Assembly: GCF_963676685.1 (NCBI RefSeq)
Contig: NC_092344.1
Coordinates: 107,632,001-107,696,000 of the forward strand
Direction: 5' to 3'
From: Mytilus edulis
Lineage: Eukaryota
DNA length: 64,000 nt
The position numbers were made by a program, and so were the translations under genes. Below the pieces are notes generated by a model. That model did no database searches, was not told the origin of the DNA, and was given only the letters and a program-made list of their open reading frames with translations. This document shows, piece after piece, positions 1 through 64,000 of the stretch (its first letter is position 1; every line of letters begins with the position of its first letter).

Positions 1-965
1 AACCAAGAAAATGCTTATTTGGGCCCTTTTTGGCCCCTAATTCCTAAAATGTTGGGACCAAAACTCCCAAAATCAATACCAACCTTCCTTTTGTGGTCAT
101 AAACCTTTAGTTAAAATTTCATAGATTTCCATTCACTTTTACTAAAGTTAGAGTGCGAAAACTAAAAGTATTCGGACGCCGGACGACGACGACGACGACG
201 ACGCCGACGACGACGACGACGACGCCGACGCCAACGTGATAGCAATATACGACGAAAATTTTTTCAAAATTTGCGGTCGTATAAAAACTTTAACCACAGA
301 GTGAATGTAATGTTTCCTCGCAGAAAAACTAAGTCCATTTATAAGTAAAATACGGAAAAAATGGAATTTTATTTTTACAAAATTTACTTCTGGATACTTT
401 CTTATGATCAGAAACAAGCTTTTGTCTAAGTTTGGTAGAAATCCAGGATAGTTTAAGAACATTATAAAAATTTTAAAAACTTAAACCACAGAGTGAATGT
501 TTTATTTCTGCAAAAAAACTAAGTCCATTTATAAGTAAAATACGGAAAAGTGGAAACTTATTTTTACAAAATTTTCTTCTTGATACTATCTTATGATCTT
601 AAACAAGCTTCTGTCCAAGTTTGGTACAAATCAAGGATAGTTTATGAAAGTAATTAAAATTTTAAAAACTTTAACCACAGAGTGAATGTAATGTTTCCTC
701 GCAGAAAAACTAAGTCCATTTATAAGTAAAATACGGAAAAAATGGAATTTTATTTTTACAAAATTTACTTCTGGATACTTTCTTATGATCATAAACAAGC
801 TTCTGTCCAAGTTTGGTAGAAATTCAGTATAGTTTAAGAAAGTTATTAAAATTTCAAAAACTTTAACCACAGAGTGAATATTTGTGGACGCCGCCGAACG
901 CCGACGACGACGGAATGTAGGATCGCTTAGTCTCGCTTTTTCGACTAAAGTCGAAGGCTCGACAA
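1..965 (-). mobile_element. Non-autonomous Helentron/HINE-like element with internal ~190-bp tandem repeats; a second HINE-like element (1-283) is nested in it
   Basis: On the minus strand it starts TTTTTGTCGAGCCTTCGACTTTAGTCGAAAAAGCGAGAC (subterminal inverted repeat) followed by a (GTC)n microsatellite. The unit AAAACTTTAACCACAGAGTGAAT recurs at ~285, ~477, ~666 and ~857. The second element ends at GGTCGTATAAAAA (~285) and has its own GACGAC microsatellite (181-232). Confidence 0.65.
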
Positions 966-1569
966 AAATGAACCAAACTTTTGTGTGTGTATGCGGAATA
1001 TGATTATTCAACTATGTATCGATTAAAAATCTTGAAAATGTTTGAATTTTCGGAGTTTTGTTAAGATTTATGACTCGAAAAATCGCAAAATTTTGACCCC
1101 TCTTCATGATCAGGAGTTATTTTAAAAAGACGGTTGATGCTAAAAGCATAAAATAAGCTTTAAATGGTCAAAAATACATCATTGTAGTTATTCACTTACC
1201 TTGAGCTGCTGAACAATCCATTATGGGACACTTTGTGTTGATATTCTATATTTTTTTGAAAAACAACGAGCCGATTGCCGTCGGACAGATCAGCAACTTC
1301 CGTTTTGTGTCACTGTCCGCTTGTACACTGTGTTAAGGGTCAAATTTATGCTAGATTGACTGGACTATGGTGTGACCTCTAGAGTTTGGAATATTTTCAC
1401 TACATTGAAAACATGCATTTACCATTATCTTAGTAAATATTCGGCTAATATAATGCCATGTGTTGTTTTTTTTTCCGTTTTCTTGTCCTTTGCTGTAATA
1501 GGTGATCATGGTGATGTGGTGTCAAGATTACTGGGGATTCATCATGTTCATTATCATATGATGTAAGAA

Positions 1570-1744
1570 ACCAATTTTCTTAAATTTCATGGTTGAAGGC
1601 AAATCATAAATTCAAATGTTCAACGAAGAACAAATTTGCGATAAACGTATACACAGACTTGGGAAAAAGAAAATATACATAAATATACTATTTTTCCGCC
1701 ATCCACAAAAGTTGGTACCCATGAAAATATATGAATTCACAGTA
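1570..1744. mobile_element. Short TA-flanked MITE remnant (same family as 43020-43230)
   Basis: AACCAATTTTC...ATCCACAAAAGTTGGTACCCATGAAAATATATGAATTCACAGTA resembles the palindromic element at 43020-43230. Confidence 0.45.
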
Positions 1745-1859
1745 TTAAAGTCAATTTATATATTACTATGTATAACTGAGCTTGAACAATTACCACAGGA
1801 AATCAAGAGGTAATACAACAAATGTCTCTATAAAAAAGGTGTGTTATGTGATAATTTAC

Positions 1860-4800
1860 CTTCAAGGTTTCTCGTAAAGATTCACTAGTTTTAGCTACAG
1901 CTTCACCAGTGTCATTTGACATTGTATTGGAAAACTCCTCCAAATCTTTCTTGATCATTTCGTAGGCAGACATAGACTTCTCTTTTGCTGCCTGTATCCC
2001 ATACATGGACTTCTCTTTTGCTGCTTGTATCCATCCTCCCCACCAACTTCCTCCTTCATCGCTTGTTTCACTACTATTTTAAAAACATATACATGTACAT
2101 TAAAACGGTAAACCATCTAGAACTTACTACGAAAGAAATGACTACTCAAAATGGAATAAACTTGAATGTTCATTATTTAATTACAACAATAGTACTGTTT
2201 CATCATGTTCATACCTTGAAACAAATCATGCAGGCATGATTTTTATCTCGCACATCATTCAAACATATTACATTTGTACTTACAAAAATGTAAATCTATT
2301 TTAAACAAGAACCTTGTCTTAAATATTTGTGTGTTTATTCCTTACTAAACAAAACTATCCTCTACATTTTGAGTATCAACAAATCCAGGAGATTATCTCT
2401 ACTTAATAGCTCCAATGAGAGGAATGGGGTGGAATCAGTATCTTGGTGGTAAAAATACTCTTATTGAACAGTCAAATTAGAAAATCAATCCCGACACAGA
2501 ATTGTATTTTTAGGTTTAATTTTAATCCAAATAATTATAATGTAATATTAATGCTGTAAGATCTGTATCTGTATCTGTATGGTTACATCGTAGCTACCAA
2601 TTCTGGCTTTAATACAACGGGTTGAAGGCGCCATCGATTTACTGACGTCTCATGAGTGCAGATTTAAAGCTCTTAACACTTGTTTCGCACACAATAGTGT
2701 CCTCGAGATGGTTCCAGTAATAAATGTGGACACAAAGAATGAGTTTGAGTATTGTTGAGTTTTACTGGTGAGAATATCAAAGCACCTAGTATTGTTCCTC
2801 ACTTGTTTTTCAACTATGTTTGTTGCCTGGTAATTTTCAAACTTTTTCGCTGTGATGGTTCAACTTGGTCTGGCTGATTTTAAAAAGTCGTCTGGATCGA
2901 TAGCAGGTACCAATCCCTCAACCACCTAGTACAAAAATATAAGTTTTTGGCTAGTGCGTCTGGCTTTTAGTTCTTGAAGTTCCAGTTTGGCGAGCATGTC
3001 TGTTACGCAGCCAATTTCTCTTGTTTTGTAGTCGCCTGTTATAAAGCTTGTTTGAATCTTCTATACTGTAGGGGTCCCATACTGTTGCTGCATATTCAAT
3101 TGTTGATCTCACTCAGGAAAAGTTCCTTCTGAGGAAGCCAAGGTTGAACTTGTCTTTTTTGTAACGTTTGTTATGTGCGTGCTCCACTTCAGGTCTTCTG
3201 ATATCTGCACTCCTAGGTATGGGTTGTTCTGGACTTGTTGGAGTATCTGGCCGTTGAGTTTGTAGAATCTCTGGCTTTTGTTTTTGCCCATTTATTTGCC
3301 CAATCTTCTAGGTTTGCTAGGTCTTCTTGCAGCAGTTTGTGGTCTTTTTCTGTTTTAATGGTTCTATACAGTAGGCAGTCATTGGTGGACAGCCATACTG
3401 ATGACTTGACAGTGTCTGGCAGGTCATTTATGTGACATAAGAAGAGTAATGGTCCAAGTACTGTTACCTGCAGAAGTAGCCTTGTATAATTTATCATAAT
3501 TGGTACATTTATTACCATTTTTTCATACATGTAGAAGAAATTAATATGTGCTGGCCTAGGGTTACTTGGTAGTTCCTAATCCCTTTTGGGGCCATTTACC
3601 GTTAAACTGTTAAGCTGGGAGCCAAGACCAGATATTTCATAATTAGTTTCTTTATGTTCAACTGAAATTTGCCTGAAAGTTTAGGGTCCAGCTCAAAATC
3701 TAGGAGCCCTGGGGAATGTGTGTAAAATTATGTACTCTACTGTACAAATGTATAGTCACTACTGTAGGTATGGCAAACCAATGGGAGATAACTCCAAATT
3801 ACCCTAAATAATTGTACCCAGATGTGTGTAAAAATAAAATCTTTGGGTGACCTCCAATTACGGTCTTTTATTAACTTGTTAAGTCTCAGAAGGTTCTGAT
3901 TGCTTTTGATAGATATTATATGAATATTCATGATTCTGTATATTATAATTTTCGGGAATATGATGAAATATTTGAGGTACAAACAAGGGTTTGAAAGTTA
4001 CATTTGTTTCAAAAAAATACAAGGGAACTTTATACAGCCATAAAATGTACTTTTTTATTAAGTTTAATATATTAATTAAATAATAAGGTCCAAAAAATAA
4101 ATCTAGATAGCTGTGTTCATATCAAAATTATTTTTTATAAATTACCCTCCTTTTTGTGTATACAGAGTTATTTCCCTTGCATGGACAATTTTTGGTTAAG
4201 TCTTGATTGGAATTCAGCGGTGATAGTTTTTTTTTGCATTATACAGCCAGTTTATTGCCATTTAACGATAGTTTAACCACTTGCCATTGCACATGAGGTA
4301 GTAAGGATACTGAATAATGTGGTTTAACAACAATCAATATACATGACTGTATGTATTTTCAACATGTTCAACTAAAAACATACATAGGAATCCATGCAGT
4401 AGCGGCAGTTCAATTCGAATGCTATTCACATTTAATGCATTTCTAACTTCAGTCCTGAATAAAATTGGTTTACAGATTTCACTGTATAAGTATTGTAACT
4501 GATATACAGATATGAACATGATGAATTTACTTTACTTTTATACATACAGGTATTTACAGTACATAATCTGACATAATTATTTTCTTTGAAATTAGAATAA
4601 TTGTTAGAAGGTTGTTGTTTATTTTTATTTATAAGCATTTACTATACATGCCATATAAGATTAAGATATATTAATTAAATAGAATGTTAATGAAAAGGGA
4701 ACATTCTAAAACTATCACATGTATCATGACTATACAAAACTTTTCTTGTCTCTCATGGTACAACTGATTTTTATAGTTCATTCTTATGTTGTACTGTCAC

Positions 4801-6236
4801 AGGTCAGGGGGAGGATTGGGCGTCCGCTAACATGTCTTCTGACATCAGACTCGGATTTCTCTTGAATTGAATTTTAAATGTACGTATTGTTATGCGTTTA
4901 CTTTTCTACATTGGCTAGAGGTATAGGGGGAGGGTTGAGATCTCATAAACATGTTTAACCCCGCCACATTTTTGCGTCTGTCCCAAGTAAGGAACCTCTG
5001 GTCTTTGTTAGTCTTGTATTATTTTAATTTTAGTTTCTTGTGTACAATTTGGATATTAGTATGGCGTTCATTATCACTGAACTGGTGTATATTTGTTAAG
5101 GGGCCAGCTGAAGGACGCCTCCGGGTGTGGGATTTTCTCGTTGCATTGAAGACCTGTTGGTGGCCTTCTGCTGTTGTTTTTTCAGTGGCCGGGTTGTTGT
5201 CTCTTTGATACATTCCCCATTTCCATTCTCAATTTTATTAACACCGCCACATTCTGTATGTGTGTGCCTGTTCAAAGTCAGGAGCCTGTAATTCAGTAGT
5301 TGTTGTTTGTTTATGTGTTAAATATTTGTTTTTCATTTTTTTTTTTTACATAAGTTAGGCTGTTAGTTTTCTCATTTGAATTGTTTTACATTTGTCATTT
5401 CGGGGCCATTTATAGCTGACTATGCGGTATGGGCTTTGCTCATTGTTGAAGGCTGTACGGTGACCTATAGTTGTTAATTTCTGTGTCATTTGGTCTCTTG
5501 TGGAGAGTCATGTCTCAGATGGCAATCATACCACATCTTTTTTTATAGTCACACACACTAACATACATTTGTATATAAAGAGTAATATTCATATTTATAT
5601 TTTGTTTCTTTACATTCAAATGTTTATAAAGTTTTACTTTACATTTTCAATATACCTGATGCTCTGAAAAAAGGAATATGTAAAGGTATCGTCATGTTAT
5701 GTGACTTTGGACGATACAATTTCATGAGAGTGGTCGACATTTTCATGCTTTATGCTTCTATTTTGACCAAAAACCTGAATATGGAGGATTGAAATTGACT
5801 AACAAGATGTAAAAGAAGCAATATAAACAAAACTATAACCCAAATGATTAACAAAATATATTTTATTATTTTTTAAAGAGAGGAAACAGTTTTTCCAGAA
5901 TAGTAAAAAAATTTCGTTTTGAAAAGTTGCAATTTCTTCGTTGTTATTATGTGTATAGATAAAAGTGAAACTGTTTTGAAAATGTCTTCACAATGCCTTT
6001 TAAATGAGGTAAAGTTTTCTTAGATCGGTTGATTTAAAAAAAATCACTTTCCGTACCTAACTACTGTTGTGTAGCCAGTGGCAGGCTCAGTCTCAGGTCG
6101 ACTATATACTGTAATTGTTTGGAATTGTTTCATCGCATAGGTATTATATCAGAAAAAAAGATATGAACATCTTTAATCTACCAATCAACTCATATATATA
6201 TATTTTATGAAATAACTGTGTTTACCTTTCAGCCAT
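1860..6236 (-). CDS. BSDC1: BSD domain-containing protein 1, first two coding exons (6236-6226; 2073-1860); no further homologous exon found in the window
   Basis: ATGGCTGAAAG|gtaaac (11-nt phase-2 exon) splices to tag|TAGTGAAAC...TTGAAG|gtaaat. This gives MAESSETSDEGGSWWGGWIQAAKEKSMYGIQAAKEKSMSAYEMIKKDLEEFSNTMSNDTGEAVAKTSESLRETLK, matching the recalled vertebrate BSDC1 N-terminus (MAEG..GWWRSWLQ..AVKEKSSEALEFMKRDLTEF). Confidence 0.8.
2560..3467 (-). mobile_element. 5'-truncated, frameshifted CR1-like LINE fragment in BSDC1 intron 1
   Basis: RT motifs TVLGPLLFLCHINDLP, the decayed STNDCLLYR (for FADD) and YLGVQISEDLKWSTHI, split across frames; 3' (ACAGAT)n tail at 2560-2580. Confidence 0.85.
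4755..5548. repeat. Interspersed repeat with a second ~400-bp repeat (4836-5238) nested inside
   Basis: The host family recurs inverted at ~45180-45560 and partially at 27200-27375 and 43705-43885 (GACTATGCGGTATGGGCTTTGCTCATTGTTGAAGG, TGGCAATCATACCACATCTT). The end of the insert recurs inverted at 32260-32305. Confidence 0.7.
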
Positions 6237-6437
6237 AGCATTAATCTCTAACCAAACTGAAACGAAAGACATTCATCAATAAATGAAAATAATTCGATAA
6301 CATTTTGATACATATTTAATAATTTTTCAACAAAATTAATGAATAACTGTTATTTAATATTAAGAATATCAATTGATTCCGATATACATATCATGCAATA
6401 CACAGAACTCATAGACTATAATGAAACGTAAACAAGA

Positions 6438-6444
6438 TCACGTG
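6438..6444. promoter_or_regulatory. E-box TCACGTG ~200 bp upstream of the BSDC1 start codon
   Basis: GATCACGTGC at 6436-6445; CLEAR/USF-type motif; function inferred. Confidence 0.4.
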
Positions 6445-7200
6445 CTACATAAAAGTTTTTTAGCGGTAAATTCTAAACTAAAAAATAAAATAAAATTTTA
6501 ATGTTTTTTTCGATAGCAATAAAGAAATTTATGTATGAAATAACATCTAGTTGAAACATTATAGTAAGTAAATAAATAAGAAAAAAGGATTGATTTATTC
6601 CCCCCCCCCCCCCCCCCGAAAAAAAACCACTGACTAAATAAATCATACAAAAAACCAAGGATTTGTATAGTGAGACTATACAAATCCTTGAAAAAACGAA
6701 TTAACACTATAGCAGCAGAGACATATAATACAGAAATGTTCTAAGAAATGATTTAGTAGGAACAGAGACATATATGTCTCTGGTAGGAACAACATCCATT
6801 TTAAGCGAGTTCAACATCACGGTTTATTTGGAGTTTTACCATAGGAGTTTGAAATGAGGTCTGAAATAGCACAGAGGAGAAAATCGACAATTTTAGGACA
6901 CCTGTTATTGTTCACTAATTTTACGATGTTCTCCAAGGAATTGTAATTACTTGTGTTCTCTGAGGATATTCATTTTAAAACAGTATTTTAGAAACAAGAG
7001 ATAAATTACCCTTTTCAATTGAAGTATTTTTATATAAATTAAAACATGTCAAAATTTTATATAATCTTAAGCACCGTAAATTTACTACAATCTTGACTTT
7101 CGTAGAAGAGTAAGATAGGTGCAGTACTCCCCATTGAAGATTCAGTATTCCAATAAAGTGTTTTTTATTAATTAAAGAAAATAGTTTGATGATTTCTAAA

Positions 7201-7551
7201 TTCAGTGTCATCTGTCAGCTTGGTTTGATCTTATAATTACCACGAACTCATCACCCAAGCTTTCAATGATAACTATAGGCAATTTCTTGAGTATACTACT
7301 CAGGAATTTATTTATTGTTTTTAGTTGATTGTATTAATGAGGTCCTAGGTAGATGATTAGATCTTATTAAAACGTTTACACTCGTTACCTGTTATAAAAG
7401 AACATGATTGCTTGAGTTGAAAGATGATAACCTCTTAATCAATTATTAGTTGATTGCTAATGATCAGTTTTGATTGGTTTATAATCTCGATTATAATCCT
7501 GGTGTTGACAGATGATTAGAGTTCACTGCAAAGAGTATATATACTGGATTT
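7201..7551 (+). promoter_or_regulatory. Conserved proximal promoter of homeobox gene A (TATA-like element plus TGACAG/TGAT motifs)
   Basis: Blocks alignable with 13642-13974: TTCAGTG.CATCTGTCAGCTTGGTTTGATCTT, TTGAGTTGA.AGATGATAAC, TGTTGACA, GCAAAGAGTATATATA.TGGATTTT. Confidence 0.65.
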
Positions 7552-7622
7552 TTACTATTTTTCTTCATTCATATCTTTAGTCAGTCAGTAGTAACATTGT
7601 AGCAACCTCAGAATTAATCGAA

Positions 7623-8339
7623 ATGGCGTCCATACCTATGTCGTTCAGTATTGAAGAGCTATCAAAAAGCAGCAGGGTTAAGCAGCCACTTAAGTCAGAG
7701 AGTGCATTCTACGACTTATACTATATACCATCAGTCAACCACCATTCGAACTACAACTTCTCTACAAGTTCAATGACAGTTGAACAGCATATACAGAAGA
7801 AAAGAAAAAGATCTCTCCTCGATTCAGAAGATCACATCAGTTCACCAGAATCTAGACATTCATCTTCTCCTAGTTCTAACTCTGATGATTCTGAGAACCA
7901 CGAACAACCCTCAAAGAAAACCAGAACCATCTTCACTAACTCTCAGGTCTTTGAACTAGAGCGATACTACAGCACCTGCAAATACCTTGCTATTGAAGAC
8001 CGACAAGTCCTTTCCAAGAGACTCAAAGTCAGCGAAGTACAGATAAAATGGTGGTTTCAGAATCGCAGAATGAAAGAGAAACGTCAGATCAAGAGCTTCG
8101 GCTACAACGACTCAACAGAATTATCAAAGTTTGTTAGTGTCGGAAGGCCTAATACAGATCTACAGTCTTCTATGAATCAACCATCACACCAACATGGACT
8201 TCACCAGAACTATTCAGCATTACCACCAATGTTTAACCCGTACATGTTTGGATATGGTTGTTTGTCACCAGTCATGAATCCTGTTCAACAGTACTACAAC
8301 GGACTTTCACCCCAGCCAGTGCAACAGTACAGATTATAA
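7623..8339 (+). CDS. Intronless divergent ANTP-class (NK-like) homeobox protein, paralog A (238 aa)
   Basis: Homeodomain 7911-8090 SKKTRTIFTNSQVFELERYYSTCKYLAIEDRQVLSKRLKVSEVQIKWWFQNRRMKEKRQI; N-terminal eh1/TN-like SFSIEEL; KKRKR basic motif; Tyr/Pro-rich C-terminus. Confidence 0.93.
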   Translation: MASIPMSFSIEELSKSSRVKQPLKSESAFYDLYYIPSVNHHSNYNFSTSSMTVEQHIQKKRKRSLLDSEDHISSPESRHSSSPSSNSDDSENHEQPSKKTRTIFTNSQVFELERYYSTCKYLAIEDRQVLSKRLKVSEVQIKWWFQNRRMKEKRQIKSFGYNDSTELSKFVSVGRPNTDLQSSMNQPSHQHGLHQNYSALPPMFNPYMFGYGCLSPVMNPVQQYYNGLSPQPVQQYRL

Positions 8340-10374
8340 CTTGTGCTAATAAACATTATTCAAGAACATTCCTACATATGTGCTTAAGTAAAATAATAGT
8401 TCTATTGTTGTCATAGTTTGTTTTGCAATTGTTATTGTTAAAGATTTGATATGTGTATATATGTGCTCATTAAAACATGTATTTATATTCGATTTCAAGA
8501 TTTTGTCTTTTTTGCCAAAATGTATGAACAAGGGGAAAAGTTACATTCTTGTTGTCTACCTTATTCGGTTTTGTTGTCGTATGCGTAATACCGTCGCTTT
8601 CATATAGTATAGATCAATTCTATTATTTGTCTTTGGGTCTAAATTGTTTTTCGTTTGAAATCATCCAAACAGATAAAACAATGGTCTCATCTATATATAT
8701 AGAACGAGAAACTAGAAACACTTATGAACCACCTCAACAAACGACACCCACTGAACACCAGGTTTCTGACATGGGATATCTATTTATTATGTATGTTTAT
8801 TGTTGTATTGTTTATCTAGGAAGAATTTGCAACTGCAACACGACGCAAATCGGGAACACCTAATCAAGACATCTTACTTAAACTTGTGCTCATGAACAAA
8901 TTAAAAAAACTGATCCAAAGGGAAAGATAATCTATTTAAAAAAAACCCAATACGATGTAAAAACAAAATTAAAAAAAAACTGAAACGAAAATACAAACAG
9001 CTATTCACAAATCACTACACATAAAACTGAAGCTGATCAACACGAATACCACGAAAAAACGGAGAGACCTTAGTTAATTGCCCTTTCCCCCGTGTCGCGA
9101 TCGGGAAGGTAGAGTATCTCCTACTACTGATTTCACAGGTTCTCGTTGCTCTAGTAAAGGAAATACCCATTCGCCAATGTGAAAATGATCAAATGAATAT
9201 ATGATGGCGAAATTAAAAAAAAATCACATTTTCATTGTGTAGTTAACATCTAGAATATATATTATATTCTCTATTTATATTCAATAGAATATGTAGATCG
9301 GTAATATATTCAATAGAATATTTAGATCGGTAAATGAACACGAATTTTTACTAAAATAAAAACTGGAAATGGACAGCATATATTTTTTTTAAAATCGATA
9401 ATTATACACGTTTGATCATTGTTTGTCTGTCATCAAAGGGATGAAGAAAACAAGTAATTATATTCAATAGAATAGTGTTTGCAGAATATGTAGATCAGTA
9501 AATGACCACGAATTTTAACTAGAATAATTCTGGAAATGGACAGCATGTCTTTCAAAGAGCCCTCATATGGACCCTCAAAGTTTTGTTTCAAAATGTTTTA
9601 TTCTCGGTACGCATTGCAAGACAATGCCTCATCATAAGAAAAATAAAGAATATTATCTTTGCCATTCACAATCAAAGTACTGAAGTACTGAACATCCGAT
9701 GACCGCAAGTTTTTGTGGATGGTTAAACTGGAATCTTCTTGTATTCGCTTCACTTAAACAACTGGTATGACCCTATGAACAAAGTGTAGTAGTCAGCCGA
9801 GAACCAGCTTAGTGGATGGTCACAAGCACTTGTATCAGAAAAAAAATATTTGAGACAAGTTCGAGCGGGGATGATGAATAAATGACAAGGAATTCAATGT
9901 TACCGTTATAACTATTATATTGTGATACAAGTATACTCTGGTTTATTGTCATGAGTATATTATATTAATGTTTAAAATGTTTGCATATAACAGCTACATG
10001 TATTATATATAAATTTCTTTCAATTGTAATAATTCCATAATTTCTAATAGATTGAAATTGAGCAGGCATTCCTATTTTCCCACAAAACGTTGAAACATAT
10101 TGCCGCAATTTGTGATATGTATACATACTATTTTTAATTGATATCTATTCTAAAAATATTTAAAGCACCAAAAATATTACAAACCTTCATTTTAAAATTC
10201 ACCTTAACTAATTTTATTTTTGAATCATATACTAATATATTGTAAATATAAAGATATCCCCTTTTTGAAGTAAATATTTAAAATTGCTCAACGGATAAGT
10301 GGAGTCCTCCGAATATAAACGGAGATACATACCTGAACAAAACAGAACAGATATTCTTCCGCGTGCGTTAATAC

Positions 10375-12035
10375 CAGTGGCGTAGATGGGTCATTTTACG
10401 TGTACACCCCAACTTTACGGCGAGGGATATGATATGAATGAGATCCCATAATGATTCCTGTCGGTAAAAATCATTGATAGCAACATACTTTTGAATCTAA
10501 ATGGTTTATTTGTTTTGGTTAAATTTTGTAATATGTTAACTTGTTCATCGTGTTAAACTGGGAGCTAGCTTAATGGTCATTAGTTTTAGAGAAAACGTCC
10601 AAACCAATATTACTTTTAAATAAGTTTAAAGGTGTCGTGAGTGACCATACAATCGACAAAAGCACCTTTTAATGAACACAAACAAAATATTTCAGGGCTA
10701 AGATGTGCAATATAAAAAAAATCTGGAACACCTAGGATTTCTTCCCACAAAAAGTGAATCAATTTATCATTCCTTTAAAAAAAAAATGATATTTTTTTTT
10801 TATCTGGAATATTTCACGACAATGTATGAAGGTTTAAATTGAGCATGTTAAACAATTAATTGCGTAAAGAAGAGCGGCTATCTTTCTATCAAAAAAGAAC
10901 AGAAAAATGAACGAAAACAAATACTTTCAAAATTTTAGCTTTAGCCGTGACATTAGTCATAGAAAAAGCTTATTCGGCATTTTCATCAAATTCGACCAAG
11001 GTTCGACAAGTAGTTAATGTAATTGAGAAATAACAAAATGTAAGCCCAAACTGCGACCACTTATTAATTGCAGAAAGAAATACATTTTGTCCTTAAAACG
11101 CGGGAAAATTAAAGATATAATTGCATCATTATATTACTCTGAATACCCTTTTGATCATTAACAGTTTCTGTCCAACTTTCGTAAAATTTCACGGAGAGTC
11201 ATTCAAAAGACTTTATCCACATTCGGAACCTAAATATTGACGCCGCTTTGTCTCGCTTTTGGGACATAAATCACAGGCTCGCCAAAAATACAAACAGCAT
11301 ATCGAATCTGAGCAGATAGTGAATTGCTTTAAATATAAAAAAAAGTACGTAGAATTCATAGTAGATTAAGACTTTTACAAAAGATTCGAACAAATATATT
11401 AAATGATCTATTTGAGTAAAGGAGTTGGTTCAGTAAGACCCTTTTTTGGCCCCAAAATATAGCAGTTTTACAAAATTTTTAAAATGTAAACCTTTAGTTA
11501 TTTATTGGACAATAGAATGCTTCTGCTACATAAATATGGGCTGTTTTTGACAATACAATGCACATATATCCGCTACTAGCACCATTTAGTCATGCTAAAT
11601 TACTGAAATCCTCATAATTCTAGCATTTTAGTTAAATTTTAATTTTTACCAAAAACCATCTGAAAAGTGACATTTTTCGGCATATTAGGTAGATTTTTCA
11701 TATTTGAGCTTGAATCGGATCGTTTTTAATGCCTAAATCTGTTAAAATCTTTCACTTAAACTAATTAATTCAAATAAAATAGACACTTAAGTGTTTAAAA
11801 AGTGGTCAAAATCTTTCGTCAGATGAACCTGAAATTTGAGGCCAAAATCGGTCCTTACCGGACCTACTCCTTTAATTTAGTCCCTTTTTATTCAAAATTA
11901 CAATCCATTGAAAAAAGAAGCACAAGGCTGATGTGCTTTTGACCTGTTTTCCTTATTCTATGTCGATTATTTGTTTTATTTTCAAAATTCAAGTGTACGC
12001 CCGGGTGTTTTGACGTAAACGTAGCTACGCACATG
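10375..12035. mobile_element. Non-autonomous DNA transposon with 5-bp TSD (hAT5-like), containing nested insertions
   Basis: Ends CAGTGGCGTAG / CTACGCACATG; AATAC flanks both sides (10370-10374, 12036-12040). Confidence 0.6.
11420..11871. mobile_element. MITE with TTAA-type target (Kolobok-like); second copy at 18820-19271
   Basis: TIRs AGGAGTTGGTTCAGTAAGACC / GGTCCTTACCGGACCTACTCCT, flanked by GTAA and TTAA. Confidence 0.7.
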
Positions 12036-13641
12036 AATACAATTTTTCTGTACATGTGTTTAGATGCCATTAATAACTATTTACTTATATATAGATTAGA
12101 AATATATAACGACAAAACATTTTCATATAATTAATTTATGTTCTAAACAAAAATATTGTTATGAGTATTCCTTGAAGAAATGAATTTATAACAAGCGATA
12201 TTTTGGACTCGAAAATGTCCGCGTATAAATATCGATAACAGTCAAACACGAAAGCTACGTAAGTAGAAATCTCGTCGGCAACAATACTGTAACAATGGAA
12301 TGTCCTCACGGTCATCAAGATGTAGAAATTACATTATACCGAAATTCGATGATATACAAGTTTAAAAACAACTCTCGGTCCTGTGACTTTATAGATTTGC
12401 GAAATGTATTGGTGGTTTTTATTTAACCGATTAACTCTTAGGCCTTCCTCGTGTGAATGTCGGTGGAAGTGTATATCGGTTGGTTCCCAATGGAATGCCA
12501 TGTTACTGTTGAAAATTACATCTATTAAACGTAAACCAAAATCAAGCATCAAAAAAGTTTTCCAGCTCGAACCTTTTGTTCGATTCACTTTAAATTTGTT
12601 ACAATGTTTACATTGTCCGTTTCTAAAATATACACATTATTGGTTTTTTTTCGGAAAATATAGATAATTATTATAGTTTTAAGTTGATTGAAGAATATTC
12701 GCTAAAAGGATAGAGAATTCAAATGTTTTGAAACACTCTCGATACTTTGGAATACACGTTATATAATTTATGTATCTTTATCTGCTCTTTTTGTTGCCTT
12801 GTTGCCTAAAAGTAGCTACCCCTCTGGGGCCTACAAACCATTAAACGAAAATTGAAAGGATGTGATGGTTAATTGGTGGGGGGAAACAGGATTTCAAATA
12901 TGTCTTAATTCTCCTCGTAAGATAAATGCTTGTTTGTATCTGTGTGAAAATTATTTAAATTGTGTTTTCCTTCCAGTAAGTAATTTACAAAGTCTAATAA
13001 AAAATGAATATTAACGCCCCAATAAAAACGGAAATTTATAGATCAACACTAAATCACCAAATTCATGAAAAATTTATGCATTTGATATTTGACGATTAAA
13101 ACAAATCGGTTACCGTTGACTTTATGTGTTTTCTATTCAAATATGCCTCTCTTTAAAAAAAAAGTATTTCCGAAAATAATTTGAAGAGACAACTGAATTT
13201 TAATCGATTTTCAGTTTTTATCAACGATCAGAAGTTACATATACAGCAAAACATGTGACATAGTCAAATTACTATACCCTGACCTTTGAAATTAACTATC
13301 TAACTACAACATCAATTTTTTTAGCGTTTTGGGAATAGTCAGTATAAGACGATTGTCTAAAAACTCTATACACGTGCATTCTATTTTATAACCGATTTAA
13401 AAAAAAAAAAAGTACTTCAGAAATGAAAGAGGTATATGATTTTTTTCTTCTCGATTGTTTTAGTTACATTAGTTGTTGAAATAGTTGATTACACTCTATA
13501 GAAAACAAAAACAAACAATAAACGAATAATAAGGTAAATACATAAGTATTAAAAGCTTACCAGAGTGTAAGTCAGAACAGAATTTTTTATCAATTTTATC
13601 TTAAAGAGCTAATATGGAAATTGAAAAAGAAAACGATTTAA

Positions 13642-13974
13642 TTCAGTGGCATCTGTCAGCTTGGTTTGATCTTGATTGCCTACTCGTAATCCAAGCTTCT
13701 ACATTTACAATTTCTTTAGTACCAATCAATATTTACTTACTTTTTGTATTGCTATGTAATCTACTTATCTATTACCTGACTTAATTGTAAATAATATATT
13801 TTAACTCGTATCTGTCATAATGAAAATGCGCTTTGAGTTGACAGATGATAACCCGTTATCAAATTTTGGTTGTTGATTGCTAATAATTATTTTTGATTGA
13901 ATACTTAACAAGATGATAATCAAGATGTTGACATGTGATCAGAATTCTATGCAAAGAGTATATATAGTGGATTT
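13642..13974 (+). promoter_or_regulatory. Conserved proximal promoter of homeobox gene B1 (copy for B2 at 21042-21374)
   Basis: Aligns with 7201-7551; TATA-like GAGTATATATAG ~95 bp upstream of the ATG. Confidence 0.65.
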
Positions 13975-14055
13975 TCACCAAAAAAAAATAGTCATTATAA
14001 ATTTGAAGTAAAAAAGAAGCAAAGTAAAATTATTGAAATCACAGAATACATCTAA

Positions 14056-14781
14056 ATGGCGTTCATACCAGAGTCGTTCAGTATAGAAGAACTATCTAAA
14101 AGCAGCCAGGCTCAACAGTCACTTAAGTCAAAGACTGCATTGTACGAATTTTACATGACACTGAAAGGCCTCCAACCTCAAAACAACGATTTTTCTACTA
14201 GTTCAACGGCAAATGACCTGCCCATACAGAGAAAAAGAAAAAGATCTACTACCGACGATTCAGAGGATAACATAACTTCACCAGAATCTAAACATTGCTC
14301 TTCTTCAAGTTTTACCTCGGATGATTATGAAAACAACAATCAACCCACAAAGAAAGCAAGAACCATCTACACCAACTCCCAGGTTTTTGAATTAGAGCGA
14401 TACTATATCACACACAAGTACCTTGCTATTGAAGACAGACCCGTGCTTGCCAAGAAACTCAAACTCAGTCAAGTACAGATAAAATGGTGGTTTCAGAATC
14501 GCAGAATGAAAGAGAAACGTCAGATCAAGAGCTTCGGCTACAACGACTTAACAGAATTATCAAAGTTTGTTAGTGTTGGAAGGCCTATTCCAGATCTACA
14601 GTCTTCTATGAGTCAACCATCCCAACTACATGGATTTCACCAAAACTATTCAGCATTACCATCAATGTTTAACCCGTACATGTATGAATATGGTTCTTTA
14701 TCACCAGTCATGAATCCTGGTTATGTTCACCAGTACTACAACGGACTCTCACCAAAACCAGTGCAACAGTACAGATTATAA
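14056..14781 (+). CDS. Intronless divergent ANTP-class (NK-like) homeobox protein, paralog B1 (241 aa)
   Basis: Homeodomain 14347-14526 TKKARTIYTNSQVFELERYYITHKYLAIEDRPVLAKKLKLSQVQIKWWFQNRRMKEKRQI; SFSIEEL motif. Confidence 0.93.
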   Translation: MAFIPESFSIEELSKSSQAQQSLKSKTALYEFYMTLKGLQPQNNDFSTSSTANDLPIQRKRKRSTTDDSEDNITSPESKHCSSSSFTSDDYENNNQPTKKARTIYTNSQVFELERYYITHKYLAIEDRPVLAKKLKLSQVQIKWWFQNRRMKEKRQIKSFGYNDLTELSKFVSVGRPIPDLQSSMSQPSQLHGFHQNYSALPSMFNPYMYEYGSLSPVMNPGYVHQYYNGLSPKPVQQYRL

Positions 14782-15944
14782 CTTGTTGATAAACATTTAT
14801 CCTGAACATTTCTACGTATGTGCTTAAGTAACATAATAGTTCTATAGGTTGTTATTCAATTGTTATTTATTGTTGAAGATTTAATATGTGTATATTTGTG
14901 CTAATTAAAACATTCATTATTTGATTTTGAGATTTTATTTTATTTACCAAAATATATTAACAAAGGGGATGAGACACACACCGTCAGTTGAGTGTATCTC
15001 CAAGTCAGTCAAGAACTAGTAATTGATATCCAGTGATAATTGTTGCATGGTGATGCCTGGCTGTTTATCGTGTTTGTTTTTATTCGTCATTGTAGGAATC
15101 AGGCCGTGGGTTACCTTTTGAATTGGGTGACCTTTTAACTTAAAGCTTATGATTTTACGGTTTGAGTATTGCTATTCATTCTATGTAAGTAGTAATTCAC
15201 AGTTAGGAGTTTGGTTTTTCATTTTGGCCCCTGTGGATTTTTCAAATATAAATGTTATTGTGCAATAAAATTCATCTTTAGACAGTTGAGTACAAATTTA
15301 GCCTTCAAAGATGGTTTATAAGAAAATCAAGAATAATTTTTACATGTGTTTTATGGGCTATTTTTCTCAGTTCGAATCTGTATTTTCATAGCTAGACCGG
15401 TCTAAGGTCCAGAAAGATGACGCAATTTGACAAAAAAAAATTGAAATGAAAGACATGATTTTTATTGAATTTCTTAATATGTAAGCAGTTCCAGAAAAGG
15501 TATTACTTCAAGCGTTTGAAATTCTACTCCTGACCAAATTTTGGGGAAGTATGTGACAACCCCCCCTTTTTTTTGCATAATTTTATAACAAATAAATGCA
15601 GATTGTTGCAATAAAGATGTAAAAAAGAAATGATATTTTAACAGTTGTGTATAAAATTTATGGGAGATTCTGACACATGTATATGCACATATAGTGACCG
15701 TGACAAGCAGAAAGCTTAATTTGCAAGAAAGAAATGAAAAGGAAATGGTAAAGTTTATGAGGGCAGATTTTAATATGTTTACCTTTCTTATTGATACCAT
15801 AAGATATCACATCTTTAATAATTTACCGATTCAGTGGAGTGAAAGGACACGTCCTTATAGAACTACCAGAGCTTTGATAATTTATGGTCATAACATTTTG
15901 TAACTCCGGTCAGAATCAGGCAACTCGAGTTTTCTCCCTTTTAA

Positions 15945-15952
15945 TCACATGA
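15945..15952. promoter_or_regulatory. M-box/CLEAR-like motif TCACATGA upstream of ATP6V0B exon 1 (copy at 23345-23352)
   Basis: Reverse complement is TCATGTGA, 65 bp upstream of the ATG. MiT/TFE factors are established regulators of V-ATPase genes. Confidence 0.5.
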
Positions 15953-16016
15953 GCCGTTTCCGTCAATATTATCATATGAGGAAAAACGTCAATATCTGAA
16001 AGAATAATTCCAAAAT

Positions 16017-16113
16017 ATGGAGGCGAAACCGTCAAGTAAACAGACAGGGATGTCCCTGTTCCCTGTTTACGCTATTACACTGTTATTGGGGATAACTGCT
16101 ATCATCATTATAG
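16017..16113 (+). CDS. ATP6V0B: Duplicated (upstream) copy of ATP6V0B coding exon 1
   Basis: caaaatATGG...ATTATAG|gtacaa encodes [32 protein letters not shown], phase 1, identical to 23417-23513. Confidence 0.7.
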
Positions 16114-16399
16114 GTACAAATTGTAAATTATATGACCAACATTTGCAACCCCAAACTATAGTCACTGGCACTTGTTTCTAGACTGTCGAATACCAGTATC
16201 AATGAATGTATAAAATGCAAAAGGTCAACAAGTGGCTGTGACTCGAACTATGTGACAGGCCCATCATAGGTTAATAATTTACAATTGTATTAATGTACAA
16301 TGTAGATACCTAGATAGAAATTTATGCCACATCAGATTTACTTTTAGTTTACATCCCCTTGTTGTCTAGATACTTTGTCTGTGTCACATCCATTACCTT

Positions 16400-18267
16400 C
16401 CTGACAATACATCTGACAAAACTAACATCCTAAATAGTCAGTTTCAAAAAGCATTTTCCGAAGAAACAACAAGTGAACCTATTCCGGATAAAGGGAAATC
16501 AAACTATCCAAAAATGAATAAGATCACCATCTCCAAGAAGGGTGTAATAAAATTACTGGACAAGATAAATCCTAACAAAGCAACTGGTCCAGATCAAATT
16601 TGCGGAACAGTACTTAAAGAACTTAGTAGTGACATTTCAACTGCAATCACCTACATCTTCCAAAAATCACTTGACACAGGAAAAATCCCAAAAGATTGGA
16701 AACATGCAAACGTCTGTCCTGTTTTTAAAAAAGGTGATAAACACAACGCAATAAACTATAGACCCATATCTCTCACATGCATACTTTGTAAGATCATGGA
16801 ACACATCATAGCCAGTAGTATGATGGACCACTTAGAAAATAACAAAATCTTGTACGACCTTCAACACGGATTTCGAGCATCTAGATCATGTGAAACCCAA
16901 CTAGTATCATTCATCCAACAACTAGCAAAAAATAACAACAGTAACATCCAAACTGACATAGTTGTGATGGACTTTGCCAAAGCCTTTGACAAAGTTCCTC
17001 ACAAGAGACTTCTCTACAAACTGAAACATTATGGCATTGATCACAACACTCTAAAATGGATAGAAGATTTTCTCACATCCCGTACACAAACGGTCATTAT
17101 TGATGGTGTTCAGTCGGACAAAATTAACGTAACATCTGGTGTTCCCCAAGGTACAGTCTTGGGTCCGATCCTGTTCCTTGTATATATTAATGACTTCAAT
17201 GAATACATGAAACACAGTACCCTCAGATTATTTGCAGATGATAGTATAATTTATAAAACAATTCGAAACAAAGAAGACACACAAAAACTGCAAGAAGACC
17301 TCACATCAGCAGCAAAATGGGAGAAGGACTGGCTCATGTCATTCCATCCAGACAAGTGTTCAGTCCTTCAGATAACAACCAAGAAAAACCCAATAAAATT
17401 TGACTATACTCTCCACCAACATGTATTACAAAAAGAAACATCCACAAAATATTTGGGAATAACTATACAAACTGACCTAAAATGGAACAAACATGTAAAC
17501 AATATTACAGCTGCAGCCACACAAAAGCTGAACTTTATCAAAAGAAATTTAAAAGTTAATTCTAAAACAGTCAAAGAAAAAGCATACATTGCACTAGTAA
17601 AACCAAAGCTAGAATACAGCAGCTGCGTCTGGGACCCACATACCAACTCACAAACACATCAACTTGAGATGGTCCAGCGCAGAGCAGCAAGGTACACTTG
17701 CAACAGATACCATAACACAAGCTCAGTCACTGAAATGCTGCAAACATTAAATTGGGCAACACTTGAGAAAAGGCGAATTAGAACCCACATCATTTTCTTC
17801 TACAAAATTATACATCATCTTGTAGCCATATACCCGACAGACCTACTTACACAATCCGATACAAGAACACGTCAACATTCACATATTTATTCTTTCAGAC
17901 CAATACAAACCACTAAAGACTCATACAAGTACTCATTCTACCCCAGAACAATCTTACAATGGAACCTTCTCCCAGTAGCTGCAGTTCAATGTACTACTCT
18001 TGAAAGCTTCCGAGAACAAATTCCAATTTCTGTTCTCAATAAACATCTAAAAATTTAAATAAATCCTACAATGTATATAGTTTTAACCAAAATGTATAGT
18101 ACAAAAACAGAAGAAAAAGAAATTACGTTGAATTTTTATTTTTATTTTTTTGTATATTATTCACTGTAAATAAAAATTAGATCCCACGCAAGCGCGGCAT
18201 AGTAAAATCAGTGCCCGGCACGTTATCATCAGTATGTTGATGGAGTGCTGAATTATAAAGAAGAAGA
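16400..18267 (+). mobile_element. 5'-truncated CR1-like LINE with an uninterrupted RT ORF (16514-18058)
   Basis: Motifs [43 protein letters not shown] and SFYPRTI..WN. The frame is open upstream to ~16400 ([14 protein letters not shown]); no endonuclease domain; 3' AAGAAGAAGA tail. Confidence 0.93.
16514..18058 (+). CDS. LINE reverse transcriptase (514 aa, N-terminally truncated ORF2)
   Basis: Complete set of non-LTR RT motifs with catalytic FADD. Confidence 0.9.
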   Translation: MNKITISKKGVIKLLDKINPNKATGPDQICGTVLKELSSDISTAITYIFQKSLDTGKIPKDWKHANVCPVFKKGDKHNAINYRPISLTCILCKIMEHIIASSMMDHLENNKILYDLQHGFRASRSCETQLVSFIQQLAKNNNSNIQTDIVVMDFAKAFDKVPHKRLLYKLKHYGIDHNTLKWIEDFLTSRTQTVIIDGVQSDKINVTSGVPQGTVLGPILFLVYINDFNEYMKHSTLRLFADDSIIYKTIRNKEDTQKLQEDLTSAAKWEKDWLMSFHPDKCSVLQITTKKNPIKFDYTLHQHVLQKETSTKYLGITIQTDLKWNKHVNNITAAATQKLNFIKRNLKVNSKTVKEKAYIALVKPKLEYSSCVWDPHTNSQTHQLEMVQRRAARYTCNRYHNTSSVTEMLQTLNWATLEKRRIRTHIIFFYKIIHHLVAIYPTDLLTQSDTRTRQHSHIYSFRPIQTTKDSYKYSFYPRTILQWNLLPVAAVQCTTLESFREQIPISVLNKHLKI

Positions 18268-21200
18268 CTCAGTTGACACACAAGTACATGTTTGTGTTGA
18301 TGACCGTTTACTGTAACTGTGTTGTCAAATAGATTTTGTGCACTTTCTTCTTCTCTTCTTCCCATTATGAGTCGAACTCGGTTATTTTGCTGTGTATTTC
18401 ATATGCGGCTGAGTCTATGGGGAATCCGGGTCCGTTCGCGCCCATTCACATTCACACCCACTCATGTTCGCCCCCTTTCACGTTCGCACCCTACATCTTC
18501 GCGCCAAATTAAAGATATAATTGCATCATTATATTACTCTGAATACCCTTTTGATCATTAACAGTTTCTGTCCAACTTTCGTAAAATTTCACGGAGAGTC
18601 ATTCAAAAGACTTTATCCACATTCGGAACCTAAATATTGACGCCGCTTTGTCTCGCTTTTGGGACATAAATCACAGGCTCGCCAAAAATACAAACAGCAT
18701 ATCGAATCTGAGCAGATAGTGAATTGCTTTAAATATAAAAAAAAGTACGTAGAATTCATAGTAGATTAAGACTTTTACAAAAGATTCGAACAAATATATT
18801 AAATGATCTATTTGAGTAAAGGAGTTGGTTCAGTAAGACCCTTTTTTGGCCCCAAAATATAGCAGTTTTACAAAATTTTTAAAATGTAAACCTTTAGTTA
18901 TTTATTGGACAATAGAATGCTTCTGCTACATAAATATGGGCTGTTTTTGACAATACAATGCACATATATCCGCTACTAGCACCATTTAGTCATGCTAAAT
19001 TACTGAAATCCTCATAATTCTAGCATTTTAGTTAAATTTTAATTTTTACCAAAAACCATCTGAAAAGTGACATTTTTCGGCATATTAGGTAGATTTTTCA
19101 TATTTGAGCTTGAATCGGATCGTTTTTAATGCCTAAATCTGTTAAAATCTTTCACTTAAACTAATTAATTCAAATAAAATAGACACTTAAGTGTTTAAAA
19201 AGTGGTCAAAATCTTTCGTCAGATGAACCTGAAATTTGAGGCCAAAATCGGTCCTTACCGGACCTACTCCTTTAATTTAGTCCCTTTTTATTCAAAATTA
19301 CAATCCATTGAAAAAAGAAGCACAAGGCTGATGTGCTTTTGACCTGTTTTCCTTATTCTATGTCGATTATTTGTTTTATTTTCAAAATTCAAGTGTACGC
19401 CCGGGTGTTTTGACGTAAACGTAGCTACGCACATGAATACAATTTTTCTGTACATGTGTTTAGATGCCATTAATAACTATTTACTTATATATAGATTAGA
19501 AATATATAACGACAAAACATTTTCATATAATTAATTTATGTTCTAAACAAAAATATTGTTATGAGTATTCCTTGAAGAAATGAATTTATAACAAGCGATA
19601 TTTTGGACTCGAAAATGTCCGCGTATAAATATCGATAACAGTCAAACACGAAAGCTACGTAAGTAGAAATCTCGTCGGCAACAATACTGTAACAATGGAA
19701 TGTCCTCACGGTCATCAAGATGTAGAAATTACATTATACCGAAATTCGATGATATACAAGTTTAAAAACAACTCTCGGTCCTGTGACTTTATAGATTTGC
19801 GAAATGTATTGGTGGTTTTTATTTAACCGATTAACTCTTAGGCCTTCCTCGTGTGAATGTCGGTGGAAGTGTATATCGGTTGGTTCCCAATGGAATGCCA
19901 TGTTACTGTTGAAAATTACATCTATTAAACGTAAACCAAAATCAAGCATCAAAAAAGTTTTCCAGCTCGAACCTTTTGTTCGATTCACTTTAAATTTGTT
20001 ACAATGTTTACATTGTCCGTTTCTAAAATATACACATTATTGGTTTTTTTTCGGAAAATATAGATAATTATTATAGTTTTAAGTTGATTGAAGAATATTC
20101 GCTAAAAGGATAGAGAATTCAAATGTTTTGAAACACTCTCGATACTTTGGAATACACGTTATATAATTTATGTATCTTTATCTGCTCTTTTTGTTGCCTT
20201 GTTGCCTAAAAGTAGCTACCCCTCTGGGGCCTACAAACCATTAAACGAAAATTGAAAGGATGTGATGGTTAATTGGTGGGGGGAAACAGGATTTCAAATA
20301 TGTCTTAATTCTCCTCGTAAGATAAATGCTTGTTTGTATCTGTGTGAAAATTATTTAAATTGTGTTTTCCTTCCAGTAAGTAATTTACAAAATCTAATAA
20401 AAAATGAATATTAACGCCCCAATAAAAACGGAAATTTATAGATCAACACTAAATCACCAAATTCATGAAAAATTTATGCATTTGATATTTGACGATTAAA
20501 ACAAATCGGTTACCGTTGACTTTATGTGTTTTCTATTCAAATATGCCTCTCTTTAAAAAAAAAGTATTTCCGAAAATAATTTGAAGAGACAACTGAATTT
20601 TAATCGATTTTCAGTTTTTATCAACGATCAGAAGTTACATATACAGCAAAACATGTGACATAGTCAAATTACTATACCCTGACCTTTGAAATTAACTATC
20701 TAACTACAACATCAATTTTTTTAGCGTTTTGGGAATAGTCAGTATAAGACGATTGTCTAAAAACTCTATACACGTGCATTCTATTTTATAACCGATTTAA
20801 AAAAAAAAAAAGTACTTCAGAAATGAAAGAGGTATATGATTTTTTTCTTCTCGATTGTTTTAGTTACATTAGTTGTTGAAATAGTTGATTACACTCTATA
20901 GAAAACAAAAACAAACAATAAACGAATAATAAGGTAAATACATAAGTATTAAAAGCTTACCAGAGTGTAAGTCAGAACAGAATTTTTTATCAATTTTATC
21001 TTAAAGAGCTAATATGGAAATTGAAAAAGAAAACGATTTAATTCAGTGGCATCTGTCAGCTTGGTTTGATCTTGATTGCCTACTCGTAATCCAAGCTTCT
21101 ACATTTACAATTTCTTTAGTACCAATCAATATTTACTTACTTTTTGTATTGCTATGTAATCTACTTATCTATTACCTGACTTAATTGTAAATAATATATT

Positions 21201-21455
21201 TTAACTCGTATCTGTCATAATGAAAATGCGCTTTGAGTTGACAGATGATAACCCGTTATCAAATTTTGGTTGTTGATTGCTAATAATTATTTTTGATTGA
21301 ATACTTAACAAGATGATAATCAAGATGTTGACATGTGATCAGAATTCTATGCAAAGAGTATATATAGTGGATTTTCACCAAAAAAAAATAGTCATTATAA
21401 ATTTGAAGTAAAAAAGAAGCAAAGTAAAATTATTGAAATCACAGAATACATCTAA

Positions 21456-22181
21456 ATGGCGTTCATACCAGAGTCGTTCAGTATAGAAGAACTATCTAAA
21501 AGCAGCCAGGCTCAACAGTCACTTAAGTCAAAGACTGCATTGTACGAATTTTACATGACACTGAAAGGCCTCCAACCTCAAAACAACGATTTTTCTACTA
21601 GTTCAACGGCAAATGACCTGCCCATACAGAGAAAAAGAAAAAGATCTACTACCGACGATTCAGAGGATAACATAACTTCACCAGAATCTAAACATTGCTC
21701 TTCTTCAAGTTTTACCTCGGATGATTATGAAAACAACAATCAACCCACAAAGAAAGCAAGAACCATCTACACCAACTCCCAGGTTTTTGAATTAGAGCGA
21801 TACTATATCACACACAAGTACCTTGCTATTGAAGACAGACCCGTGCTTGCCAAGAAACTCAAACTCAGTCAAGTACAGATAAAATGGTGGTTTCAGAATC
21901 GCAGAATGAAAGAGAAACGTCAGATCAAGAGCTTCGGCTACAACGACTTAACAGAATTATCAAAGTTTGTTAGTGTTGGAAGGCCTATTCCAGATCTACA
22001 GTCTTCTATGAGTCAACCATCCCAACTACATGGATTTCACCAAAACTATTCAGCATTACCATCAATGTTTAACCCGTACATGTATGAATATGGTTCTTTA
22101 TCACCAGTCATGAATCCTGGTTATGTTCACCAGTACTACAACGGACTCTCACCAAAACCAGTGCAACAGTACAGATTATAA
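21456..22181 (+). CDS. Intronless homeobox protein, paralog B2 (identical protein to B1)
   Basis: Same 241-aa translation, offset 7400. Confidence 0.92.
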   Translation: MAFIPESFSIEELSKSSQAQQSLKSKTALYEFYMTLKGLQPQNNDFSTSSTANDLPIQRKRKRSTTDDSEDNITSPESKHCSSSSFTSDDYENNNQPTKKARTIYTNSQVFELERYYITHKYLAIEDRPVLAKKLKLSQVQIKWWFQNRRMKEKRQIKSFGYNDLTELSKFVSVGRPIPDLQSSMSQPSQLHGFHQNYSALPSMFNPYMYEYGSLSPVMNPGYVHQYYNGLSPKPVQQYRL

Positions 22182-23416
22182 CTTGTTGATAAACATTTAT
22201 CCTGAACATTTCTACGTATGTGCTTAAGTAACATAATAGTTCTATAGGTTGTTATTCAATTGTTATTTATTGTTGAAGATTTAATATGTGTATATTTGTG
22301 CTAATTAAAACATTCATTATTTGATTTTGAGATTTTATTTTATTTACCAAAATATATTAACAAAGGGGATGAGACACACACCGTCAGTTGAGTGTATCTC
22401 CAAGTCAGTCAAGAACTAGTAATTGATATCCAGTGATAATTGTTGCATGGTGATGCCTGGCTGTTTATCGTGTTTGTTTTTATTCGTCATTGTAGGAATC
22501 AGGCCGTGGGTTACCTTTTGAATTGGGTGACCTTTTAACTTAAAGCTTATGATTTTACGGTTTGAGTATTGCTATTCATTCTATGTAAGTAGTAATTCAC
22601 AGTTAGGAGTTTGGTTTTTCATTTTGGCCCCTGTGGATTTTTCAAATATAAATGTTATTGTGCAATAAAATTCATCTTTAGACAGTTGAGTACAAATTTA
22701 GCCTTCAAAGATGGTTTATAAGAAAATCAAGAATAATTTTTACATGTGTTTTATGGGCTATTTTTCTCAGTTCGAATCTGTATTTTCATAGCTAGACCGG
22801 TCTAAGGTCCAGAAAGATGACGCAATTTGACAAAAAAAAATTGAAATGAAAGACATGATTTTTATTGAATTTCTTAATATGTAAGCAGTTCCAGAAAAGG
22901 TATTACTTCAAGCGTTTGAAATTCTACTCCTGACCAAATTTTGGGGAAGTATGTGACAACCCCCCCTTTTTTTTGCATAATTTTATAACAAATAAATGCA
23001 GATTGTTGCAATAAAGATGTAAAAAAGAAATGATATTTTAACAGTTGTGTATAAAATTTATGGGAGATTCTGACACATGTATATGCACATATAGTGACCG
23101 TGACAAGCAGAAAGCTTAATTTGCAAGAAAGAAATGAAAAGGAAATGGTAAAGTTTATGAGGGCAGATTTTAATATGTTTACCTTTCTTATTGATACCAT
23201 AAGATATCACATCTTTAATAATTTACCGATTCAGTGGAGTGAAAGGACACGTCCTTATAGAACTACCAGAGCTTTGATAATTTATGGTCATAACATTTTG
23301 TAACTCCGGTCAGAATCAGGCAACTCGAGTTTTCTCCCTTTTAATCACATGAGCCGTTTCCGTCAATATTATCATATGAGGAAAAACGTCAATATCTGAA
23401 AGAATAATTCCAAAAT

Positions 23417-26400
23417 ATGGAGGCGAAACCGTCAAGTAAACAGACAGGGATGTCCCTGTTCCCTGTTTACGCTATTACACTGTTATTGGGGATAACTGCT
23501 ATCATCATTATAGGTACAAATTGTAAATTATATGACCAACATTTGCAACCCCAAACTATAGTCACTGGCACTTGTTTCTAGACTGTCGAATACCAGTATC
23601 AATGAATGTATAAAATGCAAAAGGTCAACAAGTGGCTGTGACTCGAACTATGTGACAGGCCCATCATAGGTTAATAATTTACAATTGTATTAATGTACAA
23701 TGTAGATACCTAGATAGAAATTTATGCCACATCAGATTTACTTTTAGTTTACATCCCCTTGTTGTCTAGATACTTTGTCTGTGTCACATCCATTACCTTC
23801 CTGACAATACATCTGACAAAACTAACATCCTAAATAGTCAGTTTCAAAAAGCATTTTCCGAAGAAACAACAAGTGAACCTATTCCGGATAAAGGGAAATC
23901 AAACTATCCAAAAATGAATAAGATCACCATCTCCAAGAAGGGTGTAATAAAATTACTGGACAAGATAAATCCTAACAAAGCAACTGGTCCAGATCAAATT
24001 TGCGGAACAGTACTTAAAGAACTTAGTAGTGACATTTCAACTGCAATCACCTACATCTTCCAAAAATCACTTGACACAGGAAAAATCCCAAAAGATTGGA
24101 AACATGCAAACGTCTGTCCTGTTTTTAAAAAAGGTGATAAACACAACGCAATAAACTATAGACCCATATCTCTCACATGCATACTTTGTAAGATCATGGA
24201 ACACATCATAGCCAGTAGTATGATGGACCACTTAGAAAATAACAAAATCTTGTACGACCTTCAACACGGATTTCGAGCATCTAGATCATGTGAAACCCAA
24301 CTAGTATCATTCATCCAACAACTAGCAAAAAATAACAACAGTAACATCCAAACTGACATAGTTGTGATGGACTTTGCCAAAGCCTTTGACAAAGTTCCTC
24401 ACAAGAGACTTCTCTACAAACTGAAACATTATGGCATTGATCACAACACTCTAAAATGGATAGAAGATTTTCTCACATCCCGTACACAAACGGTCATTAT
24501 TGATGGTGTTCAGTCGGACAAAATTAACGTAACATCTGGTGTTCCCCAAGGTACAGTCTTGGGTCCGATCCTGTTCCTTGTATATATTAATGACTTCAAT
24601 GAATACATGAAACACAGTACCCTCAGATTATTTGCAGATGATAGTATAATTTATAAAACAATTCGAAACAAAGAAGACACACAAAAACTGCAAGAAGACC
24701 TCACATCAGCAGCAAAATGGGAGAAGGACTGGCTCATGTCATTCCATCCAGACAAGTGTTCAGTCCTTCAGATAACAACCAAGAAAAACCCAATAAAATT
24801 TGACTATACTCTCCACCAACATGTATTACAAAAAGAAACATCCACAAAATATTTGGGAATAACTATACAAACTGACCTAAAATGGAACAAACATGTAAAC
24901 AATATTACAGCTGCAGCCACACAAAAGCTGAACTTTATCAAAAGAAATTTAAAAGTTAATTCTAAAACAGTCAAAGAAAAAGCATACATTGCACTAGTAA
25001 AACCAAAGCTAGAATACAGCAGCTGCGTCTGGGACCCACATACCAACTCACAAACACATCAACTTGAGATGGTCCAGCGCAGAGCAGCAAGGTACACTTG
25101 CAACAGATACCATAACACAAGCTCAGTCACTGAAATGCTGCAAACATTAAATTGGGCAACACTTGAGAAAAGGCGAATTAGAACCCACATCATTTTCTTC
25201 TACAAAATTATACATCATCTTGTAGCCATATACCCGACAGACCTACTTACACAATCCGATACAAGAACACGTCAACATTCACATATTTATTCTTTCAGAC
25301 CAATACAAACCACTAAAGACTCATACAAGTACTCATTCTACCCCAGAACAATCTTACAATGGAACCTTCTCCCAGTAGCTGCAGTTCAATGTACTACTCT
25401 TGAAAGCTTCCGAGAACAAATTCCAATTTCTGTTCTCAATAAACATCTAAAAATTTAAATAAATCCTACAATGTATATAGTTTTAACCAAAATGTATAGT
25501 ACAAAAACAGAAGAAAAAGAAATTACGTTGAATTTTTATTTTTATTTTTTTGTATATTATTCACTGTAAATAAAAATTAGATCCCACGCAAGCGCGGCAT
25601 AGTAAAATCAGTGCCCGGCACGTTATCATCAGTATGTTGATGGAGTGCTGAATTATAAAGAAGAAGACTCAGTTGACACACAAGTACATGTTTGTGTTGA
25701 TGACCGTTTACTGTAACTGTGTTGTCAAATAGATTTTGTGCACTTTCTTCTTCTCTTCTTCCCATTATGAGTCGAACTCGGTTATTTTGCTGTGTATTTC
25801 ATATGCGGCTGAGTCTATGGGGAATCCGGGTCCGTTCGCGCCCATTCACATTCACACCCACTCATGTTCGCCCCCTTTCACGTTCGCACCCTACATCTTC
25901 GCGCCAAATTTTAATTGGTTTTGTGTTTAATAACTTTGTAATCAAGTTTTGGCAAGTATATTCTTATAAGTATAATTGTTGTGATGGGTCTTAGACCCTT
26001 TGCATTTCAACGACATAGATGTAGATGTTGTCATTGTCTCAAAATAAAGTGAGACAGCATTTTTTTTGGTGTTAAATCATGATGTTTTGGATAGTGTTTA
26101 TTGTTAAAAAAAAATGATAATCCTTTCTTAATAAAGTGGGATTCTGTCAAAGTTTTATTTTGTGTTGAATAACGAGTACTCTTAATCATGCTTTGGTTAG
26201 TGTATTGCTATAACTATTACTGTTTTTCATTGACTTGTTTCAAAATAAAGTGAGATTCTGACTACGTTTTTTTTTGTGTGTTGAATAAATTTTATCATGT
26301 TTTGGTTATAATAGTGTATTGCTATATTTTATTGTTTCATTGTTTCAGATCAAAGGGACCAAGCTGTGTGTTTTTCATTTAAAAAAAATCTTCAATGTTT

Positions 26401-29400
26401 TACTCATACCAAGCTATAAATACATTCAGTATTACACCAAAGCGATTTAAAACAACAATCATAATTTTCCAATTATTCAACTGGAATTTGAATTAAAATT
26501 GGGCGCGAATGTGTAGAGTGCGAACAGACCTTGGGTGCGAACGAGCGAGATGCGAACGTGTAGGGTGCGAAAGTGTTTTGGGCGCGAACGGACCTGATAC
26601 CAATAGACCGGTCATGGGGATGGTAATTACTCTGGCCCTGAAGGCCTATAGTGATCTGGACTTGGTTCACTGTTCCCTGTATGCCTGTAAACCTTCTCTC
26701 CCAAAATATGCTTGTGATATATATTAATTTACAGAAGGAATCAATTATTCAATGATATTTTTCACCTATTGACCTATTGACCTCATGTCAAGCAGTGTAA
26801 ATCATTGTTTAAGATTAACTCAAGTTTGGTGTTAAATATCCACCATATGAACTGAAACTTACACTTCAACATATTTAAAAAGACCTAAAAAATTTAGAAA
26901 CATATATAGGTGTCAGATGTATTGGGATACACACTCAAACAACAATTCTAGACATAAAGAACTTATCATATCATCTTATAGGCTCATACGTATACATGTA
27001 GCATTTATAAAGCAACATACTTTTATATATTGTTATTTAGATGGAGAGTTGTCTCATTGGCACTCATACCACATCTTCTTATATCTATATGTATATTTAT
27101 TGAGAAACTACCCCATTACATCAATGTCAAAACACCAGCTAGGAATTAGTGTTGGCTTTATACACGTGTCATACAAACTATACACTATTAGGCCATTAGA
27201 AGTCTCGTTTGAATTGTTTTACATTGTTATTTCGGGGCCTTTTTATATAGCTGACTATGCAGTATTGGCTTTGCTCATTGTTGAAGGCTGACAGTGACCT
27301 ATAGTTGTTAATTTCTTTGTCATTTTGGTCTCCTTTGGAGAGTTGTCTCATTGGCAATCATATTACGTCTTTTTTTATTATACTTTTAATTATACGTTAT
27401 ATGGTGTACATAAAAAATCACATTATATTGGATCATGAAATTATAAGTGTCAGTATAATAGTAAAAGTTTGATTTATAATCCAACCTTTGACAATAAAAA
27501 TGAATAAAAGAAATCACAAAAGTGCATTTTCATATTTTGCATTTTATTCATAGATACATATATGTATTAGTATATTTACACATATAATTTTAGCTACATG
27601 TATGTGTTCTTTAAATACACATTCACACAAAATTTGCACACTTTCAAACTTTCATACATATACATATATATTGATTTATTCAAATACTATACATGAAATA
27701 ACTGATTGCAAACATTAATGAATGAGGTATAAATTTTTGCGAAGGTTATCAACCATCTTTATCTGATATTATCACTGAACAAAAAGGCAACTGAGTTTCT
27801 GCAGCAAGAAGAAAAGTGTGCAAATAGGAAAAAAAACTTTCTTGAATATCATTATACATTTATGCCTGGTTAGTCCAACAATACATTCAAATCATATTCA
27901 TCAATACAACAAGTAATTATATGACTTAAGTAGAAACACCAAAATTATATTTCATAAACATGATGAATGGAAACTCAGACTATCATATACAATGTAGAAT
28001 AAAATTTGTGCTAGCCTGTGAGAAGAAAAATATATGTATTTTAAATGAGTTTAATGAGAATGAGTTCTGTTGTTTTATGAACAAGTCTCATATATAGATA
28101 ATATGTGCTTCTCAAATTCACTTTCACAACATAACTGCTGCTGTACATCAATTCAAATGTAGTAGCTGAATATCTATTGAACTTACGATATTTTCTTTTT
28201 CAGTTATGTATTATATGTTGACCGGAAGAGGAACACGTTTTGATATTGGATGGTAAATACATTAACTATATGTGAAGCTGTTTTAGGTTAATTTCAGTTG
28301 CTAGGGGCATTCTTTCAAACAGTATGGTTCTATACAGGCACGTAGCCATGAATTTTTAAGGAGGGTTATTTAGACTCACGAACTAAACTTTAAGTCGTTA
28401 CATTTCAAACAGAAAGTTGACATTAACAGTGCTTATTTGTTTTCAAGGGGGGGCTCCCGAACCCCCTGGCTACGGGTATGCTATAAACATGTTTGTATCT
28501 GTACCTTTCTGAACTTAATTATACAACCATCTGTAATAATGATATTTTTTACATTGCACATTTTTGTTCTATTTTTATGTATCTCTATTATAAATAAAAA
28601 AGTTTTTTTTACATTTGAGATTATAGGGGAAGGTTGAATCTACTTTCTCCCCCTTTACAAGTTCATGTGTAAGTTCCAGGTTGAGAATTTTATTCAGTTA
28701 GCGTCTTTACAAATTTTGCCTGTTTAGAATTTTAAAGCCAAGTATAAGCAGGAAAAGACATTATGAGATCTCAACCTTCCCATTGTTAATCTTGTTCAGT
28801 AATATATAACCTTCCCATTGTTAATCTTGTTCAGTAAAATATAACCTACCCATTGTTAATCTTGTTCAGTAAAATAACAAAACATACAATAGGAACGTTC
28901 AAAGAAAAACATTAAATTTATTTTTAAATTCAACATGTACAAAAGACATCAACAAAACTTAAATCAATACAGAAATAAATCAAACTTGATGAAAACCGTG
29001 TACAATGCACGACTAAATTCCAATTTACAATATAATGAATACTTCTTACAGTTTCTAAAATGAATTGATAAAAAACTGCTTATACCATTTGATATAAAAC
29101 ATGTGTAATTGAAGAGCATGACTCTACATCCAAAATCATCTTAGTCTCCTCTGGGACTCAAACCCAACCAGGACCCCTCTGTGTTACAAGGCAGCGCTCT
29201 AAACAACAGTATATATATACATTGTATTCATGTTGTATTGTTATATTTGATTGTGTAATTCAATTAGTCCAACTAAAAATATAACTTTTATTTTTGTTCA
29301 TTGTGGCTATCAAATTCTAACTAACTTTCTGTGTTGTTGTTGTAGGTTTTTGTCAGAGACTTCACCATATATGTGGGGCTCCATAGGTGTTGGTTTATGT

Positions 29401-32400
29401 ATATCTCTGTCAGTTGTAGGAGCTGCATGGTAAGTTCTAAAATTGTGAGAAACATAACATGCGTAAGGTTATTTCAACTGTCTTTTTAAAATGCATGGTT
29501 CATGAATATAGATAGATGTTTTCAGTATTAAATTTTCATAATTGTTTACTGAGTTTTCAGAACTGCTAGCCTAAACCTCAACAATGCAAATATGAAAAAT
29601 AAACAAAACTTAAGAATCAATACTGTAAACTCAGAAATTATTGCTAGGTTTTTGCTAATGTTAATAATGTGATTTGGTGACTATTGCAATAATAAGAAGT
29701 TAGAACTAGCATTTTAATATCTTATTCATAGATACTCCTTAATTGTCAAGATATGAAGCAGACTTAACCAAATTAAGGGTATCCATTGGATAGATGTATT
29801 CAACATATTCACCAAACTTTGAATTATTTAGTGGGAGGACATGATCTACATACATGTAATGGAATGCAAATTTTAAAAGAATAACTTTAGTTTCATTCTT
29901 TCTGGTGAGCTACTGTATGAAGTTATCCTCATATTGAAAGTGATGTCTAGTCAATGGATAAAAAAGGCTTTTGTTTATAATTGAAGTTTGACTTTGATTT
30001 TATAGTTTTATGACATATCATTTCAGGGGAATATTTACTACTGGGTCTAGCATTTTAGGAGGAGGAGTAAAAGCTCCCAGGATCAAAACAAAGAACCTAA
30101 TTAGCATTATTTTCTGTGAGGCTGTAGCTATTTATGGAATTATTTTAGCTATAGTTATTGGAAATAAACTTGGGGTAAGCAAAATTGAAAGTAACATAAG
30201 TATCTGGTTACTGCATATCTAACTAATACAGCTATAATTTAAGATACATAAGATAAGAAAAAGAAAAATATCTTTATCAATTAACTTACTAGGGTTGCTA
30301 GCAACCCTCTTGAATCTGAGTGGCTATTACCATCAGCATCAATATTTAGTTTTGAAATTTATTAATCAACTTGGAGTCTTTTACCAGTTATCCACATTCT
30401 TTTTTAGCTCACCTGGCCTGAAGGGCCAAGTGAGCTTTTCTCATCACTTGGCGTCCGTCGTCCGTCGTCGTCCTGCTTCTATAACTTTTACAAAAATCTT
30501 CTCCTCTGAAACTACTTGGCCAAATTTAACCAAACTTGACCACAATCATCATTGGGTATCTAGTTTAAAAATGTGTCCGGTGACACGGCCAACCAACCAA
30601 GATGGCCGCCATGGCTAAAAATAGAACATAGGGGTAAAATGCAGTTTTTGACTTATAACTCAGAAACCAAAGCATTTAGAGCAAATCTAACATGGGGGTA
30701 AAATTGTTTATCAGGTCAAGATCTATCAGCCCTGCAATTTTCAGATGAATCGGACAACCCGTTGTTAGGTTGCTGCCCCTGAATTGGTAATTTTAAGGAA
30801 ATTTTGCTGTTTTTATGCCCCACCTACGATAGCAGAGGGGCATTATGTTTTCTGGTCTGTGCTTCCATTCGTTCATCCGTCCAGCCGTCCGTCCGTCCGT
30901 CTGTGCGTCCGTTCAGGTTAAAGTTTTTGGTCAAGGTAATTTTTTGATGAAGCTGAAGTCCAATCAACTTGAAACTTAGTACACTTGTTGCTTATGATAT
31001 GATCTTTTTAATTTTAAAGCCAAATTAGACTTTTGACCCCAATTTCACGGTCCACTGAACATAGAAAATGAAAGTGGGAGTTTCAGGTTAAAGTTTTTGG
31101 TCAAGGTAGTTTTTGATGAAATTTAAGTCCAATCAACTTGAAACTTAGTACATATGTTCTCTATAGTATAATCTTTCTAATTTTAATGCTAAATTAGATT
31201 ATTACCCAATTTAACGGTCCATGGAACATGGAAAAGGATAGTGCGAGTGGGGCATCCATGTACTTTGGACACATTCTTGTTGGTTATTATCTTGAATATT
31301 ATAGAGATAAACTCTAAACAGCAATAATGTTCAGCAAAGTAAGATTTACAAATAAGTCAACATGACCAAAACGGTCAGTTGACCCCTTTAGGAGTTATTG
31401 CCCTTTATCATGTTTATAGTAAATTTTTAACCATTTTTCGTAAATTTTAATAATCTTTTAGAAAAATCTTCTCCTCTGAAACTACTGGGCCAAATTAAAT
31501 CAAACTTGACCATAATAATCATTGGGGTATCTAGTTTTAAAAATGTGTCCGGTAACTCGGCCAACCAACAAAGATGGCCACCATGGCTAAAAATAGAACA
31601 TAGCGGTAAAATGCAGTTTTTGGCTTATAACTCAAAAACCAAAACATTAAGAGCAAATCTGATCGGAGTAAAATTGTTTATCAGGTCAAGATCTATCAGC
31701 CCTGAAATTTTCAGATGAATCGGACAACCTGTTGTTAGGTTGCTGCCCCTGAATTGGTAATTTTAAGGAAATTTTGCTGTTTTTGGTTATTACCTTGAAT
31801 ACTATAATAGATTGAGATAAACTGTAAACAGCAATAATGTTCAGCAAAGTAAGACCTAAAAATAAGTCAACACAACCAAAATGATCAATTGACCCCCTAA
31901 AACACATCACCATTACCAAAACACAATTTTGTCATGAATTCATCTGTGTCCTTTGTTAACCAAGGTGAGCGACACAGGCTCTTTAGAGCCTCGAGTTAAA
32001 AAGTGTCAAAAAGAAATACATTTTTTCCCTCAACCCATCATTTGTCCATAAAGTGAATCCGCAGAATTCACTAATGAAAGTTTATATTGATATTTTAGAA
32101 ATATGACCCACTGGAATCCAATTTAGATGTGATAAGGGACAGTCATTATGCAGGTTTGATATTAGTACTATTTTAAGTTTGAAAGCATAAACAATTCAGT
32201 AGTAAATTGTTACAATTGTGAAACATCAGAAAAGCAAAAAGATCTGTTTCAAGATACTAAATAAAATTGAGAATGGAAATGGGGAATGTGTCAAAGAGAC
32301 AACAAAGTATGCTTCCTGTTAGAAACATATTTCATTGATTTTATGAATATTTCAAAGCCAGCTCAAGCAAAACCTATGACGGTGATATAGAAATATGGTG

Positions 32401-35093
32401 ACCTTGACCTCACCCATCCTACATTGTCCTACAATAAAATCCATGCGAACACATGTCTGCAGTGTGGTATGTTTAAGTACCCAGCTGGGAGATATCCATA
32501 TGGATTAGTTAAGTCAAATGCCTTGTGCATAGAGAGTGAAGTTTCAATTCAAAGAAGAGTTAACACCTCTTGATGTTACAATAAGTAATATAGCATGAGA
32601 TTTGAATTATAAAAATGAAAACAAAGGCACAACCAACAATCAAAGTTTATCGTCACAGTGACATTCTTTTGTTTACATAAATAATATATATGAAAAAAAT
32701 TAATTTTAAAAGTTCATAATTGATTACATACATGTTGAAATTAAATATTTGCAGGTTTCCAGATCTTTGCTGCCGGTATTAATGTAGGTATATGTAACCT
32801 TGCCTGTGGATTGTGCGTGGGTATTGTTGGATCTGGTGCAGCATTAGCAGATGCTCAGAACTCTGCTCTCTTTGTTAAAATTCTAATCATAGAAATCTTT
32901 GGAAGTGCTATTGGTCTTTTTGGAATTATTGTTGCCATTTTACAGGTAAGTGCAAATGCTTAAATTTAAAAAAAAAAATACAAAATATTAAATATCTTGA
33001 AGTATAAAGAGAAGTTTAAAAAAATATACAACATGAAACAGTGAATTGAAATGTTATCGAGGATTTCAAATATTATTCAAGAAGGAGAACCAATTCAGAA
33101 TGAAATCATTCACAGATGGTTTACCAAAGATATGGAATTTTATTTATCTATTTGAATAAGTATGTTCAATGAAATTAAATATGGTCAGGCAAATGAATTC
33201 AAAAGAAAAATAAAGGAGTTCTTCAGCAGCATGATCAGCTCACAGAAAAACTGTTAAATTGTTAGGCAGTGTTGGGGGTTAAATGAACACTACTGATATT
33301 GTTAGCATTCTTCACTTGGAGGCAGAGTCTGAGAGAGTAGTACTATAAACATTGCATAACTGTTTCTATTCATTTACTTCATGGCACACTTGCAAATCCT
33401 GTTACCTAGCCTTGTCAAAGTATACAGATGGGTGCAGAATCAACCTAACATTTGTCCTATTACCTAGCATTACCAAAATATACAGATGGGTACAGACATA
33501 ACCTTACATGCATTAAATACTGTCAAATTATTGTGCAACAGGAACATAAACACATACTATTGTTCTCAAAATTGGCATGTAAATAAATTTTAAAAAGATT
33601 GTACAATTCATGAACATAATAGCTACAATTGGGAAGATTTTGAATTTAAAAACAAATTCAATGAAAGTATGCATAGTTCTAAAAAAGAAAGCACAAAAAG
33701 TATAATTATCTATTAACATCTGCAGACATCACAGCTTGGCAGAAACTATTTCCATCACTAGTATAGTTGAAAATGTCACTGTTTGAAACTATCGATGGAA
33801 AAGGTTAACAGGGGTGTGGAAATATTTGTTGTGAGCATTTGTCCCTGGGCAAGTAAAACTAAATTTTACTTGTCCGGAAAAAAGTTACTTGCGCTGATGG
33901 TCCCAATAAATTGTAGTATTTTATTGTTAGTTAATATATGATTCTTAGCACTGTTTTGCATCCCAAACAAATCAGTGAAATCAATTGGTTTATATATAGG
34001 TGTAAAAATTTAGGAATGTTGGAAATGGGTTTATAACATCAATGGGACAGAAACTCAAAAGCAAACCAACTAAATGAAATGACATGTAAAGTTTTCAGCA
34101 TTGTTTTTTAATAAAAATTGTAGCCAGTAGGTACACTACATTATATACTAAATTTAGAGGACAGTGAGTCAAGAAATGGAAACTAAATAATAGATTAACT
34201 AATTAATTCTATCAACTGACACACTTGGTTTTTTTTTTGGTAGTTAAACACTTCTATTTACCACTTAGACAACACATAAGGTTGCCTTTGATCGATATAT
34301 AAGACAAAAACAAAACGTATTATCCGAATTTCTTTCCAAGGGATAATCTGATATTCATGATGTCTGATATTCTCGCTTCCGTATATTTTTTTTTACACCT
34401 TGACCATCTCTGATTGCGTTTCATGCTTTCGACTTGATTCGTCATTCTTTTTGTCTTGCTTGCCCAATGTTTTATTTTAAAAGTATTCATCAATCTTAAT
34501 CTCGATTCAAAATCTTAAGAATTGACACATTCGGTGAATAGTGGATAAAACATAATCGACGATCCCAGGTCAATGGACAAAGCCAATGCAATATTACGCG
34601 ACTCGGGTTTGCATACTTATTTTTACTCATTTTGGTAATCGATCTATTTCGGAGTTATGTAATATTTATCGTCATGAACATTGATGTTTTTACTTGCTGA
34701 TTATTGGTTTCTTTTACATAAGTTTAACATCTTTATACGTTTTGAAATTAATCCTATATTTTTGCTGAATTTGAAGTTGGTCATGTATATTATTTTACTT
34801 GTCCACGGGCAACCAAGACAAAAATAATTACTTGTCCGGGTGTTAAAATGTACGAGTCGGGCAGTCGGGCATAGCATTTCCACACCCCTGGTTAATAATA
34901 AGACTAAACAAAATGAAAGATCAAACCAATCCAAGTACAAATGTATATTATCCTATAAGCAATAACGTTGTGTATCACCACTGGTATTTGACTCCTTATA
35001 TATCTATCAGCTATTTAACTTAATTTAGAGAAATTGATTAATGAACTGGTTTTTTTTTTCCAGATCTCCAGTGCAAAAATGGGAACTTCATAA
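23417..35093 (+). CDS. ATP6V0B: V-type proton ATPase 21 kDa proteolipid subunit c'' (217 aa, 7 coding exons)
   Basis: Exons 23417-23513, 28204-28252, 29346-29429, 30027-30174, 32099-32153, 32755-32945 and 35064-35093, all GT-AG and phase-consistent (654 nt). Translation includes [43 protein letters not shown] and [32 protein letters not shown]. Confidence 0.95.
23800..25667 (+). mobile_element. Second copy of the CR1-like LINE (RT ORF 23914-25458), in ATP6V0B intron 1
   Basis: Identical to 16400-18267; copied by the tandem duplication. Confidence 0.93.
23914..25458 (+). CDS. LINE reverse transcriptase, duplicate copy
   Basis: Identical 514-aa translation. Confidence 0.9.
   Translation: MNKITISKKGVIKLLDKINPNKATGPDQICGTVLKELSSDISTAITYIFQKSLDTGKIPKDWKHANVCPVFKKGDKHNAINYRPISLTCILCKIMEHIIASSMMDHLENNKILYDLQHGFRASRSCETQLVSFIQQLAKNNNSNIQTDIVVMDFAKAFDKVPHKRLLYKLKHYGIDHNTLKWIEDFLTSRTQTVIIDGVQSDKINVTSGVPQGTVLGPILFLVYINDFNEYMKHSTLRLFADDSIIYKTIRNKEDTQKLQEDLTSAAKWEKDWLMSFHPDKCSVLQITTKKNPIKFDYTLHQHVLQKETSTKYLGITIQTDLKWNKHVNNITAAATQKLNFIKRNLKVNSKTVKEKAYIALVKPKLEYSSCVWDPHTNSQTHQLEMVQRRAARYTCNRYHNTSSVTEMLQTLNWATLEKRRIRTHIIFFYKIIHHLVAIYPTDLLTQSDTRTRQHSHIYSFRPIQTTKDSYKYSFYPRTILQWNLLPVAAVQCTTLESFREQIPISVLNKHLKI
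25821..26601. mobile_element. MITE with ~90-110 bp imperfect TIRs built from TTCGC(A/G)CCC subrepeats; only its left end is present at 18421-18510
   Basis: Left GGAATCCGGGTCCGTTCGCGCCCA; right TGGGCGCGAACGGACCTGATACC; no clear TSD. Confidence 0.75.
28335..28480. mobile_element. 146-bp MITE with 5-bp TSD CTATA
   Basis: CAGGCACGTAGCCA ... TGGCTACGGGTATG, with CTATA on both sides. Confidence 0.7.
28773..28876 (+). repeat. 35-bp minisatellite, 3 copies
   Basis: AACCTTCCCATTGTTAATCTTGTTCAGTAA(T/A)ATAT repeated. Confidence 0.9.
29144..29209 (-). repeat. Degenerate tRNA-derived (SINE-head-like) fragment
   Basis: Minus strand TTTAGAGCGCTGCCTTGTAACACAGAGGGGTCCTGGTTGGGTTTGAGTCCCAG resembles tRNA D, anticodon and T arms; no full cloverleaf. 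Confidence 0.3.
30401..31998 (+). mobile_element. Helentron/HINE-like element with two internal core repeats, in an ATP6V0B intron
   Basis: TTTTTAGCTCACCTGG...GTGAGCT at the 5' end, a CGTC microsatellite, a duplicated core (AAAATCTTCTCCTCTGAAACTACT at ~30493 and ~31463), 3' subTIR AGGTGAGCGA and hairpin AGGCTCTTTAGAGCCT. Confidence 0.75.
30811..31280 (+). mobile_element. HINE-like element (ATGCCCCACCTACG family) nested in the previous element; further copies at 36313-36592 and 36818-37343
   Basis: TTTTATGCCCCACCTACGATAGYAGAGGGGCAT, CGTC/CGTT microsatellite, 3' GTGGGGCAT...GGACACATTCTTGTT; inserted in a T run without TSD. Confidence 0.75.
33809..34890. mobile_element. Non-autonomous DNA transposon, perfect 15-bp TIR, 5-bp TSD GTTAA
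   Basis: CAGGGGTGTGGAAAT ... ATTTCCACACCCCTG; subterminal ACTTGTCC repeats; GTTAA at 33804-33808 and 34891-34895. Confidence 0.85.
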
Positions 35094-36312
35094 ACAAAAC
35101 ATAGATAGTCATAGACACTGTATAGAGTCCCAGGATATGTATTCAGAATTATGTCTAGTATAGTTACTTGTGAATTTGACTTGAACATGGATGCTTTAGA
35201 TCTATTACTGTTGTCTCAAAATGTATGGAGTTTTCATAGTTAAATTTATTAGTTGTACAAAATCATAACAAGTTTTATAAGATCGCTGCTTTGAATATTA
35301 AAAATCATGTGATTACACTAAAACTACATTGTCATGTAAATGTGGAATATTAAGGTTCAAGATTTTGAATATATTAGGATAATTTCATTATGTAATAAAA
35401 GTTCTACATCTTGGTTTATATGCATTTAATATTAAGTAAAAGTTGAAATTTATTAAAACAAAAATAAATAATTTAATTCATTTAAGTTAAGTAGAGCCTA
35501 ACTATGATAGTTGATGTAAGAAAACTATTAGCCAAAAAATAAAACTGAAACAGTTTTATGGAAAGAATTTGTTCATGACATTTTGTGTCTATATAATGTA
35601 TTATTGTGATATATATAAATATGTTTTGTATTGAAACACATTCCTTATACATGTACATAAAATTATACATACAACCACTTGTTAGAAGTAGTGAAAGAAA
35701 ACAGAATTTTAAAATCATTCTTTTTTACTTTTACAAATTGTGACTTGGATGTGGAGTTGTCTCATTGGAACTCATACCACATCTTCTTATATCTTTTGAA
35801 TTGGTTTTCCGTTTTGATTTTAATAAATTTTATAATCTGTATCCAAATTTTATATTTGACATTTTCTGGATAAAAAAAAACTAACAGTAGAAAAAACAGG
35901 ATTAAAAATAAAACCTGATTTTTCTTTTACCACTTGTGATTAACAGACCATAGATGTTGTTTTCAAAACTATTTTCCATACAGTATGAATAGCCAATATG
36001 ACTAAAAAATAAGTGTGAATCTGTGGATAATGGATTGATTGTATTAATAATGTTACAGTCATAATAAATCTTTATATGTTATTTTTATCTCTTATTTTTA
36101 TTTGCTTTTCTGTTCCAAGTGAGTTAGACCCATATATTGGTGCCCTTTGTCTTCTGTAATTTTTGTCTGTTCACTTTAACAAAAATCTTCTGACCACTTA
36201 ATGTAAGCAAATAACTTACAAAATAATCAGTTTTCTTATTGTCCTTTTATAATTGTATCATCTTTCTTGGAATCTGTGGTTCTCCAATATATCTTATTTC
36301 ACCCACAATCAC

Positions 36313-36592
36313 TTTTTATGCCCCACCTACGATAGTAGAGGGGCATTATGTTTTCTGGTCTGTGCGTCCGTTCGTTCGTCCGTCTGTCCCGCTCCAGGTT
36401 AAAGTTTTTGGTCAAGGTAGTTTTTGATGAAGTTGAAGTCCAATCGACTTCAAACTTAGTACACATGTTCCCTATGATATGATCTTTCTAATTTTAATGC
36501 CAAATTAGAGTTTTTACCCCAATTTCACGGTCCACTGAACATGGAAAATGATAGTGTGAGTGGGGCATTCGTGTACTGAGGACACATTCTTG
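36313..36592 (+). mobile_element. HINE-like element copy
   Basis: Same termini as 30811-31280, single core. Confidence 0.75.
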
Positions 36593-36817
36593 TTATTCTT
36601 AAGCTAATAAATTTCAAGCTTTTTTTGCTAATGAGGCCATTTGTGTTCTGACACATCTAGTTTGTCCTTTTATAATTGTATCAACTTATTGTCTCTATAA
36701 CTATGTCATTAGTTGATGAGAATAAAATTCATTCAGTTTTTATATATCCTCTAATCAGTAAGTGGGTTAAACTGAGGCCTCTTCATTATCAACAAATTAT
36801 GGAACTGTGAAGTTAGT

Positions 36818-37230
36818 TTTTTTATGCCCCACCTACGATAGTAGAGGGGCATTATGTTTTTTGGTCTGTGCGTCTGTTCGTTCGTTCCTCCGTCCGTCCG
36901 TTCGTTCGTCCGTCTGTCCCGCTTCAGGTTAAAGTTTTTGGTCAAGGTAGTTTTTGATGAAGTTGAAGTCCAATGGACTTCAAACTTAGTATACATGTTC
37001 CCTATGATATGATCTTTTTAATTTTAATGCCAAATTAGAGGGTTTACCCCAATTTCACGGTCCACTGAACATAGAAAATGATAGTGAGAGTGGGGCATTC
37101 GTGTACTGGGGACACAGTGGCGGATCCAGGGGGGGGGGGGGGGGGGGGGGGGGTTCGGGGGGTGAGCACCCCCCCTTTATTTTTGCCGATCAATGCATTT
37201 GTATTGGGACATATGTTTTGCACCCCCTGC

Positions 37231-37278
<48 letters not shown>

Positions 37279-37343
37279 TTTGCCCTGGGTTAGCACCCCC
37301 CCTTTCGAAAATTCCTGCATCCGCCCCTGGGACACATTCTTGT
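36818..37343 (+). mobile_element. HINE-like element copy interrupted near its 3' end by a MITE
   Basis: Near-identical to 36313-36592 except for the 37115-37329 insertion. Confidence 0.75.
37115..37329. mobile_element. Poly-G/poly-C MITE with 5-bp TSD GGACA
   Basis: CAGTGGCGGATCCAG ... CTGCATCCGCCCCTG; the empty site is visible in the sister copy at 36571-36592. Confidence 0.85.
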
Positions 37344-38640
37344 TTTAAAATCTTTTGCTTGTATTTATGCAATAAATGTGCGACAGTCAACATTTAACTT
37401 TTATACTCAAGGCTAAATAGAATTTTGACAACATGCATAGTTTGCCTTTTATCATGAAAACTGAGACTACTACAAAACATGTGTTATAGTAGTCTCAGCT
37501 GAAAATCTAGTTGGTGCACTGTCAATGATTGAAATCAAATAGGCTAAGACATAAAAAGTTGACCAGTCTGTTATAAACCATCTTGGGTGATGGAACGTTA
37601 TGCAGGACTGAGGTATTATTTACTGCCACACATATCCAGTCATTATATGTATAGCTCATTCTGAGACTACTATAACATAAACTTATATTAGTCTCAGGTT
37701 CATTGTAACTCTGACAATGCAGGCACTAACAATGGAAACAATAGTTTACAATATTTAAAATTATGACATTCAGAAATTCCAAAATGTTTATATTAAGCAT
37801 CTGCCTGGGTGACTGGCTGTCACAATGTCTCTAGTTAAAATACAGGTTTGGTATTAACATAACAATAAAACTTATAGGTGGCTGACAGTTATTTGAAACA
37901 TTTTGAATTGGTACAAGAGATTCTTCTTGAACACTGTATATCGGGAAAGCAGTTCCCCTCTCCACCCAAAACAAAGTCATAGTGAAAAACCACAGACAAT
38001 ACAAAGCAAAGGCAAATGTCTGATAACTTAAGAAAAAGGCAGATTCTTGACTTTATTTTTATTTAAATTTGTGAAATATGACAGCAACTTGTTCTTTGCC
38101 TTGAGGTCGAATAAATTGTCAAACTGTATTTGAAATGTGAATGAAAAATTTGGATGGTAGACTTTTCAGGTATATCTACACTCTGCTGCTACTGATAATT
38201 TATTTCCTTTATTCTAGACTATATGTAGATTATACAACCATTTATTTAATGCGCCTGACTTTTATAATAATGAGCTTTCTATTTTAGAATAGATTCGTTA
38301 CTAGTTTGATGCTTGATACAAAATCATCACAGTTCTAAAGGTGCACATTTTTGTGCATCCCTGATGAGAACAGCGCCACCACATCCATCTGACGTGCAGC
38401 TATTTTGTCTAGATATATAGGTGTTAGTTCCATTGACATCTTGTATATCTGACAAATGCAGTTATCTGCTAGTAACTTGTGTTCTCTAAGACAGGCAATG
38501 ACTGCTTAAGGGTCTTTGTTAAAAAGGATCTTGGGTGCTAAGTGTGTGAAGAAGTTAACCATGGTTAAAAAAAACTAAAAAGATAAATCTCAGGGGTATT
38601 AATTTTTGGACGTCTAGCATGGGTTTATTCGATAAATTAA

Positions 38641-39324
38641 AGGGACACTAGCTACGAGATATAAAAAAAATCTAAAGTTTGATTTTTTTCTGTTCAATCC
38701 ATAATGAAAGTGAAATAGTGAAATAACAATTCGCTTTTTGCAGCCAAAAAGGTTCAATTTTGTCAAATTACGCTAAGAAACATTGATAATTAGTTATTCA
38801 CTTGCAAGTGAATGAGTCGACCTCTTTAAATCCGTTTTCAAGTGAACTTCAATTTAACCCCTAGCTAGAAATTGACAATGCATACATTGTACGTGTACTG
38901 GTTATTTAAAGAAAAAGAATGTCAACAATGAAAGTGAAACGACGGTAAATCATTTCATTACTAATTCGATGCACATAAAATCATTCTTATACGGTTAAAA
39001 ACAATGAGAAACATCAATTTTTAATCTATAAAATAAAATCAAACAGACCTATAAAAATCCAATTGCACGTGTTGGTTTAATCTATTCATATCTTTATTTA
39101 TGTTTACGTCGCTTATATGGTCATCTGAGGTCAAATCGATAGTTAATTAGATGGCGTCTAGACTAATATACACACGAAACGAACCTATATATTATCTATC
39201 CCATGCTCTGTTAACTGTTTATTTTAGACTTTTGATAGTTTGGATAAATGTTATAAATTGTTATAAATCAAATATGAGAATTTGAGTCAAATCGGTGACC
39301 ATGAATTTGACAGCTAGTGCCCCT
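38641..39324. mobile_element. MITE with TTAA-type target (Kolobok-like)
   Basis: ttaa|AGGGACACTAGCT ... AGCTAGTGCCCCT|ttag. Confidence 0.75.
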
Positions 39325-40613
39325 TTAGATGAAGAAAAAAAATCTACTGAATCTGAATACTAGTATAGGAGGATGGAAGTATATTGTTGATGTTTCCCTG
39401 TTACCTACATTCTCGAGTGACCTTTTCTCACAAAAAAGGAAGTTATAAGACAAGAATGAGTTGATGTCTGGGTGGATATTTAATTCAATTTCGATATAAA
39501 TGAAACTCAAATTATTGCATCATTATTATAGAAATGAATATTAAAGTTATCAGGAAGATGTATTGGTTGACAAATATAACTTTCACGTGACATGTGGAAA
39601 TTTCCATTATTTAGACAGAGGTAACCGGGTTAACCAAAAGGACACTGGAATAAATTTAAAAAAAAAAGGTAAGCATTTTAACGCTAAAACTAAGAAATTA
39701 TGAAATATGAACGAAAGAAAAATATCAAAATTCGTTCTTTTCAATACAACATCGATTTGTTTTCCGTATGGTACATTAATTCCATAATAAAATATAACAA
39801 TAATAAATACAGTAGTTAGTATCCTAGTGTGAAGGAAAGAAAAGATTGACCAAATTAGTATGTTTTGTCTTAAAAAAAGAGACTGAAACAGACATTATAT
39901 ATGAAATATGTACTTAATCAGTAGCAAGCTAAAATTTAATATATGAGTATTAAAATTTAGGTCAGATAATGTATGTGAGGATTTTCGTTTTCAAGGGAAA
40001 ACTGAGTAAAACTTGTCAGTGATACCTTTAATTTTGTTTAACGCACACGTATATATTAATAATTGACATAATTCAACCCTTGAATGATTTTAAAAATCAA
40101 TAAACAACATATGACGTACATAGTGTCAAACAATTGGTATACTTCTCATATTACGGAAAAAGAATTTCGTCATGTGACTTGCAATTTATAAATATGTGTC
40201 TAAACTGAAAAAAGACATATTAAACAGCTATTTCTGTAGTTTCATATGTTATGAGAAACGCCTGCTCATAAAACTTTTGATTATGATTTGTATCGTGCTA
40301 GCACTTAGAAACCAACCGATCAAAACACTGTATTTTGTGTTTCAATCACAAATTTTGTTCTGCAAGTACTGAGTAAAAGTTTAATGACCGAGAGCCCTGC
40401 ATGTTATCGGCTGTAGACCCTACAGTTTGTCCACTAATAAATAACGTAATCCGTGTATGGCATATACATTCATTATGCTTATCAAGTCAGTAGCTTACCG
40501 CGTTAAAACAGTTGTAATGGAAAGAGCCTTATGTAATGACAACTTCTCTTTATGTTGCCTTGTGAAGGCATTGTTTTAAATACTCAATATTTTGTATTAT
40601 ATTTCATAGGTCA

Positions 40614-43600
40614 ATGAATAATTCCCCCGATTCCGGTCAGGATAGGGAGGAAAGTTCGCATAGAACGGATGCATCTAGTATCTATATTGGAAACACAGAG
40701 CGTACATCAATTGCAGATCTGGAACATCTGTGTGCCATAGCCAATACATTCCGGGAAGAAAAATATGATTTGGAAAATAAGAACGATGAACTGCAGCAAC
40801 AAACATTGACGTTACAACGCGAAAATAACGGTAAATGTGTATATATAATGATGGTAAAGATATTTCTAATCAAGAGTAAGAATAATCTAGGTATAGACTA
40901 ACGTATTTTGAAGAATGCCAGAAGACACCCATGCCAAAAGACAAAAACACCAATACTCAGAACTCAGAACTAAATATAAAGTGTAGCAGAGATGACTCTC
41001 CATTGGTGAATATATTAAAAAAGATGATAACACAGCCATGAACTATTAAATCTCTTTTATTGATAGATGCATGGTGTTGTGTAATATTTTTTTATATATC
41101 AAAAATCATTATTTTGAAATGTTGGGGTTCGTGTTGCTTAGTCTTTAGGTTTCTTTGTTGTGTCTTCTGTACTATTATTGTCTGCTTGTCTTTTTTATTT
41201 TTTAGTCAGTATTTTCTATCAATGAGTTTGACTGTCCCTCTTTTATAGAAAAAAACATGTCAATAATTTTATAAGATTAAAACGAAGTTACATTACTTAT
41301 CTTGGTTTTGAGCACGATCGTTTAGGCTTTGTAGTTTGAAGAACACCAATTCGAGCAGAATGCTTAGAACTGTATATTTTAAATATATAAGCTACCCTTT
41401 TCTCCAGTACTCTTAAAATAACCTTTTAGAAATAGAGAAAAGTTAGCCAACTTGATTTGAATATTCCAAGCAAAAGTAGGTTTGCTTTGCACTTTTTTTT
41501 AATCTCTTCTATCCTCAAGGTGATTTCAATCTTCTTTGTTTAACTTAATATTTATATGTATTATCTTAGATGAAAGAACGGTTAATGCTTTTAATATACC
41601 TATACATGTAATTTTTTCTTGAGTGTGTTCAAAATATTTAAATGTATCATTGTAGACGCAAGAAGAAAAATTAGAGAATTAGAGGATGTTGTTGAAACAG
41701 AGGTAATGTTTTTTGTTTCTAAATGAAAACAAAAAATTATAACTTGCATGTGTCCGAAGCGTTTTTCTAGATTCACATTCATCATGAACGCTCAAAGGCG
41801 AATATTTAAAAGCCAAGGACGTAGAAGTACCGACAAAGTGGCGTTCAGATACTATGATAATAATTCACCATAGAAGAACAGGCTAATAAATGCCTTACTG
41901 GACTTAATAAGTATTTTATTCATGTCTTTGCAATAATCTAAGACGAATTTGGTTGCGCGTTTTGGGTCCTACATGCTCCCAACTGGTAAATGAATTTTGC
42001 TCTTTTAAGTTCAGAAATTGGTTATCCTGACTCCTGACGAAGGTTTCAAATAAGGCTCTTCCCTTATTGAATCGATGTCTAAGCAAACTGATAAATTTAA
42101 AATAAATCTTACTCTATTAACTGCAATTTCCTCAAGTTGAACACTCAGTAAGAAAACATATTATATTATAATTGTTTGTAAATTGACAAAAGATCATAAA
42201 ACATACTGGTGTTTCAACTGCCAACACAAACACAAACACTCAATAGGTATTAAAAATAACAATTAATGCTTTCAGATTTTCTTGATTATTTTAAAACATG
42301 TTCAACTATTTCTTATGTTATGCATTAAGCATATTAGGGACCATTTAGGCATTTCTCACAACTATTAAACTTATATCTGAAGTACACTTCGAAATTCTAG
42401 TTATTTCTTAAGATTCATCATAACAAATGGACAAATATGGCCGTATTTTCACCTCAAAAACTACTCGGTGTCCAGACTTACCTGTGCTGTTTGGAAAGTT
42501 TTAATGCCTAGCACCCACTAGATATATAAAAGTTAAATTCATTTTATGTTAAAGAAAGATAAAATCTTTTTTGGTTTTTGCTGGGCATTTTTTTTCCTTT
42601 CTGCAGAAGGTGTAAAAATAAACAAACACCTGAATTACTTTGATACTGTCCACTCACTGACTCAGATGAACTCTTTAACTCACCTGTAGTTGTGAAGATA
42701 CCTCTTGTCCATGTCAATTAAGGACAATCAAAACAATACAAACCGGTTTTTTTTACCTGAGGGAGCATCTCATAGTTGTACCACAACTTAGTTAATTTTC
42801 AGACCTTTTGCATGAAGGAAAAAAAATGCCCATCAAAATCCAAAAGAGATTTTATCTTTCTGAAACACAAAATGCATTTAACTTTATTATATCTAGTGGA
42901 TGTCAGGCATTAAAAGTTTTCCAACTTCACAGGTAAGTCTGTACTCAGAGTAATTTTGGGCATGTAAATACAGCCATATTTGTTCGTTTGTTATGATGAA
43001 CCTTAATAAGCTAGACATAAACTATGGATTCATTTATTTTCGTGGGAACCAATTTTCGTGGATTAGGGAAAACTTGCATGTTCGTGGACACTTAATTTCG
43101 TGGTTTTGCCGAAGTCCTTATACAACCCTTTAGAAAAAATGTCATTCGTTGAAAACATTTAATTTTGTGGTTTGCCAATACCCACGAACTCCACGAAAAT
43201 TGTTATCCAACGAACAGTAATGAATCAAAAGATATTTTATATGAATGTCGCATCCAAAATTTATACATCTAGGTGTGTTTTAATCTATATAGATACGATC
43301 GATGTAAATTGATTGTTCATTTCTTTAAAATTTTTCTTACAAGTTGTCAATGTAACATTGTAGTAAGATCTTTTAACATTGTTTTTATTGGTATATATAT
43401 ATATATTTACATGTATAATATACCTATTTACACTTAATGTCCTACCTCCTATCGAGACTTGTGTTTTGTCATAGCAAAAGATCATTTTTTTTATCATACT
43501 ACTTAATTCGTCTTCATACTATCCATTGGAGGTGTACGGATTTATACTTATACTTAAGTCGGGAGGAAATTATTTAACACTTTTTGGAAACAAACTGCGA

Positions 43601-45915
43601 ACTCTCTAAAACGACATATTTCTTCTTTTGTGGATATACATGTATCTTGTGTTTGAATTATTGAATTTATCAATTTCATGTTTTATTTGACGACAAATAG
43701 CACATTATTGTTTTCTCGTTTGAATTGTTTTACACTTTTCACTTTCTTTTTATAAAGCAGACTACACGGTATGAGTTTGCTCATTGTTGAAGCAAGATAA
43801 AGACCTATAGTCACTCACAACCACGTTATTTGAATTCGTTTATAGTTGTTTCATTGGCAATCATACCACAATACTTATTTTTTCATAGATATCATCACTT
43901 TATCTATGTCATATTTTGCAGAGGGAGAGATACGAACAAGACATGAGAGAACTGCAGAGTCAATGTGACGAAAGAACCAACGATATGTACGATACTTTAC
44001 ATAAGCAAAGACTACAGGTATTCTATTTTTTAGAATTAAAATTGGATGCAATTGCTTTACAAACGTTGCATATATTTATACATTTATGTAAATTGAACGT
44101 TTCAAATTTATGTAAATTTCACGTTCAAATTAGACAAAAGTTGAGTTTCTTTCTGTGTTTTGCATTTCCTTGCTGATATATTTTTGTTAGCATAAGATCT
44201 AGAAAAATAATTCGATTTTTTTTTGAAATTTGTGCGAGTTGTCTCTTATGCTAACCTGACGGTTTATTTATTTTTATTTTATTTGGCATCAACCAAATTG
44301 AAAAAAACCCAGACTCGGCACACTAGTAGTCAGAAGTTCTGTAAATATATGAACTGTGATTTACATGTTCATATGTATAATTTAACTGATTACAAAACTT
44401 TGAATTGTCCGAAATACTTTTCTACCCCATAAATAGATAACCTTAACTGTACATGTATTTGGAAAATTCTTTCGAAATTAGGGAGTACAAAATTACAAGA
44501 CTGGCATGTTTTATGAGTTAATAAATGAGACATGTTTGTTTGCGCTAAAGCCTCTTCTAACTCAGGAAATGAGTTTAACAAATCAACATAAGAACAAACG
44601 GAATCTAAGGATTTGTAAAGACTATAGTACTATACAAATCCTTGCTATAACTAAGTCTGAAACGGTCTGATTAATCAAACAAACACACATAACAAACAGA
44701 CACAAGAAACCAAGTAATGATTATAGGTTACTCGCGCAATTATTGAACGAAAGTGTAAAGTTCAATTTAAACAATTATAATTAAATCATATTTTCCCAAA
44801 CATGTATACCAATCAGTTTACTTCCATCAAATGTCGACTGTTGTTGACCTTGCGGACTAGCACGTTAAGGATGTTTGTCGAATTGGTCTTGTACAAGATA
44901 GAGTTCAAATTCGTATTTCATGTATTGGTTCTATGCATGTAAGCATCATCATAAGTACCAGCAACGGAATTTAGTGAAAAGACAATAAAACAGGTAGAAA
45001 AAAAAACAAGAACCACTGCTATGTCACAATATCAGTAATTAGAGGAAGAAGGACGCTACGTGTTACCAACTGTAAAGCAATAGATGTTTAGAACATTACT
45101 TTAAAAAAAAAGAATGATTGAACCGATAATGACACTATTCAAAGACCTTACAGAAGTTATATACACAATGTATGTATATATAAATAAAGAAGATGTGGTA
45201 TGGTTGCCAAGAGACCCAATGACACAGAAATTAGCAACTATAGGTCACCATACGACCTTCAACAATGGGCAATGCCCGTCCTGCATAGTCAGCTATAAAA
45301 GGCCCCTAAATGAAAAACTGTAAAACAATTCAAACGAGAAAACGTACGGCCTAATTTATGTACAAAAATTAACGAGAAGCAAATATGTAACACATCAACA
45401 AACGAAAACCACTGAATTACAGGCTTCTGACTTGGGACAGGCACATATATACAGAATGTGGCGGGGTTAAATATGTAAGCCGGATTCTAACCCTCCCCTA
45501 ACCTGGGACAAAAGTGTAACAGTACAACATAAGTACGAACTATAAAAATCAGTTGAAATAAAATGTTTATATTTTATTATTACAGATAGAACAAAAAGAT
45601 GAACTAGTACGATCTATGACAAAAGAAATGACCAATATGAAAACAAGACTCATGACTTACGAAAATGATCAGATAAGAGATATCCGACCAAGACAGTCAA
45701 AGCGATTCAAAAGAAGCATGATAACAGAATGTAAACACTGCCACACCGCAATTACAGATGGGAACGAGGAGTGCTGTTTTCACCCTGAAAAACCGGTCCG
45801 GGCGGTAAACTACAGCAAAACAAACCCGGTAATGCTTTGGAAGTGTTGTTACCAGGTAGCCAAAAAAGAACCTTTTGGGTGTACAAGTCATGCCAACCAT
45901 GAACCAGTTGAATGA
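40614..45915 (+). CDS. Uncharacterised coiled-coil protein with C-terminal CHORD/Btk-like Cys-His zinc finger (~229 aa)
   Basis: Exons 40614-40830, 41656-41702, 43922-44017 and 45586-45915, GT-AG and phase-consistent (690 nt). Heptad-like E/Q/L/R-rich middle; C-terminus CKHC-x10-CFHP-x16-WKCC-x9-GC-x5-H. Confidence 0.8.
42412..43002. mobile_element. Foldback MITE with ~200-bp imperfect TIRs and TTAA flanks
   Basis: ttaa|GATTCATCATAACAAATGGACAAATATGGC ... GCCATATTTGTTCGTTTGTTATGATGAACC|ttaa. Confidence 0.85.
43020..43230. mobile_element. Short palindromic MITE
   Basis: GGATTCATTTATTTTCGTGGGAACCAATTTTCGTGGA ... TCCACGAAAATTGTTATCCAACGAACAGTAATGAATC. Confidence 0.6.
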
Positions 45916-46844
45916 ATTCGTAAACCATTCAGGTTTTCCTGAGTTATTTTTGCCCAATTAATGTAAAATTCTGTCAGCTTTTGATGAGAGATTGTCTTGT
46001 GGAAAAAATACTTTCTTAATATGCATATTATTGTTTTTGTCAATATATGTGAAACTCTAATCGCAAAAGGATATTAATTTCATCAAAGTTAGGCTTAGAA
46101 TGTTTAGGGGAGATTTTTTGGTATTATCTAATGCACATGTACTGTAATTAGACAACTGACATCATATTTTCATTGTATCAAAAAGTAAAATCACAAAAAT
46201 ACTGAATTCCAAGGAATATTCCAAACGGAAAGTTCCTAATCTAAAGGAAAAATACATATAGACAAAGCACATTAGGAAATATGAAAGACACGAATACAAA
46301 AAATTACCATAACACAATGACGGAATCAAAAAGTACAGAGCCATGTCAAATAGATTTCACCAAGAACAGACAAAACTGTAAAAGTAAAGCCTTTACAACC
46401 CAAAGATTCTTAGTTAAATGTGTATCTAACTTTTTGGCTAAATACATTTACATCATAAGTCAGCTTATTTTTATTTGTGGATATGTTAATGGGAGAATCT
46501 TTTTCTCTAACATTTGGCATATACCTTCGACCATATTTGCATGATGTTTTAGTGGCCAGGTAAACCATATCTAAATGAAAAATTAAACCAAAACAAATCT
46601 TCACATTTATTTTCAAGTGTGTATGTGACCGGTTTGAAATTGTCTTTTTCTTAGGTTTCAGAGTTTATTGACCTTGAACATAATTCGAATAAATTAGCAA
46701 ACGAGCTATTTTAATTTGTTAACTCTTGCAATTTGTTTAGCACTCTCCTTACAAACTACACTTAACATCGACCTAGTAAAAGCTCAATGCATTATTTTAC
46801 GTGTAAATAATTAAGAGGTCATCTTGAGTAAATATATTTCACTT

Positions 46845-47075
46845 CACCGTTGTCAATATAACGGAATTTGATGCGACTGTAATACGAATGAGAGGTTCAA
46901 CTAGCTATAAAAACCAGCTTTAATCCACCATTGTCTATGTGAGTACCAAGTCAGGAATATGACAGCTGTTATCTATTTGGTTGATGTGTTTGAGCTTTTA
47001 ATTTTGCTATTTTATTAGGAACTTTCCGTTTTGAATTTTCCTCGGAGTTCAGTATTTTTTGTGATTTCACTTTTC
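46845..47075. repeat. Interspersed repeat family (also ~46180-46250, ~54000-54060, ~54945-55045, ~61920-62052)
   Basis: Shared motif ACTTTCCG.TTTGAATTTTCCTCGGAGTTCAGTATTTTTGTGATTTTACTTTT in both orientations. Confidence 0.6.
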
Positions 47076-47855
47076 ACTACAACGCATCAAAACTTGTTTT
47101 AGAGTGTAAAAATGAATGATGCTCGAAGATAATTGTTAGAGTAAATGTTCAATATTGATTCTTTAAAATCTAGACATAATACATTACAAATACTCTTTTT
47201 ATCACAGAACAACCATCATTCATATGATTATGAAGGTTGTTATTTTTAACCTTTATTTAGTTAATAGAAATGCCTTATAAAGATTTGTTCAGAAATCTAC
47301 AAAGTTATTTTTTTGATAATATGTATCTTTTGGAATTTAAACTACTTCTTAAAGAACGCAAGTTTTCTTTATTATAATTCTTTCGTTTTAGAAAGCAGAG
47401 GTTTTGATATATCTGGACTATTGTATATATATATTTAATCCACATATAAATCATTATACCCCTTTGAATTTTATTTAGACAAAAAGAAGACATTATGATA
47501 AATTAACATTAAACAAATCCTTATTACAAACCAAGTAAACCAAAAACTAACTTGACTCAGATAATCCCAAATCGCCCAGCTGCATACTCTAGAATGTGGC
47601 GTATATTTTCTTCACAGAAACATCATAGAAATTCACTGCCTTGACATATAATATATTTGTGGAAATATGTATGTATTTGATTATGCAATAAACTTGTTAA
47701 TGATACACACGACAGGACAATGTACTCTGTTTATATATATGTATACACTGTATATAAAACGATCTTTTTTCATTTGATTGTGTTTGTTGTTAAAATAAAT
47801 TTTTACACATTTTATAGATTGGTTCATGTTGTGTGAATACTCAGGCAAATTGGAA

Positions 47856-48025
47856 TAGATTACCGTAGCCTTATTTGGCACAACTTTTTGGAATTTTGGG
47901 TCCTCAATGCTTTTCTGCATTGTACTTTTGTCTTTATAACTATTATGATCTGAACGTCACTGATGAGTCTATTATAGACGGAAAGCGCGTCTGGCGTATT
48001 AAATCATAATCCTGGTACCTTTGAT
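47856..48025 (+). repeat. Partial, decayed retrozyme-like monomer with mutated hammerhead
   Basis: ACGTCA-CTGATGA-GTCTATTATAGAC-GGAA-AGCGCG-TC-TGGCGT followed by ATAATCCTGGTACCTTTGAT, homologous to 58397-59142. Confidence 0.75.
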
Positions 48026-48740
48026 TAATAACCATATTCGATAAGTTCATATGTATAAGATACCTTTAATCTTAAAAATTATTTTACTTATTTGTATTTT
48101 GTGGCAAACCTAGTACCATCACAGTAATTTCTTATATACGTCTCTGGTGCCGTCATATGAAATAGCATTTCATAGAACCAAATAGCTTGTTTTCGAATCT
48201 TATATCCAACTTCAATAATTGCACAATTGAAAGATTTTTTTTTACGTTTTCATTCTTGAAAGAACAATTGCGAATAAAAAGTTCAAACTGTAATTAATTT
48301 ATCGTCGACGTATGAGACTACATATACATTGTACTTTTATATAATATATCTGTAGAAGTATCTAGAAAAAGATTGATTTCTGATATATTAGTACATTTGA
48401 AGTGTAAAACAATAATTAAGGATACCAATTATATCGATATCAAATGTAACCAGGGTCGGTAATTGAATATTATGTGCAAATTAATGGAATACAGAATGGA
48501 AACAACAACTTATATGACATACATTTCCTTTAGTTTTTGAATTGAGTACAGACATTTTAACTTTAATGTCTGTTGACATGCTATAATAAAAAAGTAAATA
48601 TAAAGATGATGGAATTTTTAAATAGAACATCTTCATCTAAAATATATGCATCCCACATTCATTCGGTGCTTATTATATCGTGTTCAAAACATGGATTTGC
48701 ACTACCCGAATTGACTGTTTAAATGTTAGAGGAATACAAA

Positions 48741-51700
48741 TAGTCCGGCCGATTGGTGCAGATATAGAGCAGAATTGCTCACTTGATGAGGAAAGCATGA
48801 AACTTTGCATAGTAATTCTTGATTATATACCCTTTGATTTCAGCTATGGACCCACTCTGAAAAATCCAATATGGCTGCCATTTTCAAGATGGCGGAAAAA
48901 CGGTTTAAATATCAAGATTGTCCTATAGGTATTCTATATAATTTTGAAAATTAAAGTAATGATTCTTTAAAAATGGACTTCATGTTCTTGAATTTGTTAT
49001 CAATTAATTCTAAAATATTAAAAAAAAATATTTGGTTATTTCTATAACACATTCATTTGCAAATGTGGCTGCATATACAAAAAAAAAAGAGAAATTCAAA
49101 ATATTCATCAATATGTTACATGTTATGGTTGGAATGAAATAGGTTGAAACGAGTCGATTGAACGTTAATATATGTCGGTTAAATGTGGTGGAATAGTAGG
49201 TAACTCATCTGAACTTTGAGCCAGTGCCAAGGGCACCTTGTCTCATGTCTCTTCAATGCCACGTCTTACGTCATTTATCGAGTTTTCATCTGCCGTACCC
49301 CCTTCATCGTCAAATTATTCTATGTAATCAATAGGTGTACCTTTCTTCAGGGGGATTAGACGATTGCCTTCACTTAAAACGGTTAAGTGGCAACTATTTC
49401 CTTTTCCAACTACGTGCGAAACAAATTCGCAACTATTCAACGAGCATGGTCCTAGAATGCACTCCTGGTCAGCACTTTTATTACTTTTAATGGTAACAGT
49501 CATTTTTTAGTTTGGCGGAACTGTGATGGTTCGTTTTATGCAAACTTGCTGAGTTGAAATCTCGTTTTCATTGTTAACAAATGCCGCATTTATCACTTTA
49601 TTGTTGATGGTAATTGTAGGAGTACTCAGGTTTATCACTGCGCTCAGTGTGTCCAAAATATCTACTCTAAGTATAACAACATTTTTTTTGCAGAAATTAA
49701 TTTCTCATTTACTAATGTTATCCTTGCAGCAGTTTCCACAATCATGCTCACATTGTGGTCATGTATAGTACCTCTTACTGCTAAGCTCTTTCACATGGTT
49801 CGTCTGATGACAATATCTGACGAGGACGTGGGCATCTGATCGATTTTGTGATGAGGTGATGTTTCATGGCCAATATACTTTGGAATCGTGCGTTGACCTA
49901 CTGGCCCGACCCATTGCTGTTTTAAGACTCTATTGTTGGGGTTGCACTTTGATTTGCTCCATATCCTGGTGAAGGTGACCATTGTCTGAAATAACCGGGA
50001 TTTCTGGATTTTGTCCGTGGAGATGCTAGCCGTTGTCTTTAGGGACCATATGATCTCTAGCTTAGTGGGGGTGTTGCTGATCGATAGGCATTAAGGTTGG
50101 GTGTATTTCTATCTTGCGATCTACCGCGATTGTATTGCTCAGGAGATCTTCCAAGTGTATATTGAGCAGGTGATCTTCCATTCAACTGGTGATCTTCCAT
50201 GATTACTTGATTAGACTAACCGAGGTTATATTGATCGGCCAGTCCACGGTTATGCTGATTAGTTGAAAGCATAACATCAGCTAGTGTTGTGACAGTTTGT
50301 GTGAAGTTATGCACCTCATTATCCAAAGGACTGCTTATATTGCTTTTATCAGCAAAGTAGACTTGTCGATGGTCATAATTGGCACTTCTTCATTCATATA
50401 TCGCCATTTGGTTTTCTATTAAGGTTTTCAATTGTTTTAACGCCTTGTTGAATGTTTCTGGGTTCCTCTCTATAACATGTCTTATAGAATCTTTGTCTTT
50501 ACATCCTCGACGGATTGCTTCAGTTCCAATCTGGTTTGATCTTTCTTGCTGAAGCGCTGCTCATAATGAATGCCTTTTTAAGGCCTTGGAATCATCATCT
50601 GTGTTTACCTTGCGAGCGTACTCAAAGCCAACACCAGCCTAGTAAACTTGGGCCTACACACATTTTCCCTGTTTTACCATTGTCATCTACCGACAATTCG
50701 TTCAAATTGTTAAATAAACGGCGCCCAAGTCATGGACCCTCTTCAATTGAGCTTTTGCATTTTTGGGAGGTGGGCTTCGGCTCCGGTCCCTTGCACCAAG
50801 ATTTTCTTGCCATCGGGTATATTCTCTCTCCAATGAGGAGTCTGAAGAAGAGGTGTTGCCACACTCTTTTGGTTTCCTCTGCCCTTTCCTGGATCGGTCA
50901 GTGGAGTCAGCTTGCTGTTATGGGAAGCCTATTAGAGTTCCAGGAGCTGACGAGGTTGTCATAATTGGAGTAATAATTGTGGGATTTGCCATTGCCTCGA
51001 CTGGGATGATACCGTAAGTATAGGCACTGCATTCAGCATTGGAGAAGCTTGATAGAATCCACTTGCAGCCAATTGTTTCTGTAATGGTGTGCTGCTCTTA
51101 ACTAAATATTATTGACTCATAGTAGATGGTAAGTGTGCGTAAGAAGACACATAAGCCTTTTTGCTGGTATCCTTGGTTAGTACTAGAGGTTTATAGTATT
51201 TTCTTAAATAGAGATTGTTGTTGAATAATTTGAACTGTCTCGTGCAGGACTTATGATGAAGACACCTTCAACAGAGTTGGTGCGGTTGATGGTTCATGCG
51301 AACTACAATTGGGCAAAGACCCAAGGCATGGATTTTTTGTGTACTTTTGGTAAACTTGCGTTGTACTGGCTATGGTCACATTTTGGCTTAGATGATGTGT
51401 CCATTGCAGGAATTTTAACTTCTTTATTTCGATTGTCCAATAATTCATTTACAACAGATGACAGTTGTCGGAAGGTATCCTGCTGTTCAAATGCACTTTC
51501 AAATTGAACTGTGTCTCCTTTCTCAGTTGTCAGCTTTTCCAGTTATCTCACCACAACATTGAATATCGTATTGGTCTCACTATCAATTCCGCCAAGCAAT
51601 CATTACTAGCCTTGTGGTCTATCATGTTTTTAGACTGCTGAAGTTGCCGAGATATTGCTATCATCTGTTCGTTATTAATATTTATTGCCTCTTTCTGTTC

Positions 51701-52596
51701 AGCTCAAAACGTAATGAGACCAGCACATATTTTATCAATTCGCGCTTCGCTGTGTTTTATATTGCGGTAAATCTCAACTGTTCTTTGAGCATTAGATTTT
51801 CTATTTGCTAAAAATTCCTGGTACAATAGTTTAATAGTCATTTCTGAGCTGTCCTCTGTTAAAATGTCTGCAGGTGTGGGTTTCTCCATATCCCGTAGTG
51901 ATTCAGTTTCTGCCATTTTAATGTTCTTGTCCAGTTTTGTCCTCAATTCCTGCCATTTCACTGATATGTGTTTAAATGATTCTCAATTCACAGTTTTATA
52001 TCTCAAATAGCAAAATATTGCGACCCAAGAAATAAGATAGGCACTGAATAATATCTTAAGGCAGATAAATCCCAAACCACAGCTTTTATGTGTGACCCAA
52101 GGCAACAAAAAGTGTAGCATTTAATGTAAGCTACTACTGCAGCTTTTTATGAAAGCAACTACTTTGTGTATGAAATGACAAGGAAGGCAAAATCAAAAAG
52201 GAATGAACTGGGAGAGATACTATAAATGACACTTTACATCAATAAAATGCTTATATTCAGGTCAATTCTCAATAATGAGTATTTGCTTATTTTTCAAGGC
52301 GGCCATTTTGAAAATAACCGCCATTTTGTATTTGAAAGATAGATCAACCATAGATAACCACACCAAGTCATTCAAATATGTTAATCTTTGTGCTTCTAGC
52401 ATCAAATCCACTGTGGTTTGTGCAATATTGGAAAATATTTTAGAACGTACGGCAGCCATCTTGAAATAAGCCGCCATTTTGAATTTTGAGGGTGGGTCCA
52501 TAGCTAAAATTGCACAGTACACAAAAATGTACCATCATGCAAAAATTGGTGCTTTCCTCATTCTTTGAGCAATTTTTTCACCGATCAGCCGGACTA
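48741..52596. mobile_element. Non-autonomous Academ-like DNA transposon (TAG...CTA, long imperfect TIRs, 3-bp AAA TSD)
   Basis: TAGTCCGGCCGATTGGTG ... CACCGATCAGCCGGACTA; inner matches AGCTATGGACCCAC / GTGGGTCCATAGCT and AAGATGGCGG / CCGCCATTTT repeats. Confidence 0.8.
49200..51961 (-). pseudogene. Decayed Ty3/Gypsy gag-protease-like region inside the Academ-like element
   Basis: Broken minus-strand frames give gag-like TWAPFI.QFERI, EYARKV and GCKDKDSIRHVIERNPETFNKALKQLK, plus a post-protease segment (RTITVPP...LIPLKKGTPIDYIE); many stops and frameshifts. Confidence 0.55.
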
Positions 52597-53243
52597 AAAT
52601 GACCGTACACGGACACATATTTCTGACTCTAAGCATTTTGACAAATATTTTTTATGTGATTCGATGTCCTTGTTTCATGTTTCCCTGATTTCTTCGCAAG
52701 AAATCATATAAATGGAAGCACAATCGGTAGAAATGGGAAAACAAATAGTTTGCTGTTCTTAATCAATTTGAAGTTGTCTCAGTTGATGATTACTTTATGG
52801 GTGTGTTTTTTCTTGCGATACAGGCGTTTATTGCTTTTGTCAAAAGTTTTTTTTTCAACCTATTTTTATTAGGAATATTTATATTTCATTAATTGTTTAA
52901 GAAAAAGAACGATAACAGAAAGACTGTTCCGTTGATATGTGAATGTATTTCAGAGTTTGATTAGGATACATTCTATCATCTTCTCTCTTGCCAAATGGCT
53001 CTACTAAAAATGCATTTTATCTGATATTCTGCTAATTTGTACTATCCAATAGGTGATTGTTAGCATCTTTACAATTCACCTGCCATGTACCTATATTAAC
53101 ATACTCTCGTCCTAATTTACACCCTGTATCTGTTGTGAAACGAAAAATCAATCTTACCTGACAAACTGTTTTCAACGCTTGTTACCGTGGTAACGTATTT
53201 TGATTCTGCCATTTAAAGCATCATTTCTGCAGGTAGATAGGTA

Positions 53244-56200
53244 ATGAAGACCATGGACAATGTATGGCGGATAACGTTAATCAGTTTGATACTGCCATGT
53301 GGGATTTGGACAGGTAACATTCTTTTTTTTATTATGTTCATTATTGTTAATAAAAACAATTATTTTTTTTTATATAAAAAAATCTAAAAATCATAAAATT
53401 TCTGAATCTTTAACAACCTCAGGATATACCTTGTCGATAAATGGATGATTAGAAAACTAAGTTAATGTCGTGTTTTAGTAAAATCTTTAGGGGATATATG
53501 TTACAAGTTTTGACGAGAACCTAAATTCTGCATACCATACAGTGTCTCATAGACCCTGGGATTTTTTTTTGTCTCAAAAGTGTCTTATATCCGATACGGT
53601 GACACAAAGACATTAAAGGATTTCCTTGTATTTAGTTGTTGTTTGTATGAATTTGCAAAAATTAAAAAAACACATATTACTTTTTTTCGGTTGTGAGAAA
53701 TGGTATTCTTTTCAACCGCTCCAGATTAAAATAAAAATCAGAAAATAAAATGCACGGATTGACTTATTAATCAAAAGTCTGCACTAAAATATGTGTTGCA
53801 CTGGTGCAAATGAGGTAACTCTGAGATTAGGAAAAAGATTTAAAAAAAAAATTAAACTCCTGATCTATGAATGCCGAACGCAAACAGTTTAAATATATCA
53901 TCAGAGTTAAGATGTTAGCCATAAATGTTCAGATACATGAGTAACTATGAATACATTCTTACGAATTTTGTTATTCTTTAATTCAAACACTGTCTTGATT
54001 ATGGACTTTCCGAATTGATTTTCCTCTGTGTTCAGTATTTTTGTGATTTTACTTTTTTTGATACTCAAGAAGAAAAAAATAGAAGAACTAAACGGAGCGA
54101 TCAAAGTCATATTTGATGTAGAAAAGCATACAACTTTTATTGTTTTTATGAAAAAAGATGGAAGGCCGAACAACTGTAATCAAATCATACAAATATTTTG
54201 CTCCAAATTCCTATGCCCATACGTGTAAACAAAATAATCAAAAGAGATAATGAAAAAAATAAATAAAAATAAACGGCTTGCATTTTACCAGATAGATATA
54301 ATGATAAAAATGCACACATTTATCTAACACATAATCAATAATTCACAGTTATAGTATTATACCAAATACAATATAAAATCGATGAGACAACTATCCACCA
54401 GAGACGAAGATATAAGTAATTATAGGTCACTGTACGGCAAATACATACATTTATATACATCTTAGGTAGGATTAATGGTCGTACATATTTTCAAATATGA
54501 ATTCTTGTCATATTTCATTTTCCACTTCATTTTTTTAACATTTCCAACAAATGCTTTTCTGCAGAATCTTATTACATATCCAGCATGGCCTTGAAATGTC
54601 TAATTAACACTTAAAACAAATTAACTTCGAAAAATGCAAAAAGTCTATGATTTCAATGCAAATTTAGAAGCTGCACCCACTTCTCTGTCCAGGAAATCAG
54701 TTCGAATATGATTTTGAAAGATTTTTGGTAACTCAAAATTTTACAAAAAAACTTGGAGACATGATATTATGTTCATATATATATTTCAATTTTAGATTAA
54801 ATTTATATAAGTAGGTTTGCATGTAACACTGTTAATGAAAGTAACGTTATTTTTTTATGACTGAATTGATAAAGGGTTTTCAGCAACACATTTACATTTT
54901 ACCGACCATTGTCGCAAACATGTCAAGGAGAAGTCGAATGAAAGAAGTTAAATCACAAAAATTACCGAACTGCGAGGAAAATTCAAAAACGAAAAGTCCA
55001 TAAGCAAATGGGAAAATTGCTTAAACACATCAAACGAATGGATAATAATAAACTCATCATAGATACCAGGATTGAAATTTTATATTTACGCCAGACGCGC
55101 CTTTCGTCTACAAAAGACTCATCAGTGACGGTCGAATACAAAAAATGTTAAAAAAGGCCAAATAAAGTACGAAGTTGAAGAGCACTGAGGACAAAAAATT
55201 CTTAAAAGAGGGACGAAAGATACCAAACTCATTAATCTAAAGCAAACTGACAACGCCATGGCTAAAAATGAAAAAGACAAACAAACAACAGCACACACGA
55301 CACAACATAGAAAACTAAAGAATAAAGAACACGAACCCCATCAAAAAACTAGGAGTGATCTCAGGTGCTCCGAAAGGCTAAGCAGATCCCGCTCCACATG
55401 CGGCACCCGTCGTGTTGCTTATGTGATAACAAATCCGGTAAATAGTCTTAATTCGGTAGGTCACATTCATGAAACGTTTTGCAAAATACAGCTAAGGTAA
55501 TCTATTCCTATGGTAGAAAAACCTTAGTATTTCAAAAATTCAAAGTTTTGTTTACAGTTTTAAAATTTATAATTATAAACATATCAATGATAACTCAAGT
55601 CAACACAGAAGTGCTGACTCATGGGATGGTGATACAAGCAAACGTTCTGTTTAGTTATTTTTAATTAACTGTTTCAAATATCAGCAAAACATTTTATTTT
55701 TGTATACAGTATAAATCAATACTTTCTTGTTCTGAAAGAAAAACAACAAACAAGCCTATAAATTTCAGTTTACTTGAACACATAACACTTAAAATAGTAT
55801 CATAAGCGAACACAATACAAAGAAAAGAGACAACACAAATGTGCAACTTCATTTTGTATAAATGATCTCTCTTTTAGCCGATTATGGTGAATCCGGGCCG
55901 TTATCATTCATGTGCCCTGGAATGTCTGGAATTGTATCTCTAGTGCATGGCACCAATATACATGTAAGTACACAATTACATACAATGTACATATATTGTT
56001 ATTGTATCAACATCATCAAAAGTCAATACTGCTACTACTACTACTACTACTGATAATAATAATAATGATCATAATAATAATGATAATGTTATAGTTATAA
56101 TGATAATGATAATAAAAATAATGATAATGGTTATAGTAATAATGAGAACGACAATAAGAAATAAGAATAATCATACTGATGATAACAATAATGATAACAG

Positions 56201-58309
56201 TTATAGTAATTATGATAATGGCCATAGTAATAATGATAATGGTTTTGGTTCAAGACTACTGTTAATATATTTTAGGATGTCTGTGGACCAGAATTTGAAC
56301 TGATGTTTAATGGCAGCCATACCAGTCTACATAATGCACATCTTACGTTTCATTTCTCCAGTTTCCCTAATACCATGCATGCTGTGCCACTTCATCATAA
56401 TCCATATAGTATGTATCTTTTTTTTTTTCTGAAAAACAATAAAGATTGCTTATATGTACCTCCCTCAGGAAATATAAATGAAAATGACAACCGTATTTCC
56501 CCCCTTCTTTTACTATCTGGAGTTTTCGGTAGTTTTTATTTGCTTTTAGTTGACTTGTGATAGTCTTGTGATTGCTTAAACACTGTTTTAAAGGAACTTA
56601 AGGCGGTTTGGCATGCCACAAAACCAGGTTCAACCCACCACTTTTTCATAAAATGCCCTTTTTTATCTATTGATTTATGAATTTTGAACAGCGGTATACT
56701 ACTGTTGCCTTTATTCAACATTATTTTATATCAGAATCTGATATTTGTAACTCGAAAGATTAATAACGTAGAGAAAAATCCCTTGTCGTATAAATAAAAA
56801 GAGATATTGGAAACACGTTTATTAGACCTCAAACAGCATTAAAGCAGTGAGAGAAATGAAGCCATACCGGTCACTTAGGCCTTCTTTCTACCGGCAGTTT
56901 AACCTCCCAATGTTGAGCGCTCGTTTAGCTGTGTAGAATATATAAATACGTAGCCAGAAGGGGAGTGCTGAATCCGATGCCTCTTGTAGAGAGATTGCCA
57001 CGCGTTTAAACCTTTACAACAAATATTTGCGGGATACGTAGGTAGTCTATTGCAAGTCAAAATTTCTGTCCCTATTCAGTATACACTCAGTTTGAACTTT
57101 CCAGACTTATACCAGACAGTCTCTATTATATGATCTACCTGTTGCTTTGATTGTTGCTTTGTTTTTTTTCTGAACATGCAGGCAATATTCGCCACGGAAT
57201 GTTTAGCAATCATCTTCATCATCCATCATCCATGATCCAACACCCATCATAAATCATCCATCATCGTCATCGTCAACATCATCATACAACGTCGTCATCA
57301 TTGATGTCGATATCATCATCGCCATCTTCTTAGTTGACTGGTGATAGTCTTGTAATTGCTTAAACACTGTTTTAAAGGAACTTAAGGCGGTTTGGCATGC
57401 CACAAAACCAGGTTCAACCCACCATTTTTTCATAAAATGACCTGTAGCAAGTCAGGAAAATTGCCATTGTTACATTATAGTTCGTTACTGTGTGTGTTAC
57501 ATTTCGGTGTTGCGTCTCTTTTGTGTCGTAGTTCTCTTATATTTGATACGTTTCCCTCAGTTTTAGTTTGTAACCCGGATTTGTTTTTTATCTATCGATT
57601 TGTGAATTTTGAACAGCGGTATACTACTGTTGCCTTTATTTAACATTATTTTGTATCGGATTCTGATATTTTCAACTCGAAAGATTAATAACGTAGAGAA
57701 AAATCCCTGTCGTATAAATAAAAAGAGATATTGGAAACACGTTTATTAGACCTAAAACAGCATTAAAGCAGTGAGAGAAATGAAGCCATATCGGTCACTT
57801 AGGCATTCTTTCTACCGGCAGTTAAAGCTCCCAATGTGGAGTGCTCGTTTAGCTGTGCAGAATTTATAAATACGTAGCCAGAAGGGGGAGTGCTGAATCC
57901 GATGCATCTTGTAGAGAGAATGCCATGCGTTTAAACCCTTACAACACATATTTGCGGGATACGTAGGTAGTCTATTGCAAGTCAAAATTTCTGTCCCTAT
58001 TCAGTATACACTCAGTTTGAACTTTCCAGACTTATACCAGACAGTCTCTATTATATGATCTACCTGTTGCTTTGATTGTTGTTTTGTATTTTTTCTGAAC
58101 ATGCAGGCAATATTCGCCACTGAATGTTTAGCAATCATCTTCATCATCCATCATCCATCATAAATCATCCATCATCGTCATCGTCAACATCATCATTGTC
58201 GTCGTCATGATGAATGTCGATATCATCATCGTCATCTTCATCTTCATACAACGCCGTCACAGTACAGGAAGACTGGGACAATCTCGTACGATGCCAAAAA
58301 CGAGCTGTA

Positions 58310-58360
<51 letters not shown>

Positions 58361-61300
58361 GATTAGCGAATTGATGCTGCAACTAGATACAATTATGTAC
58401 TAAATTATAATCCTGGTACCTTTGATAACTATTTACACCACTGGGTCGATGCCACTGCTGGTGGACGTTTCGTCCCCGAGGGTATCACCAGCCCAGTAGT
58501 CAACATTTCTGTGTTGACATGAATATCAATAATGTGGTCATTTTTATAAATTTCCTGTTTACAAAACATTGAATTTTACGAAAAACTAAGGATTTTCTTA
58601 TCCCAGGCATAGATTACCTTAGCCGTATTTGGCACAACTTTTTGGAATTTTGGATCCTCAATGCTCTTCAACTTTGTACTTATTTGGCTTTATAAATATT
58701 TTGATATGAGCGTCACTGATGAGTCTTATGTAGACGAAACGCGCGTCTGGCGTACTAAATTATAATCCTGGTACCTTTGATAACTATTTACACCACTGGG
58801 TCGATGCCACTGCTGGTGGACGTTTCGTCCCCGAGGGTATCACCAGCCCAGTAGTCAACATTTCTGTGTTGACATGAATATCAATAATGTGGTCATTTTT
58901 ATAAATTTCCTGTTTACAAAACATTGAATTTTACGAAAAACTAAGGATTTTCTTATCCCAGGCATAGATTACCTTAGCCGTATTTGGCACAACTTTTTGG
59001 AATTTTGGATCCTCAATGCTCTTCAACTTTGTACTTATTTGGCTTTATAAATATTTTGATATGAGCGTCACTGATGAGTCTTATGTAGACGAAACGCGCG
59101 TCTGGCGTACTAAATTATAATCCTGGTACCTTTGATAACTATGGAACAACAACAGCATATATTTACCTTAAAAAAATCTATAAAACCATTAAAAATGAAC
59201 AATAAGATTTGTAGGACAATCTTAAAGCTTGTTTGATAAATAAATGGTATGACCGTAGTGTCTTCTCGTACGTTCATAGTACATTAATTGAATTACATGT
59301 TTTCAGGACATCCTGTTCTGTTGTGTGTGTCTTTATCATGTTAATATTATATTTTCTATTCTTACCACACATTGTTATATATAGATCATGTGTCAATACA
59401 CATACCCTGTTTGTTGCAGATATGGGAGCTGTGCATACAGAATGGTCCTTATCATCAAGTATTGACATTGACCAAGCAGAAATACCATGTGGAGCAGGTA
59501 TGCATTGAATATTTTTTTACAGAACAGTATGATTCAACAAAACAAACCGGCTGATACATCGTGAATCATGCTCTAATTGCCAATAATAACACACCATAAT
59601 AAGCTACTCTTATAATTAGAACACTTACCGGTGACAGCAAGTCATTGGCAAACGGCTACCTTTGTGTATACGTATAAGTTGCTGTTAAAATAGTATGACT
59701 GTTTGTTAAGAATAACCCTTCCATTTCAAACAATATGATTGACTATTTCAGTTAAAAAAAATGTTAATCGATTACACTAATTATAAACATCGAAAAACTA
59801 ATTGTAAATAAGACCTCAAGAGACAAGTTCTTCGACTCATTGATGGACAAATAGTTTTGTTCTCATATGCTTTTTTTGCCTGGTAAAATTACTTATCTCT
59901 CCAACGCTCAAGGTAATTCCAAGGCAATCATTTTGGTTTTAAAAAATGGAAGGAGTTCTAACCTTACAAATTTGACTACATCTGATTTTTAAGTAGAGCA
60001 CATTTCACCTATACACGAATTAAAAACAATTGTAATGGAAAAAACCCCAATAGTTTTAATAGCGAAGCAAATAATACCCATATGTGTTGATAATTTAGGA
60101 TACATACTTGCTGTTATTGATGATATGACAAATGGAATGACATATGAAGCAGCACAGAGAGGTGTTATGGTATGCAATTTTTCAGGTACGTTAAAACAAT
60201 GAACAGTTTATTGTCTTCATATAAATTATTGCAATTGATATGTTGTATCATATAATTCATAAGTGCTCACTCAATCTAAAATTTCGTTGTTAATATTGGG
60301 ATACTTAATTTTTGGATTTCGATTGTTACTTGAATTTGTAGGTAAAATTGAAATATATTATAATGTCAATTTCAGAGTAAAAGTTACAGTCTAATATCAA
60401 TTCTATCGAATAATATATAAATTTAATAACAACTCTTCTAAAGTTACAGTCTATATTTTGAAGTCACTTTTGTATTTTTTCTGTTCTAGCAAATTGAACA
60501 ATTGTAATCATAGCTTTACCTAACATAATTCATAGTTACTTCTTAATTACATATTTCTCCATATTATTACTTTAAGACATCGACGTAGAACTTGAAGTTG
60601 AAATGCTACAACTTAATCACACTTTTACACTTACTGCTGGTGCTGGCACTCTTATGGACCAAATGCAACACCAGGGAGCCGCTGTTCATAGGGTAATATT
60701 TAAATATAGAATATCAGATTCCTACAATTACTGTACATTTGTTGTTGGTTAAGTGTATTAAAAGTTAGTAAAGTATACGAACAAAAGGAGAATAGAAGAA
60801 GTTTATTCTGAAGTTTGACTGAAAGCAGCACTTCCTTTATAACTGTATTTCCATCTTTTAAAGCGAAATATGCATTTTAAGTATATTGGTGAAAAATTAT
60901 GCAAAAAAAGATAAATGATATAATCATATGAACATGTGGTTGGATTGCAAATTATACAACTCACCATAAGAGACCAAATGATGCAGAAGTTAAGCACAAA
61001 TTACATATTATACGCTAATTCGAGAACTAATAGTGAAAGTACTTAAGCAAGGTATATCCAAGTTTTCATAAATCTTTTGATATTTTGCTATTATATTTTA
61101 CTTATTGGAATTTCCATTAAAGAGTCTATCTTTCAATGAACTGTTAAGGGTACTTACAATAGTTTACCATGCATGTTTACAATATTAGTTATTTCTTTTT
61201 TGCTTTAATTTTCTAGACGTGTCTTTTTTTAAAGATTAATGGTGAATGGCAATAATTTCAATTGTTAATTATGTCATTAAAGGAAATCAAACCCCTAATT

Positions 61301-64000
61301 TCATTTAAGATAATGGTGAGAAATAACGGTTTCCGTAAGGTAAACAACGTCACAATGGAGAACCCTCATGTTGTGTCGATCTATCTCCGTCGACATGGTT
61401 CTCCAGAAACACACACACCCATGTGTTCTGTTCCATCTTACACACTAGATGACGCCATGCTCGGTGGCATGATGTTCATGGACGGTAAGTAACCATCTTA
61501 TATTTACACATCAGATGACGCCATGATCAGGATATGATGTATGATGATGGTAAGTAATAATCTAAAACATAAGATGACGCCATGCTCGGTGGTTTGATGT
61601 TAAAAACATTTTTCAAAATTGGAGCAGCCAAATTATGGAGAATCATTCAAATAAAAAAAAAATGAAAAGCATCGATATATAAATACTTGTATACACAACA
61701 ACAGTCTCTTTACAATATTTCAAGCACATTAATCATTCGGAGTCATGAAAAAAAGGACCGAAAAAAATGAATTCAACAGTGACTGCTACGAATCTGAAGT
61801 CAATACGTCGAACTTACAAAATCATCACGATTTTATTGTAGACAACTCATCTATTACATAGTAGTCACATCGTAGTTTAAAACTTCATGCGAGTGAAATA
61901 ACATTATACACAAGGAAATACATGTACCAATTCAAGAATAATACAGTTGTTTTCATTCGCTTGATGTGTTTGAGCTTTTGATTTTACAATTTGATAAATG
62001 ACTTTCCGATTTGAATTTTCTTGGAGTTCGACATTTTTGTAATTTCACTTTTTAATTTACATTTTAGGAATAGAACCACATCATGCCCACGAGGTTGAAG
62101 AAGACAAAGACATGCCTATCTCTGTCAACTTTGATGAAGGCATATCTATCTGTGGTATGTTTGTAGACTAAAAGAATCCTAAAAATTTATGAATTTAGAT
62201 TATATGTTTAAAATCAAACATAATTTCATTTAGATAATTCTGTTAGTTATAGGTTCAAATATTGTAAGTGTTTAACAAAAGTTGTCATTAAATTTAAGCA
62301 AAGAAAGAAAAGAAGAAAAGATGCGGTAAAAAGAAGAAAAAAACAGAAAAAATATTGTATAATTATATGTAACATGTTAATACGGTGTTGGGGTGACAAA
62401 AAGAATAGGTATAAATATACAGAACTGTTCATAGTGATTTTTATTGTTTATTATTAAAGGTGATGCTGAATTAGTTATGATGTTGGATCCACTTGGTATG
62501 ATGAATGACAGCAACCCATGTAATAACTTTGCACGACTGTCAGTTTATGTTGACTGTAGCCATTTGAGTGAGTGTCTTATTCGAATTTGTAAACTGAATC
62601 ACTTGGTTTCAATCCAGCTTAAGATAATGATAGATAATAGATTCTGAACAATACTGTTTTTACAGATCAAATTACTCTAAACACCCAAGTCTTCTCAATG
62701 TTAACAGTTCAGACCTAACTCATTCATCTGTTGAGAAATTTCAAATCGAAATTGTTAGTTTCTTCAATTATTGATATAAACTACAAATTATTAAATCTTC
62801 TTTTTGTTTATTTTTGTCACTTTAGTGGCCAAAGACTTCTGTATGGTAGTTTCAAATGCAATGAAATCTGGATGGGAGGCTAATATGATATTTCAAGATA
62901 AACACAGTCATGAAATCAAGATGTACCACTATCAGGTAATTATATTCTAATGATGATGACGAAACATCCGAGTATGTTTGCTCCTCTGGTGTTGGAATTT
63001 TTGTTAGATATTCGGAATCCTCTGGTTTTATCCTAGTAGTTTTATGAAACATTTTGACCGCTTATCCCTACTTTTTTCATATATCAATACATACATTTTA
63101 AAAAGCCATATTTGAAGATCCTTATTAATTTTCATAGTTTTTAAATGAAAAAAGGGTAATAATAAATTGTACGAAAAATCCAGAGAATATATATTCTAAC
63201 CAAATTAGCCATGACTTATATTTAGAAAACAAGAACATGGACACTTCTTTTGTTCTGCTGTTCTAGTTTCGTTATATATGTATACTTTAAATTTTATGTC
63301 TTTTAGAAAGCTTGTTATTCTGAAAAAGAGTAGCAGAACATTAATTATTGCATTGAACAAAACCCAGAAAAAATCTTTATTGCATTGTTAATAACTTTCA
63401 TGTATATCACAACCATTCTATACAGATTAAGATAAAGGGAATTTGTTGAGATTTGTCGGTTCTAGTGTGAACTGAATAGAGGATTTTGCATCTGTAAATT
63501 CCTCAATACAATGAAGAAACGATGGAACGTGTAATACAAATCCTGAAATAATTTGTTAAAAAATCATGTAAGGTCCTTCGTTTCAATAACAGTGAATTAT
63601 GATTTTTAGGCAATGGACAGCTATTGGCAAGGTAGAGATTCTCATAACCATGACAACCACATCGAGCAGGTAGGATTGGCAAAATATGTCTTATTGAAGA
63701 AGAAGTTGTCAATGTTGTATATGAGGCATAATGACGGAAACTTTCCATGTAAAACAGTTATTCCAATGATGAAAAGACGAATGAAGATGGACAGAATTAT
63801 GGACTTTTCAGATTATACATTAGATTCCACAAGAATGAATACAATGCAAAACTTGAAAACGAGGCTTATGAACATGAATGCCATGGCAAATAATGACGAC
63901 CTGCGATACGAAATTGAAATGTTTGGAAATGATACTTTTGGGATTTCTAATGATATAATGAGAAGTCAAGTCCAAGGAATGGCAATGGGAATGCAAATAG
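53244..64000 (+). CDS. Uncharacterised secreted Met/His-rich protein with CARDB-like Ig-fold segment; runs off the window end
   Basis: Phase-consistent GT-AG exons 53244-53313 (signal-peptide-like MKTMDNVWRITLISLILPCGIWT), 55878-55963, 56276-56408, 59420-59497, 59997-60185, 60577-60692, 61310-61484, 62068-62154, 62460-62567, 62826-62935 and 63610-64000 (open). No in-frame stops. Confidence 0.8.
55060..55636 (-). repeat. Related retrozyme-like monomer (hammerhead 55088-55130), interrupted by a ~270-bp unrelated repeat (~55207-55475)
   Basis: Minus strand CGTCA-CTGATGA-GTCTTTTGTAGAC-GAAA-GGCGCG-TC-TGGCGT; the remainder aligns with the 355-bp unit (AGATTACCTTAGC, TGTGTTGAC, GTATCACCA). Confidence 0.75.
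56027..56240. repeat. Degenerate (TAC)n/(ATA/ATG)n trinucleotide microsatellite
   Basis: Directly visible low-complexity run. Confidence 0.9.
56546..58240 (+). repeat. Imperfect tandem duplication (~56546-57329 and ~57330-58240) of a composite repeat ending in (CAT)n
   Basis: Both copies start TTAGTTGACT.GTGATAGTCTTGT and end in CATC/CAT repeats; the first copy lacks ~140 bp present at ~57441-57582. Confidence 0.9.
58710..58753 (+). ncRNA. Minimal type I hammerhead ribozyme
   Basis: Stem I GCGTCA/TGGCGT, core CTGATGA, stem II GTCT-TATGT-AGAC, GAAA, palindromic CGCGCG in place of stem III, GTC cleavage triplet ending at 58747. Confidence 0.9.
59065..59108 (+). ncRNA. Minimal type I hammerhead ribozyme (second copy)
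   Basis: Identical to 58710-58753; predicted cleavage after 59102. Confidence 0.9.

What the first reader, a model, noticed from the sequence alone, without database searches (positions are those of the whole stretch)
7623..22181. Tandem cluster of intronless orphan homeobox genes with Trp at homeodomain position 47
Seen: three same-strand single-exon genes with QIKWWFQNRRMKEKR. Known: position 47 contacts the DNA major groove and is usually Ile/Val/Thr/Asn; position 20 is usually Phe (here Tyr). Helix 1 (QVFELER), the N-terminal eh1/TN-like FSIEEL and the Tyr-rich tail look NK-like, whereas Met54 is Hox-like. Inference: a lineage-specific homeobox family, probably Groucho-recruiting, with altered DNA specificity and still expanding. 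Compact intronless structure would suit rapid early-embryo expression.
Basis: partly seen in the sequence, partly recalled or inferred. Interest (0 to 1): 0.8.

Follow-up and report, generated by a model that had tools for sequence, protein, structure and literature searches.

The report
Mussel-specific Trp47 homeobox retrogene family
Three intronless homeobox genes here belong to an 11-gene, mussel-only family whose DNA-reading helix carries an unusual tryptophan, and which arose from an intron-containing molluscan NK-like gene that was already described in oyster.

Summary
Three + strand ORFs (238, 241 and 241 aa) encode homeodomains reading QIKWWFQNRRMKEKR, with Trp at position 47. Copies 2 and 3 are base-identical, because they lie in a 7,400-bp tandem duplication with one mismatch.

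The genes are not orphans. They nest within the molluscan "ANTP_NKL Clade I" family (oyster Cgi_NKL, Paps et al. 2015). They share its KEKR signature, Tyr20, Met54, the N-terminal FSIE(N/E)L motif and the C-terminal motifs. All 56 non-Trp relatives sampled have Thr47.

Trp47 marks a single clade of 49 proteins inside a mussel-only expansion. This genome, probably Mytilus edulis, holds exactly 11 Trp47 genes: 3 here and 8 on contig C7.

The canonical family gene on contig C4 has three coding exons, with an intron at homeodomain position 44/45. All 14 expansion members are single-exon and lie on other chromosomes, so the founder was probably a retrocopy.

Copy 1 versus copy 2 gives dN/dS 0.48 overall and 0.20 in the homeodomain, so the genes are constrained.

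Expression evidence is weak. Low-depth colinear contigs cover only the ORF in two runs that are probably RNA, and two confirmed RNA runs show nothing.

Altered DNA specificity and Groucho recruitment remain inferences. I rate this a new variant of a known kind, of moderate interest.

The parts
7623..8339 (+). Copy 1: single-exon homeobox gene, 238 aa, Trp47 type
   Evidence: ORF. Pfam Homeodomain E 1.5e-19. Identical to public protein model P0124. The M. trossulus orthologue P0002 is 89% identical. AlphaFold2 gives a three-helix homeodomain at residues 101-158 with pLDDT about 95; the rest is disordered.
7641..7661 (+). N-terminal eh1-like motif SFSIEEL of copy 1 (residues 7-13)
   Evidence: F8 and L13 are invariant, and S7 and I10 nearly invariant, across 21 family members including Thr47 relatives and a scallop. 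FSIENL or FSIESL occurs in most other molluscan members.
7911..8090 (+). Homeodomain of copy 1 (positions 1-60). The Trp47 codon TGG is at 8049-8051. Tyr20, Gln50, Asn51, Met54 and KEKR at 55-58 are present.
7200..7622 (+). Putative promoter and 5' UTR of copy 1. About 420 nt are conserved with copy 2, including a TATA box (TATATATA, 7536-7543).
   Evidence: Alignment of 7200-7640 with 13630-14075 and the sequence itself. Run contigs begin at 7591 and 7599. The promoter role is inferred.
8340..8560 (+). Conserved 3' flank of copy 1 (about 220 nt shared with copy 2), with AATAAA at 8348-8353 directly after the stop codon
   Evidence: Run contigs end at 8336 and 8347. Use as a poly(A) signal is inferred.
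14056..14781 (+). Copy 2: single-exon homeobox gene, 241 aa, Trp47 type. Homeodomain at 14347-14526, Trp47 codon at 14485-14487.
   Evidence: It is 73% identical to copy 1 and 97% identical to M. edulis P0005.
21456..22181 (+). Copy 3: base-identical duplicate of copy 2. Homeodomain at 21747-21926, Trp47 codon at 21885-21887.
   Evidence: It lies in the second unit of the tandem duplication.
11106..25905 (.). Two units of a 7,400-bp direct tandem duplication (11106-18505 and 18506-25905). There is one mismatch, and a 5-bp AAATT microhomology at the junction and the right flank. Each unit carries a homeobox copy and a reverse-transcriptase fragment.
   Evidence: Offset-7400 self-comparison, junction sequences, and RVT_1 ORFs at 16514-18058 and 23914-25458.

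Best explanation
These are functional, protein-coding transcription-factor genes. They form the chromosome-1 branch of a mussel (Mytilidae)-specific subfamily of the molluscan NK-like homeobox family that Paps et al. 2015 called ANTP_NKL Clade I (oyster Cgi_NKL).

Shown:
- The canonical family gene in this genome (contig C4, 81.06 Mb) has three coding exons, with an intron between homeodomain positions 44 and 45.
- A mussel-only expansion of 14 single-exon genes lies on other chromosomes (C8, C7, C1).
- Inside that expansion one clade replaced the ancestral Thr47 with Trp47. It numbers 11 genes here: 8 on C7 and 3 in this window.
- Copies 1 and 2 evolve under purifying selection, strongest in the homeodomain.
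- Copy 3 comes from a 7.4-kb tandem duplication with a single mismatch.

Inferred:
- The founder of the expansion was a retrocopy of the spliced mRNA, which then multiplied by tandem and segmental duplication.
- The proteins bind DNA through a standard three-helix homeodomain. Trp47, together with Met54, contacts base 4 of the TAAT-type core and so probably shifts site preference relative to the Thr47 parent.
- The conserved N-terminal FSIEEL (eh1-like) motif may recruit a Groucho-type co-repressor.
- Expression is low or stage-restricted. It would come from a compact TATA promoter as an unspliced mRNA of about 0.8 kb.
For: Family identity:
- The word-index search and the profile search return only bivalve, gastropod and chiton proteins with the same architecture.
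- The Cgi_NKL homeodomain printed in Paps et al. supplementary file 6 ends ...QQVKTWFQNRRMKEKR, like the Thr47 relatives.
- The paper names KEKR as the clade's signature. K151, K153 and R154 are invariant and E152 nearly so.

Phylogeny (107 rows, 276 columns):
- The mussel expansion is 75 rows, SH-aLRT 99.
- The Trp47 clade is 49 rows, SH-aLRT 89, and needs one T/W change.
- The window genes sit in a 7-row clade (100), sister to a 33-row C7 clade (98).
- The homeodomain-only tree keeps the family apart from this genome's other NKL homeodomains.

Residue counts: 49 of 49 have Trp and 56 of 56 have Thr. The codons are TGG versus ACA or ACT.

Genome census: exactly 11 Trp47 homeoboxes, against 0 for the reversed control pattern.

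Introns: the canonical gene matches in three pieces with splice acceptors, and the break falls at ..DQQ|VKTW... All expansion members match in one piece. Five are identical to M. edulis RefSeq models.

Selection (NG86): copy 1 versus copy 2 gives dN 0.148, dS 0.307, ratio 0.48; homeodomain 0.20; non-homeodomain 0.63. C7 paralogue pairs give 0.29-0.37.

Fold: homeodomain pLDDT about 95, with Trp143 (position 47) in helix 3.

Role of positions 47 and 54: direct base-specific contacts to base 4 are stated in Chu et al. 2012, PMC3460184.

Transcript: in two runs from different studies and organism labels, contigs cover 7591-8336 and 7599-8347 at depth about 5. The unique flanks read zero and there are no joints. 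The conserved TATA box and AATAAA bracket that span.
Against: - No run that holds the gene is on record as RNA.
- The two confirmed RNA-seq runs, sampled at 6% and 18%, gave zero reads on the gene. Expression is therefore not demonstrated, and CDS-limited coverage could also come from capture data.
- The Trp47 clade has only SH-aLRT 89 from a quick search.
- The species behind the basal unnamed Trp47 proteins could not be identified, so 'Mytilidae-wide' is an inference.
- Non-homeodomain dN/dS is 0.63. Copy 1 also differs from its M. trossulus orthologue at 26 of 238 residues. Both indicate fast, possibly relaxed, evolution.
- No retrocopy hallmarks (poly(A) tract, target-site duplications) can be expected or were seen at this age. 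Retroposition rests on intron absence and relocation only.
- DNA specificity and Groucho binding are untested. The eh1-like motif lacks the usual hydrophobic residue at its 7th position.
Confidence: 0.72

Rival explanations
1. Copy 3, and so the idea that the cluster is 'still expanding', is an assembly artefact. Under this reading the 7.4-kb unit exists once and was laid down twice by the assembler, leaving two genes rather than three.
For: The two units differ at 1 of 7,405 positions. False tandem duplications are known from long-read assemblies (own knowledge).
Against: The junction is clean and has 5-bp microhomology (AAATT), as expected of a real replication- or repair-based duplication. 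Mussel haplotypes are highly divergent; for example, copy 2 versus M. edulis P0005 shows 8 amino-acid differences. Two haplotypes mistaken for a duplicate would therefore be expected to differ at many more than one site. That last step is an inference.
Confidence: 0.2
2. The genes are decaying or neutrally drifting retrocopies with no function of their own. Their open frames would persist only because they are young.
For: They are intronless and lie among transposon fragments (RVT_1 ORF). Non-homeodomain dN/dS is 0.63. Confirmed RNA runs gave no reads. One C7 member (9.755 Mb) lacks the N-terminal motif and sits on a long branch.
Against: - At least 10 of the 11 Trp47 genes have intact ORFs with the same architecture, even though synonymous divergence between the C1 and C7 branches is saturated (dS above 1.3).
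- Homeodomain dN/dS is 0.08-0.31.
- The single-codon residue Trp47 is kept in 49 of 49 proteins.
- The promoter block and TATA box are conserved between copies 1 and 2 at dS 0.31.
- Orthologues are retained in four Mytilus species.
Confidence: 0.06
3. The whole family, including NKL Clade I, is the protostome orthologue of the deuterostome Vent/Ventx family rather than a lophotrochozoan novelty. The Trp47 genes would then be divergent Vent genes.
For: - The best non-mollusc named hit of the family profile is Saccoglossus Vent1 (E 2.7e-27). NCBI pipelines name many members 'vent1-like' or 'vex1-like'.
- Thr47 is described as a rare signature shared by the Vent and Bar families (PMC8911082). Met54 is shared too.
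- A fish vent1-like protein starts MVKNFSVDWLAQSY, which resembles FSIENLAKSS.
Against: In the homeodomain tree the Vent1 sequences, BarH-like 2 and the family form an unresolved polytomy. Saccoglossus Vent1 lacks a clear N-terminal motif. Paps et al. 2015 and Barton-Owen et al. 2018 could not place Cgi_NKL in any canonical family.
Confidence: 0.3
4. The genes are ordinary members of the families that the automatic annotations name: NKX3-1, HOX_3 (Hox-B3a-like), GBX, BARHL, zampogna-like.
For: Source names. PDB homeodomains of GBX1, BARHL2, NKX3-1 and NKX2-5 score E 1e-12 to 1e-14.
Against: The names contradict one another for near-identical paralogues. All the PDB hits score about equally, with none standing out. 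In the tree, this genome's own Gbx-like, En-like, Nk2-like and Hmx-like homeodomains fall outside the family.
Confidence: 0.02

Closest known systems
ANTP_NKL Clade I (oyster Cgi_NKL, CGI_10028802; Paps, Xu, Zhang & Holland 2015, PMC5322547)
   Same: The homeodomain ends in KEKR, with Tyr20, Met54 and KYL(P/Q/A) at positions 24-27. The N-terminal FSIE(N/E)L-AKSS motif is shared, as are the post-homeodomain (V)D(V)SQ(L/F)xxxG(x)P motif and the acidic, serine-rich linker. The window genes group with oyster, pearl-oyster, scallop, unionid, gastropod and chiton members.
   Different: Position 47 is Trp instead of the family's invariant Thr, and positions 19 (Tyr), 45 (Ile) and 60 (Ile) also changed. 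There are no introns, whereas the canonical Mytilus gene has two. There are 11 copies per genome against one Cgi_NKL listed for oyster. The proteins are shorter, about 240 aa against 270-350.
Vent/Ventx and Bar(H) homeobox families (NKL subclass)
   Same: NKL-type homeodomain, Met54, and in the parental lineage the rare Thr47 (PMC8911082). The N-terminal FS(I/V)xxLA(K/Q)S motif resembles that of a fish vent1-like protein. Vent proteins act as repressors in early embryos (PMC8911082).
   Different: Orthology is unresolved. Trp47 is not reported for either family. The KEKR ending is specific to the molluscan clade.
Lineage-specific, fast-evolving homeobox expansions: spiralian SPILE/TALE clades, eutherian ETCHbox (LEUTX, ARGFX and others), lepidopteran Shx
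   Same: They are taxon-restricted tandem or segmental expansions of a divergent duplicate of an older homeobox gene. Sequence evolves rapidly outside the homeodomain. In the known cases expression is in early embryos (PMC5322547, PMC4904359, PMC8524836; titles and abstracts).
   Different: The class is different (ANTP/NKL). The origin was probably retroposition. The defining change is at a base-contacting residue (47) rather than at position 50. The stage of expression is unknown here.

Membership tests
Homeodomain superfamily (Pfam PF00046) | Full-length match above the gathering score; three-helix fold with W48, F49, N51 and R53 | tested here: met
   70 and 65.4 bits against a cut-off of 22.9, profile positions 1-57 of 57. 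AlphaFold2 gives helices 106-118, 124-134 and 138-158 with pLDDT about 95.
ANTP_NKL Clade I (Paps et al. 2015) | KEKR at the C-terminal end of the homeodomain (positions 55-58) | tested here: met
   The paper states this motif. K151, K153 and R154 are invariant and E152 is at least 90% conserved in A1. All three window genes read MKEKR.
ANTP_NKL Clade I (Paps et al. 2015) | Groups phylogenetically with Cgi_NKL-type proteins of other molluscs, to the exclusion of canonical NKL families | tested here: met
   In the full-length tree the mussel expansion sits among molluscan members relative to deuterostome Vent outgroups. In the homeodomain tree the family forms one group (SH-aLRT 92, with one unnamed group nested inside), separate from this genome's other NKL homeodomains. 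Cgi_NKL itself could not be included as a row, because its sequence was seen only in the paper's supplement. Saccostrea and Ostrea orthologues stood in for it.
ANTP_NKL Clade I (Paps et al. 2015) | Thr at homeodomain position 47 (QQVKTWFQNRRMKEKR), as in every non-mussel member seen | tested here: not met
   The three window genes and 49 of 49 clade members have Trp. All 56 of 56 other members have Thr. This is a derived state within the clade, not grounds for exclusion.
Vent/Ventx family | Orthology to deuterostome Vent genes (a tree clade, Thr47, Met54) | tested here: inconclusive
   Saccoglossus Vent1 is the best non-mollusc hit, but the homeodomain tree leaves Vent, Bar and this family as a polytomy. 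Synteny was not testable.
Canonical families named by annotators (Nk3, Hox3, Gbx, BarH) | Nesting within that family in a homeodomain tree | tested here: not met
   No family stands out, and this genome's own Gbx-like, En-like, Nk2-like and Hmx-like homeodomains lie outside.
eh1 / Groucho-binding motif proteins | F-x-I-x-x-I/L-L heptapeptide near the N-terminus that binds the Groucho/TLE WD domain | tested here: inconclusive
   In SFSIEEL(S/A), the F, I and L positions are conserved, but the 7th position is Ser or Ala rather than a hydrophobic residue. Binding cannot be tested with these tools.
Retrogene (processed retrocopy) origin | Loss of all parental introns together with relocation away from the parent locus | tested here: met
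   The parent on C4 has three coding exons, with a phase-0 intron at homeodomain position 44/45. All 14 expansion members, on C8, C7 and C1, are uninterrupted.
Retrogene (processed retrocopy) origin | Poly(A) remnant and target-site duplications flanking the copy | not tested
   Not expected to survive at this divergence (dS saturated). Homology between the flanks of copies 1 and 2 simply ends about 430 nt upstream and 225 nt downstream.

The most novel reading that the evidence does not exclude
Trp47 is a genuinely new homeodomain recognition residue. Fixed about the time the mussel family arose, it would give an 11-gene retrogene-derived subfamily a DNA-site preference that no other animal homeodomain has. 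The subfamily would be deployed in a narrow developmental window, such as cleavage or early larva, as a mussel-specific layer of repression, in parallel to SPILE genes in spiralians and ETCHbox genes in mammals.
Probability: 0.3. Interest if true: 0.72.

Novelty: new variant of a known kind. Interest (0 to 1): 0.55.

Why it matters
Homeodomain DNA specificity is set by very few residues (47, 50, 54), and natural diversity at position 47 is narrow. Here a bulky aromatic residue at 47 was fixed and then kept in at least 49 genes across several mussel species. That makes the clade a natural experiment on how recognition evolves, and it is directly testable by comparing W47T or T47W swaps in binding assays.

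The case also documents a retrocopy that founded a sizeable family of developmental transcription factors. In addition, it supplies a mussel-specific expansion of a clade (NKL Clade I) so far known from single genes with no assigned function. Finally, it corrects inconsistent public annotations (NKX3-1, HOX_3, GBX, BARHL, zampogna-like) for these genes.

Tried and rejected
I could not fetch orthologous DNA from other Mytilus species or identify the hosts of the unnamed Trp47 proteins. dN/dS therefore rests on paralogues within this genome.
- Two scans of metagenome contigs found nothing: the Trp47 DNA pattern and protein P0029.
- The protein-atlas search could not take P0029.
- The listing of cluster members gave no organism names for the unnamed proteins.
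- The literature has no occurrence of WWFQNRR and no paper with both Mytilus and zampogna. I found no paper describing a Mytilus NKL expansion.
- I did not run the search of protein representatives. The operators called it costly, and its top 150 hits would be the same family, so it could not answer whether Trp47 exists in unrelated homeodomains.
- I rejected the reading that the Tyr20 plus Met54 combination marks a chimeric or novel class. Both residues are ancestral in NKL Clade I.
- I rejected a transposon-borne gene. Homology between the flanks of copies 1 and 2 is limited to promoter and 3' flank, without terminal repeats.

Full report
**1. Observation**

The ORF listing finds three + strand ORFs at 7623-8339 (238 aa), 14056-14781 (241 aa) and 21456-22181 (241 aa). 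Each matches the full Pfam Homeodomain profile (E 1.5e-19 and 4.1e-18).

A degenerate DNA pattern for K-W-W-F-Q-N-R-R matches three times in the window and never in 100 shuffles. Counting back from the invariant W48-F49-Q50-N51 puts Trp at position 47 and Tyr at position 20. The described sequence features are therefore real.

One correction is needed. Copies 2 and 3 are identical at every nucleotide. They sit at the same offset in two units of a 7,400-bp direct tandem duplication, 11106-18505 and 18506-25905. The units differ by a single G/A at 12992 versus 20392. The unit start, AAATT, recurs as the first five bases of the right flank. Each unit also carries a reverse-transcriptase fragment (RVT_1). 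The window has no N runs.

**2. Whose genome, and how many such genes**

Relatives found by the word-index search are almost all from Mytilus species. Five proteins of the window's own genome are identical to M. edulis RefSeq proteins. Copy 1 is identical to a public model, P0124, on a 126-Mb contig. The genome is therefore probably M. edulis, though this is an inference.

A six-frame search of the whole assembly with copy 1 finds 14 full-length, uninterrupted relatives:
- 11 with Trp47: three here on C1, and eight on C7 at 9.39, 9.40, 9.51, 9.75, 11.0, 18.96, 18.97 and 24.5 Mb.
- Three with Thr47: C7 at 52.01 and 52.02 Mb, and C8 at 44.99 Mb.

An exact DNA pattern for WWFQNRRMK gives the same 11 sites, against none for the reversed control. 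One C7 member (9.755 Mb) has an aberrant 453-aa frame without the N-terminal motif and sits on a long branch. It may be decaying.

**3. What family this is**

The 21-sequence alignment A1 shows a conserved architecture:
- an N-terminal (M)SFSIEEL-(A/S)KSS motif;
- a KRKR motif;
- an acidic, serine-rich linker;
- the homeodomain;
- a post-homeodomain LSQFVGVGKP motif;
- a C-terminal YNGLSP...R motif.

A profile search with A1 extends the family to scallops, oysters, pearl oyster, unionids, Mercenaria, Mya, Solemya, limpet, abalone, Gigantopelta and a chiton. Every one of those proteins has Thr47 and a homeodomain ending QQVKTWFQNRRMKEKR. Most have an N-terminal FSIENL or FSIESL.

The supplement of Paps et al. 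2015 (PMC5322547) prints the homeodomain of oyster Cgi_NKL (CGI_10028802), the sole oyster member of their lophotrochozoan-specific 'ANTP_NKL Clade I'. It has the same ending, and Tyr20. The paper names KEKR at the homeodomain C-terminus as the clade's signature. Barton-Owen et al. 2018 treat Cgi_NKL as a non-canonical NK gene.

So the window genes are not orphans. Tyr20, Met54, the N-terminal motif and the tail are all family traits.

Public names for the Mytilus members contradict each other (NKX3-1, HOX_3, GBX, BARHL, zampogna-like, vent1-like). PDB homeodomains of GBX1, Clawless, BARHL2, NKX3-1, NKX2-5 and TLX2 all score about equally (E 1e-12 to 1e-14). A homeodomain-only tree keeps the family together (SH-aLRT 92) and apart from this genome's other NKL homeodomains. 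Vent1 and BarH-like sequences fall in an unresolved polytomy next to it.

A Vent affinity is a live possibility:
- Saccoglossus Vent1 is the best named non-mollusc hit.
- Thr47 is a rare signature of the Vent and Bar families (PMC8911082).
- A fish vent1-like protein has a similar N-terminal motif.

This remains unproven.

**4. Where Trp47 arose**

I built a maximum-likelihood tree of 107 full-length proteins (276 columns, IQ-TREE quick search), rooted on Saccoglossus Vent1 and an amphioxus protein. It gives:
- a mussel-only expansion of 75 rows (SH-aLRT 99);
- within it, all 49 Trp47 proteins as one group (SH-aLRT 89), so the tree needs a single T/W change;
- the M. coruscus protein P0074 (Thr47) grouping with the oyster and pearl-oyster genes, which makes it the canonical orthologue.

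The window genes form a 7-row clade (100):
- copy 1 with P0001 and M. trossulus P0002 (99);
- copy 2 with M. edulis P0005 (100);
- two M. coruscus genes that share one contig.

Its sister is the 33-row C7 clade (98). Several unnamed Trp47 proteins from ENA, JGI and Logan branch below the Mytilus genes. They probably come from other mussel genera.

Trp47 co-occurs with Tyr19, Ile45, Asp30 and Ile60. The codons are TGG versus ACA or ACT, so three nucleotide changes are needed from the codons seen today. No intermediate residue was found among the 105 family members.

**5. Origin of the intronless state**

Searching the genome with P0074 finds the canonical gene at C4:81,060,382-81,062,303 in three pieces: aa 1-108, 104-164 and 163-272, at 90-93% identity. 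The second and third pieces are preceded by polypyrimidine-AG acceptors. The second intron falls between homeodomain positions 44 and 45 (...DQQ | VKTWFQ...).

All 14 members of the mussel expansion lack both introns and lie on other chromosomes. Loss of both introns together with relocation is most simply explained by reverse transcription of a spliced mRNA, followed by tandem and segmental duplication of the retrogene. This is an inference. No poly(A) remnant or target-site duplication can be expected at this age.

**6. Are the genes alive?**

Nei-Gojobori estimates on codon alignments of this genome's paralogues:
- Copy 1 versus copy 2: dN 0.148, dS 0.307, ratio 0.48. Homeodomain 0.20, remainder 0.63.
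- C7 pairs: 0.29-0.37 overall.
- C1 versus C7: saturated dS (above 1.3), with homeodomain ratios of 0.08-0.24.

Trp has a single codon, and it is retained in 49 of 49 proteins.

About 420 nt upstream of the ATG are conserved between copies 1 and 2. That block includes a TATA box (TATATATA, 7536-7543). About 220 nt downstream are also conserved. In copy 1 an AATAAA lies at 8348-8353, just after the stop codon.

AlphaFold2 with A1 gives a confident three-helix homeodomain (residues 101-158, pLDDT about 95) with Trp143 (position 47) in helix 3. The remainder is disordered.

Evolution outside the homeodomain is fast. Copy 1 differs from its M. trossulus orthologue at 26 of 238 residues.

**7. Expression**

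No run that holds the stretch is on record as RNA. Fourteen runs guessed to be RNA, from five studies, hold 14-39% of the sampled words of 7400-8800.

I laid four runs on 4800-10700:
- Two guessed-RNA runs, from different studies and organism labels, each gave two overlapping or adjacent contigs: 7591-7991 plus 7966-8336, and 7599-7975 plus 7979-8347. Depth was about 5, the contigs were colinear with the genome, and there were no joints. The unique flanks 6967-7557 and 8346-8542 read zero. These runs total only 49 and 91 Mb of contigs, so they are not whole-genome data.
- Coverage bracketed by the TATA box and the AATAAA fits an unspliced mRNA of about 0.8 kb. Capture data cannot be excluded.
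- Two confirmed RNA-seq runs, of which 6% and 18% were read, gave no reads on the gene, only on a high-copy repeat at 4800-5587.

Expression is therefore plausible, low or restricted, and not proven. Copies 2 and 3 were not tested, because the read laying cap was one call.

**8. Mechanism**

Established knowledge: residues 47 and 54 make direct base-specific contacts to base 4 of the TAAT-type core, and residue 50 contacts bases 5 and 6 (Chu et al. 2012, PMC3460184). The window proteins keep Gln50, Asn51 and Met54 and replace Thr47 with Trp. A change in preference at or next to base 4 is therefore likely but untested.

The N-terminal SFSIEEL keeps the F, I and L positions of an eh1 motif but has Ser or Ala at the seventh position. 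Groucho recruitment is a reasonable guess only.

**9. Novelty and verdict**

I found no paper containing WWFQNRR and none describing a Mytilus expansion of this clade.

The family itself (NKL Clade I) is known. Four things are new:
- the mussel-specific expansion;
- its probable retrogene origin;
- the fixed Trp at a base-contacting position;
- the correction of inconsistent annotations.

I rate it a new variant of a known kind, with interest 0.55.

Other first-stage notes cover the same stretch: the tandem duplication (s1-839915) and the ATP6V0B context (s1-839946). The scan has not reported this family on other DNA.

Noticed in passing
window 11106-25910: A 7,400-bp direct tandem duplication with one G/A mismatch (12992 versus 20392) and a 5-bp AAATT microhomology at the junction and the right flank. 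It may be real and very recent, or an assembly duplication.
   Followed up: partly
window 16514-18058 and 23914-25458: A 514-aa ORF with a reverse-transcriptase domain (RVT_1, E 3e-35), present once in each duplication unit. It is a non-LTR retroelement fragment downstream of homeobox copies 2 and 3.
   Followed up: partly
window about 29251-29433, 30010-30222, 32811-32963 (+): Exon-like ORFs that read as V-ATPase proteolipid (ATP6V0B / ATP-synt_C type) transmembrane helices. This is the next gene downstream. Another first-stage note claims that its first exon and promoter are duplicated with the 7.4-kb unit; I did not verify the first exon.
   Followed up: no
window 4800-5587: A very high-copy repeat: summed contig depth of about 10^4 in two runs, and about 30-130x on both strands in two confirmed RNA-seq runs, with many loose ends at 4835, 5190, 5237-5240 and 5508.
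   Followed up: no
G000:C4:81060382-81062303 (+) (loci L031, L032): The canonical NKL Clade I gene of this genome. It has three coding exons and an intron between homeodomain positions 44 and 45. It is 90-93% identical to M. coruscus P0074.
   Followed up: yes
G000:C7:9754616-9755005 (-) (locus L011): A Trp47 family member with an aberrant 453-477-aa open frame. It lacks the N-terminal FSIEEL motif and sits on a long branch (0.82). It may be a fusion or a decaying copy.
   Followed up: no
window 7400-7520 and 13830-13950: The upstream block conserved between copies 1 and 2 contains several TAAT/ATTA cores (for example GTTGATTGCTAAT and TTTTGATTG). These could be homeodomain (auto)regulatory sites, or chance in AT-rich DNA.
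   Followed up: no
window 282-883 and 36359-37116: Direct repeat families with periods of about 190 nt (three copies, 68-95% identical) and 530 nt (95% identical, plus a 70% copy at 30879).
   Followed up: no
proteins P0108-P0121: A tight group of unnamed homeodomain proteins ending QVKTWFQNRRMK(Y/F)KRQS nests among NKL Clade I sequences in the homeodomain tree. One of them is labelled Suberites domuncula HOXa1. Its identity and host are unknown.
   Followed up: no
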